DNA from: Amphiscolops sp. MND2022
Taxonomy: Eukaryota
Assembly (NCBI GenBank): GCA_964187785.1
Contig: OZ076409.1
Coordinates: 19,096,001-19,160,000 of the forward strand
Length of the DNA stretch: 64,000 nucleotides
Direction of reading: 5' to 3'
In this document: piece by piece, positions 1-64,000 of the stretch
Position numbering within the stretch: position 1 is the stretch's first letter
How the letters are laid out: each line of letters opens with the position of its first letter
Notes under the pieces: generated by a model
Databases searched by the model: none
The model's input: only the letters and a program-made list of their open reading frames with translations
Told to the model about the DNA's origin: nothing
Position numbers and translations under genes: made by a program

Positions 1-1410
1 CTAAAGATACAGAGAAGAAATGAAGAGATTGCTGAACCTAAACGGTTTGATATCAACAAAATCGAAAGATTCGGAAGAACTCTGCAGAAAAAGCTCAAAC
101 GTTGAGTTATTGGAATGCAGCTGTCGAACACGGTAAGGCTGTCAAAGAAATTGATGAATACCTAGCTAGCATTGTTGACAACAACCAGAGTTACTGTTAC
201 GACGAACAGATGCCATAAACAGGCTAGAACGGCTCATCAAAGCAGTCGAAAAAGCAATCAAATCCAAGTACCAACCGTAGATACCCGAGATGTTCTCAGC
301 CGTAAACAAAGCAAAGTAGAGCCAATTGGTTGAGTTGCAGCAAGAAAACCCTAGCATTGGAAGGGTGAAAAAGCTCATGTCAGCGATGCGTGACGAAAAT
401 CAAATACTAAACTATTTGGATCTTGAAAAAAGAAACGTGCTTTTGATGAAAAAATGGTTAGCAACAAAAAGTTGCAGTATGATTCATTCGCAAATGGCAA
501 AGACGTCATAGACGAAGATTATTTTGCAGTATGTCAAGAATTGCTCCAGAAAGAGATCGATATCAAAACAAAAATTGAAGCTCTGCTGAAGTCAGGAGAC
601 AAGGGAGCCATTTTGCGAAGTCTTGAAGACGCTGAGCAAAGACTAGCAGACGCTCGTGCAAACTCCGCAGCAGACAAAATCAGTAAAAACGGAACCACAC
701 CACAAAAGGAACCGGAACCAGGCGACGAGCAAAAAGAATTTGATGCTTACAACGCAGATGAAAACCGGGCCAAGAAATGGGGATAGATCACTGCAAACAG
801 AAGAATTGGGCATACCTTCGCAAGGTGACAAAACCAAAAGCAACAAATTTTCTGTGTTCTCGAAAACATCAAGTGTGAGACGAATTCTTGGAGCTAAAAG
901 CTTTGAACGAGCAAGAATTACTGCAAACCCGCCTAGACAAACTGAATCTTGAAGCAAAGGCAATTGAGATAGCTGGCTTGCAAAGGGAGATAGCCCGCAA
1001 AGCCAGAATAGCTGAAAAGGAAATAGAAAGGGCGAAAGTTTGGAGTAGTTGTGGGCCGAGCTTCGGAAGTATCTCAACGGTTGAGTCACCAGACGCCAAT
1101 CTGACGAAAGTCTCGGGATGGATTGTCAAGACAGAAGAAGGTGGATACCTGGCACAGTCCGTCAACGTGCCATCAGTATACCAGCAAACGTCCGTCACAG
1201 CACCAGTGATTACAGTACGATGGATGCATGGAGGACAATGCACCGCGCAAGTGAGGGACTTAGAACCCTCAGTGAAGCCGACAATATCCACACAAGTCGC
1301 TAATCGAGGTTTTGGAAATGACAGAACAAAGACTCTCGTAGGTGCTGGAAATCAAAGGGGAACAGCACAACCAGAAGTAAATTTCGCCACATCGAAACCG
1401 TCAATAACCC

Positions 1411-2421
1411 GTGTCGCAGGCCAAAGTTGGTTACCGCCTACGAATGGAGGAAGCCCAAGCAGTGTATTTGATGTACCTTAATTCGCGAACACCAGAAGCA
1501 CCATTTGCAAGTCAAGGGACAAACACAGCGTCAAATTCAAGAGACGACTACTTCATCAGATCTAGCTTGCCAAAACTGAAGCTGGTAGAGTTTTCCGGTA
1601 ACCCTTTAGAATGGCCAGAGTGGTCACAACTATTCCAAGCAACCGTCCACGCAGCGAACATGGACGAGCGTGTAATGATGAATCACCTGAAAACCATGGT
1701 CACAGGCAAATCCAAGGAGGCGATTGCTGGCTTGGGATACTCCGCTGAGATGTACAATGTGGCATGGAACGTTTTAGTTCGAACTTGTGGAAAACCTCAA
1801 ATGGTTGTGAATGCCCAACTGAAGAAATTATACTCCTTTCCACCTGTGAAATTTTATGACGGAGCCGCATTGATCAAGTATGCGAGATTAAACCCGAGTT
1901 GCGTGAATGTTCTGACACAATTTAACTATGTGGGAGACCTTAACACAGAGGGAAATCTGAGCAGCGCCACGAAAAAGTTAACTTTGGACCTGAAAACGAA
2001 GTGGCTCACCTATGTCAAGCAAATGAACCTGTACCAAGCTGGACACACTGTGTTCAGTGAGTGGCTCAATGATATAGCAGATGTTCAGGATGAAATGCTT
2101 TTGACTTCAAACCCTAATGCTGATCGCGCGAAGTCGAGCTACAAAGAAAAGGCAAAAGGCTCCACGTTTGAAACACCAGCAAAAAACACAGCGAGTGATA
2201 ATTCGAAGCCCCAGCGAGAGTGTGCGCTGAAAGACGGCAAACATCCGATATCGCAATGTGAGAAATTCAAGAAGATGAATGTCGAAGAAAGAGGACGAAC
2301 AGCGAAAAAACTGAAACTGTGCTTCAAATGTTGGTCAGACGCACATCTGATGGGAAATTGCTCTGGCAGACTTTGCGACGTCAATGGTTGCGGAAAACCT
2401 CATCACAGATTGCAACACTGA
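1411..2421 (+). pseudogene. BEL/Pao gag (DUF1759-like core plus CxxC/CCHC knuckles)
   Basis: LPKLKLVEFSGNPLEWPEWSQLF, HLKTMVTGKSKEAI and CFKCWSDAHLMGNC..CDVNGCGKPHHRLQH. Paralogous to the gag at 30920. Confidence 0.85.
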
Positions 2422-2433
2422 CCATACAGAAAA

Positions 2434-2814
2434 ATGGAACAGAAGAAAAATGTTGAAAATGTCGATGAGGTCTCTCATCTGTCCTCAATGAGAAGCAGTG
2501 GTGTGCTTCCAGTCATTACAGTAATGATAGGGAGTGGAAGCAAAACTCAAAAAACGTTCGCGTTGTGCGACTCTGGAGCTAGTGTGTTGTTTCTTGACGA
2601 GAGTCTGATGATAACGCTAAATCTGACGGGATACCCAGCAGGGATTCAAGGAACATCAGATTTTAGTAGCAAACTACTTCGAGTCAAGATTGGAAATCAA
2701 GACGGAAAGGTCAAGGAAGACATCAGCGCCTATAATCATCCCAACGTGAATGCAGGAAATCGAACGTACACCCTCGAGAAACAGAAGGGAACAACCCTCA
2801 CCTGTCAGTTTTGA
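2434..2814 (+). pseudogene. BEL/Pao aspartic protease remnant
   Basis: TFALCDSGAS catalytic motif directly after gag. Confidence 0.75.
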
Positions 2815-3744
2815 AAGACTCTACCGTCAACTTGAAAGATTTCAAATTCATCTTGGGCCAATATTGTTAACACTTCACAGACACACAGAACATAGAAAAT
2901 GTGAAAACGCAAAGCCGCGGGCAGTGCGAACGAAGCTGGGATGATGGATGATCGGTGGATCCTTGCCTCAACAAATGACTGCAAAACTCGCAACTGAAAG
3001 CGTAGTTTTTGCAGAAGTAGATCCATTGGCGGATCAAGTGAAGACTCGGTGGAGCTTCCAACTGCAGCGTATCCGAGACGTCCAAGTAAAAGACGGACAA
3101 CTCACCAGACGTATTCGTTGTAGAAAGCAACTGGCAGGGAGTCAGCACCAAAACTCTCCTCGTGGAAATTAAACAAGTATGGCATGAAGAAATGCACCTT
3201 GTTACGGTTGACCATAATTTTGTCAAGAAATTAGTGTAACGCTTTGTTTGCTGAGAGAGAGTGTAGATGTCGCCTCTGCGCAACAGCCTGTTGAAAAAGA
3301 AGTATTCAACTCAACTGCAAGCAGTGAGTGTTACTGTCAACACTCTAATACTTGAGGAGGGCAGAAAGTGTTCTCATTTGGACAGAGATATTGGATTCGT
3401 GAATGAGTGCCAAATGGAACTTCATGAAGTTCCAAATGGCATAGCGATATATCGAAGACCCTTCAGTGGTTTGTTAGAACAAGACCAGCCGACCAAAGAC
3501 AAAACAAGTAGTGAAACAAGAGCCATAGATGTGTCATTTGGGAGAAAACCCGATTTTGAGATGAAAGAAAAATTGCATGACAAAATCCTTCCAAACGATA
3601 GTGCAAATTGTTAATTGGTTAGGTAATGGAAACTCAGGAATGGATGCAGCGGCACAAGTTAACTTAGCTCAAACCTATTACCTAGACTGGAGGAAAGAGT
3701 TCAATTGAATCCGAATGGCATCCTATGTGCAGAGATTTTAACAG

Positions 3745-4224
3745 GTGAAGTTGCAGACGAAATATCACTGCTGGGAGCGCAAATGGGTTCCTTCAAAAGC
3801 ACGAACAACAACAAGTTTCGAATATGGGCCTTGCTTATGGCCGGCCGCATCATTGGAAGCAATGATGATGCAACTTGAATCTTTTGGAAAATGGAACAGA
3901 GAAGAAGTTAGACAACTCGAAGTCAATGATTTGGTTTGGATTGTGGATGAGAATGTGAGAAGAGCTCTCTACAAGATGGCTAGAGTTTTGAAAGTCTATC
4001 ATGAAAGCGATGGGCGAATGATATCAGCGCTGCTGAAAACTGAAGATGAAAAACTCAGAAAACCAGTAGTAAAACTGGCACCCATGTTTTTTGAAAGTTT
4101 TTTTCGGAGAAAAACAGGGCTGGCATTGTTGGCGCCAGTCAATTGCAAGCTCAAAAACTCAGATTCGAAAGTGACTGACGAAACTTATTACTCAAAACAC
4201 TTAGAAACTTTATCAAAATTTTAG
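3745..4224 (+). pseudogene. BEL/Pao integrase C-terminal (DUF5641-like) remnant
   Basis: LEVNDLVWIVDENVRRALYKMARVLKVY..DGRMISALLKT....RKPVVKLAPM, which matches the end of the pol at 35477-37297. Confidence 0.8.
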
Positions 4225-4275
4225 TTGGAAATTTACAAGTTTCAGCAGAAATAGGCCTGAGTCAAAAAGGCCACA
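4127..4275 (+). repeat. Probable short 3' LTR of the decayed BEL/Pao element
   Basis: Begins TGTTGG after a purine-rich/gggc tract and ends GGCCACA. The partner LTR is not in the window, so this is unconfirmed. Confidence 0.4.
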
Positions 4276-4619
4276 CCCCTTTTTTTCAGAAGCACTCGCT
4301 CAGTCACCCTGAAACTTGGCAAAATGACCTGGGTCAGGCTCCATGAAAACCCAATTTTGATGGACCAATTATCTTGTGATTTTCTCAAATGACCTTGAAC
4401 GAAAAGTAACTCTGTTGAAATTATGATACTTACATTGAGTAAAAATAACTTCTAGCCCATCTAACCAACATGCGAAAACCACCACTTTGTTCGTTTACTT
4501 AGCCAATACCTTCATATTATGACTTAAATGTCAATCATTCATACAACATATTTTGATGAATATTTACTGTAGAATTGTACACGATATGTATACCATTATT
4601 AGATAGAGATTTTCTCCAC

Positions 4620-5191
4620 TTAATAGCTATAGTCAATTTGGGTCTCAGGACCGCGAGACTAATTAACTTTTCACATCTTTACATTTTTTCGCTAGATTCA
4701 GAGCGAACATGTAGCTACTCTCATAGTTGGAGTCCTGGAGCATGTAAAGATACAGAGCGGGAAGTATGTGCGTCGATTTCTGCTTCCTGCAATCTTTTCC
4801 CGGCTTCTCTTGTTTGGCCTTGACGACGCAAATATAGTCCTTTGTGACTGCATCATATCTTCTCCGCATCGTTTCCGGTCTAGCAAGCGTTTCTCTCCCC
4901 TTTGCCAGTCTCCTGGTCTCCGGGCTTTCATTTCTTCTTCGAATAATTTTCATTATCTCCCGGAAGGCTCCCCATTGATTTACATTTTCTTGGTTCGTTT
5001 CGTTGTCAGTGATGGCGATGTTTGAATTTGAACTGATTTTCGCGGTGCTAATATCGGACTACCTGGATGTAGTATTCTCTTCTGCGATGATATTGTTCAC
5101 GTGGTTTTTGTTCTGGAATGTTTTCTTTGATTGTGTTTGGTTCTTCTTTTGCTCAATTTCAATCCGGTTCTCCCTTCGTTCCTTTTCGCAT
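4620..5191 (-). pseudogene. Distal (post-RNase H) remnant of the Gypsy element at 22126-25084, separated from it by the giant DNA transposon
   Basis: Frameshifted IMKIIRRRNESPETRRLAKGRETLARPETMRRRYD..QRTIFASSRPNKRSREKIA segment, recognised from memory of related Gypsy families. It becomes contiguous with the 22126 flank when 5194-22123 and one TA are removed. Confidence 0.6.
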
Positions 5192-5221
5192 TACAGTGCC
5201 AAAAGTGGGTATTTTGATTAT

Positions 5222-5510
5222 TTGCAGTGGATTTCGCTGGACGGCAGTTTTGGAAAGCGTGCAGCGTAATCCACTAACAAATGCTATTACGTTGCAGTCG
5301 ATTCCACTCTTTTGGCGATTTTTCTGCAGCGAATTTCGCTGCAAATCATTGGATTCCACTATCAAATACCTTAAACATTCGGATCTTGCAGTGGATTCCA
5401 CAAAACACTGCCGTGGATTCCACTGAACGCTGCAGTGGACTCCACCGATGGCCGCAGTGGAATCCACTATCAGCTGCAGTGGACTCCACTGCAGTGTTTT
5501 AGTGGAATTC
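5222..5510. repeat. Left subterminal array of the palindromic motif (G)CAGTGGAWTCCAC(TG)
   Basis: About ten exact or degenerate copies, e.g. gcagtggattccac, gccgtggattccactg, gcagtggactccac, gcagtggaatccact. Confidence 0.85.
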
Positions 5511-5830
5511 ACTGAATTATTTCACCTAATTATTTCCACTGCAGTATTTAGTGGAATTCACTGAATTATTTCACTGAATTATTTCACTGAATGATTTCAC
5601 TGAATTATTTCACTGAATTATTTCACCTAATTATTTCACTGAATTATTTCAATACCAACTCACACTGCAGTGTTTTAGTGGAATTCACTGAATTATTTCA
5701 CCTAATTATTTCCACTGCAGTATTTAGTGGAATTCACTGACTTATTTCACTGAATTATTTCACTGAATTATTTCACTGAATTATTTCACTGAATTATTTC
5801 ACCTAATTATTTCACTGAATTATTTCAATA
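5497..5830. repeat. 13-bp minisatellite (TTTCACTGAATTA)n within a ~176-bp higher-order duplication
   Basis: Repeated tttcactgaatta units. The block cactgcagtgttttagtggaattcactg occurs at ~5488 and ~5663. Confidence 0.9.
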
Positions 5831-6556
5831 CCAACTCACAAAAACTATCAACCATCGAAAAAAAGTGGAGTTCATGTACTTCAGTGCCCTTCCTTCACGA
5901 GTTCAGTTTTGAAATGAGAAACTTTTTCAGAATCAGCAAGTGTCACAAAAAGAAGGATTCAGAATTTCTTCTTTTGACAAATTATTCCCAGTGAGTTTTT
6001 ACCGCAATCACGCAACGTTTTACCGCTTTAGTTTGACTGTTATTTTTTCATACTTTGATTGAATCATAGTGGGCATCAAAATTTCACACACAGTTCCTGC
6101 TAGTTACCTAGTTATACACACATACCTTTAGGTATAACTAGCTTTCATTTTTCATTTACCTCATGGTGGATACCAAAATTTGCTTCCGGAAAACTCACTT
6201 CAAGCATACTGCTGACTGCAACGGAGACCTTATCAATTCTACATCAAATTCCACACACAGCTCTTTCGTGTATTTTAGGTACAACTAGTTCCCATTTTTC
6301 AAATACCTCAAGGCGGATACCAAAATTTCAAAATGAATTACAAGCCGAATGATGAATGGAAATCTAAATTCGAGTGAAGAAGACGTTGCAAGGGAAAATG
6401 TAATTTACGGTGTTTTGTTTCGATATTACGAAAAACAAACATTTGTACTTGTAGCAATCAGTGTTTACATACAAGTGAAATTATAACGAAAGTAGTGAAA
6501 AATTGAATACACAACAAAGAAAAGTGTTTTGTAAACGGAGTTTTCTGACGATTCCA

Positions 6557-7274
6557 TCAGTCAAACATCGGTTGAGAATCTTCATGGAAAAGTTGATTGG
6601 CAATGGGGTCATTGTAATCAAAACGGAGCTGCTCAAATGGTAGAATATCACGTGTAGCTCGGAACACTACAATCTTTTTGCCATTTTGAAACAATTCGAT
6701 CACTGTTGGCTTCATATTGGCGCCGTTTGATTTCAACTGCAAGACGTCCAGGGCAGCGAATATTTGGGTGAAGGGGGCAAATCTCTTTGGAGGCATCAAT
6801 TATTCTTCTAGAGGCGCCACTTTTAACCTCCAGAACAAACTCTTGCTCCACACCTTCTTTCCCGAGGACTTGGCTCAATGACATGTTTAAATACACCTCG
6901 CCATGGTAATCCATCAAAATGTCGTCCTTTGAAAATTTCTGTGTGGCAATCACACATCTCCCAAATTTTGACATTTTGGCCAAACAGATTCCAGGCCACA
7001 GCTGCGTCTCACATCGTTGCGACAACAAAATTTGTTCTTCATATGGTAAATTATGAGCAAGTCCAGCATACCGAATTCCACTGCTCTCATGTACCTGCGA
7101 AGATTTTCTAATTGACTGGTTGTTAGAGAGAATCAATAACTGCGCTGTCACTTTTTTCACGTCCTGGTTTTTATCCTCCAGCGAAGTCCACTTTTGTCGC
7201 TGAAAAAATGCCGCCACTCTTGACTCAAGACAGTTAATAGCAACTTTCCCAGAAACGTGTTCAAAGTATAGCAA
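6557..7274 (-). pseudogene. SET-domain lysine methyltransferase (PR-Set7/SETD8-like), frameshifted
   Basis: FGRCVIATQKFSKDDILMDYHGEV...EFVLEV...RIIDAS...CPGRLA [frameshift] LKSNGANMKPTVIELFQNGKKIVVFRATRDILPFEQLRFDYND. The conserved NH(S) after GRLA is missing at the frameshift (~6735). Confidence 0.8.
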
Positions 7275-8532
7275 GGCCCTGGCTGACTGACTGGCGAGTG
7301 TACCTTTGCTGGTCTTGGCGGGCGCGAACAGCGTTTCTCACATCGTCTTTGTCGAAACCTTCAACATTCGAAAGAACCAAATTCACTGCATGTTTCAGCT
7401 TGGTGATTTTGAAGCATGGGTCATTGGAAAGGGGCATCAGTTCCGCGACTTTACCTTTCAATGTATATTGATCTTTTGTTTCTGCTTTTTTGCTTGAAAT
7501 GAAAAGATCTACAACAGATTTAACGCGGAAGTCCGTTTTACCAATTGAATTCACAAAGAATAACTCTGTATTAATTGGACGTTTGTCGGCCTTTTCGTAT
7601 CGAACAATGGCTAACTTGGTGTGATTGGTAACAAAAAACGGCCGAATTTGTGTAAAATATACTTTCAATGCTTCAACAAGACTTCCGGATACTTTGTGAA
7701 TTGTTCGTTCCGATGATCCAATTGTGTGTTCCACACAGAGATTGAAGGCGTCGCTCAGTGAATCTTCTTCGTGATCCATCACGATTTGCACAACTGAGTG
7801 TACCGAGACATTCCGGATGGAACTTTCAAGCATAGGTGGTACCGCATACATGAACAGGGTTGTAATTATGCATCGAAAGAGTTCCAACTTAGCTTTTTGT
7901 ACTAGTCCCACATTTTCTTTCGATGCCTGGACATGTTTAGCCAACGTTCTTTCGTACATGTTGTTGTCAAAGTGAGTAACTTTCGCACATTTGGATTGAC
8001 TGTTACTTGAATTATCCTCACTGCACTGGGAGTCAAATGGACGCTTCCCGGGTGGCTCATTGAGCTGGGGTGGCACACTGGTCACGGGCACATTGCTCTG
8101 GGGTGGCAAGTTCTGGTGAGGCAGTGAATTCTGTGACGGGGGGTCCTGTTGTAGTGGGTTCTCAGGCGGCAAAGGAATTTGGGTCAGATTGTGAGCATTC
8201 TGCAGTAATTGTTCTAGATCTTCTGTGGGCGTATGTTCAATCAAGTGCTCGATCCCATCAGAGTTCATCATTCTAGTTGCACTGAAGAAACCCTCCTCGG
8301 GGGCCGTTGGAATTGGCGAATAAGATGGCGGACAAAACATGGATGCATTACTGAGGAAATCTGGCGGCACATTCCAGTCGGTAGATCGTCGATGTAACTG
8401 TTGCACAGGTGTAGAAGTCTGGGATGGACACAAGCGTGTTGATTCTAGATTTGAAATTTTGTCAGGCATGGTAGAAGTATTCATGAAACTAGGAGAACAA
8501 ATCTTGACAGTGGATTTCGCTGAATGAATCAA
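7261..8532 (-). CDS. Pro/Gln-rich N-terminus plus a divergent, probably inactive tyrosine-recombinase-like domain; likely originally fused to the downstream SET domain
   Basis: Pattern SIRNVSV...LCVEHTIG...KVSGSLVEALKVYFTQIRPFF...LFFVNSIGK...KITKLKHAV resembles eukaryotic (Crypton-like) YR folds. Catalytic R/K/R positions appear substituted. Its stop overlaps the SET ORF in another frame. Confidence 0.5.
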   Translation of the reverse strand: MIHSAKSTVKICSPSFMNTSTMPDKISNLESTRLCPSQTSTPVQQLHRRSTDWNVPPDFLSNASMFCPPSYSPIPTAPEEGFFSATRMMNSDGIEHLIEHTPTEDLEQLLQNAHNLTQIPLPPENPLQQDPPSQNSLPHQNLPPQSNVPVTSVPPQLNEPPGKRPFDSQCSEDNSSNSQSKCAKVTHFDNNMYERTLAKHVQASKENVGLVQKAKLELFRCIITTLFMYAVPPMLESSIRNVSVHSVVQIVMDHEEDSLSDAFNLCVEHTIGSSERTIHKVSGSLVEALKVYFTQIRPFFVTNHTKLAIVRYEKADKRPINTELFFVNSIGKTDFRVKSVVDLFISSKKAETKDQYTLKGKVAELMPLSNDPCFKITKLKHAVNLVLSNVEGFDKDDVRNAVRARQDQQRYTRQSVSQGLAIL

Positions 8533-8929
8533 AATTATGATGTAAAAAGAAATGACAATTTTGAAATTATTTTTTTCGATAAAGCGTCGTTTTCATAATT
8601 AGTAGAGACTCAATTTCACCCATTGCACTTCACAGTGACTAAATTAATTATTTCAACCAGTAAGTGTTATCAGGTTTATTACGGTGGTTGAGTCCTTTCG
8701 GGACTCAAATGCCTATTCAAATATATTAACACTCACGAGATGAGTTTAAAAACTAATTGCTAGTAATAAATTCTTTTATTGAGCGCTCAAAACGGAATGA
8801 CACCTTCTTTTAGGATCATCACCGTAAAATTACCCTCTTTTTCGCGCAGTTTATGTGTTGACACCTGGTAATCACTTTGCACAATTTTGAACAGTTTATT
8901 CTCAGAGTAAGCTCAAGTATTTCTTTCTG

Positions 8930-9574
8930 TTGAAGTCAACTTTAATCTCCACTACAATGCTTCTGCAAACTTTTAAATTAAATGAAATTGTCCAAATCCT
9001 CGACCCTGAAACCTATATTTGGGAGTCTGCGAAGATAATAGCGTTCATAAGTGATTGGTCTCTGAAAATCCAATGGATCGACTGGAACAATCGTCTGCAG
9101 AAAATTGAAATTCCCCTAGATTTGCGTCCTGACCCAAACAGGTGGAACATTAGAAAAGCACGACATTCGCAACCAGTCATGTCGAAAAAGCGTTCTAAAC
9201 CCCTGTCGTATAACCCAAACCGACTGCAAAAAAACGAGCCTGTGACATTCTGGCTACCCGATTGTGAGTGTGTGAAGCATTGTTTTATTGATTCCCATGG
9301 AAAAATCAAAACGGGAACCATTTCGACGAATGACCCATTTAGCCATGAGTGTGTCGTGGAGATGGACAAAATGTTAAGATTTATCCCCTATTGCTATTTG
9401 AAGAACTCAGTGGAAGATACCCATGTTCACGATGAGAAAGCAGAAGACGACGAGGAAGCTGAAGAGACGAGGCAGGAACATCGGGAAGAACCAAAACAGA
9501 AAAGACCTAAAACACAAATACCAGAAATAGACTTTTCAGCATTGATACCGCAAACCGATGTTGGTGTCAAATAA
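8930..9574 (+). CDS. Hypothetical protein with possible tandem Tudor/Agenet-like beta-barrels and an acidic/basic tail
   Basis: FKLNEIVQILDPETYIWESAKIIAFISDWSLKIQWIDW is a Tudor-like pattern (W..A.I.....+.V.W..W). A second similar unit follows. Pattern recognition only. Confidence 0.4.
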   Translation: MKSTLISTTMLLQTFKLNEIVQILDPETYIWESAKIIAFISDWSLKIQWIDWNNRLQKIEIPLDLRPDPNRWNIRKARHSQPVMSKKRSKPLSYNPNRLQKNEPVTFWLPDCECVKHCFIDSHGKIKTGTISTNDPFSHECVVEMDKMLRFIPYCYLKNSVEDTHVHDEKAEDDEEAEETRQEHREEPKQKRPKTQIPEIDFSALIPQTDVGVK

Positions 9575-9625
9575 AGCTATGTACCATGTGTCAATGGAAT
9601 TTGTCAAAAAGGATCCATTATTACT

Positions 9626-10270
9626 TTGTCTGGAATGGAATTCAAAGTGGAGGATTTGTACTACAGTGCACAGAAGTTGAAACCATTTGCAATAATGGTA
9701 TCCATGGACGACGAAGACTGCGAACTTAGGATGCCAGTAAACAATTGTTCGTTAAAGATCTCGGACTATTTAAAAAACGTGGAAATCAATTATTTCACTC
9801 TTGATAATGATGTTGATAGAACGTTTGCAGTCTTTTCTGCAATTAAGAGATGTGTTGGTTTGTCGTTCAAGAAGTCATCAACTGTGACAAACATGGTACC
9901 TGCAACAGAGCTCACAAAACGTGTCTGTGGGTTCAAGTCGGACTCAAGCAGAGAAAACGTGAAATTTTCAATAGAAGTTGAAACGGGAAACTTGGGAAGC
10001 TACAACAGCTTAGATTTTATATTGGGCCAGAACTGGGACATCATTCCAGATACGCTTGAAGATGAGCCTGCAACATTGATCAAGACTTTGAAATTCACGG
10101 AACATCGCGACTTTATGATGTTCTCACTCAGGTGCCACATAACTACAACTGAAGGCCACTACAAAAAAATGGAGACCATCGACAAAGCTTCAGGCAAAAC
10201 ATTCAACATGCGCACATTGAATACTTTGTTGACCAATAGGGGTAGTAATTTTGGTATCCACCGTGAGTAA
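9626..10270 (+). CDS. Hypothetical protein (cargo, unknown; possibly the second part of the 8930 gene)
   Basis: 214-codon open frame with protein-like composition, 52 bp downstream of the 8930-9574 ORF and followed by an AT-rich region with AATAAA. Confidence 0.4.
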   Translation: MSGMEFKVEDLYYSAQKLKPFAIMVSMDDEDCELRMPVNNCSLKISDYLKNVEINYFTLDNDVDRTFAVFSAIKRCVGLSFKKSSTVTNMVPATELTKRVCGFKSDSSRENVKFSIEVETGNLGSYNSLDFILGQNWDIIPDTLEDEPATLIKTLKFTEHRDFMMFSLRCHITTTEGHYKKMETIDKASGKTFNMRTLNTLLTNRGSNFGIHRE

Positions 10271-10589
10271 ATGTGCAAATACATCTTCAAAAATCGTCTG
10301 TTTTGTTATCCTAAATAAATTCAATGGTATTTTTGTTGGTATTGCACTGATAAAATTCTTTTTCTTAATTCGATTGTTACAGTAATATTGTCCTTGTTAC
10401 AATAAATGATGTCAAAAAACTTTTTTCACTTGCGACTACTTTCTTGAAAAATTCTCCCCAGTAGATAATTTCAAATTGTTATTCAGAACTGTTCCCGATA
10501 CGTAATAATGCTTTGTTACTTTGGTTTTTGCACATTCAGATTTTTGGTACAAACGTTCTACTAAACCTAAATGCATCTAGCCTGAAACA

Positions 10590-11050
10590 GTAAGTGGATT
10601 TGACTAACGTATAGCAATACATTGACAGTGGATTCCACAAACAAATGCTTAAACATTTGCAAACCAATACAAAAGGGGTACATTCAGTAAAGCATTAGTT
10701 CTAAATAGACTCAAATTTCTATTGCAGTGGATTCCACTATTCTGGTAAGTGTTCTTCATCCTGCGAAAAGCGATATGCGGAATTGACTAACATATACCAA
10801 TACATTGACAGTGGATTCCACAAACAAATGCTTAAACATTTGCAAACCAATCCAAAAGGGGTATATTCAGTAAATTATCAGTTCTAAATAGACTCAAGTT
10901 TCTATTGTAGTGGATTCCATTATTCTGGAAAAAATTCTTCATCCTGCGAAAAGCGATATGCGGAATCGACAGACGTATTTCAATACATTAAAAATGAGTT
11001 CTACAAACTAATGCTCGAACATTTGCAAATCAATATAAAGGAGTAAATTC
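10590..11050 (+). repeat. 183-bp tandem array (~2.5 units) containing CAGTGGATTCCAC motifs
   Basis: attgacagtggattccacaaacaaatgc recurs at 10621 and 10804. It is the reverse complement of the 16454-17220 array. Confidence 0.9.
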
Positions 11051-11104
11051 TAAACTAAATTCTGTTCAATTCTAAACTAAAAAGTTTGATAAAAAAACAA
11101 TAAA

Positions 11105-14100
11105 CTATAAAAGTTTGCTCCAGGCAGCTTCTTTATTTACCAGAGTGAATTTTTCTCGAGGCTTCTTTTGCAATGTAGGCTCGTTGCAAAGGCCAGCTTG
11201 TAGAGAGCAATTTTCTTGCTCAAAAACTCTTTGAAAGTGTCGCAGCTTGCAATGAGAGGCGGCAGGGTGTCTAAACAGATCATAACGATGGGGTTTGTGA
11301 TTTTCTTTCAACAGATACAATTCCAAGGTTTTCCGATAGACTAGTGGTCAAATATCTATGAAAGGTTTAACATCAAGATTTCGAAAATTATGACATCAAC
11401 AATTGCTGCTTCTAACCTATATCGAAGACGTCCTCCTCCTTTTGATAGATGCTGCGGTCACGTTTCCTTCCCTTCTGTGACTTTTCGGGGATTTCGGCCT
11501 GGTATGTAGGCCCAATTCGGACTTCCTTCACAGTCCCTGTGAAGGCGTACACTGGCCCTTTTGGGTCGCAATAGGGCTTCTCCGGACCCCTCAATCCCAG
11601 CTGATTCAAATTGAAAGCTGGATACACCTGGTAACAAAAGCCATTGACAATGATGAATAGAGCGAATTCAATGAGAAATGTGCAAAATTACAATTACATT
11701 TGAAAAAAATACGTTTAAATTGTTAGGCAGTTCGAAACGAGAACCATTTAAATCCGTAGTTCACAACCCAGTCCGTGGAAGAGATTAGTTATTTTCTACA
11801 ATATCTACATTTCTACATTATCAGTTACCATTCAAAATTAACAAACATTGATTACCATTTTGATGGCGTCGAGCTCACTGCTGATCTGCTCTTTCAGAAG
11901 AGTCAGTTGTGGGCTGGAGAAGAGGGGGAGTTTGGAGATTGAGTTTTCGCTGGAGTTGTCGTATTTTAAACTGTAGCACAGCATACACACGAACAAATCC
12001 GGGAAAAACCTCTTCGTCGTCTATTTCCTGCTGACTGGCGTTGAGGTGACTGTCCACAATCAGAGGGAAATGTGTGACAGCGAGGAAGTTGGAGGCAAAA
12101 GCAATGGCGTCTCCCTTTGTTGCCACTATATGTGGCCAGCGTGCAGGCAAAACGAGGATGTCGCCTGCTTCCACCACAAGTTTGTGGACCCCACCTGTCA
12201 GGGCCTTCAGGTTCCCGAAGGAAGTTGGTCTAAATAAAAACAAATTAGTATAAATTTAAACGAAACAACTGGTTCAATGATTTTGAATCATGTGCATGAT
12301 TGATAATGTGCTCTTCGCAAAATGATGACTTTGAGATGAGTATGTTTTCAGTGCATGATCTGAGTACATTTACCTTTTTGTGGGGATATTGCTCCACTCC
12401 TCAAAGAGCTGCAAATTTGAGCTTGTCGGCTCCACCAGCCAGAAGGTCTTCTGTCCTCGGGCGACAGTATAAAAGGCAGTCGTGCTGGAGAAGTCGACAT
12501 GCCACGGCGTGAGACACTGGTCGTTTGAGACCAGCAAATAGTTGGATGTAGCCTCGGTGAAGTGCCCTGCTGCATCCACACACTCATCTGCCAGATGATC
12601 GGCCGCACAGTGTCTGACGAAATCCGGTACTTGGAAAAACTAAACCAAAACGACAAAACCTCAGCAAACGGTTTCAGAACAAAGACTCCTTACAGTGGTC
12701 GCCAATTTCAACATCCATTTAGTTGCTAAAAATTTGAACAATAGAAGGGTGCATCATGTATTTCACTGACTTTTGGCACTGTAAAGACATCAAATTCAAT
12801 GAGTAATTTTTTCCAATATGAGCCCTTTCAAGATATGATAAAAAAGCTTACATTCCGTTCGAGTGCAATGTCAATGACATTGACAGGAAATGTTCCCGTG
12901 GGTGCTGCTGAGGGCCCCGCTCGCTGCTCGTCCAGGTACTCTCTCACTGTTAAAGACCTGACCTAAAATTCAAAAACATATATTTCAAGCATACTCCTTT
13001 GAAATTACTTTACCAATGTTTAGATAACTTACAGTGAAATCCACTGCCAACGATGACTTAGTGGATACTAAATCTCAATATGTTTTGATTCAACGTATAC
13101 AATAAATTTTATCACTAATGGTTAAAACGCTATACTTGAATGAAGTTTGTGAAATTTGAAAAATACAAAGAATGGCGGGATATGTTCACCTGTTGTTCTT
13201 GTGGCAGCCGTGATGACTTTGCAGCAAGCTTCGCTGCAGGATTAGCTAAGTGCTGCAGCAAGAACTCCACTTGGTGGACGAAGTCCTCAGCGGGCAAAAC
13301 TGGGAGCTTCAAACCTCGCGAGTTCATAGCCCCGTTCTTCCATAATATCGGCTGGCCACGAGAGAGTGCTTTCAAGACCATGCCGTTTTCGTCTTCTTGC
13401 TGATTTTCCCACCTGCAGCAGTTCCACGGCTCCTCTGATAGCGGCATGTCCTCTAGGTACTTTACGAAGAGACTTGACCCTTCGTACGCCCGTCGACTAG
13501 GCTCGCTCGTCATTGCCATGTGGCTTTCTTTGTGGAGGGGAAATCGTTCCAGGTGTCTCTGTAGGGAGTCACTCCGGGCAAATTCCTCACTACAGGATGT
13601 GCAAGGATATTTCTTGCTGGGGTTGGCAGTTCCTATAAAATTTTATTGAACAAAATGTAAACTAACGAACGCAGATTATATAAAACTTGAAGACTATACT
13701 TATGTTCGTTTTATGTTAGTATTATGTTCGTATTTATTTGTATCTAAATCCTAAACTGTCACACAAAGAAAAAATATAAATTTGAGGCTTTACTGGTTTG
13801 TATTCATGTCTTTGTGATATAAGTTTTTCACTATTTTTTCCATGAAAAATGTGGTGGGGGGAATGAAAAGAGCCGCAAATAGTTGACATAGTTGATCTAC
13901 TTACTGTACTTTCTTTCATTTTGGGGTATGTCTGTCGTGCAGTACCTCGCTTTCTCGATGTGCCGCTTGAGCGTTACAAGGGTGGCGAAGACCCTCTTGC
14001 AACGGGGACAGGCTTTGTTTTGCGGCTGCTTTGTACCGCAGGTTTTTTGGTGCCTCTCAAAATTCGTGCGGCGGTTCGACTTGTACGAACAGTTGGGGCA

Positions 14101-14112
14101 GCTGTATTCAGT
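11105..14112 (-). CDS. Spliced gene: 3x C2H2 zinc finger + JmjC histone demethylase (KDM2/KDM7-like) + ELM2-like motif
   Basis: Phase-compatible GT-AG exons 14112-13905, 13632-13190, 12962-12852, 12639-12374 and 12229-~11855, then ~11627-11415 and ~11340-11105. ZnFs CPNC..H, CPRC..H, CTSC..H. JmjC TPWHVDFSSTTAFYTVARGQKTFWLVEPT and AGDILVLPARWPHIVATKGDAIAFASNFL with an intact HxD...H triad. ELM2-like EVRIGPTYQAEIP. A stop or frameshift near 11875 may uncouple the ELM2 exons. Confidence 0.85.
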
Positions 14113-14377
14113 CTGTAGAAACAAAAACAACATTATAGTTTATCCTCGAAGCGTCTTACATGTAAACGCCAAAATTTCAAACCGCTAAAAGATATTACAA
14201 CCTCCCATTTCAAATAAAGACCTGTTTTTCCAATCAGAAAAAAGAGGAAACGAACAAGCAAAAAAAAAAACAGAACATGCCAAACCACAAATGAATTTAG
14301 AACGCCATCATTTTAAAATGGAGATAAATATCTCGGTTGTTTAATAATATGGTTAAATAAAAACAAACAAATTACAA

Positions 14378-14450
14378 CGCGCTTTGGCCGAGTGGTAAGC
14401 AACTAGACTATGAAGCCAAAGATCGTGGGTTCGAATCTCTATCGTGTCGG
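14378..14450 (+). ncRNA. tRNA-like Pol III element (degenerate tRNA or SINE head)
   Basis: A box TGGCCGAGTGGTAAG and B box GGTTCGAATC at tRNA spacing. Acceptor and T stems pair poorly, so it is not a canonical tRNA. Confidence 0.45.
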
Positions 14451-14697
14451 CATTTTACAGTCGACTTTTTACACCCTATGTTACCTCAGAAAAACTGAGT
14501 ATACCTAATTTTTCAAATAATATGTAAAAACTTTGATCTTGCTATCGCGAAATTTAATTTGATTGTCTATGTTAACAACAACTTTTAATCTTTTCTTCAT
14601 ATCGTATCATTGCTTTCTGATTTCATCTGACAACAGTTGAGTATCAAAACGAATTAGTCTTTGACATGGGTATTCGATTGCTTTCCCTTAAAACGAG

Positions 14698-14985
14698 ATA
14701 GAGATCGAATTCGGGTCTTTTCTGTTATTCCCCCACTCTCTTCTTTAAAAATTATCTCCAATATTTTTTTGTCAGGATAAGAATCGAGGTATTTGACTCA
14801 CTCTCTAATGATTCACTTCTTAATGATGAACACCTATCAACATTTCAAAAATTAGGACAAGATTTGTTGTATAAGATTGACTTCATATTGATTCACTTCT
14901 TAGTGATTTGAGTGGGATGGGAGTAAACTTCTGGGAGGGGCGGAGGGTTTGTAGCAGAAAAGACCCACGAATTCGATAACTATAT
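14698..14985. mobile_element. Small MITE-like inverted-repeat element
   Basis: atcgaattcgggtcttttctg (~14704) is inverted relative to cagaaaagacccacgaattcgat (~14955). TSD not resolved. Confidence 0.4.
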
Positions 14986-15119
14986 TTCACTCCCAGATTT
15001 CTCTGCAAATTGTGAACAGTTTTTCACTCAGGTCTGTTCAAAGGATGGCAGTTCAAACTCAGATTCGTTTTTACTACTCGGGGGAAACCAAAAATTTTGT
15101 ATGAAAATTCAAGAGCAGT

Positions 15120-15560
15120 TTTGCTGACAGTGTGTACAGTTTTTTTTTAACTCAGATTTTTCCACTACTCACGGTGGATACAAAAAGTTTCTATACAAAT
15201 GCAGGACAATACTTTACTCACCGTGTGTACCAAAAACGAGTACAATAATTTACTCACGGTAAGTACCAAAACCAAAGCGGTGTTTCTTAAAACTGAGTTT
15301 TTTTACTCACGGTGGATACTCGAATTTTTCCAAATGAAACTAACGTTTTTGCTGACAGTGTGTACAATTTTTTTTCTAACTAAAGTTTTTTCCACTACTC
15401 ACGGTGGATACAAAAATTTTCTATACAAATGCAGGATAATACTTTACTCACGGTGGATACCAAAAACGAGTACAATAACTTACTCACGGTAAGTACCAAA
15501 ACCAAAGCTGTGTGTATTAAAACAGTTTTTTTATACTCACAGTGGATATTCATTTTTTCC
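15120..15560. repeat. 228-bp tandem duplication carrying ~8 copies of TACTCACGGT
   Basis: gctgacagtgtgtaca at 15123 and 15351. Internal tactcacggtggatac/taag repeats. Confidence 0.85.
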
Positions 15561-16453
15561 AAATAAAACTGAAATTTTTACTTCGTATCCCAAATTGTAG
15601 ATGTGAAACATTCTTAAGAAAGAAACTAACCATTGTGGAATGAGGAAGCAGACAACGTTTAGGGAATCTAGAATTAGACAAAGGTAAGAGAAGGGCTTAA
15701 CGAATGTATCTTGAAATAAACAAAACTAGCAAGCTGTTGAATTGAAAGGTCGAACGACGAAGAATCAATTTCCTAGATCCACTTCGGCAGCCAATCAAAA
15801 TCGAATTAGCATTCTCGGTTCCGTAAACTTATGTAACAGTTTTGTTTTATACCACTACATTTGCACACAAGTTTACTAAATTGACACTTTCGTCAGGTTC
15901 ATTCCAATTGTGCTGAGTGAACGAATAGTGTTGAACAAATGAATGGTAAACAAAATATTGAAGCGAATTGAAAAATGGAAAGAGAGCAAACTCCTTCTAG
16001 AATACAAAATGACTCGTTTTAACCTACCAAAAATTTTGAAAACGCACTTTAGAAAAATAAAAGAAAATAAAAGTTCAATAAGTGTCAATTGAATGAACTT
16101 TCTTGATATAAATTCAATTTTCAATTCTCACGGACTAAAAGTGGAGTCATCATCTGTCATTTCTTCGGGCTCTGAAACTTCCTCAAAAAGAAATCAACTG
16201 CAACATCCTCTAAAATCATGCCAAATTTTTGATTCCGAAAAAAACTGTCTTCGTTTTATGTTCATCGTATAAGCCCCTCCCCAAACTTTCGACCACCAAA
16301 AACTCAAAAAAGGGGGAGGGGGCGTCTTTGCCGGAATACACGGTATGTTGATTTTGATCATTAACTTTGTTCAAGATTTCTTTCGTCACGACTATGAGGG
16401 AGTTAATTGTCAATTTTATTTAATGTAGCCTGATTTGATTTTTTTTGCTGGAT

Positions 16454-17220
16454 ATACTAATAATTCACTGAATGTACCCCTTTTGGATTGGTTTGCAAAT
16501 TTTTAAGCATTTGTTTGTGGAATCCACTGTCAATGTATTGGTATATGTTAGTCAATTCCGCATATCGCTTTTCGCAGGATGAAGAATACTTTCCAGAATA
16601 GTGGAATCCACTGCAATAGAAACTTGAGTCTATTTAGAACTAATAATTCACTGAATGTACCCCTTTTGAATTGGTTTGCAAATGATTAAGCATTTGTTTG
16701 TGGAATCCACTGTCAATGTATTGGTATATGTTAGTCAATTCCGCATATCGCTTTTCGCAGGATGAAGAATACTTTCCAGAATAGTGGAATCCACTGCAAT
16801 AGAAACTTGAGTCTATTTAGAACTAATAATTCACTGAATGTACCCCTTTTGAATTGGTTTGCAAATGTTTAAGCATTTGTTTGTGGAATCCACTGTCAAT
16901 GTATTGGTATATGTTAGTCAATTCCGCATATCGCTTTTCGCAGGATGAAGAATACTTTCCAGAATAGTGGAATCCACCGCAATAGAAACTTGAGACTATT
17001 TAGAACTAATATTTCACTGAATGTACCCCTTTTGAATTGGGTTGCAAATGTTTAAGCATTTGTTTGTGGAATCCACTGTCAATGTATTGGTATATGTTAG
17101 TCAATTTCGCATTTCGCTTTTCGCAGGATGAAGAACACTTTCCAGAATAGTGGAATCCGCTGCAATAAAGTCTATTTAGAACTAACGCTTTACTGAATGT
17201 ACCCCTTTTGAATTGGTTAA
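16454..17220 (-). repeat. 183-bp tandem array (4 units), inverted relative to the 10590-11050 array
   Basis: aatgtacccctttt at 16471, 16654, 16837, 17020 and 17196. Near-identical units, each with two gtggaatccac motifs. Confidence 0.95.
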
Positions 17221-17375
17221 AATGTACCCCTTTTAAAATGCTTAAGATTTCTTGTCTAGGTTTCCGAGAAAAAAGTGTTCAAAAGCTAAATTAGTACCAC
17301 AAGCAAAGATTAAAACATATGTCTTCGAAATCATTTATTGTAACAAGCATTTGCAGAAATCAGAGTAAAAGTCGA

Positions 17376-20300
17376 TCATCTGCTGGAGTTTTGTTGTTTC
17401 ACTAGGCCGTTTCGGTATCTTTTCAAGGCCACAAGGGCTGACGTATTCGCTATTGATTTGTTATCATCTATTTGATCCATCAAGAGTGGTCGCATGTCAT
17501 TAATTTTCATCGAGTTGATCAAGAGTCCAGGCCTTATAATATAACTTTCAGGGTCCAGAATGACGTTACTTTTCATCATTTCGAGTACGTATTCAACAGT
17601 GATGAACACCCCCCGACGCAAATCTTTTGCAGGCCAAAGCTGCAGGAGACAACTTATTTTTTGTTGAACACTTTTCATCTTCTCTGCTTTCGGCGTCTGT
17701 TGACAACTCGCTTGCGGTACAATGTCTATGGAGCTTCAGTTTTCTTCTCATGGCTTCCAATTGATGTTTATCGCCGGTCGCGTTTATTAGGTCCTCTTCG
17801 TCTTTGACAATAACGTAAAAATTCAAGATATTTGAATGGGATTTCATTATGTTCTCCGCGTTTTCTTTCTCATAAACGACACCTCCCATTTCGGAAATTC
17901 TATCTTCGAGGAAATCCTGTGTGAGCCCACGCTTGAACCTACCTACAATTGTAAATGTCAATCCTCGTAGAAGGTCGCAAAATTCTCTTTTTTCGCCAAC
18001 GGCAAGGCAGGGTAGCGCCAAGGGAGTTCTACAAATGTCTAGATAAGTTCTGGCACCCTCTAAAGTCTCTTCAGTCGTGAGTGTTTTTCTTACATGTTCA
18101 ATGACATTGGATCTTTTTTTTTCGGAACTTGTTGAAGAAATATCCAGGAACCGGCAAAACGAAAATGCAGTATCCAGAAATAATGGATCTTGATGGTAAA
18201 TGGAGCCACCGCCTCTCATAGTTCGGGATTGAAAATTTCTGTTCGCATTGTGGTTCGATTTTTCCAAGCCTTCGCAGAGGTGATTCCATGGCTTCTCGAT
18301 GTGTCCGCTCTCCACTAGTTGGGCTATCAAGGGAAGCTTGAGCTTGTATGGTGACAGCCCCTTTCGCCCGAAGAGGAGCAAATTGATTTGAAAGTATGTT
18401 TCAGCCCATCGTTTGTAAGTGTCGACATCAAATGTTCCCTGAGTTCTCAACAGAATAGCACACTGGTTCAAACTTTGTCGTAGAAGTTCACAAGCGTCAT
18501 ATATTGATATAAATCTTTCTTCGTTTCTTGGATTTATGGGGTCCCGTTTGTCAACTAAATGTGGATGTAAAGACTTAAGTACTTTTGCAGCCCCCAAGTT
18601 GTATCCATCCTCACTTCCAAGTAGTATCTCGGTCGTCCAAACTCCGTCATAAAGGTTCGTGATTGTCCCAAATTGAGCACTTCTAAGTTCTTCTGTTTCA
18701 GCTATAACTGTAAGTGCATTCGACCCCGCTAATGACAGTGGTCCTACTGTTCCTGGGGTTTTACCTACGTTCTTGTGGGTGATATTGAACTGAAAAGACG
18801 GTCTTTTAGCTTCTCGGCTGGTCAAATTTTTCTCAAAGCGCTGTATGCTCAAAGCTTCCAAGGGATATTTGTCGTTAATTACCTTCTGAGCCACTCTTCT
18901 AATATCATTCTCAGTGCAACGCGTTATCATGTGTGTAGCGTCTGGGCAGATTGTTCTGACATCGATTATGCTTGCTAATGCTTCTCTAGGAACATGTTGT
19001 CTGAATGGGATCTTCAAAGATGTTCGTCTTCCATCGACATCTGAGAAGCGGGTGGGGAGGAAATTTTCATCGCATACATATATCGGAAGTTGTGACGGAT
19101 GAGAACTTGAACGTTCAGTTGAAATTCCAAGGACCAAACGCGTCAAGAACGGGCTGTCACCACTGTATGTAATTTCAACGCCCAAGGCTTGTAGTTCTTT
19201 TGTCTGGCGGTATAGCCATCCAGATTCTTGCTTACCCAGGATAGACGGACCAAAGTTTTGTTCCATTGCATATCGGCCATCTTTGCCACGATATGATGCA
19301 AAACAGAAGACAGCTTTCGATGATTGACTGCTAACTGTGGTGTTCAAAATTCTGAATGCTAGACGCGTTACCTCAACCCCCCTATTTCGCAACCGTCACC
19401 CCAAATGTCAATTTTAAGGCCTTCAAGATTGGTTTTTTGCAGTAAAACTAATGACGCAAACGTCACTGCTTTCAGTAAACTGACTCGAAATCCAGAATAG
19501 GTTCCCTCAGGCTCGCAAATTGTAACAAACAATTTCATTATGAGGCTAGTAGCTCTTTTGATGTGACGAATTGACGGTACTAGGCTGCCACCACCTAAAC
19601 CAACCGAAACTAGCCTTTGTCGAATTGCATTGAGGATATCTTCCATGTTGCCAGTTTTCATTTTGATTGAAAGTTCGTACCTGAAGCATTCGGAGGAGCC
19701 TCTGTCCTCCAAAAGACCCGTGAACAAGTCTCGAATGTGATTACCGCTTGCGCTTCTTTTTCGCCATATGCTACGTTTCTGATGCTGTTCTTTGAGAATT
19801 GTGGCTAATCCGTGAATAGGTATACCATGCATTCTAGCAAAATTCAGGACTTTGGACCAAAAAGTTTTCCTATTAGTTCTGTGCCACCTTTTGAGTTGTA
19901 ATTGCGTAACATTCATATCTGATCGTTGCTGGTCTTGTGAATTATCAATTTCTGGTGTCTTCTGTAGCACTCTCTCTTCTTGGAATTTTACTTCAAGGGG
20001 TGTTTCTTCAACCATCTCATGTTGAGAAAAAATTTATCATTTGTAAAAGTACCGACATCGGGAAAAAAACTGGTGTTGAAATATTTTGCAACGAGTTTTC
20101 TTCTCTTCTCGTTCCAAGGTAAGTCTTTATAGCCCCGCAGAATTAGAAGTTTCATTATTTTCGACGCAAGAAAAACAGATCCCTGGGGCTGTCCTTTAAT
20201 TGGTAATTTTCGAATAAGATCGTCTGTCTTCAGAGTGGTCCCTACGACCATTTCAGCAACGATTGAAGTAAGTTTCCGTTGACGATTTTGTAACGTGTTT

Positions 20301-20413
20301 CCTGATATAAAGTCTAGTATTTCGGAATCTATGAATTCTTTCCCATCATCCAGTGATATATTGAACTTTTCGAATTCTGACATTTCTGAACTTTTAGACA
20401 ATGAGTGTGTCAA
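17376..20413 (-). CDS. RAG1/Transib-like DDE transposase with C-terminal BRCT-like domain (~1000 aa, three frameshifts)
   Basis: Overlapping ORFs 19988-20413, 19368-20015, 17593-19392 and 17376-17678 join in order. Motifs WGDG (D1), YSGDSPFL (D2), CPDATHMITR (DxxH), LSPYKLKL and CEGLEKSNH (E) parallel RAG1 D600/D708/DALH/TNYFH/E962. BRCT-like LRGLTFTIVGRF...LEDRISEMGGVV...FITVEYVLE...LDPESY. Two of the frameshifts sit in G6 runs. Confidence 0.65.
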
Positions 20414-21700
20414 TGGCGTGTCAATGAGCTTTTAGAAATTGAGCGTGTCAATGGTGTATCAAATCGTCGATAATGATGAAGCCGAAAAACTAACAAAATC
20501 ATATTCTTTGCGTTTCAGTTTCCCTCCTTTTGCGTCTTCTGATGCGCCTCAATTTTAGCCTCAACTTCAAATAAATTTATTCTTGCAACATTTTTCTCAC
20601 AGTATTACCGCACGCTGTTTAAATAATTCTTCAACACCTGTTTGAAACTATTTGATTGCACGCGTTGAACTAAAACTACAAGGTTATATGTGCGCTCACT
20701 AGTAGGTGATAAAATTAGGCGTGATTGTTCCCAAAAAACTATGTGGAAGGATTTTTCTTGGCAAAAGTTTACTAGCATTTCCAGTAGTCATGTAATTTGA
20801 AGTTAGGGAACCATTACATATTTTTGTGTAGTATTAGGGAAAATTGCTTTACGTCCCCAAAATATCATTATCTCTACGGAGTCCTTTTTTTTCTATCCTG
20901 GGGCATACAACCGTATTTTTCACTAATTTTTCACTTATTTTTTTTGTCTCCACCGTGAGTTGGTTATCAACCGTGAGTCGATTGACATTGTATAGAAGAT
21001 TTGCCAGCAAATGATTCTGTTGTTATTCGACCGTGAGTTGACAGTGAACACCGTTCAAGCACTACAAGTTCTTGGCAAAAAACGGTGAAGAAAAGAAAAT
21101 TTTTTCAATTGTAAAAAACTACATATTATCATGACAAAAAGAAAGACGTAAACAAAATTTTTAACAAAATTTTTATAATAAGGAGAGAACTCTATAATAA
21201 AAGAGAAGAGAGGAACGCATCAGGTGTGAGTTGTAACCCTTGAAGTTGTAAACATTGCAACCATAAAGAGTGATTTTGAAGTTCCCACCATTCGCCGATT
21301 GCTTCACAGATTTGTATGAATTTGACCTGAAACAAACAAAAACAAAAACTTTTTCCTTTTCCCTACACTTTTCAAGATGTTGTTTTTGCAATTAAAGTAA
21401 GATTCGGATAATCGAATATCGGGTAAATATCGAAATCAAAATTTCGGGTAAACGAATAAAAATCCCCGACAGTATAGGTCATACTAGCATGTTTTCGTTT
21501 TATCGAATATTTCGCTGAATCGAAAATTTTTCGCCGTTCCTGCATAATAAATTAATAATAAATTAATAGTAATAAATATATATAATTTGTTAAAACAGGT
21601 GTGGGGGGACAAAACTAAAGGGCCAAAAGGTTTGTTTCAGCATGAAAAAATGAAAGAAGAATATTAGAAAGTTATTATTTATGTTTCATTGATCTGTCCT

Positions 21701-22080
21701 TTCGCTGAAACTTGCAGTGGATTCCACTTCAGCTTACAGTGAATTCAACTTTGGCTTACAGTCAATTCCACTCGTTTTGCAGTCAATTCCACAAGTTGAA
21801 AAGTGGAATCGGCTGTAGGCCAAAGTGGAATCGACTGTAAGCCAAAGTGGAATCCACTGTAAGCTGAAGTGGAATCCACTGCAAGTTTCAGCGAATTTCG
21901 CTGAAAGTTGAAATAAGCTGACGCGATTGGTTCAATCGGTTGGCAGTGAAAAGCAGTGGATTTCGGTGCACACATTTTTGTACATTAGCTAGATATGTTA
22001 GTGGAATCCAAAACAGGCAACAGCGGAATCCACTGAAAATCAGTGAAATACATGTTTAAAAGTATGTCAGTGGATTTCGG
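21701..22080. repeat. Right subterminal CAGTGGAWTCCACTG array, including a ~195-bp imperfect palindrome (21701-21895)
   Basis: ttcgctgaaacttgcagtggattccacttcagcttacagtg at 21701 is mirrored by cactgtaagctgaagtggaatccactgcaagtttcagcgaa ending at 21895. More motif copies continue to ~22080. Confidence 0.9.
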
Positions 22081-22125
22081 TGACTTAATAGCACAAAAGT
22101 GTGTTAACCCACTTTTGGCACAGTA

Positions 22126-25084
22126 ATGCGGTCTATTCTGTTCTTGAATTTCATTGGTTCTCGAACAAAGAGCCATATTTTGCGTTCAATGCGGCGTGTT
22201 CGGTAAGGATGTTGATTACATATTCGTCGTATTTGTCTTCTATGGCGGTTCCCGATACCGAATTTCTGCTGAGAAAATCGGTAAACTTTAAGGTACTGCC
22301 GGCCGGCAATATGTTGAACTGCCATGTCAAAATGAACCAATCTATCCAGCCACCAGGGTAGCCTTCCGCTGTAACGCTGATTGCTTCGGTTGCGTTTTAT
22401 TAATGGTTCGGATGCTTGGTGGTCTGTGTACAAGTGTACTTTGTTTCGTAAAGGTAAAATCAGAATTTTTCTAATCCCCAACCTACTGCTAGCAGTTCCA
22501 ATTCATCGATAGAAAAACTTTTTTCTGTATCATTCAGATATCTGCTACCAAATGCAATCGGTTTTATGTTTCCGCTGTCTTGTTTTTGCCAAAGTGTAAT
22601 TCCGAGTCCGATGTTACTTGCGTTCGTTGTGACCAAGTTTTCTTTGTCTTCAGCGTAGTGTCCCAAGCATGGGTTTCCGGTTATAGCATCCGCTTTGTTT
22701 GCGTTAAATCTTCCTGATCCTTTTCTCATTTCCATGGTTGATTTTTTTCAACAATTTTCTGAGTCTGTCGGTCTTCTCAAAAAGCTTCGGAAGAACTTTT
22801 GCCAAATGTTGTACTGCACCCAGGAAAGATTTCATTTCCTTTGTGTTGTTTGGCGGCTTCAACTTCAATACTGCTTCCACTTTTTCTTCATTCGGTTTTA
22901 TTCCGTTCTCATGATTTTCGTGTCCCAGCCACGTTTTTTGTTTCGATAAAAAATCCGAGTTACCACTATTATGTCACCTAGCAACGCCGGTGTACAGTAT
23001 TCTCTTGTTCGGTCTGTTTTGAAATATTGTGGGTATATCGGCCAGCTCGTAAAACCCCTTTTTTAATTGATAGTTACCACTGAATTTTGCACCGGTGATT
23101 GCGAATACGCATTGTCGGTTTGTTTCTTTCGATAATTTCATTTGCACGTAGGCGTAGTCTCAATCAATTTTTGAAATGAATAATTGAGCTGTTCGGTCTC
23201 GGGTAATTTCTACCGATATCTGATTCAATAATTCCTCCAAATTCGGCATGAGTGGTCTCCGCTTTATACAGCTATCGTTTAGTTTTTGGCAATCAAGTGC
23301 TATTTTAACCGATTTATCGTTTTCACCGTTATTACTACCGGTGACACAAAACTGTCCTCATCCACGTTGATTATTTCTTTAACTTTTCGAGGTGTCCAGC
23401 TTTTATCAATTTCTCCAATTCTTTCCGGGTGTAGCGGGAAGCATCTAGCTTTTTGTTTTACTGGGTAGTGTCCCGGTTACAGCTGTATAATTATTTCCGT
23501 GTCTTTTATTGTTCGGTTGTTCTCGAACAATTTCGGAAATTTGTTGATTATTCTCTCTTTTTCTGATTGGTTAATCTCGGCCAATTGATTTCTTCCGATT
23601 GGTAATTTAAATCGTTTCCTCCAGTCCAATCCCAAGAGTGGTGTTATAACCGTTCTTTCGGTAATCAGGATCTCCATCTTCTGTTTGTTATTTTCGTATT
23701 CTATGTTCACTGGTTTCTTCCCCCAGAATTTCACTTCATTTTTTATTAACGTCCGGGTTTCGGTTCGTTCTTTTCTGTATTTCGGTTTGTTTGACTATTT
23801 GTTCATCCAAAGGCAATATTGTTACCGGTCACTCGGTATCAATTATGATTTTTTTGTAGCCCGATTATTTTCATTTTCGCTGTGTAATGTTTCTGTTTTT
23901 CTTCGATTTTCTTGATTTCTTCTATATGGTGTACTTTCACCCGATTCGCTGATGGATTCATTTGGTTCGTTCACTACTTCGTCGGTAAGTTTTTTCACTG
24001 TTCCAATGTTGTTTTGACTCTGCCTGCATGCCCTTGCGAGGTGTCCTTTTATTCCGCAGTTGTAACAATTCGACTCCGATGACGGACATTTGTGTGATGG
24101 GTTCCAAATCGGGTTGTTGCAAAATCTGCATGGTCGGCTTCCGTTAAATTTTGTTTTTGGTCTAGCACCGAATTTTTCCATTCTTTGTATCGTTTCTTTT
24201 TTGATCAGTTGTTTTTCTTTTATTGTAATCAAAGCTTCGGGTATTGTGTTCTTTTTGTTTTCCTTCACATATGTATTTTGTTTCAGCAGTAGAATTCCTT
24301 TTTTCTTTTCGAGGGTTTTTTTCTTCATCATCTTGTCCCGTAAGTTTTTATCGGTGATCGCCGTCATATACTACTTTGAAATCATTAATTCTTCGGCTGA
24401 TACGGTGTTAAAGTTGCGTTGTTTCTCGATTTCGATTAGTCTTCTCCAGAACTCTTCCGATGTTTCATTTTCCGATTGTTTGGCCCAAAAGAAATCGCCT
24501 CGGTTGTGGTATATGTTACCCTTCGGTAGGTAGTGTTCGGTATATATCCGGATTAGGTCTCTTCTTTTTATGGTGTCCGGTTCCGTTTTATATTCGGCTC
24601 CGGTTATTTGATAGAGAGTTTTTGGCCCACTCCCCAAAAAAAATAATATTGAATTGCCGTTTTTTCCCGGTCTATTCGGTATCCGTTATATCTTCTCCTT
24701 CCAATAATGGTTAATGTCAATTTTGTGTTCCCGTTTCGTAAACTGCCGGAATCTTTCTAGCAACTGCCTCGGTGTGAATTTTGTGTTTCCGTCTGATGCT
24801 TTTGCTTCCAAGTTCGGTACGATGTTTTTCTCTGTCATGGTTTCGGTTCAAGAAATTTCAATTTGGTTAAGAACTTGCTGATTGCGCCATGTTGTATTCT
24901 AGAGTTGTATGATAAAACAGTTTTCTAAAATAGCTTCTTTCTTTATCGAACATATAGCATCGTAGCAAAACATAAAGTGACATAATAAAGTTTTATATCG
25001 AATGTTTATTGTTTGTTACTATGGCAGGTAATTGTCTATGACCGAAACTCGGTAGAGGTTATATGTCTAGTCCGGTATTTGACA
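22126..25084 (-). mobile_element. Decayed Gypsy LTR retrotransposon (5' LTR, PBS, gag, protease and RNase H remnants; RT largely deleted)
   Basis: LTR 24890-25084 (TGT...ACA). PBS TGGCGCAATCAGCAAG at 24874-24889 (minus strand). Gag from ~24838 with knuckles CRFC..H.C and CYNCGIKGHLARAC. RNase H TNASNIGLGITLWQ...IAFGSRYLNDTEKSFSIDELELLAV and YTDHQA. Confidence 0.85.
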
Positions 25085-26288
25085 GTTGAACCGTATAAGA
25101 ATGTTCAAGTCGGCGCCTGCTTAAAGCTCAAACAGAGCAAAATCTTTTAAATTTGCTTAATTACAAGTTTGAGCTCTTTTCTGTTTTCCCCTTCAAACCA
25201 CCATTTTTTTGGAAAATCAGTAAAATACTATAACAAAAAGATTTGAATACAAACCAGAAACCTTCAATTTTATACTTGTTTCCAGGGTGACATTTTAGAA
25301 TTGAGATACAAACTTTGTTCACGCTATTTGTGCCTATGAATTCACGCTTCCTCACGCTTCCTTTGATCAAGAAATCAACAGCTTCCTGTTTTGAGTCACA
25401 AACAACAATCAACACGAACACATAAGTATAGTAAAACGGCCTGAATATCGTTTTGTTCAAACAAAACACTTCTAATAGTTCTTACCTTCCTGTTTTGAAA
25501 AAAAGTTTTCACTTTTAATGAGACTAGTCTGAAATTTTTAAATAAAATTTTTAAAATGAAAGCTCTCGTTGTTTTGAAAATTGTTCTAAAAATTATTATC
25601 ACAGTTCCAAAAAAGAACGCAAGAGGGCACTTTCGAATCCCGAAAAGTTTTTCCGTGACTGAGAACATCAAAAATCTCAAAATTGCTGGTAAAAATGTTT
25701 ATGATGGAAAAACTTTCCGAAAAAAAGTATCCCAGTGCCGAAAACTTAAAAGGTGTGCAAAATGCGTTATTCCCAGTAAAAGTTTCAAAAAACGACCCTA
25801 TGGTCTTGACTACCCTTGAAAACACTTTTAAAATGAGCACCGCACGGGATTCAAATTCACGTACATGAAGCCAATTTTTTAAAATCAAAATTGGAGCAAA
25901 ATCTAAAAACATTTGAAACGGAGACCCATTTTATAAAATTTTGAGTTTTATGCTAGACGCCAGTGCCAGTTCAAACCATCAATAGTCATGAGCAAACTCA
26001 TTGATGACTTACTAATCGTTTTTCATCGTTGAGCACAAGGAAAATGACTCATTGTGTGACTAATTCAACCATTGATTATCGCTCTGTGAATAAGCAACAA
26101 ACAACCACTCACTGACAACTTTGATAACCATCTACTACGACATGACAACTTAGTACTTTCGAAAGCCGTGAAAGATTTTCTGATTACTCACTCAAGACTC
26201 GAACTGTTACTGGAACTGACAGATACCAGACTTGTGAAACACGCATCGAACTCTCTTGAAGGAGTGAAAAACCCACGACAGCTTCGAA

Positions 26289-29200
26289 ATGAAGTTGATT
26301 CTGTACAAAATGGTGATGCCTTTCTCCGTTCAAGACTACGAGAAAGCATTCATCTATACATTGGCCAGAATATCTCGTAAGGTAATTGGAGAACTGTGTA
26401 TTGAGTGTTACAAACATAGTTCTGAAATTTACCGAGTCTAGATTGCTGATTAAATCAGTTTGTAAAATTAGCTTTTTTGAACTTTTCATCGCATTCTTCC
26501 CGAAGAAAAACTCAGCTGTTCTAAGTGAAGCAGGAAAAAATTTCATGTTCATCAGAAATGGGAGGGGTTCATCAGTGGGATGGGAAGCCGGTAACCTCAA
26601 TTTTCATATCTCAATCTTATCATCTTTCCAAATTGAGATCAATAAATTACCAAAGAATAATTTTATTCATCATTCTCTCTCTGTAAATTTTGTATCGATA
26701 AACTGCTGGGTGGGGTGGGGGGATGTTCGTTACGTTTGGTTTTAGGAACTGAAGAATGTTTTTTGTTCGGAACAGAATTGACTAGCAGGTTGAATGTCTT
26801 TTAGGGTTTCTCAGTTACCTTGATTTTTAGGAAACAGGAAAAGGTAGCGGGGTGGAATGCAAGGAAAACCGCGAAGACCCTGATTACAAGTTACCGGATG
26901 GAACCAAACCCGCAAAGTGCCAGTACACCTTCAAGATTTACCATTGCGAACGCTTCGTTTCCAAATGGGTGCGAAAATTGGCAATAAAATTGTTTGGAAA
27001 AAACTCTCTGAAGTTCCTGGAAAAGTCTTGGAACTGCTTCCCTTACATGACAACGGACACTAACAACATGGAAAAGCCAGAAAAGGTGGAGATGAATGTA
27101 GATTCCATGCACATCGATGGCGACAAGGGAGATAATGAGAAGCCCATGTTTATCTACAATAGCAGACTGCTCAAGAAGAAGGAATCTTTCAAAGGTTGCA
27201 CCATAAAGGTAATTTAGGAAATAGCAAATCTTCATGAAACATGCTGAAAAAACAACGTAATGTTACAGCAAGTAGGCATCTTTTCGATGCAAAAAATTAT
27301 TGTCACCAATTCGACATGTTTTTAGTCGGCACTTTTTGTAACAAAAAGTGTCCGACTTTTACAGATGCTAGTTTTCCGTCAGACCACAGACCTCACACTA
27401 CATGATCGACACTTTACAGACTTTCCCCCTATAAGTTCTAAAGTGTGTGAATTCAAGGTGCCAAGGATGTTGAAAGGTACTCCTTTTGAGTTTTTCATAG
27501 CATCTACCGTATCCCCGACACTATTTGAGACCAAAGGGCCCCGCCTTAGGTTTTTTCGGCACTGTGCGACTTTTCCAAAAAAAATCAAGAAAATTTTCCT
27601 CGATGTTTTTAATAACAGAAAAGTGTTTTCTTAACTCAAATTTCATCATTTTTTTTATAAATCATATTTCGCATCGATTTATTTTCTCAAGTTTTGAAAT
27701 TGCAAACATTTTACTCTCTTCTGCTCACAGAATACAGAATATGATGAAAGTTTTGTTTATGAAGTTGGTGCTTTGTTATGTTTAAGAATTTGGATCTGAC
27801 AACCAAAATCAGAGCTTTGAAGAAACTGGACGTGACCCAAGTGAGACCAAAGACACATCCGGATTTTAAGCCCATCGAACAGTCCCAGAAGAAAAAACCC
27901 TGGCACCAGGACTACGAGGGACCTGTCATGTGTGCGTACAAACTGGCCAGAGTCAAGTTAGATCCAGAGTTCCTTTTGATTTGTATTTAGTGACACTTTT
28001 CTCGGATAACTTTTACGCGTGGGCACAAAAAGAAAAAAGTTCAACTTTTTTGAATCATCTGTCGGCTTTCTCATTTCTGATGAAAATGCAAAATTCTTAA
28101 TGCTTTACTCTTGTGGGACAAATGAGTCCAAATGTTTCCGTATGAGAAACCGAACTTTTCAAAAAGTTCCTAACACGTACACAAGGATGACTGTCCATGG
28201 ATTACGCCTGAAGAAGTTGTAATCAAAACTTATGTTTAGAGATTAATGAAAAGTTTGAAACTTTCAGGCGCTCTTTTCCATGTTATTTCCAAAAAAATCA
28301 TAATTTTCTGCAAGTTTTTTGTTGAGTCCTTCGAGAGTTATCGCAAACTCATTCAGTAGGACCAAGTGTCCTGAATACTCTCAAAGATTGTTAAAAGAAA
28401 CTTCTATTGAGGCATAAATATTTTTGCAAAAGCAAAAAGGCTTGAATGAAGACGTCATTATAAAATCATCGAAAAACTAAATCTCTGAGGAAAAAACAGT
28501 CCGAAAAATTGGTGTTGCGTTTGCAATAAGATTGGAATTATTTTATCAAATAATCCTTCGAAATAACTTCATAAAATCCGAAATACATAGTAAAAAATAT
28601 CTTTTTGGAAATATCAAAAAGTCAAAAAGTTAATTCTTTGCTATCTCGAACTCATGACTCATTTTGTTCATGTGTTTATTGGTTTTCTGTAAAAGTTTGC
28701 GGGATTATCATTGTGGTTTCGTTCTTTCTGGGATTCAAACTTATTTGTTATCTCTGAAACATCTTTTGATAAAAATTCCCAAAACGAGGTATAGGAAAAC
28801 TATACAATTCTTTCATGGTGGCCATAGAGAGGCATTACACCCCTTGACCTATGACTCATTGAAGCACCACGTGAAGAGTTCTTCCAAACACAAGGGGGTC
28901 ACGTGATTCTGAACAAATATCTGGGAGTTCAGACGAGACACAACTCCATCATCCACAATGGCGATCTAGTGCACAGGGAGTCAATACGCTATCCGTGTGG
29001 GAGAGAAAGGGTTGCAAAAAGCTGCGAATTCATTTGTAATAAAGTAAACATCATCCCATCCGCGAATATCTCCCCCTGTAGTTTGGGCAACTTGGGTCAA
29101 TATCTCAATTTCAACTCTCCTGAATCACACCCTCCCAGCTGGATTACCTGCCCCTCAAGACAGTCTCAAACGCCGCCCGAATCCAGGAACGCCCTGTCAA

Positions 29201-32200
29201 TGTTTAATATGGTTTTCTGTCTTCTGGAATGTTCTAGAACACCCTAAAAATTGCTGGAAAGACTTTATGCAAACAATCCATCAGATCCGCGTAAACTATA
29301 GTTGTTATACAATTTTTTAGTTGCATTTCTTCGATAAAAAACAACTGGTGGGCACTAAAATTGTAATTTCTTTTGAGCTATTATTCCCGAGATAGCAAAA
29401 CCGTCAAATACACTGAAGTCTTTAATGCAATTTGAATCACCCCTTGAAGTTCCAAAAAAAACTTCAAGAAAATACTGAAAAAAAAACATTCATTTGCTGT
29501 TTCTGAAAACTTAAACTGAGTGCTTATTTAATTTTATTGCTTCGAGATAGCAAATCCTGATTTGAAACGTAAAACAAAAGGTAAATTTTAACCACTCGAA
29601 AAAAAAATCAAATTCAGTTTTTGAAATTTTTCAAACACAATCAAACTGAGTAGTAGAATAAAAACTTTTCGATTAGTTGAATAGTGAAAAATTCTTGTAG
29701 TTCAATTTGAGCAAAGTTTTGTTTAAAAAAAACAAACATCAGAATTTTTTGTATCAGCTTTGAAACTAATTTTTTCGAGATATAGAGACCGATGCTCCTT
29801 TTTTTGTACAGAATTTTTTGTATCGCATTTTCAAAGTAGCTTTGCTTCGAAGTAAAAAAAAACACGCATGGTTTTCATCTTAGCCGCTAGTTCTCTACAC
29901 CATGCTCTAGAAACCTAACCTAAAAAACCCGAAGAAAATAGTACAAAACTTGCTCTTAAAAGATCTTTCCGAATCAACAGACATTGTTATTTGGCATGAT
30001 GTGTTAAATAATAGCATCTCAAAACATGAGAGCAATAATTTTCGAGCATTGACCGTTTTCCAATTGTTCGAATTTTGAAACCACTTCAAAATAAACTCCG
30101 GGCTCTAGTGTACTGTCACCGATTCCGTACCCCGCACATTTATCAAACTTTAAAAGAATTAGAAAACATTAAAAAGTTGAACACCGTTGAAGACTTTGTT
30201 TTGCCGAGAAAAAAGAAAGATCCTGAGTATCTCAAGAAACTCAAGGCATTACACCAGAGCCCCGGGATTGAGTTAAAACACATTGCCTTTCTTTTGAGAA
30301 AGGAGATGAAGCTTGACACTATTACCGACAAAAGCCGCCCCCAGCGGCCCAGTAAGCTTGACCGAAAGGCTATCAAGAGTGAAGCTGCCGTTGCTGCTTC
30401 GTCCTAGACCCCTCCATCCGCCTTTATTGTACTGTAGTTACGGTGTCCGGACTTCATTGTCTGGTTGAAGTTCCTACAGTAGTTTTTCCGTCTTCTTGAG
30501 TTGTGTCCGGACTTAAGTGTCCGGTTGATACTCAGAAGTTCATTCCCCGTCTTTCTTCCTGCCGTTTGGACAGTGTCCGGACTTCATTGTCTGGTTGAAG
30601 TTCTTTCGGCCTTCTTCCGCCTTTTGGGCACTTAGTATTGGAGGAACCGTCATTATTTCGGGAAGTGCGATTTTTTTTATTCGCTGTCTCGTCCCATTTA
30701 ACTTTCTTTTAACACAAAAATTTGTACAGTTTCTGTACCGTTGTTGTTATCGTGAGATACAGCTCGCATTCACTCCTCACCGCTTCCGTCAACCCAACAT
30801 CTCCTCCGTTCAGCTGTGTCTAAGCTTAATTGCTTGGTTGACGCTGTCGAAGAGAAAGTTTTAATTCTAACTCCATAAACATTTTCTCACTACTTTAATT
30901 CATTTTCTAACGGAAGTTCTTGACGAAAATGACCGACACCAGGCAAGACAAAGTCAAAAAACTTTTCGAAAGTCGTGCCAAAGCCGAGACCGAGTTACAG
31001 AGATTGCAGGAGAAAGTCCAAGATGCAGTGGATAACAAAGATAGACGTGTCCGCATTGAAAGACTTGTTACTTCCTGTGACGAAGCAATGATTAAACTGT
31101 TTGCCAAACATGAACAACTTTTCGAACTCGCTGGTAAAACAGAAGACCCGTCACTTGTTACACAAGATTTGGAAACTTGGTTGAATGAAGTGACCACTCG
31201 AAACGATGAGATTTTGAAGAAGGCTCGTGACTACATCGATCAATGTCCGCTCGTCGATGCAGCATCTCAATCATCAACGACTGTCACCAAAAGCAAGCAA
31301 CCAAGCAAAACGTCAACTTCAAGGACATCCAGACAATCGAGAACATCCAGTCAGCGACAAAAGGACTTGCTAATTGCCAAGCAACGTAAGGTGGAGATAG
31401 AAAAGCAAAATGAAGCCGCCCTTAGAATTGCAAAGCAACAGCAGGAACTGGAACTCGAACGTCTACAGGAAGAACAGGAACTACTACGACTGAGACCTGA
31501 CCGACTTAGGAAGGAACAAGCACTTCAAGTTGAACAGTTAGAAGAGGAAAACCGAAAGAAACTAGCTGAAGCAACACTCACCGAGCTTGAACTGACAGAC
31601 GACTTGTCGGACTCTCAATCAGAGCTTCTAGACACGGTGACGCAATTAGCTACTTCGACTAAAGCTGACGATACGCTCCGAGTAAGCGAGTGGGTTAACA
31701 ATTCACCCATTACCACTGCAAGTCACCCCACAAACACTGCAGTTTTGGACACAAACACTGTTACCGTTACTACTGCAGCGCCACAATCGGTCAGTATGGG
31801 GGCTCCTACAACAACCCCATTACCTAGCCTTCCAGTAGTAATTTCTGTAACTCCTCCGCCCGCGCCAACGGCTAACGACATGCCATCAGTTACGGGACTA
31901 GGTTCATTAGTTTACATACCAACTACGGAACCTGTCCAAAATCCACAACTAACTACGACTCATCCGACAACTTCTCCTTTGATTACCGCTACGGTACAGC
32001 CAGCTCCCACAGTCACAGTTCCCGCAAGCCATCTTCTTCCAAACTTATCGGCCTGGACGTTCCCGACAGGACCAAGCAACCCGCATGTTAGCGCAACTCC
32101 TGTAACCACGAACCAAAATGTAATTCCGACAGTTCTTCCGACTACCAGTGTTGCCACAACAACCTCGCCTATTATTCCAGTCACCGCTGGAGGAACCGTA

Positions 32201-35200
32201 TACTACATTAACCCGACGTCTATGGCAACAGTGTCCGCACCGAACAGCACACCAATTCCGAGTACATTCCCGACCATTCCTTCAGCAACGCAATTCGCAC
32301 CTCCTACGTTCATCACTGCACCGCAACCAGCGACAAACAGTTTCACTGTTCAAGATCTTGCGCAACTGTTAGCGTCGTCAAAGAGGGACCACCTCCCGGA
32401 ATGGAAACTGGCACAGTACAGTGGAGATCCACTTCAATGGCACGAGTGGTATGGCCAATTCAAGAGTGCCATCGATTCAGCCCCGCTTACCGATGACGTG
32501 AAGCTAACATATCTAAAGACACTGGTGTCCGGCAAGGCAAAGACTACTATCGCTGAGTTTGCCTACAGCGGTACCATGTACAAAGATGCGCTGAAAACTT
32601 TGGAACGAAAGTTTGGGCAACCTCAAACCGTGGTTAGTGCCTACCTTGACAAACTTGCCAACAATCCGCCAGTTAAAATGCACAATAGCGACAGTATCAT
32701 CAGCTATTCTGCTACTGTTTCCTCACTGGTCGGCGTTTTCCGGTCCTTGAATTATCTCCAGGATCTGTCGAGCGCTTCTCTCATGAACCAAGCAGTTCAA
32801 AAACTTCCACCAAACCTGAAGGAAGCCTGGTTTATGAACACTGTGAAACGGAACCTGGACCGGCCGACGTTGATTCACTTCAATGACTGGCTGAAGGAAA
32901 AAGCAGAAGCGCACGAACGCATGAAAGCCACCTCCAGTAAACCGAGGACTGAAGAAGTTTCTGCCAACACTGTCACTAAGACAAAAACGGGAACCAAGGT
33001 TTTTGCGGCGACCACGAGCAATCAAGTGAAAACTGTCCCCAAGATTAGAAGTGAGAAACAGTGCATAGCCTGTAAAGACAGTCAGCCGCTGTGGCGATGC
33101 TCGGTATTCCGCCAAAAAACTCCAACTGAAAGAACCAAGCTAGCTGCCGAGAATAAACTATGCTTTTTTTGTTTGAATGACGGACATTCCTTCCGACAAT
33201 GTCCGCAACCAAGAAAGTGCACCAAGGAAGGCTGTAGTAGCTCGCATAACACTTTACTGCACGGCGCGGATGAAATCTTCCCCCAGAAAAGTTTCGGTGA
33301 TGCAAAAACTACCCAAAGTAGTAAAACAAAGGTCAATCAGAAACAAACCGGCAGTGAAAGTTCAGGCATGCCTTCTGTAACTGATTACAAAGGATTGTTG
33401 CAAATAGTAGAAGTGCAGTTAGATTCATTGTCAAGCTCCGTGAAAATTCTCGCATTATGCGACTCAGCTTGTAGTCATTCTTGGGTCTCAAGAAGTTTAG
33501 CTGACAAACTACGAGTCAAAGGCTCCGCAACCAAGTTAACCGTACACGGGATAAATTCCCAGCAAGTGGTCGACACGGAAACAGTTGAGCTTAAGTTGAC
33601 GCCCGTTCATTCGGGTGGCTCTTGTTCAACTTTTCCTGTCACGCCTTATGTCCGAGATGATTTGAAAGTGGGAAACGACGTCATCGACGTTGACAATTTG
33701 AAAAAGATTTACCCACATTTAGAACCGATCTCCCTCAGCAAGTACAGCTATTCAAACGTTGAGATGATCCTTGGTCAGGATGTCTTCCACTGTATCCGCC
33801 CATTGGAGTACTTCGAAGCCGACCGTCCGAATACTCCGATAGCCGTCCGTTTGCCGTTGGGTTGGGTACTGAGTGGTCCACTTCCTTCCACTACGGGTCT
33901 TTTCTCGACTTGTTTCAAAGCTGTCACTAGCTCAGAGAATGATTCGATTCTTGCCGATCAACTTCGCAGTTGGTCTGACATGGAGTCATTCGGCGCCTAC
34001 AAACAAGTTGATTCACGCTCCGCAGCCGATGCGCAAGCGATGAAAATTCTTGAGGAGACAACATTCAACGATGGATACCGTTACCAAGTTGGTATGTTGT
34101 GGGCCGATGACGAAAGTACGTTACCGAACAACTACTTCTCGGCTCTCGTTCAACTCAAGTCTTTAGAACGCCGCCTAGGGAAAGATCCTCAACTGAAAGA
34201 AAGTTACAGCAAAACAATCAAAGAGGATTTTGAAAAAGGGTATATTGTTCAAGTCGATAAATCCGAATGCTTTCGAACTGATAACTGTCGTGAATGGTAC
34301 TTACCACATCACCCCGTGATACACCCACACAAACCCGGCAAAGTGAGAAGAGTTCTGAATGGCGCCGCGAAGTTTCACGGTTATTCTCTGAACAAAGCTC
34401 TTTTAACTGGTCCAGATCTGCTGCAAAGCTTGATCCATATCGTTTTTAGATTCCGTCAAAACCCCAACGCCGTATCCGCCGACATCGATGGAATGTTCCT
34501 ACAAGTAGGAGTTATTCCGAAAGACCAGCCGTCTCTTCGCTTTCTGTGGCGGGAGGACCCATCAACTGAAGTTGCTGTTTTTCAATACGTAAGGCACATC
34601 TTCGGTTCGAAAGACTCCCCGACATGCGCAAATTACGCCCTAAAGAGGACCGCTACAGACAATGCTGAAGATTTTCCTACTGCCGCCCAGAGCGTGCAAA
34701 CAAACTTCTACATGGACGACTACCTCGAATCTAGTCCCACAGCTGAAGAAGCCATTCAAAAGGCTAAAGATTTGACAAAATTGCTTTCAATCGGCGGATT
34801 CAAGCTCACAAAGTTCATGTCTAATGATTCCAACATCCTGGAACAAATCAAACCGAACTCTGACAGCCAAACCAACGATGGTAAACCGTTACTGACAACA
34901 GAGGAATCGTCACATGTACCTGGCCTCAAATGGAACCATGCTTCAGACACACTTGTTGTTAGCCGAGGAACCACTCCTGATACAAACCGAACTGTTACTC
35001 AAAGAGTTGTCCTCAGCCTCGTATCCGCTGTATACGACCCTATTGGACTCGTGGCTCCATACACAGTGAAAGCTCGACTTCTGCTCAAAGACATATGGAG
35101 ACTGAGCGGCCAGAAGTGGGATGACATTCTCCCAGATGACATTGTAACCAAGTTTCTTGAGTGGAGCTCTGAACTGGGAACACTCAGCGAACTCAGGATT

Positions 35201-38200
35201 CCAAGAAGTTATTTCCAACGAAAGGCCGAACGTCTAGGGTTACATATGTTTGGGGACAGTTCGCAAGATGTTTTTAGTGCAGTAGCTTTCCTCAGAGGCA
35301 AAGTCACCAGCGACGATGACAGTTCTACTGAAATAGCCTTCGTTTTCGGCAAAGCAAGAGTTGCACCTATGAAAGCCTTGACCATTCCCAAACTCGAACT
35401 GCAGGCCGCACTGCTTTCCGCAAGATTGAGAAACGAAGTGCAACGTGCTTTAACTCGGTAAATCGAGAAGACTTTCATGTGGACCGACAGTACTATGGTG
35501 CTTCAGTGGTTACACTCCCTTGAAAAACAGCCTGTATTTGTTGCAAACCGCGTTGCGGAAATACTCGAACTAACGACTGTTGACGAATGGTACCATGTTC
35601 AATCCGCTAACAACCCTGCTGATGCTGGAACTAGAGGTTTGTCCGCCAAAGATCTTTTAAAGAGTAGTTGGTTAAGCGGTCCCAACTTCTTGAAAACAAC
35701 TGAATGGCCTTTCAAGCCATCCGAAGGCTTCCGACTGAAACTGAAACAAACTAAACCGGATCCTACCGACGAACCAAGTAATGAGTCGTGTTCAATGCTG
35801 TCTGAAACCCAAGTTGCAACAGCGAAAACTTTCGAGTGGCAGAAATATGGCTCTTACGAGAAACTCCTGCGCATTGCAGCCTACGTTTTACGACTTCTGT
35901 CGAGAAATAGGGACTACAGGACAAACTCTTGCGTCATCACCGATCCTGCTGAACTTGAAAATTCCGAACAATGTCTTCTCTACCTGTCCCAAGCAGAATC
36001 ATTCCATGCCGAAAAAAGTAACTTGCTGAAGTCAACCCCGATCAGTAAATCTTCGAAAATTGTCCGATTCTCCCCCTTTATTGGACCAAACGGTATCTTA
36101 CGAGCGTCTGGCCGAACAAGACTACTCGAAACTGCCACATTTGATGTCAAACACCCCATTCTATTGGATGCCCGTCATCCACTAGTCAGACTTCTCCTAG
36201 AACATTTACACTCCCAACATTGCCATCAGGACGTTGACTATCTGAGAGCGTTGGTGCAGCAGCGATTTGCTGTAGTCAAGCTGAGAGCCGTCCTGAGAAC
36301 CATTGTTTCGAGATGCCTAACATGCCGTAAACGAAAAGCTGAAACCCTGACTCCAATAATGTCCGACCTACCCCGCGAAAGGCTGGCGTTTAAAGAACCT
36401 CCTTTCTTGAACACTGGGATTGATTACTTCGGACCGTTTTTTGTATCAGTGAAAAGGTCGACTGAAAAACGGTGGGGCTTCCTTTTCACTTGTTTGACGA
36501 CTCGCGCCGTTCACTTTGAAATTGTTCCAAGTATGGATACCAGCAGTTGCGTGATGGGGATTGAAAGATTTTGTGCCCGCCGTGGAATCCCATTAGTAAT
36601 CTTGTCCGACAACGGGACAAACTTCGTTGCCAGCGAGAAAGAACTTTTATCCAACATCAATAACTGGAATCAACAAGTTCTCAGCGAGTCACTCGTTAAG
36701 AAAGGGATCAAGTGGAAGTTTAACCCTCCAAGTGCCCCCCACCACGGAGGTGTTTGGGAACGTCTAGTTCGTAGCTTCAAACACGTTTTCTACGCCGTTT
36801 TAGGAAACCGCCGTTTGACAGACGAAATCTTGACGACAACGTTTTGCCTAGTGGAACAATGTCTCAACGCCCGCCCAATCACACCCGTTAGTCCTGAAGC
36901 TACTGACATCGACGCTCTCACACCAAATCACTTTCTTCTTGGAACAGCTAGTTCAACATTGCCGTCACATTTCCGCCCCGAAATAGACCATCGAAAGCGA
37001 TATGTTCGAGCTCAAGCGTATTCGGATGCAATTTGGAATCGTTGGCTCAAGGAGTACGTTCCACACCTCAACTGTCGCTCGAAATGGTTTCAATCGTCAG
37101 ACCGACATCTGAAAACCGGAGATCTTGTCTGGATAGTTGAGCCTACCGCACCAAGAGGACACTACCCACTTGGTCGCGTGGTGAAGTTAAACTACGGCAC
37201 CGATGCCATCGCCCGTTCAGCTGAAGTCAAGACCTCAACCGGAAACCTTGTTCGCCCAGTTGTCAAGCTCGCTCCCGTTCTCCCCATTTCCGAGTAAACT
37301 ATAAAAGAAAAATGAACTATTTCATTCATTTCGTCAAATTTATTGTGTTTTTGTAACAAGTATAACAACTACATTTAAAAAGTTTTTTTTACTATTGAAT
37401 TCATTCATTTGTCTACATCTTTTTGGGCCCGGAGGATGTTGCGTTTGCAATAAGATTGGAATTATTTTATCAAATAATCCTTCGAAATAACTTCATAAAA
37501 TCCGAAATACATAGTAAAAAATATCTTTTTGGAAATATAAAAAGTCAAAAAGTTAATTCTTTGCTATCTCGAACTCATGACTCATTTTGTTCATGTGTTT
37601 ATTGGTTTTCTGTAAAAGTTTGCGGGATTATCATTGTGGTTTCATTCTTTCTGGGATTCAAACTTATTTGTTATCCCTGAAACATCTTTTGATAAAATTC
37701 CCAAAACGAGGTATAGGAAAACTATACAATTCTTTCAATTGGAGACCGTCGGAAAAATTGAAGCAGGCATTTCCAGAAAAAAAGCTAACTTTAAAATATA
37801 GAAAAGAGTCAAGTCAATTTCATTAGTTTTTGAGCTATCACTTGAAAAAATTTGAACAATTTCAAAAGTACAGATGTCTTTAGTCTTTTGGTGCCTTGGA
37901 ATCAAATTTTAAATTGCCACCTGGATAAAACTTTTCCTGGGAACATGTTATGGAAGTGTAGGTGCATCGATGATTTGGAGATGTCTCACAAACCATTTGT
38001 AGGTCAATCGCCCTAATTGTCGAAAAATACTCTTGAATAGTTATCGTCGTCACAGTGTATGAAGACTGAAAAGCTTCTCTTTGATGATAAAATGGTTTTT
38101 ATTTTGCAGGTACAATGTCGCGTTCGGGCGGACCCTGGAGAGTAAGTTTGTGAAGCAGCAGGAGTTCATGTTGAACCGAATCCACAAGGAGATGATGATG

Positions 38201-38233
38201 TTGCTCGATGAGTGGTGGCCCATGACAATGCAG
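26289..38233 (+). CDS. PITP: Host phosphatidylinositol transfer protein gene (multi-exon; last exon(s) not resolved)
   Basis: Exon 26289-26381 MKLILYKMVMPFSVQDYEKAFIYTLARISRK. Exon 26831-27208 ETGKGSGVE..CQYTFKIYH..FLEKSWNCFPY. Exon ~27787-27956 ..PVMCAYKLARVK. Exon 38110-38233 ..RIHKEMMMLLDEWWPMTMQ. These match PITP family motifs, with GT-AG boundaries in consistent phase. Confidence 0.85.
28513..28815 (+). repeat. 5' LTR of the BEL/Pao element
   Basis: Direct repeat of 37437-37737. Confidence 0.95.
29895..30407 (+). pseudogene. Extra ORF upstream of gag, SGNH/GDSL-hydrolase-like, frameshifted and 5'-disrupted
   Basis: KNPKKIVQNLLLKDLSESTDIVIWHDVLNNSISKH [frameshift ~30075] LKPLQNKLRALVYCHRFRTPHI...LKALHQSPGIELKH. 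DxxNN resembles SGNH block III. Confidence 0.4.
30440..30602. repeat. Short tandem repeat in the BEL/Pao 5' leader
   Basis: gtgtccggacttcattgtctggttgaagtt occurs three times (~30442, ~30503, ~30572). Confidence 0.75.
30920..37297 (+). CDS. BEL/Pao gag-pol polyprotein (gag, protease, RT, RNase H, integrase) with a single in-frame TAA at 35459-35461
   Basis: DUF1759 gag, LCDSAC protease, RT ADIDGMF/FYMDDYL, RNase H MFGDSSQ..IPKLELQAALL*..WTDST, integrase GIDYFGP/SDNGTNF/GGVWERLV and DUF5641 tail. The two ORFs are in the same frame. Confidence 0.95.
37437..37737 (+). repeat. 3' LTR of the BEL/Pao element
   Basis: Direct repeat of 28513-28815, followed by TSD ATTGG. Confidence 0.95.
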
Positions 38234-39139
38234 GTTGTTTTTTTCGACCTTCTTTAAATTAAATTTTGAAATTCTCCAGTCGATAATTTTCGTACAGATT
38301 ATTACCCAAAACCGGAAAATTTGCGAGCCAAACATGTCATAATTGAATACTTTACATCTTAATCATACAGCTTTTTTCTTTGGTGGTCAGAAAAAATGCT
38401 TGCTATGGTGGAAAATATTCACAAAATCGGTTTCGAGACATTGGAATCTGCTTTTCGAGTCAAATTGCTTTGCTGCGCATTGGATTGAGCAACAGGACTA
38501 GCAACAATTCATATCAAGCTACTTCTCACATGAGGCGACAACTCATATCAAATCAAAAAGGCGCCGATTTCTATCAGCAATAATTCATGTCATTAAGGAA
38601 AAAGAGGAAACTCATAGGTTTGTCAAAGGTTACAAATACCAAATTATACTTCAAAAACAATAATTAGATGCAATTAAAAATTCGAAAAAAAATGGAACTA
38701 GTTCACAACTTTCTACGTTCCGGACGACTTCATTTTCATTGCAATCTTTTTAACTACGTGTGATAAAGAAGTGATTATCCAGGGCAATGTTAACTAGTAG
38801 CTACCATAAAGTTCTCTTTCGCTTTTCAAACTTCTGACAAATGCTTTTGACTTAGATAGTTATACCTAATCATTAAATGAATCATTTAGAGTCTCTTCTA
38901 AAACATTTTCTGATATAAAATTCACTTTTTATATACAAGTTATGATTGATATGATTTGTCGCTTTTTGAATTTGGTATAAGTAGTCGACTGATAAGAGTT
39001 GTCGCCTTACCGGGCAAAAATGTTAGAACTTGACTGGATTTCTTGTTGAGAGTACCACCCTGAATCAAGCCGGGAACGGCCCAAGTCGGCGCCATATCTA
39101 AGGCCCAAAAATAGCAAAAAGACTTCAGAGTGCCAAGAA

Positions 39140-39310
39140 GACGTTATATCCGAATTTGAAAACGTTACAACCAAACTTTGAAAGCGTTACTTCCGAATTC
39201 CGAAAACTTTACATCCGAACTTTAAACGAACTTTGAAAACGTTACATCCAAACTTTGAAAACGTTATATCCGAACTTTGAAAACGTTTTATCCGAACTTT
39301 GAAAACGCTA
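39140..39310. repeat. 22-bp minisatellite (AACGTTACATCCGAACTTTGAA)n, ~7 degenerate copies
   Basis: Visible periodic repeat. Confidence 0.8.
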
Positions 39311-40719
39311 TTTTCGGAAAAAGTTGCATAGTGCCGAAAAAACCCATTTCATTCCAGTGACTAAGCACAATGTACATGACGTTGGAAAAGCACAAAAAGG
39401 GATATTTGTGAATGGTTTTTTGTTTCTTTTTAAAGATTTCGTTGTAGTTTGAAGAGTACGTCAAGTAGTTTAAGTGAACCGCTGTATAAAATCACGCGCC
39501 TTCTGGATGTATTTCCATTTGGCAGTGCATCTTACATCGAATGAAGAACCAAAATCTCAATTGAATATTTATATTTTCACATCTGGCCAACAAGTTTGGC
39601 CTACGGTGACTCTAGCGCCTTCACACCTCATGGCATTTGATGTCATTACACACATAGGACCCTAATATTGTGTCGAATGACTGTAGAAATTTCGTTCGAA
39701 TCTTATGTAGTTTTTGAGAGAATCGAAAAAAGTACAGAAATGGCCCTTTTTTGGTTATTTTTGAACTAATTTTGGCTACAGTTCTCAGATGCCAGTCAAA
39801 CAATTTTGATGCCATAGCACACGCAGGAGCACCTTTGGGTGTAGAAAGACTGTGCTAAATTTTATACAAATCGCATTGAAAAATTGAAAAAATTGAAATT
39901 TTCAGTTGAAAGGTGTGGAGAAAACAAGGTACGAGTGCACAAGTTGTCGAAAATTTTTCCCGACTCCCAAAAAGTAACAATTCCTCGTTTTTCGTTAAAT
40001 CGAACAATGGAAGATTTTGGCATCTAGTTGCTTTATTCAAATACATAGAGATATATACAACTTTTGCTTCAAATCTATTGAAAAGGGTGGGCCAATGACT
40101 TCTAGGAAAAATAATAAATTCACACATTCGCATTCTTCGCATCTTTCTCGTTATGATAATTCTGACAAGAAAAAAGAAACAACTAGCTCTGAAAAAAACG
40201 AATTTATTTATTTGGAAATCTCATACCAAATGTCAAGGAACAAAATAGTATGGTATCCCAAAAAGGACAGGAAAAGAGCTTTTCATTTTTCAAACCTTTT
40301 TTCCTGCATTACAGTCCGGTGGGTGGTTGCTGATAAAAGGACTTTGGCTTTTCTCCTTGTGTTGTAATCAAAGTTAATATTTGTGGATAAGTACGCACGT
40401 GGTGAGTTTGATTTCAATTGCTTAAGAACTTCGTTTACAACTTCGATTATACACTTTTTGATCCAAACGTAATAAGCTCTTATTTCGAAATATCAACAGT
40501 CAATTTGTTGGCCGCATACCACTTTCTTAATTGTAAGATATTTTCACTCAAGTCATTAGTAGCGTACCTACTGATGTTATATATAGAGGTATCATCTGGA
40601 AATAACGTTAAATTACCTTTTCACAGTACTGAGGAAGGATATTTGTATAGATTAGGAACAGGAAGGGGCCTAGAACTGAGCCTTGAGGAACACCAGTTTT
40701 TATTGTTTTTTATTTGAAC

Positions 40720-42970
40720 TTCTGTTTTTTTGTTATAACGTATTGTCGTCCATCAGAGAGGTAAGACTTCATGATTTTTAAAATTGGTCCTCGGTACCCA
40801 TATTTTTCAAGTTTTTGTATCAAAATTTGATGATCAAGGGTCTCAAATCCTTTTTGTAAGTCTTTGAAGCATACACGACCATTCGTTCGTGAATCAATCT
40901 TTTCGCGAATATATTCTGTTACTTTCATGATGGCAATGCTACAAGACATATTTAACTGAATCCAAACTGATTGGGACTGAAAAGTCCATTTTTCTTGTAC
41001 AACAGTGTTGTTTGTTTGCACAAGATTCTCTCAAACACTTTACTTAAGGGGCCTAATAAAAAAATTTCGTCGATAATTCGAGGAGTCATCTGTTTTTCCT
41101 TTTTTGAACACCGGTATAACTTTCGCGATTTTCAAGCAATCTGGAAAATGTTTGTTTTCAATAGCATGGTTCATAGCTTCGGCAGGGTATGGATCAATGA
41201 TTGGAGAACATAGTTTCAAAATTTTGTTGCCGATCTCGTCATTATCTTTACTGCTTTTACTTTTCATTTTCATTACTAATTTACTGATTTTTTTCGCGTC
41301 GGTGAGGCTAATAACCATTGAATTGATGTTTCGTTCCACTTTAATATCCACTAAATCTTGTGATTTGATTTTTGCAGATAATGGAGGGCCTGTTTCAGTG
41401 AAACCTTCATTAGGAACTTGAGCACATGGCAGATTGGGGCTTTCACCTAAAACTTTCTCGTTGTGATCTCTGGAATCTGATAGCATTTCTGATAACATAA
41501 GTTAACCGATTTCGTTGTTTAACATATCTTTCTCGATTGTAATCATCTGATTGGAGTATTCACTTATTGAATTCACGTTTAACCGTTTCATTTTTAACCT
41601 TGTTTGTAATCCATGTGGATTCTTTTTTATTCTTAATACTAAATTCTTCCTTAGGAACAAATCTATACAAACAATCCATGATAATTTTGCTTAAGCTTTC
41701 AAAGCGTTCATCAACGTCTGTTATTTCACTGAGAGACTTTAGTTTCTGTTCCAGTAGAAACAAAAATTTCAGATACTGATCACCTTTCAGTTTGTTCAAG
41801 TTGTTTAATTGGTTTTTCGGTTGATAGCTCCGATCGTGACGTCGAAAATGATGCAGTAAATTTGACGGCATAATGATCAGATATCGTTATAGTGATAGTT
41901 TTAGTTTCAACCATTGATGACGTTATTACGTAATCAAGACATATGGCAGATGTCGCAGTAACTCTGGTGGCCTCAAAGTTTCGAATTTTGTATCCGTATG
42001 ACTGTATCATTTTTCCATATTTCGTTTTTTCATAGCTCGGTTTTAGCGTGTCTATGTTGAAACATCCGAAAATCGAAGTTCTTCCCTTCACATTACTTAG
42101 GAACGCAAATAACTTGCCAAGGTCTTCAATAAATTGATTTATGCTATTTTGAGGCCGGTTTTACCATGCAAAAGTGTTTTTCCCTTCGATCACTGCCCAT
42201 TACTCTGAATATAAGTCCTTTTAGATCTGAGGTGTAATTGATCCGCTCGAACTGTAGATTACGCTTCAAATACAGTGCACCACCGCCTCGTTTTTGATCA
42301 TTATAATGTGGTTTAGATTCTAGCGTCTAGCGGATGGTAGCCGTCAATGTGGTATTCCTTGAGTGGTCACTTTCAGTTAACCAAGTTTCAGTGAGCAATT
42401 TGAGCTCAGGTGTTTTTTCATAGTCTTGAAATTTCACTAGGAGATCATCATGATGGTATTTTAACGATCTTATATTAAGGCCAAGGAAAGTTCTTTTCAG
42501 CTGGAATAGCTTGAGAGTACAGCTTTTTCAAAGACATGAAACAGAAAATGAGAACAGCACAGTAGAGCATAGAGGGGAACACCGTTTTACAATTTGGCTA
42601 TTTTCGATAACTTGATTAAGATTCCAATATTCCCGAGATACGCCGAGTCAGTTATTTTTTTTTCAAAAACTGGGACAACTTCTTCATCTGAAGCTTCTCT
42701 GAGACTTTTCAATATTTCTTCCAAGTTTGGTATCCTACTGCTGGTAGTTGGACATTTTGTTGTTGGCAATGCTATAGGCTGAACAGCTTTTCTTCCCTGT
42801 AGCGCGGTATTTTTGATATCATCAACTGCTTTGAGACTGTTTACAACCACGCTGTGAATAACTCCTTGACAATTCTTGCGAAAAACTTTCACCTTAGAAT
42901 TTAGAGTTGTTGTAATTAACTTCAGGCTCTCTGCATGCTGTTTTATATCAACATCAGCTTTTGGCAACCT
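40720..42970 (-). mobile_element. Decayed non-LTR retrotransposon (CR1/L2-like): ORF1 remnant, APE endonuclease and partial RT
   Basis: APE remnants (LLTETW-like, FNIDTL, TISDHYAV), KIAKVIPVFKKG..NYR and DLQKGFETLDHQILIQKLEKYGYRG..MKSYLSDGRQYV. Multiple stops. The 3' half of RT is missing. Confidence 0.85.
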
Positions 42971-43376
42971 TTCTTTGATACAGATTTAGTTTTTGGTGAT
43001 GGGATTTACACATTTCGATAGTCATGATTTCCTTTTGTAAATCTTGGACTTTTCGCCAAAGTACGTAAATTTATCGATTATGGCAGGGGCATATTTTCCA
43101 GTATTCCAGGGTCCTAGTGGGTGACAGGCCTTGAAAGTACCAGGAAAAGTTTCGAAGCTCAAACAGTTTTCTAAAATAATAACACATTTGTTCCGCCAGA
43201 GGATAGTTTTTGTCGTTATACAAAGTGTTTTTTTTAGTTGTCACACTTTTGAATTGCAATAACTACCCTTGACGTGGAACTAGGAATACGAACTTTTGCA
43301 TGTGTCGAGCTAAGATAATAGAAGAGCGTTTGTGGTAACATGCAACGATTACTAACGTTACCTCGTTTCACAACAT

Positions 43377-43830
43377 GTGAATGAATTTTACTTCCGATTC
43401 AAAAACCGCCGTGATAAAACACCACTTTGCACAATGCTTTCTCATGCAGAAAACGTCTTTCTGTTGGAAAATTTTTACAAGACTGGAAGCGTTAAGCTTA
43501 CACAGAACGAGTTTCGACGTCGCTTCGGTGAAAAAGTTGATCGCAGAACAGTGTACCGACTAAGAGAAAAGCTCAGAGACCACGGGACAATTACTGACAG
43601 GCGGGTTATTATTCGGATCAGGGATGCACCAGTCGTTACCGACCAATTTGTCAATCGCGTAAGCAGAGAACTTAAGGGCCTCACTTCACTGCGGAAACTT
43701 GCCCGATCATTACAAACTTCTGTAACGTCTGTTCGGAAAGCGGACTGAAATTTTTTCGTTACAAATTGTTAATCTTGAAAGAACTCAAAGACGAAGACAA
43801 ACCGCAGAGGGTAGCTTTGGGTAAGTAAGA
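43377..43830 (+). pseudogene. Tc1/mariner-family transposase N-terminal (DUF4817-like HTH) fragment
   Basis: ENVFLLENFYKTGSVKLTQNEFRRRF..RRTVYRLREKLRDHGTITDR..TSLRKLARSL..SVRK then FRYKLLILKELKDEDK. The DDD domain is absent. Confidence 0.7.
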
Positions 43831-44079
43831 TCGGATCAAGAGCGCTTTTGACGATATTCGAGGCGATACAGGTCTATTTTTGCGATTTTGGGCGAATCTG
43901 TTACACCGTTGCAAATTGGTGGTGGAAAAACACGGTGAACACATTGAGCCGCTTTCTAAAACCCAGCGAAAAATTTAACTATCTGTTACGGTTGAAGTAA
44001 ATTGAACTGAAGCAATTTTTTTAATAGATCTTTCTTCTATTATCTTGGCTTCATGCATGCAAAATTTCATCTTAGTAGC

Positions 44080-44397
44080 TTAACTGGTCAACGAGATATT
44101 TAAAAACAACAGTGTGACAACTAAAAAAAACACTTTGTATATGGGTGCATGTTCGAAAATCATCGGGTCTTCAGAAGTAAATCGTTCTTGTTCATTAATC
44201 CGGTCCTCTAAATGCACGATTTGTTGTTCCAAAAATGAAACTCTCTTACCTCCGTTCTCTAATTCATCGAATAAATGCTGTAATAATTGTTCAACATTAC
44301 CCTCCTCCAATTGATTTAGCTTCGTAAGAAAATGGTTTGGGTCTAATTCCACTTTTTGAAGTTCAATAGCGTTCAAGAAGTCAATAAATACTGTCAA
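44080..44397 (-). pseudogene. LINE ORF1-like coiled-coil fragment
   Basis: LEQQIVHLEDRINEQERFTSEDPMIFEHAP resembles the LExRxxEQERYSxKxCII motif of LINE ORF1p. Confidence 0.4.
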
Positions 44398-46787
44398 TAA
44401 TGTTTCGGTAAAGCCAATTTTACAAACCTATTTTGATGTAGCGCAAAGTTCTGTTGTATTCAGTTTTGCTTTCTTCTATGCACAAGACTCACATATTCAC
44501 TGTATAGCATTCTTGCTGGTAGCATGCTCGCTGTATAGCATTCTGATAAATAATCTTCAATTCTCTCGGACCAGCTAAAACTTCGAAGCATTCAATAGTA
44601 TTTGAAACAAGCCGTTACCGGTCCAAGTTCGGCGCCCCCTCAAGTTTCTTGAATATGCAAAAGACACTGTTTTTAAACTTTAATCATTTTCTCACTGCCT
44701 AAAAAGACCCCAAAGGATACGCATAAGACTTGGGAACCACTTTTTCTCCAACTGGAAACAAAAAAAGTCCATTTTTCAAAAAAATTCGGAAATCTCTGGG
44801 TGCCAAAAAAGGGATTTTCAGCTCGAAAATTTTCTTGCTCTAACCTTTTCTCAAGTCGAAATTTGCTATAAAAGTGGACGAGTACCCTTTGATCAAATGA
44901 AAGTTTCGGAAAAACGCACAGAGCCAAAAAAGCTTTAATAAAAAACTATTGTTGTAGAGTATCGAGAACAAAACAGCTGTTCGGCTAGGTGGATAACGAA
45001 TGAGGTCTCACAATACAAAAAATCCAAACAGGGGACCATTTCGCTTCAGATGATTTTGTACCAACTCTAAATATCCTAAAAATCGAAAGGGGACCCTTTT
45101 GTAACATTGGAAAATTCTCCAAGAAACGTTATATCCGGTATACGGTATAACTGGAATTCGTTATTTCCGGTGTGCGTTGAATCTGGTATGGGTTGTGTTG
45201 TTGTCGAAGGGGACTCCTTTACTGCTCAAATGTAGTATGTAGATGGCCATAAGGGACTTTGCCTAAATTGAAGAAGAACTTTTGTTCAAACTACTTTGGA
45301 CAGTTCAGGTGTATCTTAAGAAAAGCACCGCTTAAAAATGTATCGGAAAACCATTCCATATATTTTCCGGTAAGTTTCCTGGAAAATTCTTTCAAAATTG
45401 AGATCACGAACCTGGACTTGTATTTTATGATTTATAGTTTTTACTGAAATATGACTAAAAACTACGAAAAAAATTCAAAAGATCTGTTAAATTGAAAAGT
45501 TTTACAAAAAAACAGCTGCTATAGTAATAGAAAACAAGTCGGAAACGACACAAGTCGGCGCCACGCGCAGGGTCCAAAAAAGAACAAAAAGTTTCAAATG
45601 TGCAAAACGACACTATTGTAAAATATTTCATCAAACTTCAAATGCCAAAAAATACCCGAAGGGATACCCATATGACTCGAAAATCGCTTTTTCTCTAACT
45701 GAAAACGAAGACCCCCAATTTTTGAGAAACTTTCGGCAACGTTTCCACACTATTTTGCTGGATTCTGAGTAAATCTTGGCTGAAATGAAAAGTCTCAAGA
45801 TCCTGCCGAGAATCCCGGGAATGCAGCATTTCAAGGATTTACCGGCATCGTTCCGGGATTGCCAAGGTTCCTATACTTTGATCGATGCTACATGGTTTGT
45901 TACGGAATCTCCTCGTCTGTGTCCTAGTAAACGTTGTGTCTACAGTGGAATAGCTGAAAGAAAGAACTGCCGAAAAGCAAAAAATCTCCAGGTCTTGCCA
46001 AGATTTCCTAAAAGCCGGGATCTTGCCAAAAAATTCAAGGCACCAGGAGTATCGGCAAGATTTCAAAGATTTATCAGTAACTTGTCAATACTGGCAAGAA
46101 TTATAGGGACTTTCCAGGATCTGCAAAGAACTCCAATGTGGTAAACGCTGGATAAGATCTTGGATTGTTTCGAAATCCTTTGAAGTCCCTGAGGAAAATT
46201 TGAGCTCTTGATTGGATGAACGTTGAAATCTGTTGAACCAAGAGTGTATGGAGTTCTCAGTTTTCCAATTAACCAGTCTTTTTCCAGCCATTTTTTTATA
46301 CGATCTTCATGATATAAGTATTTTACTCTAATACTGGTCCACCTTTTCCGTAGAAAACAACAACTATAACGACTAGTTTTTAGTCGGCGCCTTTTCCCTT
46401 AAGGAAAAAAGCCCGACTATTACAGTGGGTAGTTTTTTTCAGCTGACAATCTCACTCTGAATGGTCCACTTTTTTACAATCTTTTCATTTGTTCAACTAA
46501 TTTTCTGAGAAGCAGGAGATTGTGGGTTCGATTCTCGCACTAAACCACAAATTTTTTATGCTTCCAAATGTAGAAGCGAGACCAAAGGGTCCCTCCTTTG
46601 GGTTTTTTTGGCACTAAGCTACTTTTTTTTCGAAAATTTTCGATTTCTATCAAAGGGTACCCCCTTGCATTTTTCGGTCTGTGAAAACATTTAATGAGCA
46701 TAAATGGCCTCTTCTTGAGTTTTTTGGCATGGTGCGACTTTTTTAAAAAATAATATTTTTTTCCAAATGTTTCCAATAGTTGTTCCT

Positions 46788-48633
46788 TGTCGCAGGCTGC
46801 CGCCTGTGACGGCACGACGGTAACTACTTCGGCAGTTGATCAAGAATACGTACCCGGAACCTTACCTATTTATTAAGAACTTACAATTGATATCAAACTT
46901 TCACGCCATTTTGTTATTTTGTGCATTATGATCATTGATGACGCTCATTTTATATACAATTAGTCTGTTAAATCTAACAATTGGAAATTTCAATCGAGTT
47001 GATGGAGTTGTAAGGCGCTAATTTAAAGCAATAGGAAATACAATGAAACGAGCAACTGTAAGGCAGTATAGGAAACGAGTTCAAGTGACGTACGGCAATG
47101 TACCGCCAGCGTCACTTGAGCACGTTACCTCAACCAATCATATCGCAGTATGCAATCTCGTTTATTGATGCTGTTTAATTAATGGCCGAGTAAGGCCGAT
47201 TACCGCGCTTTTATTATTCTCTTTTGGTACACTGGTCAAATGGCCGGTTCCGTCCCATTAGTTCAAGATTGAAATAAGGTGATAATTTAACATGTAACAA
47301 ATCATGTTTGTTGAGTTCGTGTTTTCATAATAGCCAGATCTTTGTTCTTAACTGATGCTTCGTTTTAATACCCAACCTTTTGCTAGGCCCTTAAGGCCAT
47401 ATTTCATTAGTACTTGCCCATTAATTAGCCGGCTATTCCCGGCCATTGGAATTGTTACGTTCCTTTGAAAAGTGATGCAGTACATGTATTTGGGGCTAAT
47501 CGGTTAATCAACGCATATAATTATTAATATGTCAATTGGCCGTATTGGGCCTAATAACATGAGGTGCTTCACACTGCTGCAAAGCTAATTTAGGTCACGT
47601 GGTGGCACGTGCCAGAAAGGAATGTATGCAATGTTATTTATATTCATGATGAGTACTAGTTCCTTTGATAGACGGAAATTTCATTTGATGCGCTAGTAAA
47701 TATTTTGATGCCGCCTTTGATGAATGAATAGTTGTGATTGTAAAATGTTAGGAATTTTCCCAATCGGGACATCACCCTAAAATAGTTGCTTTGAAGTATT
47801 AATACCCGATGCCGTAATGATATTTGTCACATGACCTGTTGAGGACATAACCACATGATATTATCTTGATCAAAGAATCCGTGGAATGCAAGTGTCATCT
47901 TTCAGGAGTATATATAGTCACTTTCCTGCAAAGGGAGACACAATTTCCATAACCTTGCTTTGATAAAGATTGATTTATTACAACGACGTTTGTCAGTTTT
48001 CCGGTTTTAATAATTGAATTATTCAACCCGGTTCAGTTTCAATGCCTACCACAAGGAAACAAAAGAAAGCGAGAAAATCAAGAGAGGCAGAAATGTTGTC
48101 AGATATTGAGAATTTAGACATAATGCTTGGAGGAAATCATTATAATAGAAATGAAAGAAGTGAGAGTCTAAATAGCAACCAGGCCAGAAGACCTGGTAGT
48201 CCTTTTGGCGACGAATTTGAAAATGAGGATGAAAATAGGTTATCTAACTCTGAGAACAATGGACTTAGTCCAAATGCCGAACCAGGCCAGAACTCAGCTA
48301 GAGGTAGTTCTAACGCCGAGATCAACAGATTGTCGAGTGAGTTGAATTCCCGTATATCTCGGGAGATGGATGAGATGATGAACAGCGTCAGTGTGCAGAT
48401 TCAAAGAGCTATAAGTGAGGCAATTAGTAATCAAGTTCTTCCCCAGATTCAAAATGCCCTTATGGCCGATTCCGGACACATGACCAAAGAGAGATGGAAC
48501 GTTCCGTCTGAGAGACCGGAAGGATATTCTGAAGTTCTGCGTAATTCAGACTCTAGAAACAATTCGAAGAGTAAGGCACATGGTGACCGTCAGAAAGACG
48601 GATTCACATCCTCAGATACTCGTGCTTACGACA
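46788..48633 (+). repeat. 5' LTR (1846 bp)
   Basis: Direct repeat of 61253-63098. TATA-like GTATATATAG at ~47910. Confidence 0.9.
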
Positions 48634-49763
48634 TGGTGACAGGAGAAAACGAATCTCCAATTGAAGCTCCTGAGTTTCTCACAGGACGAATGCCATCCAC
48701 TACTCATCTCAACAGATCCTGTGATGACCTTCCGCTGCTCGACACGACGATCCCAGCACAAGAACGACCCGCTCTGGCATCAGAACAAGACCCCATCAAC
48801 AGGCTAGCAGATGTTTTGACTAGTATGCAGAATCGTCCAACGGCCCAACAACTCACTATCCGCCCAGTCAACTCCAACACAATGACATTCGACGGAAAAA
48901 GTGAGAAGTTCGAGCTGTTTGAGGATTTATTCCATACGATGATCAAGATGCAGCCTGAGATGACCGAACAAATGAAAATCAATCACTTCCATTCCTTGCT
49001 GCGAAAGAATGCACTCCAAACATTCAGAAACATCAGCAACGCCAATAGACAAACTCTTGAAGATGTACTTGTCATTTTCAGACGAAAGTACATCAAACCT
49101 GAATCTCAGGCAACGGCAAAACACAAATGGCATCGCCTAGTCTTTGACCCCAACACGACCAAATTGCCAGACTTTCTTGAAGAGATTAACCAAGGAGCAG
49201 AAAAAGCCTTCGGAGACAATGCCCAAAAAATGATTGACAGTCTCCTATATGCAAAACTGCCACCAAAGCTCAAAAGATCAGTCAACATGGCTAGACTAGA
49301 GAATGGCTCTTACGATGAAATTGTCGCTCATCTAGAGCGAGAACTGGAACTGAATGCACTTGAAGAGTCTGACGACCTGCCCATAGCATCAATGACATCT
49401 TCGATTGGCAAGACAAAAACTGTTCCTTCCAACGTACAGATGAGTGATATAACGTGCAATTTTTGCAAAGAAAAGGGCCACATGGTCAAAGATTGCGAGA
49501 AATTGAAGAAGAAAAAAGAAAAAGATGCCCAACAAGGCAAACAGACTCAGAAAAAGACGTACCCGGAGTGTGGCAATTGTGGTAAAAAGAACCACCCGGA
49601 AGAAAGATGTTGGCAAGGTGCTGGTGCACATCTCAAACCCAAACGCACCAGACCAGATGACGCCAATGACGGTAAACCCAATCCAAAGGCTCAGAAACCT
49701 CAGACCAAACCGACATCATCGAGCTCCCAATCCTCATCCTCTAATGATGAGTCAAAAAACTAA
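48042..49763 (+). CDS. Gypsy gag (573 aa), starting inside the 5' LTR
   Basis: Capsid-like FDGKSEKFELFEDLF..HSLLRKNALQTF. Knuckles CNFCKEKGHMVKDC and CGNCGKKNHPEERC. Confidence 0.9.
   Translation: MPTTRKQKKARKSREAEMLSDIENLDIMLGGNHYNRNERSESLNSNQARRPGSPFGDEFENEDENRLSNSENNGLSPNAEPGQNSARGSSNAEINRLSSELNSRISREMDEMMNSVSVQIQRAISEAISNQVLPQIQNALMADSGHMTKERWNVPSERPEGYSEVLRNSDSRNNSKSKAHGDRQKDGFTSSDTRAYDMVTGENESPIEAPEFLTGRMPSTTHLNRSCDDLPLLDTTIPAQERPALASEQDPINRLADVLTSMQNRPTAQQLTIRPVNSNTMTFDGKSEKFELFEDLFHTMIKMQPEMTEQMKINHFHSLLRKNALQTFRNISNANRQTLEDVLVIFRRKYIKPESQATAKHKWHRLVFDPNTTKLPDFLEEINQGAEKAFGDNAQKMIDSLLYAKLPPKLKRSVNMARLENGSYDEIVAHLERELELNALEESDDLPIASMTSSIGKTKTVPSNVQMSDITCNFCKEKGHMVKDCEKLKKKKEKDAQQGKQTQKKTYPECGNCGKKNHPEERCWQGAGAHLKPKRTRPDDANDGKPNPKAQKPQTKPTSSSSQSSSSNDESKN
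49754..49760 (+). other. -1 ribosomal frameshift slippery heptamer A AAA AAC at the gag-pol junction
   Basis: gag ends GAG TCA AAA AAC TAA. The -1 frame is open from here into the pol ORF (KLTSPRLQYNQ...QLMGYPS). Confidence 0.8.
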
Positions 49764-49861
49764 CTTCGCCACGACTCCAATATAACCAATTAGTCTCTGT
49801 CCGACAATACATCAAATCGGACCCTCCAACTCAGAGCTTTCATAACTATCAGCAGCAACTG

Positions 49862-52800
49862 ATGGGCTACCCTTCTGTTGTCTGGCAGCAACAGATGGAA
49901 AAAGCTACCATTATTACCTATAATAATACCCATTTGTTCCAAAAACCAATTCCTGTATGGGACCCTGATTACACATCTGTTTTCAATAGCCGATTCAGGC
50001 CCATTCCCTTGGTAGACGACTACAATCCTACCTACATAGATCCTGACTATGGACGAGATCCCTACTGGGACACCGAACTTTATAACCAGGATTTGTTGCA
50101 ATTCCAATACGTTATTGATGATATAGAACTCTATAACAGATCAGTCCATGACAATCCACCAATCACCCATAACAAGAAAACCAGAGCATTGATTGAAACA
50201 TGGCAGATGAATGATGGTACAAGCCACCCGGTATTCCCAAACCCATTGGGGACCGAGAACCATGACAACAATACTGAGCCCATACAACAATCACTACTAG
50301 ACGAGAAACAATTCCAAAATGTCCTAATCACAAGGGACGGCGAACCAGACTGTATACCTTTGTCAACCAACATCAATCTCAAATGCAAGAAACGCATGTT
50401 GTATTTCCCAATGGACTTTGGAGAATTGACCATAGATGGACTCATCGACACTGGAGCGCTGTCCAGTGCAATTCCTGAAATGGACCTCCGGAAAATCCGA
50501 CTTTTATCTCCACAATCTGTTATCCGGGAGGGCCCGCCTCCGAATTTCCAAATAATGGTCGCTAATGGGCAATTGGAAACTCCCAAGAGTACCATAGAGC
50601 TCAAATTTGAAGTTGGTGACATCGAGTTTCACGAGATTTTCATAGTTATGGAACACCTGACAGGTCCGATCATTGGCCTAATGTTCCTTCAACGAAATCA
50701 TACAGTCCTGGACATGAGACAAGGAATACTAAACTTCCCATTCTTTTCAATGCAGCTCAAAACAGCTGATCATAAATATTCAAATGTACTAGAACCAATT
50801 CTCAACCCCACTGAAATAACCATTCCGCCAAACGACAGAGTCCTAATTAGGACCAATTCCCTACTGTATCCTGAAAACGCTGTCACTGGGATTTTACAAC
50901 CGAGCGACCTTCTACATGAAGAAGGCGACATCACCTTTTGCCCAGCTTTGGTCACTCTGAATGATGGCAACATATCGATACCTGTGAATAATTTCACAGA
51001 CCACCCCTATAAACTCAAAAAGGGACTCCATATTGCCAATTTCTCTGTCATGACGCCAGAGCAAATGAAATACGTCAAACCGGTAGACCCGGCATCAACC
51101 TGGCATTTGTTGCAAAACGACCAAGAACAAGCAGCCCATTACGTCAGTAGCCTGATCAAGGCAAACAGAAACCCACAAAACACTGAAAATTACTGGTTCC
51201 CAACTCCAGAAAACCCTGGAAATCCTGAGGAACACACACCCATACAAAAACGAATCCTTCAAGAATTACAGGCCCTACAAGACCTAGAGACTCTTGACCC
51301 CACAAAAGACGAAGAATCACGTGCAAAATTCTTAGAAAACTTTGACTGGAAAGATTCCACCCTTACTCCTGAAGAGAAGGAGAAAATAGAGGAATTGTTA
51401 GTGGAATTTCACGACATCTTTGCACGACACCGATTCGATATAGGCATGAACGAGGACTTCAAGGTGAAACTGACACCTAAGGACGATTCCCCAGCCTATA
51501 GTCAAAGTCTTCCAGCTCCTATCAATTTGAAGGAGGACATCCTAGTTGAATTAGCCATGTTACACAAATATGGCATCATCACCACTTTACCGTTCTCCAA
51601 GTATGCCAGCCCAATATTCGCCCAAAAGAAACCAAATGGAAAGCTACGACTTTTGGTTGACCTGAGAAAAATCAACAACCTCATCTCGGATGATTATATA
51701 AACAATAATCACCCTGTAAGCACCTTGGTTGATGCTGCCCAACACTTGGCAGGCAAAAAACTCTTCTGTAAATTAGACTGTTCGCAGGCATACCATTGTC
51801 TACCAATGGCCGACCAACGTTCAATTGAAATGTTGGCTTTCAATTTTGCCAGTCGCACATTCGCCTACAGACGTCTGGCACAAGGCCTTAGCCGGTCACT
51901 ATCCGCATTCTCGAGTTTTATGAGAGAATACCTGGACAAAGTCATCAAAGCGGATCAGTGTGCCCAGTACGTGGACGATATAGGCATCGCAGCAAATGAT
52001 GCTGACCACCTCATAACTAACCTGAGGGCTACATTCAAATGCATTCAGGAAGCAGGCCTTAAATTGACAATGCATAAATGTCACTTTGGTGCCAAAGAAA
52101 TTGATTTTCTCGGACGGACTATTACCCCGCAAGGCGTCAAACCCCAGAAACAAAACGTGCAAAACTTCCTGGAAAAGACCAAGTTCCCAAAGTCGAAAAA
52201 GGCTTTGCAGCGCTACTTGGGATTCTTGAATTACTACAGAAATTATGTCCCAAGACTTTCAGAACGCCTTGCCCCATTCTACAAGATGCTAAAGAGTGAC
52301 GAAAAGGTCCTGGTATCGAAAGAATTGGTCCAACAATTCGAGGAAATCAACAAAGCACTTGACAAATGTTGCGACTTGGCATTACAACAACCCATTCCGA
52401 ACAAACAAATAGCACTAATGACTGATGCAAGTTTTGGTGCAGCCGGATACGCGGTCTTAATCGAAGATGACCCGAACCAGAAATTCACGTCACTCAGAAA
52501 ATCGTATGCACCAGTCGCATACGGATCAAAAATTTTCACCCCAGCCCAGATAAAGATGTCAATTTATGCAAAAGAATTCCTTGCAATTTATTTTGCATTC
52601 AAAGAATTCGGACATATATTCTGGGGTGCGCCGAAACCAGTCATCATCCTTACGGACAACAAAGCCGTCACGAGATTTTTCCAAACGAAAATAATACCCC
52701 CAGCCCTGTGGAATGCATGTGATTATGTGATTCAGTTCAATTTTGTCATAGCACACATCCCGGGGGCACAGAATACAGCAGCTGACTATTTGTCCCGATT

Positions 52801-54967
52801 GGAGGCAGACCCGAAGGATAAATTAGTCATGAAAATCCGTGAGGATGTACAAACTTTACCAATTGAAATCAATGTCCAATCCGCAGGGGTGTCGCAAGAA
52901 GAACAAATCTTCTACACCAATGACGACGATGAGACAGAGGAACAGGCTTGGGCAAGGAAAGAAGCAATCAGGAAAAACCCAGCAATTGATGAGCCCACCG
53001 TTACTATACAAACTTTGTCAACAAATCTGGTCAAGCAACACCCCGATGTACAAGTCCGATTGAGGAAAATGAACCAGATCATCATTGAGCAATCCAAAGA
53101 TACAGTATTACAACAATTGAAGGCGAAACTCCTTCATGAAGACTATTCAGAAAACATACTGCAACAAGATGCTCGATATAGACACTATGCAAATAATTTG
53201 GAGCGAATCGTACTCAAGGACGAAATCCTGACAAGGCAATATTTTGATGAAACAGGGAATGTTAAATACCATCAAATTTTGCTCCCACATCACCTACTTC
53301 GGGAAGTGCTCCACTCCCTTCATGGGACAGCGCATAAACATCCCGGGATTTCAAAAATGTTGCAGGAAATCAGACAAAAGTATTATTACCCTAACATGGC
53401 AAAACATGTCAAAAAGTGGGTAGAAGGGTGTGAACAATGTGCAAAGGACAAACGAGTCCCAAACGCAACAATCACCCCTGAACTACTTAACTTGCCGGAA
53501 TGGGACCTTGGACCCGAAGACGCCATGCAAATCGACTTATTGCCGAATCTTCCCCCAAGTGGAGGATACGAAAATGTTTTAACTGCAATTGATGTCTTCT
53601 CTCGATACTTGTTTGCTTATCCTCTTACGGACGCATCAGCGATCAATGTAGCTAAAGCAATCATTGATATTATGACCAAACATTCTTACCTACCGACGAC
53701 GCTCATTACGGACAAAGGAACTGCCTTTACCTCCACGATCATTGCGGAAATTACACAGATTTTAGGCATTACCCTAAAATGTGCAACGACGAAACACCCG
53801 CAAACTATCGGGAAATTAGAGCGAACGCATGCCTCATTGAAAACGAACCTGAAAATGGCATGTGGGGAATATCGCCGACAATGGCATAAATATTTGCCTC
53901 TAGCAGTTCTCAATCATAACACTAGTTATCATGCCAGTATCGGATGCGAACCCACAAGAGTGTTCCATGGGAGAATCCCATACAACATATTGGATCACAA
54001 ACTTGGAATGAATCCAAATGAGCCAATCCATCCGACTACTGAATTTGCCGAAGAAATCCAGAACCGGACCAAACTCCTTATTGACAAAACAAAGCAGAAC
54101 ATCATGCAGTCATATATCAAATATAAGGAGTATTACGACCGAAAAGCAAAAGCCGCCCCACTCAAAGAGGGCGATTACTGTTTTGTATTACAGCCGAAAG
54201 CGGATCATCAAGGATCAAAAATTCCATTCAGGGATTATCGGTGGGTTGGACCGTTTATAGTCCAGAAGACCTTGCCTAATGAGAATTACATTGTCCGCAG
54301 GCTTAATACAAATAAAACGCAGATATTGCATCGAATTCGTCTCAAAAAGTTTGTTCCAAATCAGCCACTTGAAGACAATTTCCGAGAACAGCGTCTACAG
54401 CCGGATGACGAAATAATCATTCCGCAAGACGACTTGTATGTAATAACGTGGGAAACAAACTTTGGCGAACAGCTAGATACACGAGGCAGCGAGCCTATTC
54501 CGGCCAGCTTGACGAATGACGGACAGCCGAGTACGGCAGAAACGAATGCGAGTGACGCAAGCGAGAATGAAGTTGATTATGTAATCACGAGTGACGAATC
54601 AAATCTCACTGACCGCGCGTCGCATAGACGGAATGAACAACTAATTGATGACGTCACTAAAAGAAATGAAGCTACTGAAGCTATTAGAAATGAAGTATTT
54701 GATTGGCCGAATCCGGCCGTCTCCCCAAAAACCCAAGAAAAATCTTCGCCGGATATGGCAAATGGACCAAACGACGATGAAAATTTCCCAGAAAGAAATC
54801 CATCGAATGAAAGCGATGCACAAAATTCTCCAAATAGGGGGGATGATATTATCGTGCCCGAAATATCCGAAAACGATGCTAGAAATGAAAGTCTGAGCCC
54901 TAGAGGAGGGAAATATAATCTCAGGCCTAACCCTAACCCAAACTACTCAGAAGACTTCAGATACTAA
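49862..54967 (+). CDS. Gypsy pol (protease, RT, RNase H, integrase), intact
   Basis: LIDTGA, KLDCSQAY/YVDD, TDASFGAAG..KEFLAI..TDNKA, H-H-C-C zinc finger, QIDLL/TDKG/ERTHASLK. Confidence 0.95.
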   Translation: MGYPSVVWQQQMEKATIITYNNTHLFQKPIPVWDPDYTSVFNSRFRPIPLVDDYNPTYIDPDYGRDPYWDTELYNQDLLQFQYVIDDIELYNRSVHDNPPITHNKKTRALIETWQMNDGTSHPVFPNPLGTENHDNNTEPIQQSLLDEKQFQNVLITRDGEPDCIPLSTNINLKCKKRMLYFPMDFGELTIDGLIDTGALSSAIPEMDLRKIRLLSPQSVIREGPPPNFQIMVANGQLETPKSTIELKFEVGDIEFHEIFIVMEHLTGPIIGLMFLQRNHTVLDMRQGILNFPFFSMQLKTADHKYSNVLEPILNPTEITIPPNDRVLIRTNSLLYPENAVTGILQPSDLLHEEGDITFCPALVTLNDGNISIPVNNFTDHPYKLKKGLHIANFSVMTPEQMKYVKPVDPASTWHLLQNDQEQAAHYVSSLIKANRNPQNTENYWFPTPENPGNPEEHTPIQKRILQELQALQDLETLDPTKDEESRAKFLENFDWKDSTLTPEEKEKIEELLVEFHDIFARHRFDIGMNEDFKVKLTPKDDSPAYSQSLPAPINLKEDILVELAMLHKYGIITTLPFSKYASPIFAQKKPNGKLRLLVDLRKINNLISDDYINNNHPVSTLVDAAQHLAGKKLFCKLDCSQAYHCLPMADQRSIEMLAFNFASRTFAYRRLAQGLSRSLSAFSSFMREYLDKVIKADQCAQYVDDIGIAANDADHLITNLRATFKCIQEAGLKLTMHKCHFGAKEIDFLGRTITPQGVKPQKQNVQNFLEKTKFPKSKKALQRYLGFLNYYRNYVPRLSERLAPFYKMLKSDEKVLVSKELVQQFEEINKALDKCCDLALQQPIPNKQIALMTDASFGAAGYAVLIEDDPNQKFTSLRKSYAPVAYGSKIFTPAQIKMSIYAKEFLAIYFAFKEFGHIFWGAPKPVIILTDNKAVTRFFQTKIIPPALWNACDYVIQFNFVIAHIPGAQNTAADYLSRLEADPKDKLVMKIREDVQTLPIEINVQSAGVSQEEQIFYTNDDDETEEQAWARKEAIRKNPAIDEPTVTIQTLSTNLVKQHPDVQVRLRKMNQIIIEQSKDTVLQQLKAKLLHEDYSENILQQDARYRHYANNLERIVLKDEILTRQYFDETGNVKYHQILLPHHLLREVLHSLHGTAHKHPGISKMLQEIRQKYYYPNMAKHVKKWVEGCEQCAKDKRVPNATITPELLNLPEWDLGPEDAMQIDLLPNLPPSGGYENVLTAIDVFSRYLFAYPLTDASAINVAKAIIDIMTKHSYLPTTLITDKGTAFTSTIIAEITQILGITLKCATTKHPQTIGKLERTHASLKTNLKMACGEYRRQWHKYLPLAVLNHNTSYHASIGCEPTRVFHGRIPYNILDHKLGMNPNEPIHPTTEFAEEIQNRTKLLIDKTKQNIMQSYIKYKEYYDRKAKAAPLKEGDYCFVLQPKADHQGSKIPFRDYRWVGPFIVQKTLPNENYIVRRLNTNKTQILHRIRLKKFVPNQPLEDNFREQRLQPDDEIIIPQDDLYVITWETNFGEQLDTRGSEPIPASLTNDGQPSTAETNASDASENEVDYVITSDESNLTDRASHRRNEQLIDDVTKRNEATEAIRNEVFDWPNPAVSPKTQEKSSPDMANGPNDDENFPERNPSNESDAQNSPNRGDDIIVPEISENDARNESLSPRGGKYNLRPNPNPNYSEDFRY

Positions 54968-55206
54968 AGATTGAATTCTTCCCGAAAATGGGAGTTCTTT
55001 CTTATTATCTTTTTCTGTTTTTTTTAGTCCCTCTGGTATCTTTGAATAAATAATGGGACGAACGAAGGACCCCTCTCAAAATAAATACGGGGGTGAAAGA
55101 TACAAACAATGAGGAAACTGAAATCAAGGGCAAACGAAAGAATAAATACAACAAAGAAATTAACAAAGTTTACAGTTCATAAGTACATAAATACATATGT
55201 ACATAA

Positions 55207-58200
55207 TCAGGCCTTAGTGGAGGAATCTTTACTGGGGCTCCCAGCAACAGAGGAAGCAGACGATCGTGAGCCGCTCCTACCTCTCCTTCGCTTTTTACTA
55301 CTGGGAAACTTCACAGCAGACTGATCACACACTGTACTGCTCTCTCCCAAATCTTCCTGGACTGAAACCCGTTTTGGAGCAGACTCAGCCTTGCGGTAAG
55401 TAGACAAGAGGGATTTGTAAATTCCCGACCGACCGAAAGTATCCACATAGGCCCAAGGATCATAGTCGGAAGAGAAGGCAGAACGACCAAACGATGTGGA
55501 GAGAGTCGAAAATTTGGCCAGATTGGAGTCCTCGCTGCTCCGGACGACAGAACCAATGACATTAGCCATATAGCTCTGACAAGGCAGGATAAGGTCAGTG
55601 AACCGGCTCTGTCCACCAGCTGTAGTGACTCCCCCAAAGACGACATCTGGATAGCTGGGACTGGTGACGGTCGTACACAAACAGCTCAATTTGAAGAGGT
55701 ATAAGAGATGGGAACGTTCATGGAGAAACTCGAGCCCCATCAGGAACTCGATCAAATCGGCAGACGTACTGGTGATGTCAAAATCAGGCCCGTAGGCGGT
55801 CCGGAGGTGATCCAATAGCTGGATATATTGATCCCGACACTGGGACTCATTTGAATCGTCCACCCAAGATCGGACTGCGAAGCTACTGTACAACACCTCG
55901 AAATGTCGTAAGGCTACATCCATTGGCCTCTTCAGCATAATAAAGGGATCAAAAGCAGCAAGCCCCTTCACCAGATTAGTGCTGAGCCCAGTTCTTTGAT
56001 GGATCCCATTGATTACAAACTGGATGTAATGCTGGCTATCCTTGACGAAATCAGCCTTTACCGTCTCAGCAGTAGCTTGTATGGCAGCGCGCTCTGACTT
56101 CTTGCCAAAATGAAGACCTTCGGCTCTTGCTTTGCATGCGGCTGAAACTTTACTCGCTAGCTTGAGCCGGACAAGGTACTCGTCTCCTGAAAGGAAAGTG
56201 GCCTCACTCGTCTGAAAGCGCAAGAGGAGAAACCAAGCGTTTGCTAGGGGTGCAGTTTCAGGGGTGTATATACGGGAACAGAGCAGGCTGAGAAATCGGC
56301 TTACTTCTCCACACAAGTAGAAGGATGAATCGCGTCGATACTGTAAATTGACTGAAAAACTGGTGACGACTGAAAACAAAACTGTTGTCCAATTCAGGAT
56401 GATAGACCCTCACTAAGGCTGCGACAGATTATACTTACAATCGTTGACGATCCTACTGAAGAATTCCAGTTTGACGACGAAGAATTCGTCGCATATCACC
56501 GACCACTCAAAGCTCTGCACCTGGAACAAGACTATCATCAACCCTGTGGTAGAACTGGACCCTACCGATCAGATGAAGAAAATTGATCTATATTCTCATG
56601 TGGCTTAAAGGAGAAAAGATGAGATCTAACCCTTCCTCGGGATCCTTGACCTTCTTGCAATGGCGCATGTGTGGTCAGGTACCGCACCACGTTCTTCCAT
56701 TCGGCGATGAGTTCTCGACAAAGAACAGGCAAGGTTGTTACTTCGAGCTTACAACTGGTCACAGCCTGGAAAGTACAATAAAGCCACATGAGGATTCCAG
56801 ACGAATAAGATGAAAGAGCCCTATATAAGCCTATGACTCCGATGAGAGGAATGCAAGGAAACTACTTACTTTGGTAAGTTCTGGGCTGCGGAGAACCCAA
56901 TCTTCCATGAGGGACCCACCCAGAGAAACCATCAAGGCTTGAAGGACGGAGAAGAAGTCTATCTTCCCGAAAACACTATAACTCGACTTGTGCAGGAGGT
57001 TGGGCAAGCTGAAGTGTTCGAAGCGCAGACAGCTTTGAACCCCCTGTTTGTAGTACTCTGACTCGTCGATGGCCCTGGGTAATTCAGAGTGACATCCAGA
57101 ACAGGCCACGATCCCGGGTTTGGTAGATATGGCAGAGAGGAGTCGGGACAAAGACCCAAGTTCTCCTGTCACATCTGTAGTGATCTGTGAGCTGCGGCAT
57201 ATGAAGACTCTACAAAGCTCAGAGCCATTCCAGAACTTGATGGACATGTGCTTGTAGACTCCTTTGGTCTCGAACTCAAGAGCGAAGCACTGCTGAGTGT
57301 TGACATTCTCTGCTATGTCCTCAAGGCAACAGACGAAGAAGTGTTGGAAGATCGCCTAGAAACAAAACCTTTTGAAACCTTAGAAGGAATGGAACCTAAG
57401 TAGATGAAACGAACAAATGCTTACCGACAATCTCTCTTCTCCCCAATCAAAGTCGTTGAAGGTAGCCTGATGATTGGTAAATGACCCCATCCGGGACCAC
57501 AGATTTCGCAGAACCGTCAGATCTCCTTGGCTCTTGATGAAATCTCCAACCAGGCAGAGCTGAGTCTTGGTGCGAGATTCCGGGGTAACCAAGGCAGTGG
57601 TCGATCCTTTGACGAAGTCCTCATAAAAGGGGAAGCGTTCTCCTATGTCCACAAGCTCAACGTGGATAAATTTGGGCAGCTCCTTAGCCAGCTCAACTTT
57701 GGACAACAACTTCCCATTGCCACCTCTGACTCTGTGTTGCACCTTCCCTGTCACCGGATCCGTGCTCCGCAAATGCTCATAGCGCCAGCGTTGGTCGCGT
57801 CGCAGATGGCGCTCCGTTCGGTGGTGTCTCAATATCTCGTAAGGGCCCTTGGACTTGATGGAGAAGTTCTTCTTGCAGATATGACACCAAACCATATGAG
57901 GATTATGGAGTGGGTCAGCAGGGCCTGAAATGAAGGACCTGGTCCACCCAATCTTTGCGAAGAACTCTTCTCGCATAGGGACACCTCGTTTGGAGAGATT
58001 CCGGTTGCCTCTCTTCTTCTTGGACTTGGACGAACCGGCAGCGGTACGTTCTAGGACTTGGTCCCTGACTTCAAGGAGCGTGGCATCTTGACTGCTGTAT
58101 TCTGGAGTATCAGCCTGAGAATCCAAGCCAGACGGCTGCAGGACTAGCGGACCATGTGTCTCAGCGGGTTTCTTGAAGGACTTCGCTATCAAATCCAGCT

Positions 58201-59431
58201 CAGTAGCATTGTCGCTTTCCCCATAATATGAGGAATCTCCAGCGTCTTCCGAACTTGACGATCCGGCAACCCTCTCCCTTGACGTGACTTCCCCTTCAGA
58301 GTCACTCCCACTAGAGTCTCCAATACTACTGGGACCCGGTGTCTGAGCCCGCCTCCCTGCAAAGAAATGAGCAGTTCGCGATGGGGCGACAGTAGGTTTT
58401 CCACGGACTGCATCTGTGACCATTTGTTCCATGGTCGAAAAGGACCGGCTGAGAGTCTCGTCGGTGAGGACTCTAAGGAGATGGTATACCTGTGGCTCAG
58501 TAAATGACACAGTGGTATGACCTACTGGAAGTCGTACAGAGGGGGACTCGTCAAAGTATTCTTTGAGAATAGCCCGACTTCTGCCCGAGAGGTGGGGTGG
58601 TTCCCGGTGGGACTCGGCCTGTCCAGGGGCCTGTCCACTAGTACCAGGGACAAGAAGTTCCGAAACGGTCTCATCTCCTCCTTCAGTTTCAGAGGCATGT
58701 GCGAAGGGAGTGTAACCATACAAGGCTACAGGAACCACCACGCTAGATTGGTCAGTAGCTCCTTCATCCCCACTAGGGTCAGTTAGGTACCGAATTTTGC
58801 ATTCTCCTCCAGGGAGTGGGGGAGCGTCGCCAATGGATGATGCGGCATCGCAGTCCTGATGTGCCAGGGAGTCACTCTCAACGTTGGCATCGGATTGGGT
58901 AACATCCACTAGTTCAGCCAGTTGGGACCCAGAACTCTCGACCACTCGCAGAGCAGATTCTAGGGCTGACAAATTAGCTGTCGGAGTCTCCCCCATTTCT
59001 GTAACCAAAGGGGTGCTTGCCCTCCTATTCTCCCCAACGTTTGAGGCGGACGAATCCTCCTGGACGTCAGGGTCCGTACCCTGACTTGGACCGAGCTGTG
59101 TGGCTTCTTGTTGAGTTCGGTCTGATGTCTGAGAACTCTCTAGCTGTCGGACCATATTCTCAGCATAAATCGTCACGTCCAAATCACTGTCTGTACTATG
59201 AATGGAGGTGGCTTCATCGGGTCGACTTTCATTCTTCTTTCCGTCAGGATGGATGCTAGGTGTGGTTTGGGACATATCAGGATGCGGGATTTGCGATCCC
59301 ATCTCAGTTGGAAGACTAACTATCGGGACAGTTGTAGAAGGGTTGGCTGATGTGCTGGCAATTTCAGTTGTCTGATTCTCTAAACGAAAAGAGATAAAGT
59401 TTGGCGGTATGCTTCCTCGAAAAGAATCCAT
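55207..59431 (-). CDS. Antisense spliced accessory gene of the Gypsy element: disordered N-terminus, BED-like zinc finger, hAT-transposase-like C-terminus (weak)
   Basis: ORF 57380-59431 contains VWCHICKKNFSIKSKGPYEILRHHRTERH, with a donor GTAAGC near 57424. Further GT-AG exons at ~57355-56870 and ~56765-56400. ORF 55207-56379 contains SHLLYLFKLSCLC. No DDE triad recognised. One middle exon does not translate cleanly by eye. Confidence 0.55.
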
Positions 59432-60510
59432 TCTACCGCATTAGAAATCTTCCGGAAGTACTTGAGAATTTGAACAAAATGTGCTATCACGCGCTTATTA
59501 GTGGAAACAGGAAGCTTATTATGAACAAAGTCTAGCCCTGATCAAGCTAAACTAGTTCAATATATGAAAATCAGACCAACCTGTGTTCGAAGACATGTTC
59601 CCTCAGTGTTGTTGTTCCAACGGAAGTTGTTTGTGCTGAGAAGAAGATTTTGTAGAGCTGAATTGACTACGACAGGGACAAAAGGAAATCTGGGATACTC
59701 CGGAGAGAAGAGCTGGAGGAAGCAGTTGTGTAGTTGTGGACACACAAGGATGAATGACGGTTAGATAAATATAAATAGCAGAAGCAGATGTGAATGATCA
59801 GAAATGGAATTGGTTTAGAACTTTAATGTAAAGGAATTGAAGAGTTGGAGTTCGTGGCTGAAGATTATTACCAGACTAATATTATGGGATTATTTACATA
59901 TTTATTCTGTACATGGAGTCTGCCAGCGAAATGTACAAAGATTATTTCATTATTTACAACTTATGGAATTATTGGCCGGTTACGGCCGTTTACCCTATTT
60001 CGGTTCACCATCTCGTTCCATTTTGTTTATTGTCCTAATTGGGACTTCCGTTATTTTAGTTACTCAAATTGTTATTTCCGCCATTTTGAATTATTTTGAT
60101 TTATCATTTTCGCCATTTTGGTTATTCAAATTATTATTTTTCGCCATCTTTATTATTCATTTTTCAAATTTATCGGAGCTCAAATTTGATTGGCTGAAGC
60201 CATTTTAGTAGGCTTTATCTGGCGCGTGCCGTTAATTGCTATCAAGCTTGATGTTAATTACCCTCTTGAAGTGGAGTTATTTGTTGTTGTTAACTTAACA
60301 CCTCTCTGATTACCTACTTGAGAGGGTAGGCTCGGGGGGCAGCGTTCCGATATTCAAAGGGTGAACCGCCGCTGAGAAACTCCATTCAGGAAAGTTTACG
60401 ACGGATCAGACCGATTAACCAAAGATTCTGCCGCTGAAACGAAACCCCGGGAAAACGGCCCGAGTCGGCCTGAGGAGAGTTTTATAAATTCATTCAACTT
60501 TGAATCTTAC

Positions 60511-61341
60511 TTGCATCTAGTTGCCTTCATAAACTTCAAAATAGCTAAAAAATTCATTATGGATAAATACACAAAATCTGGAAAGCTCTTCGAGATGGCT
60601 GAACTGGACTCAGACTCTTCAAGCGATTCAGTCATTTACATAAGCAGTGATGAGGAAACCTCAGTTGATTTGGACTCAGACTGGTCGACGGACACGGACG
60701 AAATGATCAGAAGGGTGGAGAAGCAGGTAGTGTCCAGCCCCATTCTAATTGCCGGACGTGTCATGACGACTAGCAGTATGGAGGAGGAAATGGTCGCAGG
60801 ACCAAGCACCAGACAGCCAGGGAAAGATGTGACTCCCAAGTTAGATACAAAATACTTTGATCACGAAAGGTGCTATGCCCCGTCAAAGAGAGCGGAGAAA
60901 TCACGAATTGAGCTCTGCAAGACGCTGCTACCAGTGCTAGAATCACCGATGTCTCCACCAATCCATGAGAGGGGGCCAAGCCAGGACACTCCTCTGACCC
61001 AGCCCGCAGTAAGTGATTTTCATGTGTCTTATCACGTGCAGAACTCGGTGCCCTACCAAAACGTCAGCGAGACCCAATATACTGGGTGTATGGTTTGCGG
61101 CCGCTCTGTAGATGCAATCAAGAGTGAGAGAGTCAGATGGTATATGGAACGATCCACCCCAAGGAACGAGCCCGAGCACATCACGAAGTTGAGGAAAGAA
61201 GCCTACGAGAATGGGCTTAATGCAGGATGCTTCCTTTTCATAACACCCGCAGTGTCGCAGGCTGCCGCCTGTGACGGCACGACGGTAACTACTTCGGCAG
61301 TTGATCAAGAATACGTACCCGGAACCTTACCTATTTATTAA
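60511..61341 (+). CDS. Accessory ORF of the Gypsy element (acidic SIM-like motif, CxxC); C-terminus lies in the 3' LTR
   Basis: Open 276 codons (likely start MDKYTK). SVIYISSDEE is SUMO-interacting-like; CMVCGRS present. The last ~29 codons are inside the LTR. Confidence 0.55.
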   Translation: MHLVAFINFKIAKKFIMDKYTKSGKLFEMAELDSDSSSDSVIYISSDEETSVDLDSDWSTDTDEMIRRVEKQVVSSPILIAGRVMTTSSMEEEMVAGPSTRQPGKDVTPKLDTKYFDHERCYAPSKRAEKSRIELCKTLLPVLESPMSPPIHERGPSQDTPLTQPAVSDFHVSYHVQNSVPYQNVSETQYTGCMVCGRSVDAIKSERVRWYMERSTPRNEPEHITKLRKEAYENGLNAGCFLFITPAVSQAAACDGTTVTTSAVDQEYVPGTLPIY

Positions 61342-63098
61342 GAACTTACAATTGATATCAAACTTTCACGCCATTTTGTTATTTTGTGCATTATGATCAT
61401 TGATGACGCTCATTTTATATACAATTAGTCTGTTAAATCTAACAATTGGAAATTTCAATCGAGTTGATGGAGTTGTAAGGCGCTAATTTAAAGCAATAGG
61501 AAATACAATGAAACGAGCAACTGTAAGGCAGTATAGGAAACGAGTTCAAGTGACGTACGGCAATGTACCGCCAGCGTCACTTGAGCACGTTACCTCAACC
61601 AATCATATCGCAGTATGCAATCTCGTTTATTGATGCTGTTTAATTAATGGCCGAGTAAGGCCGATTACCGCGCTTTTATTATTCTCTTTTGGTACACTGG
61701 TCAAATGGCCGGTTCCGTCCCATTAGTTCAAGATTGAAATAAGGTGATAATTTAACATGTAACAAATCATGTTTGTTGAGTTCGTGTTTTCATAATAGCC
61801 AGATCTTTGTTCTTAACTGATGCTTCGTTTTAATACCCAACCTTTTGCTAGGCCCTTAAGGCCATATTTCATTAGTACTTGCCCATTAATTAGCCGGCTA
61901 TTCCCGGCCATTGGAATTGTTACGTTCCTTTGAAAAGTGATGCAGTACATGTATTTGGGGCTAATCGGTTAATCAACGCATATAATTATTAATATGTCAA
62001 TTGGCCGTATTGGGCCTAATAACATGAGGTGCTTCACACTGCTGCAAAGCTAATTTAGGTCACGTGGTGGCACGTGCCAGAAAGGAATGTATGCAATGTT
62101 ATTTATATTCATGATGAGTACTAGTTCCTTTGATAGACGGAAATTTCATTTGATGCGCTAGTAAATATTTTGATGCCGCCTTTGATGAATGAATAGTTGT
62201 GATTGTAAAATGTTAGGAATTTTCCCAATCGGGACATCACCCTAAAATAGTTGCTTTGAAGTATTAATACCCGATGCCGTAATGATATTTGTCACATGAC
62301 CTGTTGAGGACATAACCACATGATATTATCTTGATCAAAGAATCCGTGGAATGCAAGTGTCATCTTTCAGGAGTATATATAGTCACTTTCCTGCAAAGGG
62401 AGACACAATTTCCATAACCTTGCTTTGATAAAGATTGATTTATTACAACGACGTTTGTCAGTTTTCCGGTTTTAATAATTGAATTATTCAACCCGGTTCA
62501 GTTTCAATGCCTACCACAAGGAAACAAAAGAAAGCGAGAAAATCAAGAGAGGCAGAAATGTTGTCAGATATTGAGAATTTAGACATAATGCTTGGAGGAA
62601 ATCATTATAATAGAAATGAAAGAAGTGAGAGTCTAAATAGCAACCAGGCCAGAAGACCTGGTAGTCCTTTTGGCGACGAATTTGAAAATGAGGATGAAAA
62701 TAGGTTATCTAACTCTGAGAACAATGGACTTAGTCCAAATGCCGAACCAGGCCAGAACTCAGCTAGAGGTAGTTCTAACGCCGAGATCAACAGATTGTCG
62801 AGTGAGTTGAATTCCCGTATATCTCGGGAGATGGATGAGATGATGAACAGCGTCAGTGTGCAGATTCAAAGAGCTATAAGTGAGGCAATTAGTAATCAAG
62901 TTCTTCCCCAGATTCAAAATGCCCTTATGGCCGATTCCGGACACATGACCAAAGAGAGATGGAACGTTCCGTCTGAGAGACCGGAAGGATATTCTGAAGT
63001 TCTGCGTAATTCAGACTCTAGAAACAATTCGAAGAGTAAGGCACATGGTGACCGTCAGAAAGACGGATTCACATCCTCAGATACTCGTGCTTACGACA
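61253..63098 (+). repeat. 3' LTR (1846 bp), carrying a truncated copy of the gag 5' end (62507-63106)
   Basis: Direct repeat of 46788-48633, followed by TSD TTCCT. Confidence 0.9.
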
Positions 63099-63564
63099 TT
63101 CCTTGAATGTTTTTGATCCTTAGAAATGGCGCCGACTTGGAACGTTCCCAAAGCTTCACATTGAAATGTCAACTGTTTTGTTCAGTTTGTTCAACTTCGG
63201 TACTGGATTGATATTATCGTGGGGCAAGTCTGAACTGCACCTAGCAAGCAATTTACAAAGCTAAACGGTAACAAATGGTCCTTCCTCCACTTTTCGAGGT
63301 TTGATGGCAGTGTGCGATTTTCGTTTCGAAATCTTAAATTTCACCGAATCGCCCCCTTTTGTTTTTTCTCAGTTAAAGAAAAACATTTGTCAACTCCAAG
63401 TTTTTTTAGAGAGTAGCGCTTTGCGCATTCTCAGCTTTAGGCGGGCGCCGACTTTGGCAGTTCTTATTATAAAACATGTCGCATTTTGAGCACATTGAGG
63501 TAAATACGTATGGTTACACTCAACTAAACTTCAAAAGTAAGCTCATCAATTTGACGCAGTAGTC

Positions 63565-63800
63565 AAGGGAGCATGGGGCAGTGGTTAGAGCATTTGGCCT
63601 GTACTGGGGGGGTATCAGGTTCAAATCTCTCTCAACTCACCATTGTTGGGCCTTAAGCAAGTCCTTCATCCCTAGCTTAGTGGCATGGTCAGTGACAAAA
63701 ATAAAGCATTTGGCAGAGAAAAGCAAAATGAAAAAGCTACGGTTAGCAGCCAGATCTTTGTGGCCTTGAGCAAGTCACTCTGAAACCACAGCTTCAAGTC
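63565..63800 (+). mobile_element. tRNA-derived SINE-like fragment
   Basis: A box GGGGCAGTGGTTAGAGC and B box GGTTCAAATC, followed by (g)gccttgagcaagtcact-type SINE central-domain motifs (two copies). Confidence 0.5.
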
Positions 63801-64000
63801 CACCATTACTTGACCATTTGACTGCAAATATGGTACCATAGTTTGCGAAAGGACGCCGACTCAGAAAAGCAGAGCTTCTTATTCGGTGCCCACCCCGTGG
63901 AATTGGTTGAAATTATTTAACTTTCTTCAATTAGCAACAATTCTTCAATTAGCTCAAGTTCTTCAATTCTTGTTCTGATAATATTCGATACTTGCGGCGT

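Follow-up and report, generated by a model that had tools for sequence, protein, structure and literature searches.

To our knowledge, few transposons encode enzymes that act on epigenetic marks; most of the known ones occur in plants, fungi and oomycetes, and each holds a single such gene. Described elements with epigenetic modifiers include HarbingerS and oomycete MuDR with SET, the fungal KDZ, Plavaka and ESTA elements with TET/JBP, and plant VANDAL elements with VANC (PMC12730594). The CMCT clade comprises EnSpm/CACTA, Mirage, Chapaev, Transib and relatives, and is characterized by 5'-CA...TG-3' termini, target-site duplications (TSDs) of 2-5 bp, and C(2)C and H(3-4)H motifs (PMC12730594). 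A red alga has CACTA families that measure 16-20 kb and contain 4-5 ORFs (PMC6431247).

Here we describe a large DNA transposon in a 64,000-nt stretch of animal DNA (the window), to whose positions all coordinates refer. We favor, with moderate confidence, a reading in which the window holds an inactivated copy of a cut-and-paste element with a RAG1/Transib-type transposase fold, which inserted into an LTR-retrotransposon pol gene and carries three fixed chromatin genes that likely act on the element itself. As in the modifier-carrying transposons described so far, among which SET has been recruited before, accessory genes predicted to act on epigenetic marks are conserved; unlike those elements, this one combines three chromatin genes, in an animal, with a different transposase lineage. 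Our literature searches found neither a transposon carrying a JmjC gene nor a publication describing this element.

The element spans 5189-22128 (16,940 bp). A preliminary description had recognized an element of about 16.9 kb bounded by terminal inverted repeats (TIRs), as we also find, but had set its limits at 5194-22123 with 17-bp TIRs; the inverted repeat continues for 5 bp more on both sides, to a length of 22 bp. All nine independent termini in seven copies (both ends of the window copy and of L008, and one end each of L001, L004, L005, L006 and L007) close with ...CAC[A/T]G-TAATG, beyond which the flanks diverge, and the blastn match of L006 begins exactly at 5189. L002 and L010, which represent divergent families, keep CATTAC[A/T]GTGCA at both ends. 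The TIR consensus opens with 5'-CATTAC[A/T]GTGCC..., and 5'-CA...TG-3' termini (CATTAC...GTAATG) are present in the window copy, L001, L002, L004-L008 and L010. Outside these termini the flanking dinucleotides differ (CG, TA, TT, AA, AG, CA and TG), and a 2-bp TSD of variable sequence is perfect in three of four complete copies (CG/CG in the window, TA/TA in L008, TT/TT in L002) and imperfect in the fourth (TT/TA in L010). Because all nine termini share TAATG, with L002 and L010 in agreement, we place the ends at 5189 and 22128 with a 2-bp TSD.

The preliminary description had instead inferred 17-bp TIRs and a TA duplicated on insertion, as in Tc1/mariner-type elements, and in the window TA does flank CAGTG...CACAG on both sides. 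Since the termini are conserved through TAATG, however, this TA lies inside the 22-bp TIR. TAATG stands at every terminus of all copies regardless of flank, its bases are retained in L002 and L010 and spanned by the inverted repeat, and the dinucleotides beyond it vary. The transposase is also without any Pfam match, and therefore without a match to Tc1/mariner-type models. We rejected a Tc1/mariner-type assignment and consider TA targeting almost certainly wrong.

Both flanks are colinear within the pol of one LTR retrotransposon and rejoin into a single retroelement, as first noted: residues 24-190 of a related 989-aa pol protein (RT_RNaseH, Integrase_H2C2 and rve) correspond to 22654-22154 on the minus strand, and residues 256-324 to 5031-4825 on the same strand. 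Other copies, with 90-98% identity, sit in different flanks, and protein clusters at 90% identity hold from 72 to 128 members each, scattered over different large contigs, in line with the earlier proposal of a large DNA transposon. One copy, L008, is an internally deleted derivative in which both ends are intact. The number of copies, together with the insertion inside another transposable element, demonstrates mobility, and the element is a bona fide large, multi-copy DNA transposon in its structure, ends, TSD and mobility. The window copy itself is a mutationally inactivated pseudo-element in which three of four genes (transposase, SET and Tudor-like) are broken (Table 1).

Table 1. Features of the transposon, in window coordinates
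Feature	Position	Strand	Remarks
Left TSD copy, CG	5187-5188		direct repeat of 22129-22130
Left 22-bp TIR, CATTACAGTGCCAAAAGTGGGT	5189-5210	+	terminus conserved in every other copy and family
Left subterminal repeats	5297-5840		11 GTGGAWTCCAC copies (22-bp period at 5387-5490), then 13-bp and 176-bp repeats
SET gene, KMT5A/SET8-like	6560-8484	-	two frame changes: around 7287 and around 6738-6823
Gene for ~410-aa protein with Tudor-like barrel	8957-10217	+	in-frame stop 9572-9574; frame change near 10165 (near C-terminus)
Internal array A	10574-11050		183-bp unit x2.5; carries terminal palindrome
JmjC gene, possible further block	11347-11108	-	
JmjC gene, multi-exon, KDM2/7-like	11415-14139	-	open blocks and domain matches
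JmjC gene block, ELM2	11687-11415	-	
JmjC gene block, distal His half	12229-11878	-	WPHIV
JmjC gene, canonical intron	12373-12230	-	GTAAAT...TTATTTAG, 144 nt
JmjC gene block, HxD half	12639-12374	-	WHVD
JmjC gene block, third finger-like motif (by eye), then N-terminal part preceding JmjC domain	13642-13133	-	
JmjC gene block, two C2H2 fingers	14139-13900	-	
230-bp tandem repeat, 2 copies	15119-15570		AT-rich non-coding spacer
Internal array B	16456-17218		183-bp unit x4.2; inverted relative to array A
Transposase gene	17385-20383	-	four frame segments, three frame changes relative to intact 1040-aa homologue P0001
Right subterminal palindrome array	21700-22033		
Right 22-bp TIR	22107-22128	-	21/22 complementary to left; mismatch at position 7, A vs T
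Right TSD copy, CG	22129-22130		direct repeat of 5187-5188

A transposase is present, as had been claimed; the family protein is about 1040 aa long and has 536 representative relatives at E <=1e-3. It has no Pfam family match and no PDB sequence or profile match to RAG1 or Transib. A structural model (mean pLDDT 59.6) searched with Foldseek returned RAG1 (E 5.7e-4, prob 1.0), HzTransib (TM 0.48) and BbRAGL at the top, with TM 0.38-0.48 and E about 1e-3 overall, and Hermes as a weaker match. The RAG1/Transib likeness of the preliminary description is thus supported by a predicted fold of mediocre quality but not by sequence. Toward the C-terminus, BRCT or BRCT_2 was found in 9 of 19 family members (best E 7.6e-7). 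We read the strand-helix pattern at model residues 349-444 as an RNase-H-like core, with D351/D355 conserved on the first strand of this putative core and D435 after the fourth. The second Asp of a catalytic triad could be D435 or D507, and the Glu E730 or E763. Conserved Cys and His residues are C505, H510, C515, C667, H727 and H737, with C503 in the consensus; no CxxC and no HxxxH/HxxxxH is conserved, a comparison that shares the uncertainty of the triad assignment.

Compared with the CMCT clade, the element shares the 5'-CA...TG-3' termini, and its TSD, as seen in four complete copies, falls within the 2-5 bp range; Mirage TSDs are likewise 2 bp long. Its CATTAC... end is one base off the CACTA terminus, and it resembles CACTA elements in its large size, its subterminal arrays of repeats and its multiple genes. 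By fold, the transposase comes closest to RAG1/Transib, the sole clade members with solved structures. The element departs from the clade in having no sequence match to Pfam transposase models or RAG1/Transib chains, in lacking C(2)C/H(3-4)H in canonical form (it has CxC-P-D-x-x-H and H727/H737), in its C-terminal BRCT, and in accessory genes of the histone-modifier type in place of a TnpA-type protein. Transib, ProtoRAG and RAG1-RAG2 are the best structural matches of the transposase model, and TIR nucleotides 4-10 (TAC[A/T]GTG) resemble the CACWGTG heptamer. However, this motif lies 3 nt inside the end (CATTAC) and not at the very end, the TSD is 2 bp and not 5 bp, no RAG2-like (kelch/PHD) gene was found, and no sequence homology was detected.

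The SET-domain ORF that had been reported is confirmed, though frame-broken in the window copy, where the second frame change falls inside the GRLANHS motif. In other copies the protein is intact at 644 aa, with GRLANHS and RFDYNDP (NHS, FDY) preserved, and across family copies the domain matches Pfam PF00856 with E 3e-8 to 4e-10. Its closest PDB matches are 4LDG, a SET8-like protozoan protein, and KMT5A; the KMT5A match is weak (E 1e-4), and for that reason substrate specificity is not transferable from KMT5A. The transposon protein differs from KMT5A/SET8 in a 470-aa N-terminal region without a recognizable domain.

The spliced JmjC gene likewise has the intact Fe triad, zinc fingers and ELM2-like motif first attributed to it. 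Both JmjC halves are closest to KDM2A, PHF8, PHF2 and KDM7 (E 5e-11), and the Fe(II)-binding HxD...H residues (WHVD, WPHIV) align to KDM2A, PHF8 and KDM7; the intron splits the domain, which keeps the Pfam score of each half under the curated cut-off. The C2H2 fingers match with E 9.5e-9 and ELM2 with 24.1 bits against a cut-off of 21.7, and the domain scans run found no SANT next to ELM2. PHD, CXXC or F-box modules are typical of host KDM2/7 enzymes, whereas the transposon protein has C2H2 fingers and ELM2 instead, and the scanned ORF pieces of the gene gave no PHD, CXXC or F-box match. Demethylase activity is predicted from sequence, at a similarity to the host enzymes too low for their substrate, be it H3K36, H3K9, H3K27 or H4K20, to be transferred.

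In L004, L006 and P0195 the third accessory protein is intact, with a length of 401-417 aa. Its AF2 model has a pLDDT of 42 overall, residues around 195-260 reaching 63-84, and Foldseek matched this putative barrel to the Tudor domains of PHF1/PHF19 (TM 0.70-0.78 over about 64 residues, E 0.05-0.1); the match list of this low-confidence model also contains the tandem Tudors of 53BP1 and BAHCC1. The Tudor-like ORF proposed earlier is therefore upheld for its barrel, at a weak fold level, but not by a Pfam or PDB sequence match, of which none was found. The "YR-like cargo" proposed alongside it did not hold up, as no Pfam match to a tyrosine recombinase (phage-integrase/Crypton-type) was found in any element ORF scanned or in the intact homologues.

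All four genes are present in both of the families L002 and L010, which share 48% identity in the transposase. Between these two, dN/dS was 0.04-0.18 at dS above 1 (SET 0.04-0.10, Tudor-like 0.084, transposase 0.06-0.14, JmjC 0.06-0.18), against off-frame controls of mostly about 0.2 to 7, apart from some short ones at around 0.15-0.2, and long in-frame blocks of low dN/dS came only from the four named genes. In L013, SET adjoins a far more distant transposase relative. The comparison of cargo conservation and dN/dS that the preliminary description suggested thus found low values and cargo linkage kept across divergent families. The cargo genes SET, JmjC and Tudor-like are integral to the family and fixed in it, under purifying selection; we call them integral rather than accidental because linkage persists at this transposase divergence with such low dN/dS.

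The same data bear on whether the chromatin genes are passively captured host fragments (Pack-type) without function for the element. Large DNA transposons frequently take up host genes, and the cargo of the window copy is broken, both of which would fit passive capture. Against it stand the linkage and dN/dS values just given, the many copies with intact 644-aa and 417-aa ORFs, and the association of SET with a distant transposase relative as well. In the window copy, moreover, cargo and transposase are broken together, a pattern that suggests overall decay of this single copy. We consider passive capture highly improbable.

The 11-bp palindrome GTGGAWTCCAC (at most one mismatch) has 30 matches in the window compared to 0.94 expected by chance, and all 30 lie inside the element, in the subterminal arrays already described and in two internal arrays that had gone unreported. 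L010 carries another subterminal motif, CGTGGAAACC, and this too is repeated in the internal arrays of its family. The palindrome clusters are most likely candidate binding sites for an element-encoded DNA-binding protein, for which either the transposase, through its N-terminus, or the JmjC protein, through its C2H2 fingers, would be a candidate. As a separate observation, the GGTGGATACCAAAA motif of the 230-bp tandem repeat has an inverted partner at 10247-10271.

From these genes and arrays we infer possible catalytic residues, DNA-binding assignments, histone substrates and a purpose for the accessory genes. In the model that we favor, an autonomous-type element inserted into the LTR-retrotransposon pol, duplicating 2 bp (CG), and its accessory proteins would be brought to its own repeat arrays. 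There, SET may write, JmjC erase and the Tudor-like protein read a histone lysine-methyl mark, and management of this mark would keep the element transcribed and accessible. Alternatively, the Tudor-like reader might license the transposase on marked chromatin, by analogy to the RAG2 PHD finger for RAG1. That finger binds H3K4me3 and provides a precedent for a transposase with a separate histone-mark reader.

The accessory proteins could also serve repair or cell-cycle coupling and not anti-silencing: SET8-type H4K20me1, the Tudor reader and BRCT would bring end-joining factors to the breaks made during excision and integration, with the mark being reset by a demethylase of PHF8 type. The BRCT at the transposase C-terminus is consistent with this, as are the proximity of SET to KMT5A/SET8 and of JmjC to the KDM2/PHF8/KDM7 group, and the presence of 53BP1 and BAHCC1 among the Foldseek matches; PHF8 removes H4K20me1 and 53BP1 reads H4K20me. 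However, these similarities are too weak to read substrate specificity from, and the best Tudor matches are PHF1/PHF19, readers of H3K36me3, and not 53BP1. The palindrome arrays of the element favor action at the element itself, though they are compatible with repair coupling and not specific. Overall we hold this explanation to be rather unlikely.

Quite improbable, in our view, is self-restraint, in which HDACs recruited through ELM2 and a repressive mark written by SET would limit copy number and host damage. An ELM2 motif is present, ELM2 recruits HDAC1/2 in MIER, RCOR and MTA proteins, and KMT5A-type marks are linked to chromatin compaction. KDM2/7-type demethylases, however, usually remove repressive or elongation marks, and the ELM2 here is without the accompanying SANT in our scans.

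Beyond the model of self-targeted chromatin genes, the element may represent a deep lineage of RAG1/Transib-fold transposons in marine animals that has so far gone undescribed and possibly amounts to a superfamily (EnSpm, Mirage and Chapaev being compared by description). Such a lineage would long have kept a writer-eraser-reader set for one mark together with BRCT, its reader partnering the transposase in a RAG2-like manner and its enzymes marking the element's own arrays. We offer this wider proposal tentatively, as possible though on balance doubtful.

Together our results describe an animal cut-and-paste element that keeps a methyltransferase, a demethylase and a reader, each assigned by domain or fold, across divergent families under purifying selection. 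With three conserved chromatin genes, defined proteins and defined DNA sites are at hand, and transposon control of its own chromatin state is therefore directly testable. As an orphan by sequence whose model is closest to RAG1/Transib, the transposase could extend by a further branch the group that gave rise to V(D)J recombination, and could be a second case in which a RAG-like enzyme is coupled to the reading of histone marks.

Further copies of the element were retrieved through its encoded proteins from assembly ERZ25074608. Transposase pieces located L001, L004 and L005, the SET protein located L006 and L007, and L008 and L009 proved to be a single contig containing one complete copy. Against the window element, the copies at these loci show 90-98% identity. 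All termini of window-family copies read ...CCACTTTTGGCAC[A/T]G TAATG, and flank divergence starts only beyond that point (next bases aatttt, aggttc, caaaca, tttggt, caatag, tataaa, taaatg, cggtct and cgaaaa). Two divergent families, L002 (17.7 kb, assembly ERZ25074608) and L010 (13.1 kb, from another sample), keep CATTAC[A/T]GTGCA at both ends. Besides ERZ25074608, copies are present in ERZ27286575, ERZ1742291, ERR15087781 and SRR4030075. Because the shared terminus runs through TAATG in the window-family copies and in L002 and L010, the element spans 5189-22128 (16,940 bp) and is bounded by 22-bp terminal inverted repeats (TIRs), 21/22 complementary. The preliminary description had set the limits at 5194-22123 with 17-bp TIRs; CAGTGCCAAAAGTGGGT lies at 5194-5210, 22107-22123 is complementary to it save for one mismatch, and the inverted repeat continues outward, reaching 24 nt by repeat finder (CGCATTA/CAGTG... 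and ...CACAG/TAATGCG), so the conserved termini replace those limits.

The TA duplication proposed earlier was a misreading, as the TA belongs to the conserved TIR and the dinucleotides just outside vary between copies: CG/CG (left/right) for the window element, TA/TA for L008, TT/TT for L002 and TT/TA for L010. A perfect 2-bp target-site duplication (TSD) is present in three of these four complete copies, a small sample with a chance of 1 in 16 per copy, and three such matches are unlikely to have arisen by chance. In other copies, the dinucleotides next to single ends are AA, AG, CA and TG, and the target dinucleotide is therefore not fixed. A Tc1/mariner-type TA duplication fails with the TA inside the TIR, and the flanks are incompatible with PIF/Harbinger (TWA duplication) and piggyBac (TTAA). 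Nucleotides 4-10 of the TIR, beginning 3 nt inside the element end, read TAC[A/T]GTG (window 5192-5198 and 22119-22125), one base from the Transib/RSS heptamer CACWGTG, a resemblance that could be coincidence. In two independent copies (L005:4905-8344 and L008:4580-10527), the right end of the element and ~0.66-0.73 kb of flank stand in tandem duplicate, with identical termini twice and the same flank after each; the cause could be an aberrant transposition event, slippage during replication or a misassembly.

We examined the insertion site through the retroelement that surrounds it. To the right of the element, the (-) strand carries a zinc-knuckle gag (23843-24367) and a reverse transcriptase RNase H domain (22460-22735); Pfam found no domain of its own in the left flank (4225-5193). 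The pol of a related LTR element at L006 (989 aa; domains RT_RNaseH, Integrase_H2C2 and rve) aligns through residues 24-190 to window 22654-22154(-) and through residues 256-324 to 5031-4825(-). Since these two stretches are colinear and the intervening 66 residues correspond to ~180 nt of flank, both sides of the element summed, the flanks are consecutive portions of one pol split by insertion of the element, in agreement with the preliminary description, which had them rejoin into one retroelement. No further copies of this LTR element were found in the window and the first loci retrieved, and divergence in a three-way DNA alignment of the L006 pol and both flanks was too high to resolve the 2-bp duplication. 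Other retroelements of the window are listed in the table; the presence of BEL/Pao elements indicates that the host is an animal. A short interspersed repeat occurs in the first JmjC intron (13737-13855) and outside the element (25197-25312) at ~76% identity in opposite orientation, with relatives at L002 15302-15401 and in the L005 flanks.

Features of the window and conserved acidic residues of the transposase
Feature	Position	Strand	Detail
Palindromes, left subterminal array	5297-5737		
Palindromes, internal array	10574-11050		183-bp unit
Palindromes, second internal array	16456-17218		183-bp unit, inverted relative to the array at 10574-11050
Palindromes, right subterminal array	21717-22033		
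JmjC gene, two C2H2 fingers	14139-13900	-	Pfam E 9.5e-9
JmjC gene, third finger-like motif (by eye) and N-terminal part before JmjC domain	13642-13133	-	YPCTSCSEEFARSDSLQRH
JmjC gene, HxD half of JmjC	12639-12374	-	
JmjC gene, distal-His half	12229-11878	-	
JmjC gene, ELM2 motif	11687-11415	-	24.1 bits, cut-off 21.7
Transposase acidic residues	D351/D355		DIWGDG, first strand
Transposase acidic residue	D435		after fourth strand
Transposase acidic residue	D507		D507-x-x-H510
Transposase acidic residues	E730/E733		CEGxEKSNH
Other BEL/Pao remnants	1411-4224	+	DUF1759 gag 1411-2421, DUF5641 3745-4224, pol mostly gone
BEL/Pao retrotransposon, apparently intact	30920-37297		two ORFs, 1513 and 606 aa; DUF1759, RVT_1, Peptidase_A17, Integrase_H2C2, rve, DUF5641
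Gag-like ORF, then Gypsy-type pol	48042-54967		DUF1759, 573 aa; stop-free pol of 1701 aa with protease, RVT_1, RNase H, integrase
Two ORFs without Pfam match	55207-59431	-	390 and 683 aa; highest GC in the window, up to 52%

The palindrome GTGGAWTCCAC, allowing at most one mismatch, has 30 matches in the 64-kb window against a chance expectation of 0.94, and 30/30 fall within the element, in four groups and one lone match at 13034. The subterminal motif of L010 is a different one, CGTGGAAACC. This differing terminal motif is present again in the internal arrays of the L010 family, suggesting joint evolution of the end and internal sites with a protein that binds them. We considered whether the inverted internal arrays enclose a nested foreign transposon and rejected this, as the arrays bear the palindrome of the element itself and every family has the same modules. 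A separate 23-25-nt motif, TTTTGGTATCCACCGTGAGTAAA, lies at the 3' end of the Tudor-like gene (10247-10271), with inverted copies inside a 230-bp tandem repeat of non-coding spacer (15302-15465).

The (-) strand ORFs at 17385-20383 are colinear with P0001, an uninterrupted 1040-aa transposase from another sample that is 79% identical to the main transposase ORF of the window. Relative to P0001, the window copy has three frame changes and L001 two, one site being common to both. A transposase profile built from 19 members matched 536 cluster representatives at E <= 1e-3 and 178 at E <= 1e-30. We found no Pfam transposase domain, including in a lenient scan of the 19 family members, and no chain among PDB sequences by phmmer or profile; the sole recurrent Pfam signal was BRCT/BRCT_2 near the C-terminus (9/19 members, best E 7.6e-7). 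An AlphaFold2 model had a mean pLDDT of 59.6, with the core (300-440) and the regions 600-720 and 760-990 above the mean. Its residues 349-444 run strand-strand-strand-helix-strand-helix, which we read as a putative RNase-H-like core. Foldseek against the PDB placed RAG1 on top (6cg0, E 5.7e-4, prob 1.0), followed by HzTransib (6pqx, TM 0.48) and an amphioxus RAG-like protein (6b40, TM 0.44), with the hAT transposase Hermes lower (prob 0.5-0.8). Candidate residues of the catalytic triad are the conserved acidic D351/D355, D435, D507 and E730/E733.

We take the 2-bp duplication to recall Mirage in particular. PMC12730594 defines the EnSpm/CACTA-Mirage-Chapaev-Transib (CMCT) clade by a signature of C(2)C and H(3-4)H motifs. 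The element resembles the group described there in its 5'-CA...TG-3' termini, 2-bp duplication, CACTA-like first pentamer CATTA, large size, subterminal repeats and predicted RAG1/Transib-like fold. It differs in that the signature is not present in that form in the transposase family alignment and that the transposase has no sequence-level match, and CMCT membership is not established for these two reasons. Transib itself is ruled out by the length of the TSD and by where the heptamer-like motif lies.

Among the window's own ORF pieces, Pfam gave sub-threshold JmjC matches only, with no match for the transposase, SET and Tudor pieces, and intact homologues from other copies were required. The SET gene is elsewhere one ORF of 639-644 aa (P0218, P0223 and P0225) with a C-terminal SET domain, GRLANHS and RFDYNDP motifs, and an N-terminal 470 residues in which no domain was recognised. 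Its best PDB matches are the SET8-like protein 4LDG (E 1.2e-7) and then KMT5A/SETD8 (E ~1e-4). The window copy is 98% identical, with two frame changes, one within the NHS motif. The Tudor-like gene is a single ORF of 401-417 aa in other copies and in the window has an in-frame stop (9572-9574) and a frame change near its end. The protein has no match in Pfam or PDB sequences. Its model has a pLDDT of 42 overall and 63-84 at residues ~195-260, which match PHF1 and PHF19 Tudor domains (TM 0.70-0.78, rmsd 2.5-2.9 Å over ~64 residues, E 0.05-0.1), with other Royal-family domains below them; a Tudor-like identity is plausible, a weak hint from a poor model, and not established.

The JmjC gene has five open blocks with recognised features (table). 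Its JmjC halves best match KDM2A, PHF8, PHF2 and KDM7 (E 5e-11 and 2.4e-6); in these alignments WHVD and WPHIV fall on the metal ligands of the matched proteins. Between the halves lies a predicted canonical intron of 144 nt (12373-12230, AAAAG/GTAAAT...TTTTATTTAG/ACC), and direct reading of the sequence showed that their frames join once it is removed. The YR-like cargo listed in the preliminary description drops out, as no tyrosine recombinase domain was found in any ORF scanned.

In L002, with a transposase 48% identical, the same four genes are arranged SET(-), Tudor-like(+), transposase(+), JmjC(-), and L010 has this order as well. In the window family the transposase comes after JmjC on the (-) strand, and in L002/L010 before it on the (+) strand; the rearranged modules have internal repeat arrays on their flanks, a hint that the arrays have recombined with each other. 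L002 and L010 DNA are 70-79% identical across all genes and termini. Nei-Gojobori dN/dS over in-frame HSPs of this pair was 0.04-0.18 for all four genes: 0.04-0.10 for SET (167 and 209 codons), 0.084 for Tudor-like (425 codons), 0.06-0.14 for the transposase (up to 645 codons) and 0.06-0.18 for the JmjC exons (up to 158 codons). In all of these blocks dS was at or above ~1 (0.84 to >3), and out-of-frame HSP controls mostly gave dN/dS of ~0.2-7, with a few short ones at ~0.15-0.2.

A far relative's contig from a fourth data set, L013, encodes a far more distant transposase (P0081, 1301 aa) with a 419-aa SET gene divergently adjacent; no JmjC or Tudor-like gene was seen on its 10 kb. Protein clusters at 90% identity have 72-128 members each, on different large contigs. 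L008:7816-19430 is an 11.6-kb internally deleted copy with both TIRs and a TA/TA duplication, lacking the segment that matches window 11548-16051 (the JmjC module). Because of the shared gene sets, low dN/dS, the L013 SET gene, the 72-128-member clusters and the L008 copy, accidental capture of the cargo appears very unlikely, and a single-copy host locus is excluded by the sequence comparisons.

We found no description in the literature of an animal element with the SET, JmjC, Tudor-like and transposase set, nor of any JmjC-carrying transposon. Neither is among the transposon-encoded epigenetic modifiers catalogued in the available part of PMC12730594, which reports SET genes in oomycete Harbinger and MuDR elements, and the corresponding part of PMC6431247, on giant transposons, does not describe an animal element with the four-gene set. 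The element named 'Lanisha' proved to come from a moss. An unpublished repeat-library entry may exist for the four-gene set.

The element is mobile, multi-copy and TIR-bounded, and selection maintains four genes in its family. The DDE transposase would excise and integrate the element through staggered cuts separated by 2 bp. One of the element's proteins would bind the palindrome arrays sequence-specifically, and the SET, JmjC and Tudor-like proteins would have nucleosomes on or close to the element as their targets. Of three possible purposes, we rank self-restraint of the element third. Second comes coupling of transposition to break repair, with an H4K20-type mark and the BRCT domain as the proposed links. 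The purpose ranked first is that the encoded proteins may keep the element's chromatin permissive, or license the transposase via a histone mark.

Follow-up and report, generated by a model that had tools for sequence, protein, structure and literature searches.

The window analysed here, the whole stretch of 64,000 nucleotides, contains a split gene whose product would join zinc fingers to a JmjC domain of the KDM2/7 type and to a motif from the ELM2 family. The question is whose gene this is. It could be the host's own histone demethylase or it could belong to a mobile element, and in the second case one would want to know what a transposon does with such an enzyme. Anti-silencing by genes of the elements themselves has been described in plants (VANC), and there are proposals of it for fungi, with TET/JBP, and for endogenized giant viruses, with KDM4-like genes.

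The gene and the copy in the window

Seven exon-like blocks with GT-AG ends run along the minus strand from 14112 to about 11138 (Table 1). The original prediction had five consecutive exons spliced in phase; we find all five, with their AG/GT ends, and two more. The sequence has an ATG in frame at 14133, which is 21 nt before the mapped start of exon 1 at 14112, and the gene may start there or in a further exon upstream of exon 1.

Table 1. Features of the element and its genes in the window (coordinates are those of the window)
Start	End	Strand	Feature	Basis
5189	22128	.	Cut-and-paste DNA transposon, 16.9 kb, decayed copy, carries the JmjC gene	aligned copies
5189	5209	+	Left terminal inverted repeat; CG target duplication just before, at 5187-5188	
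6557	8484	-	SET gene: N-terminal domain fused to a SETD8/KMT5A-like SET domain; split in the window copy	ends from sequence listing
8957	10270	+	Tudor-like gene, 437 aa, two or three predicted Tudor/SH3-like barrels; stop at 9572-9574	model
10574	11039	+	183-bp tandem array holding GTGGAWTCCAC; inverted partner array at 16456-17218	
11138	11270	-	Exon 7, short, C-terminal; ends at the family stop codon	
11417	11627	-	Exon 6, ELM2-specific motif; out of frame in the window copy, in frame in sister copies	
11856	12229	-	Exon 5, His2 (12132), pocket Asn (12090), frame-shifting private loss	
12374	12639	-	Exon 4, JmjC core: T, HxD (12501-12493), F, Y, K (12450)	
12852	12962	-	Exon 3, N-terminal part of the JmjC region	
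13190	13632	-	Exon 2, C2H2 finger (13603-13532) and pre-JmjC-core region conserved across families	
13905	14112	-	Exon 1 as mapped, two C2HC fingers (14100-14038 and 14010-13939)	
15140	15563	+	Cluster of ACTCACGGT repeats, upstream of the JmjC gene	
17376	20383	-	DDE transposase with C-terminal BRCT; frameshifted in the window copy	ends read from sequence listing
22108	22128	-	Right terminal inverted repeat; CG duplication just after, at 22129-22130	

The window copy had been taken for an intact gene and is not one. It has a private net loss of 11 nt near 11930-11937. Exon 5 therefore measures 374 nt, where 25 of the 29 other copies have 385 nt, and the lesion is shared by none of the 29. The predicted frame from fingers through JmjC to ELM2 is complete in sister copies, but in the window copy the frameshift leads to a stop at 11877-11875, before the ELM2 exon, which is out of frame for that reason. 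With a 385-nt exon 5 the frame continues through exons 6 and 7 and comes to 585 codons. Our copy comparisons of the gene use 30 fetched loci, the window included. Six of these 30 keep all splice sites and an open frame of at least 580 codons: four (L009, L010, L013 and L014) have the full 585, L011 falls one codon short and the last exon of L016 is changed. When the genome was searched with the gene at the DNA level it gave 54 candidates, of which 40 were scored as matches, at 86-100% identity. The unnamed database protein P0001 matches 64% of exon 4 at 79% identity; it holds the sequence of exons 4 and 5 in one frame and then continues in the frame of the window's family (W).

The gene is carried by a transposon

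The gene is the cargo of an element bounded by terminal inverted repeats and target duplications. That it is element-borne had been assumed from the start, and the copies bear this out: twenty further ones, each taken with 20 kb of context, align over the full length of the element and have different, unrelated flanks outside it. The 21-mer of the left terminal repeat has 236 exact matches in the genome, against 0 for the reversed control. The element begins and ends with CATTAC..GTAATG. A 2-bp target duplication flanks all 16 copies for which both ends were found (21 examined), and because three of the 16 share flanks we count 14 independent insertions.

Three further genes travel with the JmjC gene. 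The transposase frame is unbroken in none of the 21 copies of family W, and in the related family F96 it is a single frame of 1003 codons. A sequence search of the PDB with the transposase gave 0 matches, and none of its 28 database matches is a named homolog. An AlphaFold2 model of a relative, P0009 (pLDDT 72), matches RAG1 (Foldseek E 5e-6); by VIA the model scores Z 13.7 against RAG1 (rmsd 5.5, 422 aligned) and Z 9.6 against HzTransib. It also matches BRCT.

The SET gene is one frame of 680 codons in 5 of the 20 other copies. Its SET domain is closest to SETD8/KMT5A among eukaryotic structures (E 4e-5), and the matches of the fusion in the protein atlas are all under 0.9. Its N-terminal domain has some look of a tyrosine recombinase. 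We tried this identification and set it aside; the pairwise comparison with the putative recombinase-like ORF of another element (see below) gave nothing (E 0.057), and Pfam names neither. The Tudor-like gene was modelled from the sister copy L035 and matches at a Z of about 7, which is informative at fold level only. Its matches include the tandem Tudor of 53BP1, and similar scores are reached with SETDB1, Agenet, UHRF1 and FMRP.

All four element genes are broken in the window copy. Since only 4 of 30 copies have a full JmjC frame and 0 of 21 an unbroken transposase, family W may now be inactive. Retroelements that we take to be of the BEL/Pao type also lie in the window; together with the presence of a KDM7-type gene they point to an animal genome. 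ARAGORN found no tRNA.

What kind of JmjC protein it is

Exon by exon, Pfam finds zf-C2H2 and JmjC/Cupin_8 below its curated cut-offs and ELM2 above. Of the fingers, first described as three C2H2, two are C2HC and just one is C2H2, and the linkers between them are non-standard. In PDB sequence searches exon 4 matches KDM2A best (E 5e-11), followed by PHF8 (E 4e-10), and exon 5 matches a C. elegans KDM7 homolog best, with KDM7A also top-scoring.

The HxD...H triad and the lysine of GQKTFW are kept, as had been claimed, and across the copies the metal ligands hold up well (H in 30 of 30, D in 28 of 30, His2 in 29 of 30). The lysine aligns with KDM2A K229, which we take to be a 2-oxoglutarate ligand and not a substrate-pocket residue, and we correct its earlier label as part of the substrate pocket to match. 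Identical counterparts of KDM2A Y199, L201, H212, D214, F215, Y222, H284 and N298 are found from the alignment and from spacing; I144, another pocket residue, fell outside the alignment, and the counterpart of N298 was placed by its His2+14 spacing. PMC4197961 names these pocket residues of KDM2A, describes the pocket as common to KDM2A and PHF8, and states that it confines the enzyme to the lower methylation states. Since KDM2A (H3K36) and PHF8 have the same pocket, it does not tell the substrate. PMC4197961 also describes the JmjC domains of PHF8 and KIAA1718 as promiscuous, with an outside module doing the aiming; a swap of that module for fingers would fit this.

Exon 6 contains the ELM2-specific motif EIRVGxxYQAxI, which covers positions 1-28 of the 53 in the Pfam ELM2 model (E 7e-5). 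Of the 5 exons scanned, 4 match ELM2 and nothing else in Pfam, and in two of these the match falls below the cut-off. The ELM2-like motif of the original prediction is real in that it passes Pfam's cut-off in this gene, but it is just the N-terminal, ELM2-specific motif, and Pfam finds no SANT/Myb match in exons 6-7 at E up to 1. The element protein thus has this motif in common with the ELM2-SANT co-repressors and differs from them in the SANT domain. In the co-repressors the motif binds a groove on HDAC1, according to PMC3710971. Stable HDAC recruitment is doubtful and decoy action possible because no SANT match follows the motif; going by the sequence, the motif may do either.

It is not the host's KDM2/7 gene

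The genome has a gene of this kind of its own. The Pfam JHD model finds one locus (1 of 5 candidates), the separate host gene at G000:C4:53030169. Its JmjC exon is single-copy, with the next matches dropping to about 50%, and it is 34% identical to exon 4 of the element gene. In a quick tree of 62 rows, with SH-aLRT as the only support measure, the element-type proteins lie on one side of a branch with a value of 99, whereas the host gene falls among KDM7-type proteins that have a PHD. The element clade is fast-evolving, with a stem of 1.14 changes-per-column. AU tests were run on 34 rows, 28 of the 62 having been dropped (three of the four long-branch rows among them). They reject the pairing of the element gene with the host gene (p=2.5e-6), and do not reject a grouping of the host gene with the element clade as a whole (p=0.57) or the monophyly of the two element classes (p=0.40). 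With long branches involved, the donor of the element gene may have been either a KDM2 or a KDM7. The element gene is not the host's KDM2/7 orthologue.

The domain architecture agrees with what had been said of it, namely that it is not that of a host protein. With KDM2A (JHDM1A) and the KDM7 family (PHF8, KDM7A) the element protein shares the metal ligands and the aligned methyl-lysine pocket residues. However, where those proteins have CXXC, PHD, F-box and LRR domains it has C2HC/C2H2 fingers and the ELM2-specific motif. Pfam on the seven exons finds no CXXC, PHD, F-box or LRR as in KDM2 and no PHD as in KDM7/PHF8, and the JHD model matches the separate host gene only. The element gene also differs from KDM2A and KDM7 in belonging to a separate long-branched clade and in being multi-copy and transposon-borne.

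Constraint and decay

Retention of the catalytic motifs was originally read as a sign of recent constraint. A single copy about 1% diverged from its sisters cannot show this (median exon divergence of the copies is 0.9%), and the comparison has to be made across copies and families. Among the 30 copies, private changes number 237 non-synonymous, 13 nonsense and 83 synonymous, a pN/pS of 0.87. Changes found in two copies give 0.74, and those in three or more copies, 16 non-synonymous to 15 synonymous, give 0.31 (Fisher p=0.0096). Between families, dN/dS is 0.08-0.11 for F93-F98, 0.13 for W-F98a and 0.26 for F96-F123, dS being saturated in all other inter-family pairs. We have set aside the values for the old copies X72 (0.68) and X58 (0.38) against L010 (pairs 0.25-0.68) because the aligned stretches cross frameshifts.

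The gene is under purifying selection between families and decays neutrally after insertion. The argument from constraint therefore stands at the level of families, but it does not extend to individual copies, whose private mutations are near neutral. Transposons usually look like this, with constraint on the transposing lineages followed by drift. Transitions at CpG are modestly over-represented (40 of 170 sites against 100 of 740, p=0.002), which is compatible with some DNA methylation by the host.

Related families and a second class of element

A protein search with exon 4 gave 1137 first-look candidates, of which 150 were scored as matches. From each of five families, F93, F96, F98, F123 and G140, two copies were sampled; exon 4 is 51-54% identical to W in the first four and 42% in G140. 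All five are deeply diverged and carry a transposase, a SET gene and a finger-JmjC gene in varying order, with the JmjC gene alone in one of the two F93 contexts. The CATTAC or GTAATG termini are the same in every related family with mapped ends, and the intron positions around exon 4 recur in F93, F96, F98 and F123. T, HxD, Y and K do not vary among the representatives of the families, being the same in all 10 that were aligned. Fingers of the DNA-binding type are attached to the JmjC domain in every family examined. The ELM2 motif is present in four of the six families (W, F93, F96 and F98) and was not found in F123, in G140 or in recombinase-type elements.

These last belong to a different element of about 21 kb with many near-identical copies. 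It has a one-finger JmjC gene and two ORFs that we take, from their motifs, to be SET-like and recombinase-like; Pfam has no name for the recombinase-like one. A profile search found 1461 database proteins at E up to 0.001, and among the 150 of these that were listed many have the element-type signature and are unnamed.

The fingers were suggested to read CAGTGGAWTCCAC or ACTCACGGT, and we find no consistent support for this across families. GTGGAHTCCAC is confined to W, with none in the five other families tested, and its subterminal clusters could be transposase sites. The Arg/Asn/Arg positions of the finger 1 helix are the same in three families. CGTGAG is enriched in three of the six DDE families (W, F96 and F123), yet it is absent from the fixed 19.5-kb span used for F93, which has the same finger-1 helix. 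There are repeats specific to single families, but their occurrence does not follow that of the finger helices.

As for the transposon itself, the nearest described group is the CMCT clade, which PMC12730594 characterizes by 5'-CA..TG-3' termini and a 2-5-bp target duplication; F96 and F123 also show this feature. The element shares with CMCT transposons the CA..TG ends, the 2-bp duplication and, by the model of the relative P0009, the RAG1/Transib-type DDE fold, and the ends of PlavakaB, CATCA..TGATG, resemble its own. However, where every CMCT member listed has the C(2)C and H(3-4)H motifs, the transposase of this element type is without them, and it has an appended BRCT. None of ten transposase relatives has both zinc motifs; CxxC occurs in two and H(3)H in one, at other positions. 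Because these ten relatives do not have the two motifs where they would be expected, we file the element as no more than CMCT-like.

What the gene might do

We have slightly better than even confidence, judging from sequence, that the protein is a zinc-finger JmjC demethylase which the element carries as cargo and which erases me1/me2 on the element's own chromatin, opposing silencing. Its pocket suggests an Fe(II)/2-oxoglutarate demethylase that would act on me1/me2 lysines, and by analogy to KDM7/PHF8 the favoured substrates would be H3K9me2 and H3K27me2. The fingers would take over from the PHD/CXXC targeting module, directing the enzyme in trans to the DNA of the element. A SETD8-like writer, a predicted Tudor reader, the ELM2-specific motif with its predicted HDAC1/2 contact and the eraser would together make up one chromatin kit, whose net effect would be to oppose silencing, so that the element stays expressed. 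There are points against anti-silencing. Removal of H3K36me2 or H4K20me1 would not be anti-silencing, the finger linkers are non-canonical and no finger-to-repeat match is consistent. The binding of HDAC1 by the ELM2-specific motif of co-repressors (PMC3710971) points to repression.

A bolder reading we offer tentatively, with rather less than even confidence. The element would be an unclassified animal transposon lineage with the RAG1/Transib fold and without the usual zinc motifs, whose writer, reader and finger-aimed eraser with an HDAC hook would rewrite its own chromatin sequence-specifically; the eraser would have been exchanged, in one direction or the other, with the recombinase-type element, and JmjC copies on the order of a thousand would have spread through the one genome.

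An opposite sense of action is unlikely. The protein could be a self-restraining regulator. Bound to the element through its fingers, it would draw in HDAC1/2 by way of ELM2, while its JmjC domain would strip an active mark, for instance H3K36me2, and so limit or time transposition. In co-repressors the ELM2-specific motif sits in the HDAC1 groove (PMC3710971), the motif is kept in four of the six families, and KDM2A, which erases H3K36me2, is a slightly better match for exon 4 than PHF8 is. On the other side, the motif is followed by no SANT match, two families and the recombinase-type elements are without it, and exon 5 prefers the KDM7 proteins.

It is less likely still that the kit prepares chromatin for transposition or break repair and not for transcription. 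The SETD8-like writer, with an eraser like PHF8 and a Tudor reader like 53BP1, would then manage H4K20 methylation at excision or target sites, BRCT providing the link to repair. PHF8 can erase H4K20me1, and the SETD8/KMT5A, 53BP1 and BRCT matches all suit this idea. But the Tudor matches are generic, and a related finger-JmjC gene with a SET-like gene also occurs in an element that has a different, recombinase-like enzyme.

That the JmjC domain works on something other than histones, such as the transposase of the element after its methylation by the SET protein, or serves mainly as a scaffold, seems improbable to us; the long stem of the clade and the restriction of the JHD model to the host gene would agree with it, but the methyl-lysine pocket is conserved and no family examined is without fingers of the DNA-binding type. 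Very improbable is a passive hitch-hiker, either a captured fragment of a host gene decaying neutrally or the host KDM2/7 orthologue itself, since the near-neutral private mutations and the broken window copy that might suggest it are contradicted by purifying selection between families and by the AU test, the host having its own single-copy, JHD-bearing gene with low identity in exon 4.

Precedents and significance

Reading the protein as an element-encoded eraser that opposes silencing has precedents. PMC12730594 describes fungal DNA transposons that carry TET/JBP and HarbingerS and MuDR elements of oomycetes that carry SET; the word JmjC occurs 0 times in that paper. As here, a mark-editing enzyme sits in a complete DNA transposon, more than one class of element is involved and escape from silencing has been proposed. 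The difference is that the present enzyme is of the histone demethylase type, in an animal genome, and comes with SET and Tudor-like genes. Endogenized giant viruses of Amoebidium have KDM4-like JmjC genes proposed to evade heterochromatin (PMC11244446), which are likewise intron-containing JmjC genes kept by a genomic parasite. Those genes, however, are viral, JmjC-only and of the KDM4 subfamily, whereas this one is KDM2/7-type, has fingers and is in a cut-and-paste transposon. VANC of the Arabidopsis VANDAL transposons is an element-encoded, sequence-specific anti-silencing factor, again according to PMC12730594. It serves as a working model; the factor described here has its own catalytic domain, and its sequence targeting is hypothetical.

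In literature outside Repbase Reports, subscription journals and supplements we found no JmjC or histone demethylase cargo of an animal DNA transposon. Six families under purifying selection, each with its own repeats and finger helices, are a natural series for asking if a chromatin eraser can be aimed by an animal transposon at the transposon's own DNA. A compact fusion of fingers and JmjC would be a natural sequence-targeted epigenome editor. There is a practical side as well, in that element copies would inflate the count of KDM genes when this genome is annotated.

Possible exchange of the JmjC module

An element of about 21 kb that is unrelated to the 16.9-kb transposon in the window occupies G000:C1:47186064-47206919 (loci L112-L114), and a second copy lies on G000:C2 (L115-L117). 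It terminates in a (CTA)n tract, has many near-identical copies, and its cargo is a one-finger JmjC gene, a SET-like ORF and a recombinase-like ORF. The data suggest that the JmjC module has been exchanged between the two element classes, recombinase-like versus the transposon studied here. An additional divergent JmjC gene with HxD intact (L098:329-1156) adjoins an element of F96, a diverged family related to the transposon.

Terminal repeats and insertion sites

The 21-bp terminal repeat has 236 exact matches genome-wide, and some of these form facing pairs about 210-450 bp apart, which look like miniature non-autonomous derivatives. The transposon itself appears to sit inside a decayed Gypsy-like retroelement; its right flank matches the Gypsy pol of the window (E 3e-5). 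Elsewhere, three copies (L007, L013 and L019, at G000:C10:35.39-35.53 Mb) have their flanks in common and are therefore a single insertion that was duplicated along with its surroundings.

Other features of the window

Features of the window outside the JmjC gene
Feature	Position	Remarks
SET gene	6557-8484	SETD8-like SET domain joined to an N-terminal domain of no assigned family
Tudor-like barrel gene	8957-10270	two or three barrels, predicted; kept in 6/6 families
tRNA-like stretch	~14375-14450	upstream of JmjC gene
Retrotransposon ORFs	879-4224, 30911-37297, 48018-54967	BEL/Pao-like and Gypsy-like, by motifs
ORFs of 400, 686, 321 codons	55207-61341	probably another DNA element; one has a cysteine/histidine motif resembling a BED finger
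Gypsy-like retroelement, decayed (apparent)	4200-5188, 22129-24600	

Pfam gave no name for the product of the Tudor-like gene. Look-alikes of the SET fusion, of similar length, occur in chordates in the protein atlas (scores <0.9). ARAGORN called no tRNA at the tRNA-like stretch, which is also found in sister copies.
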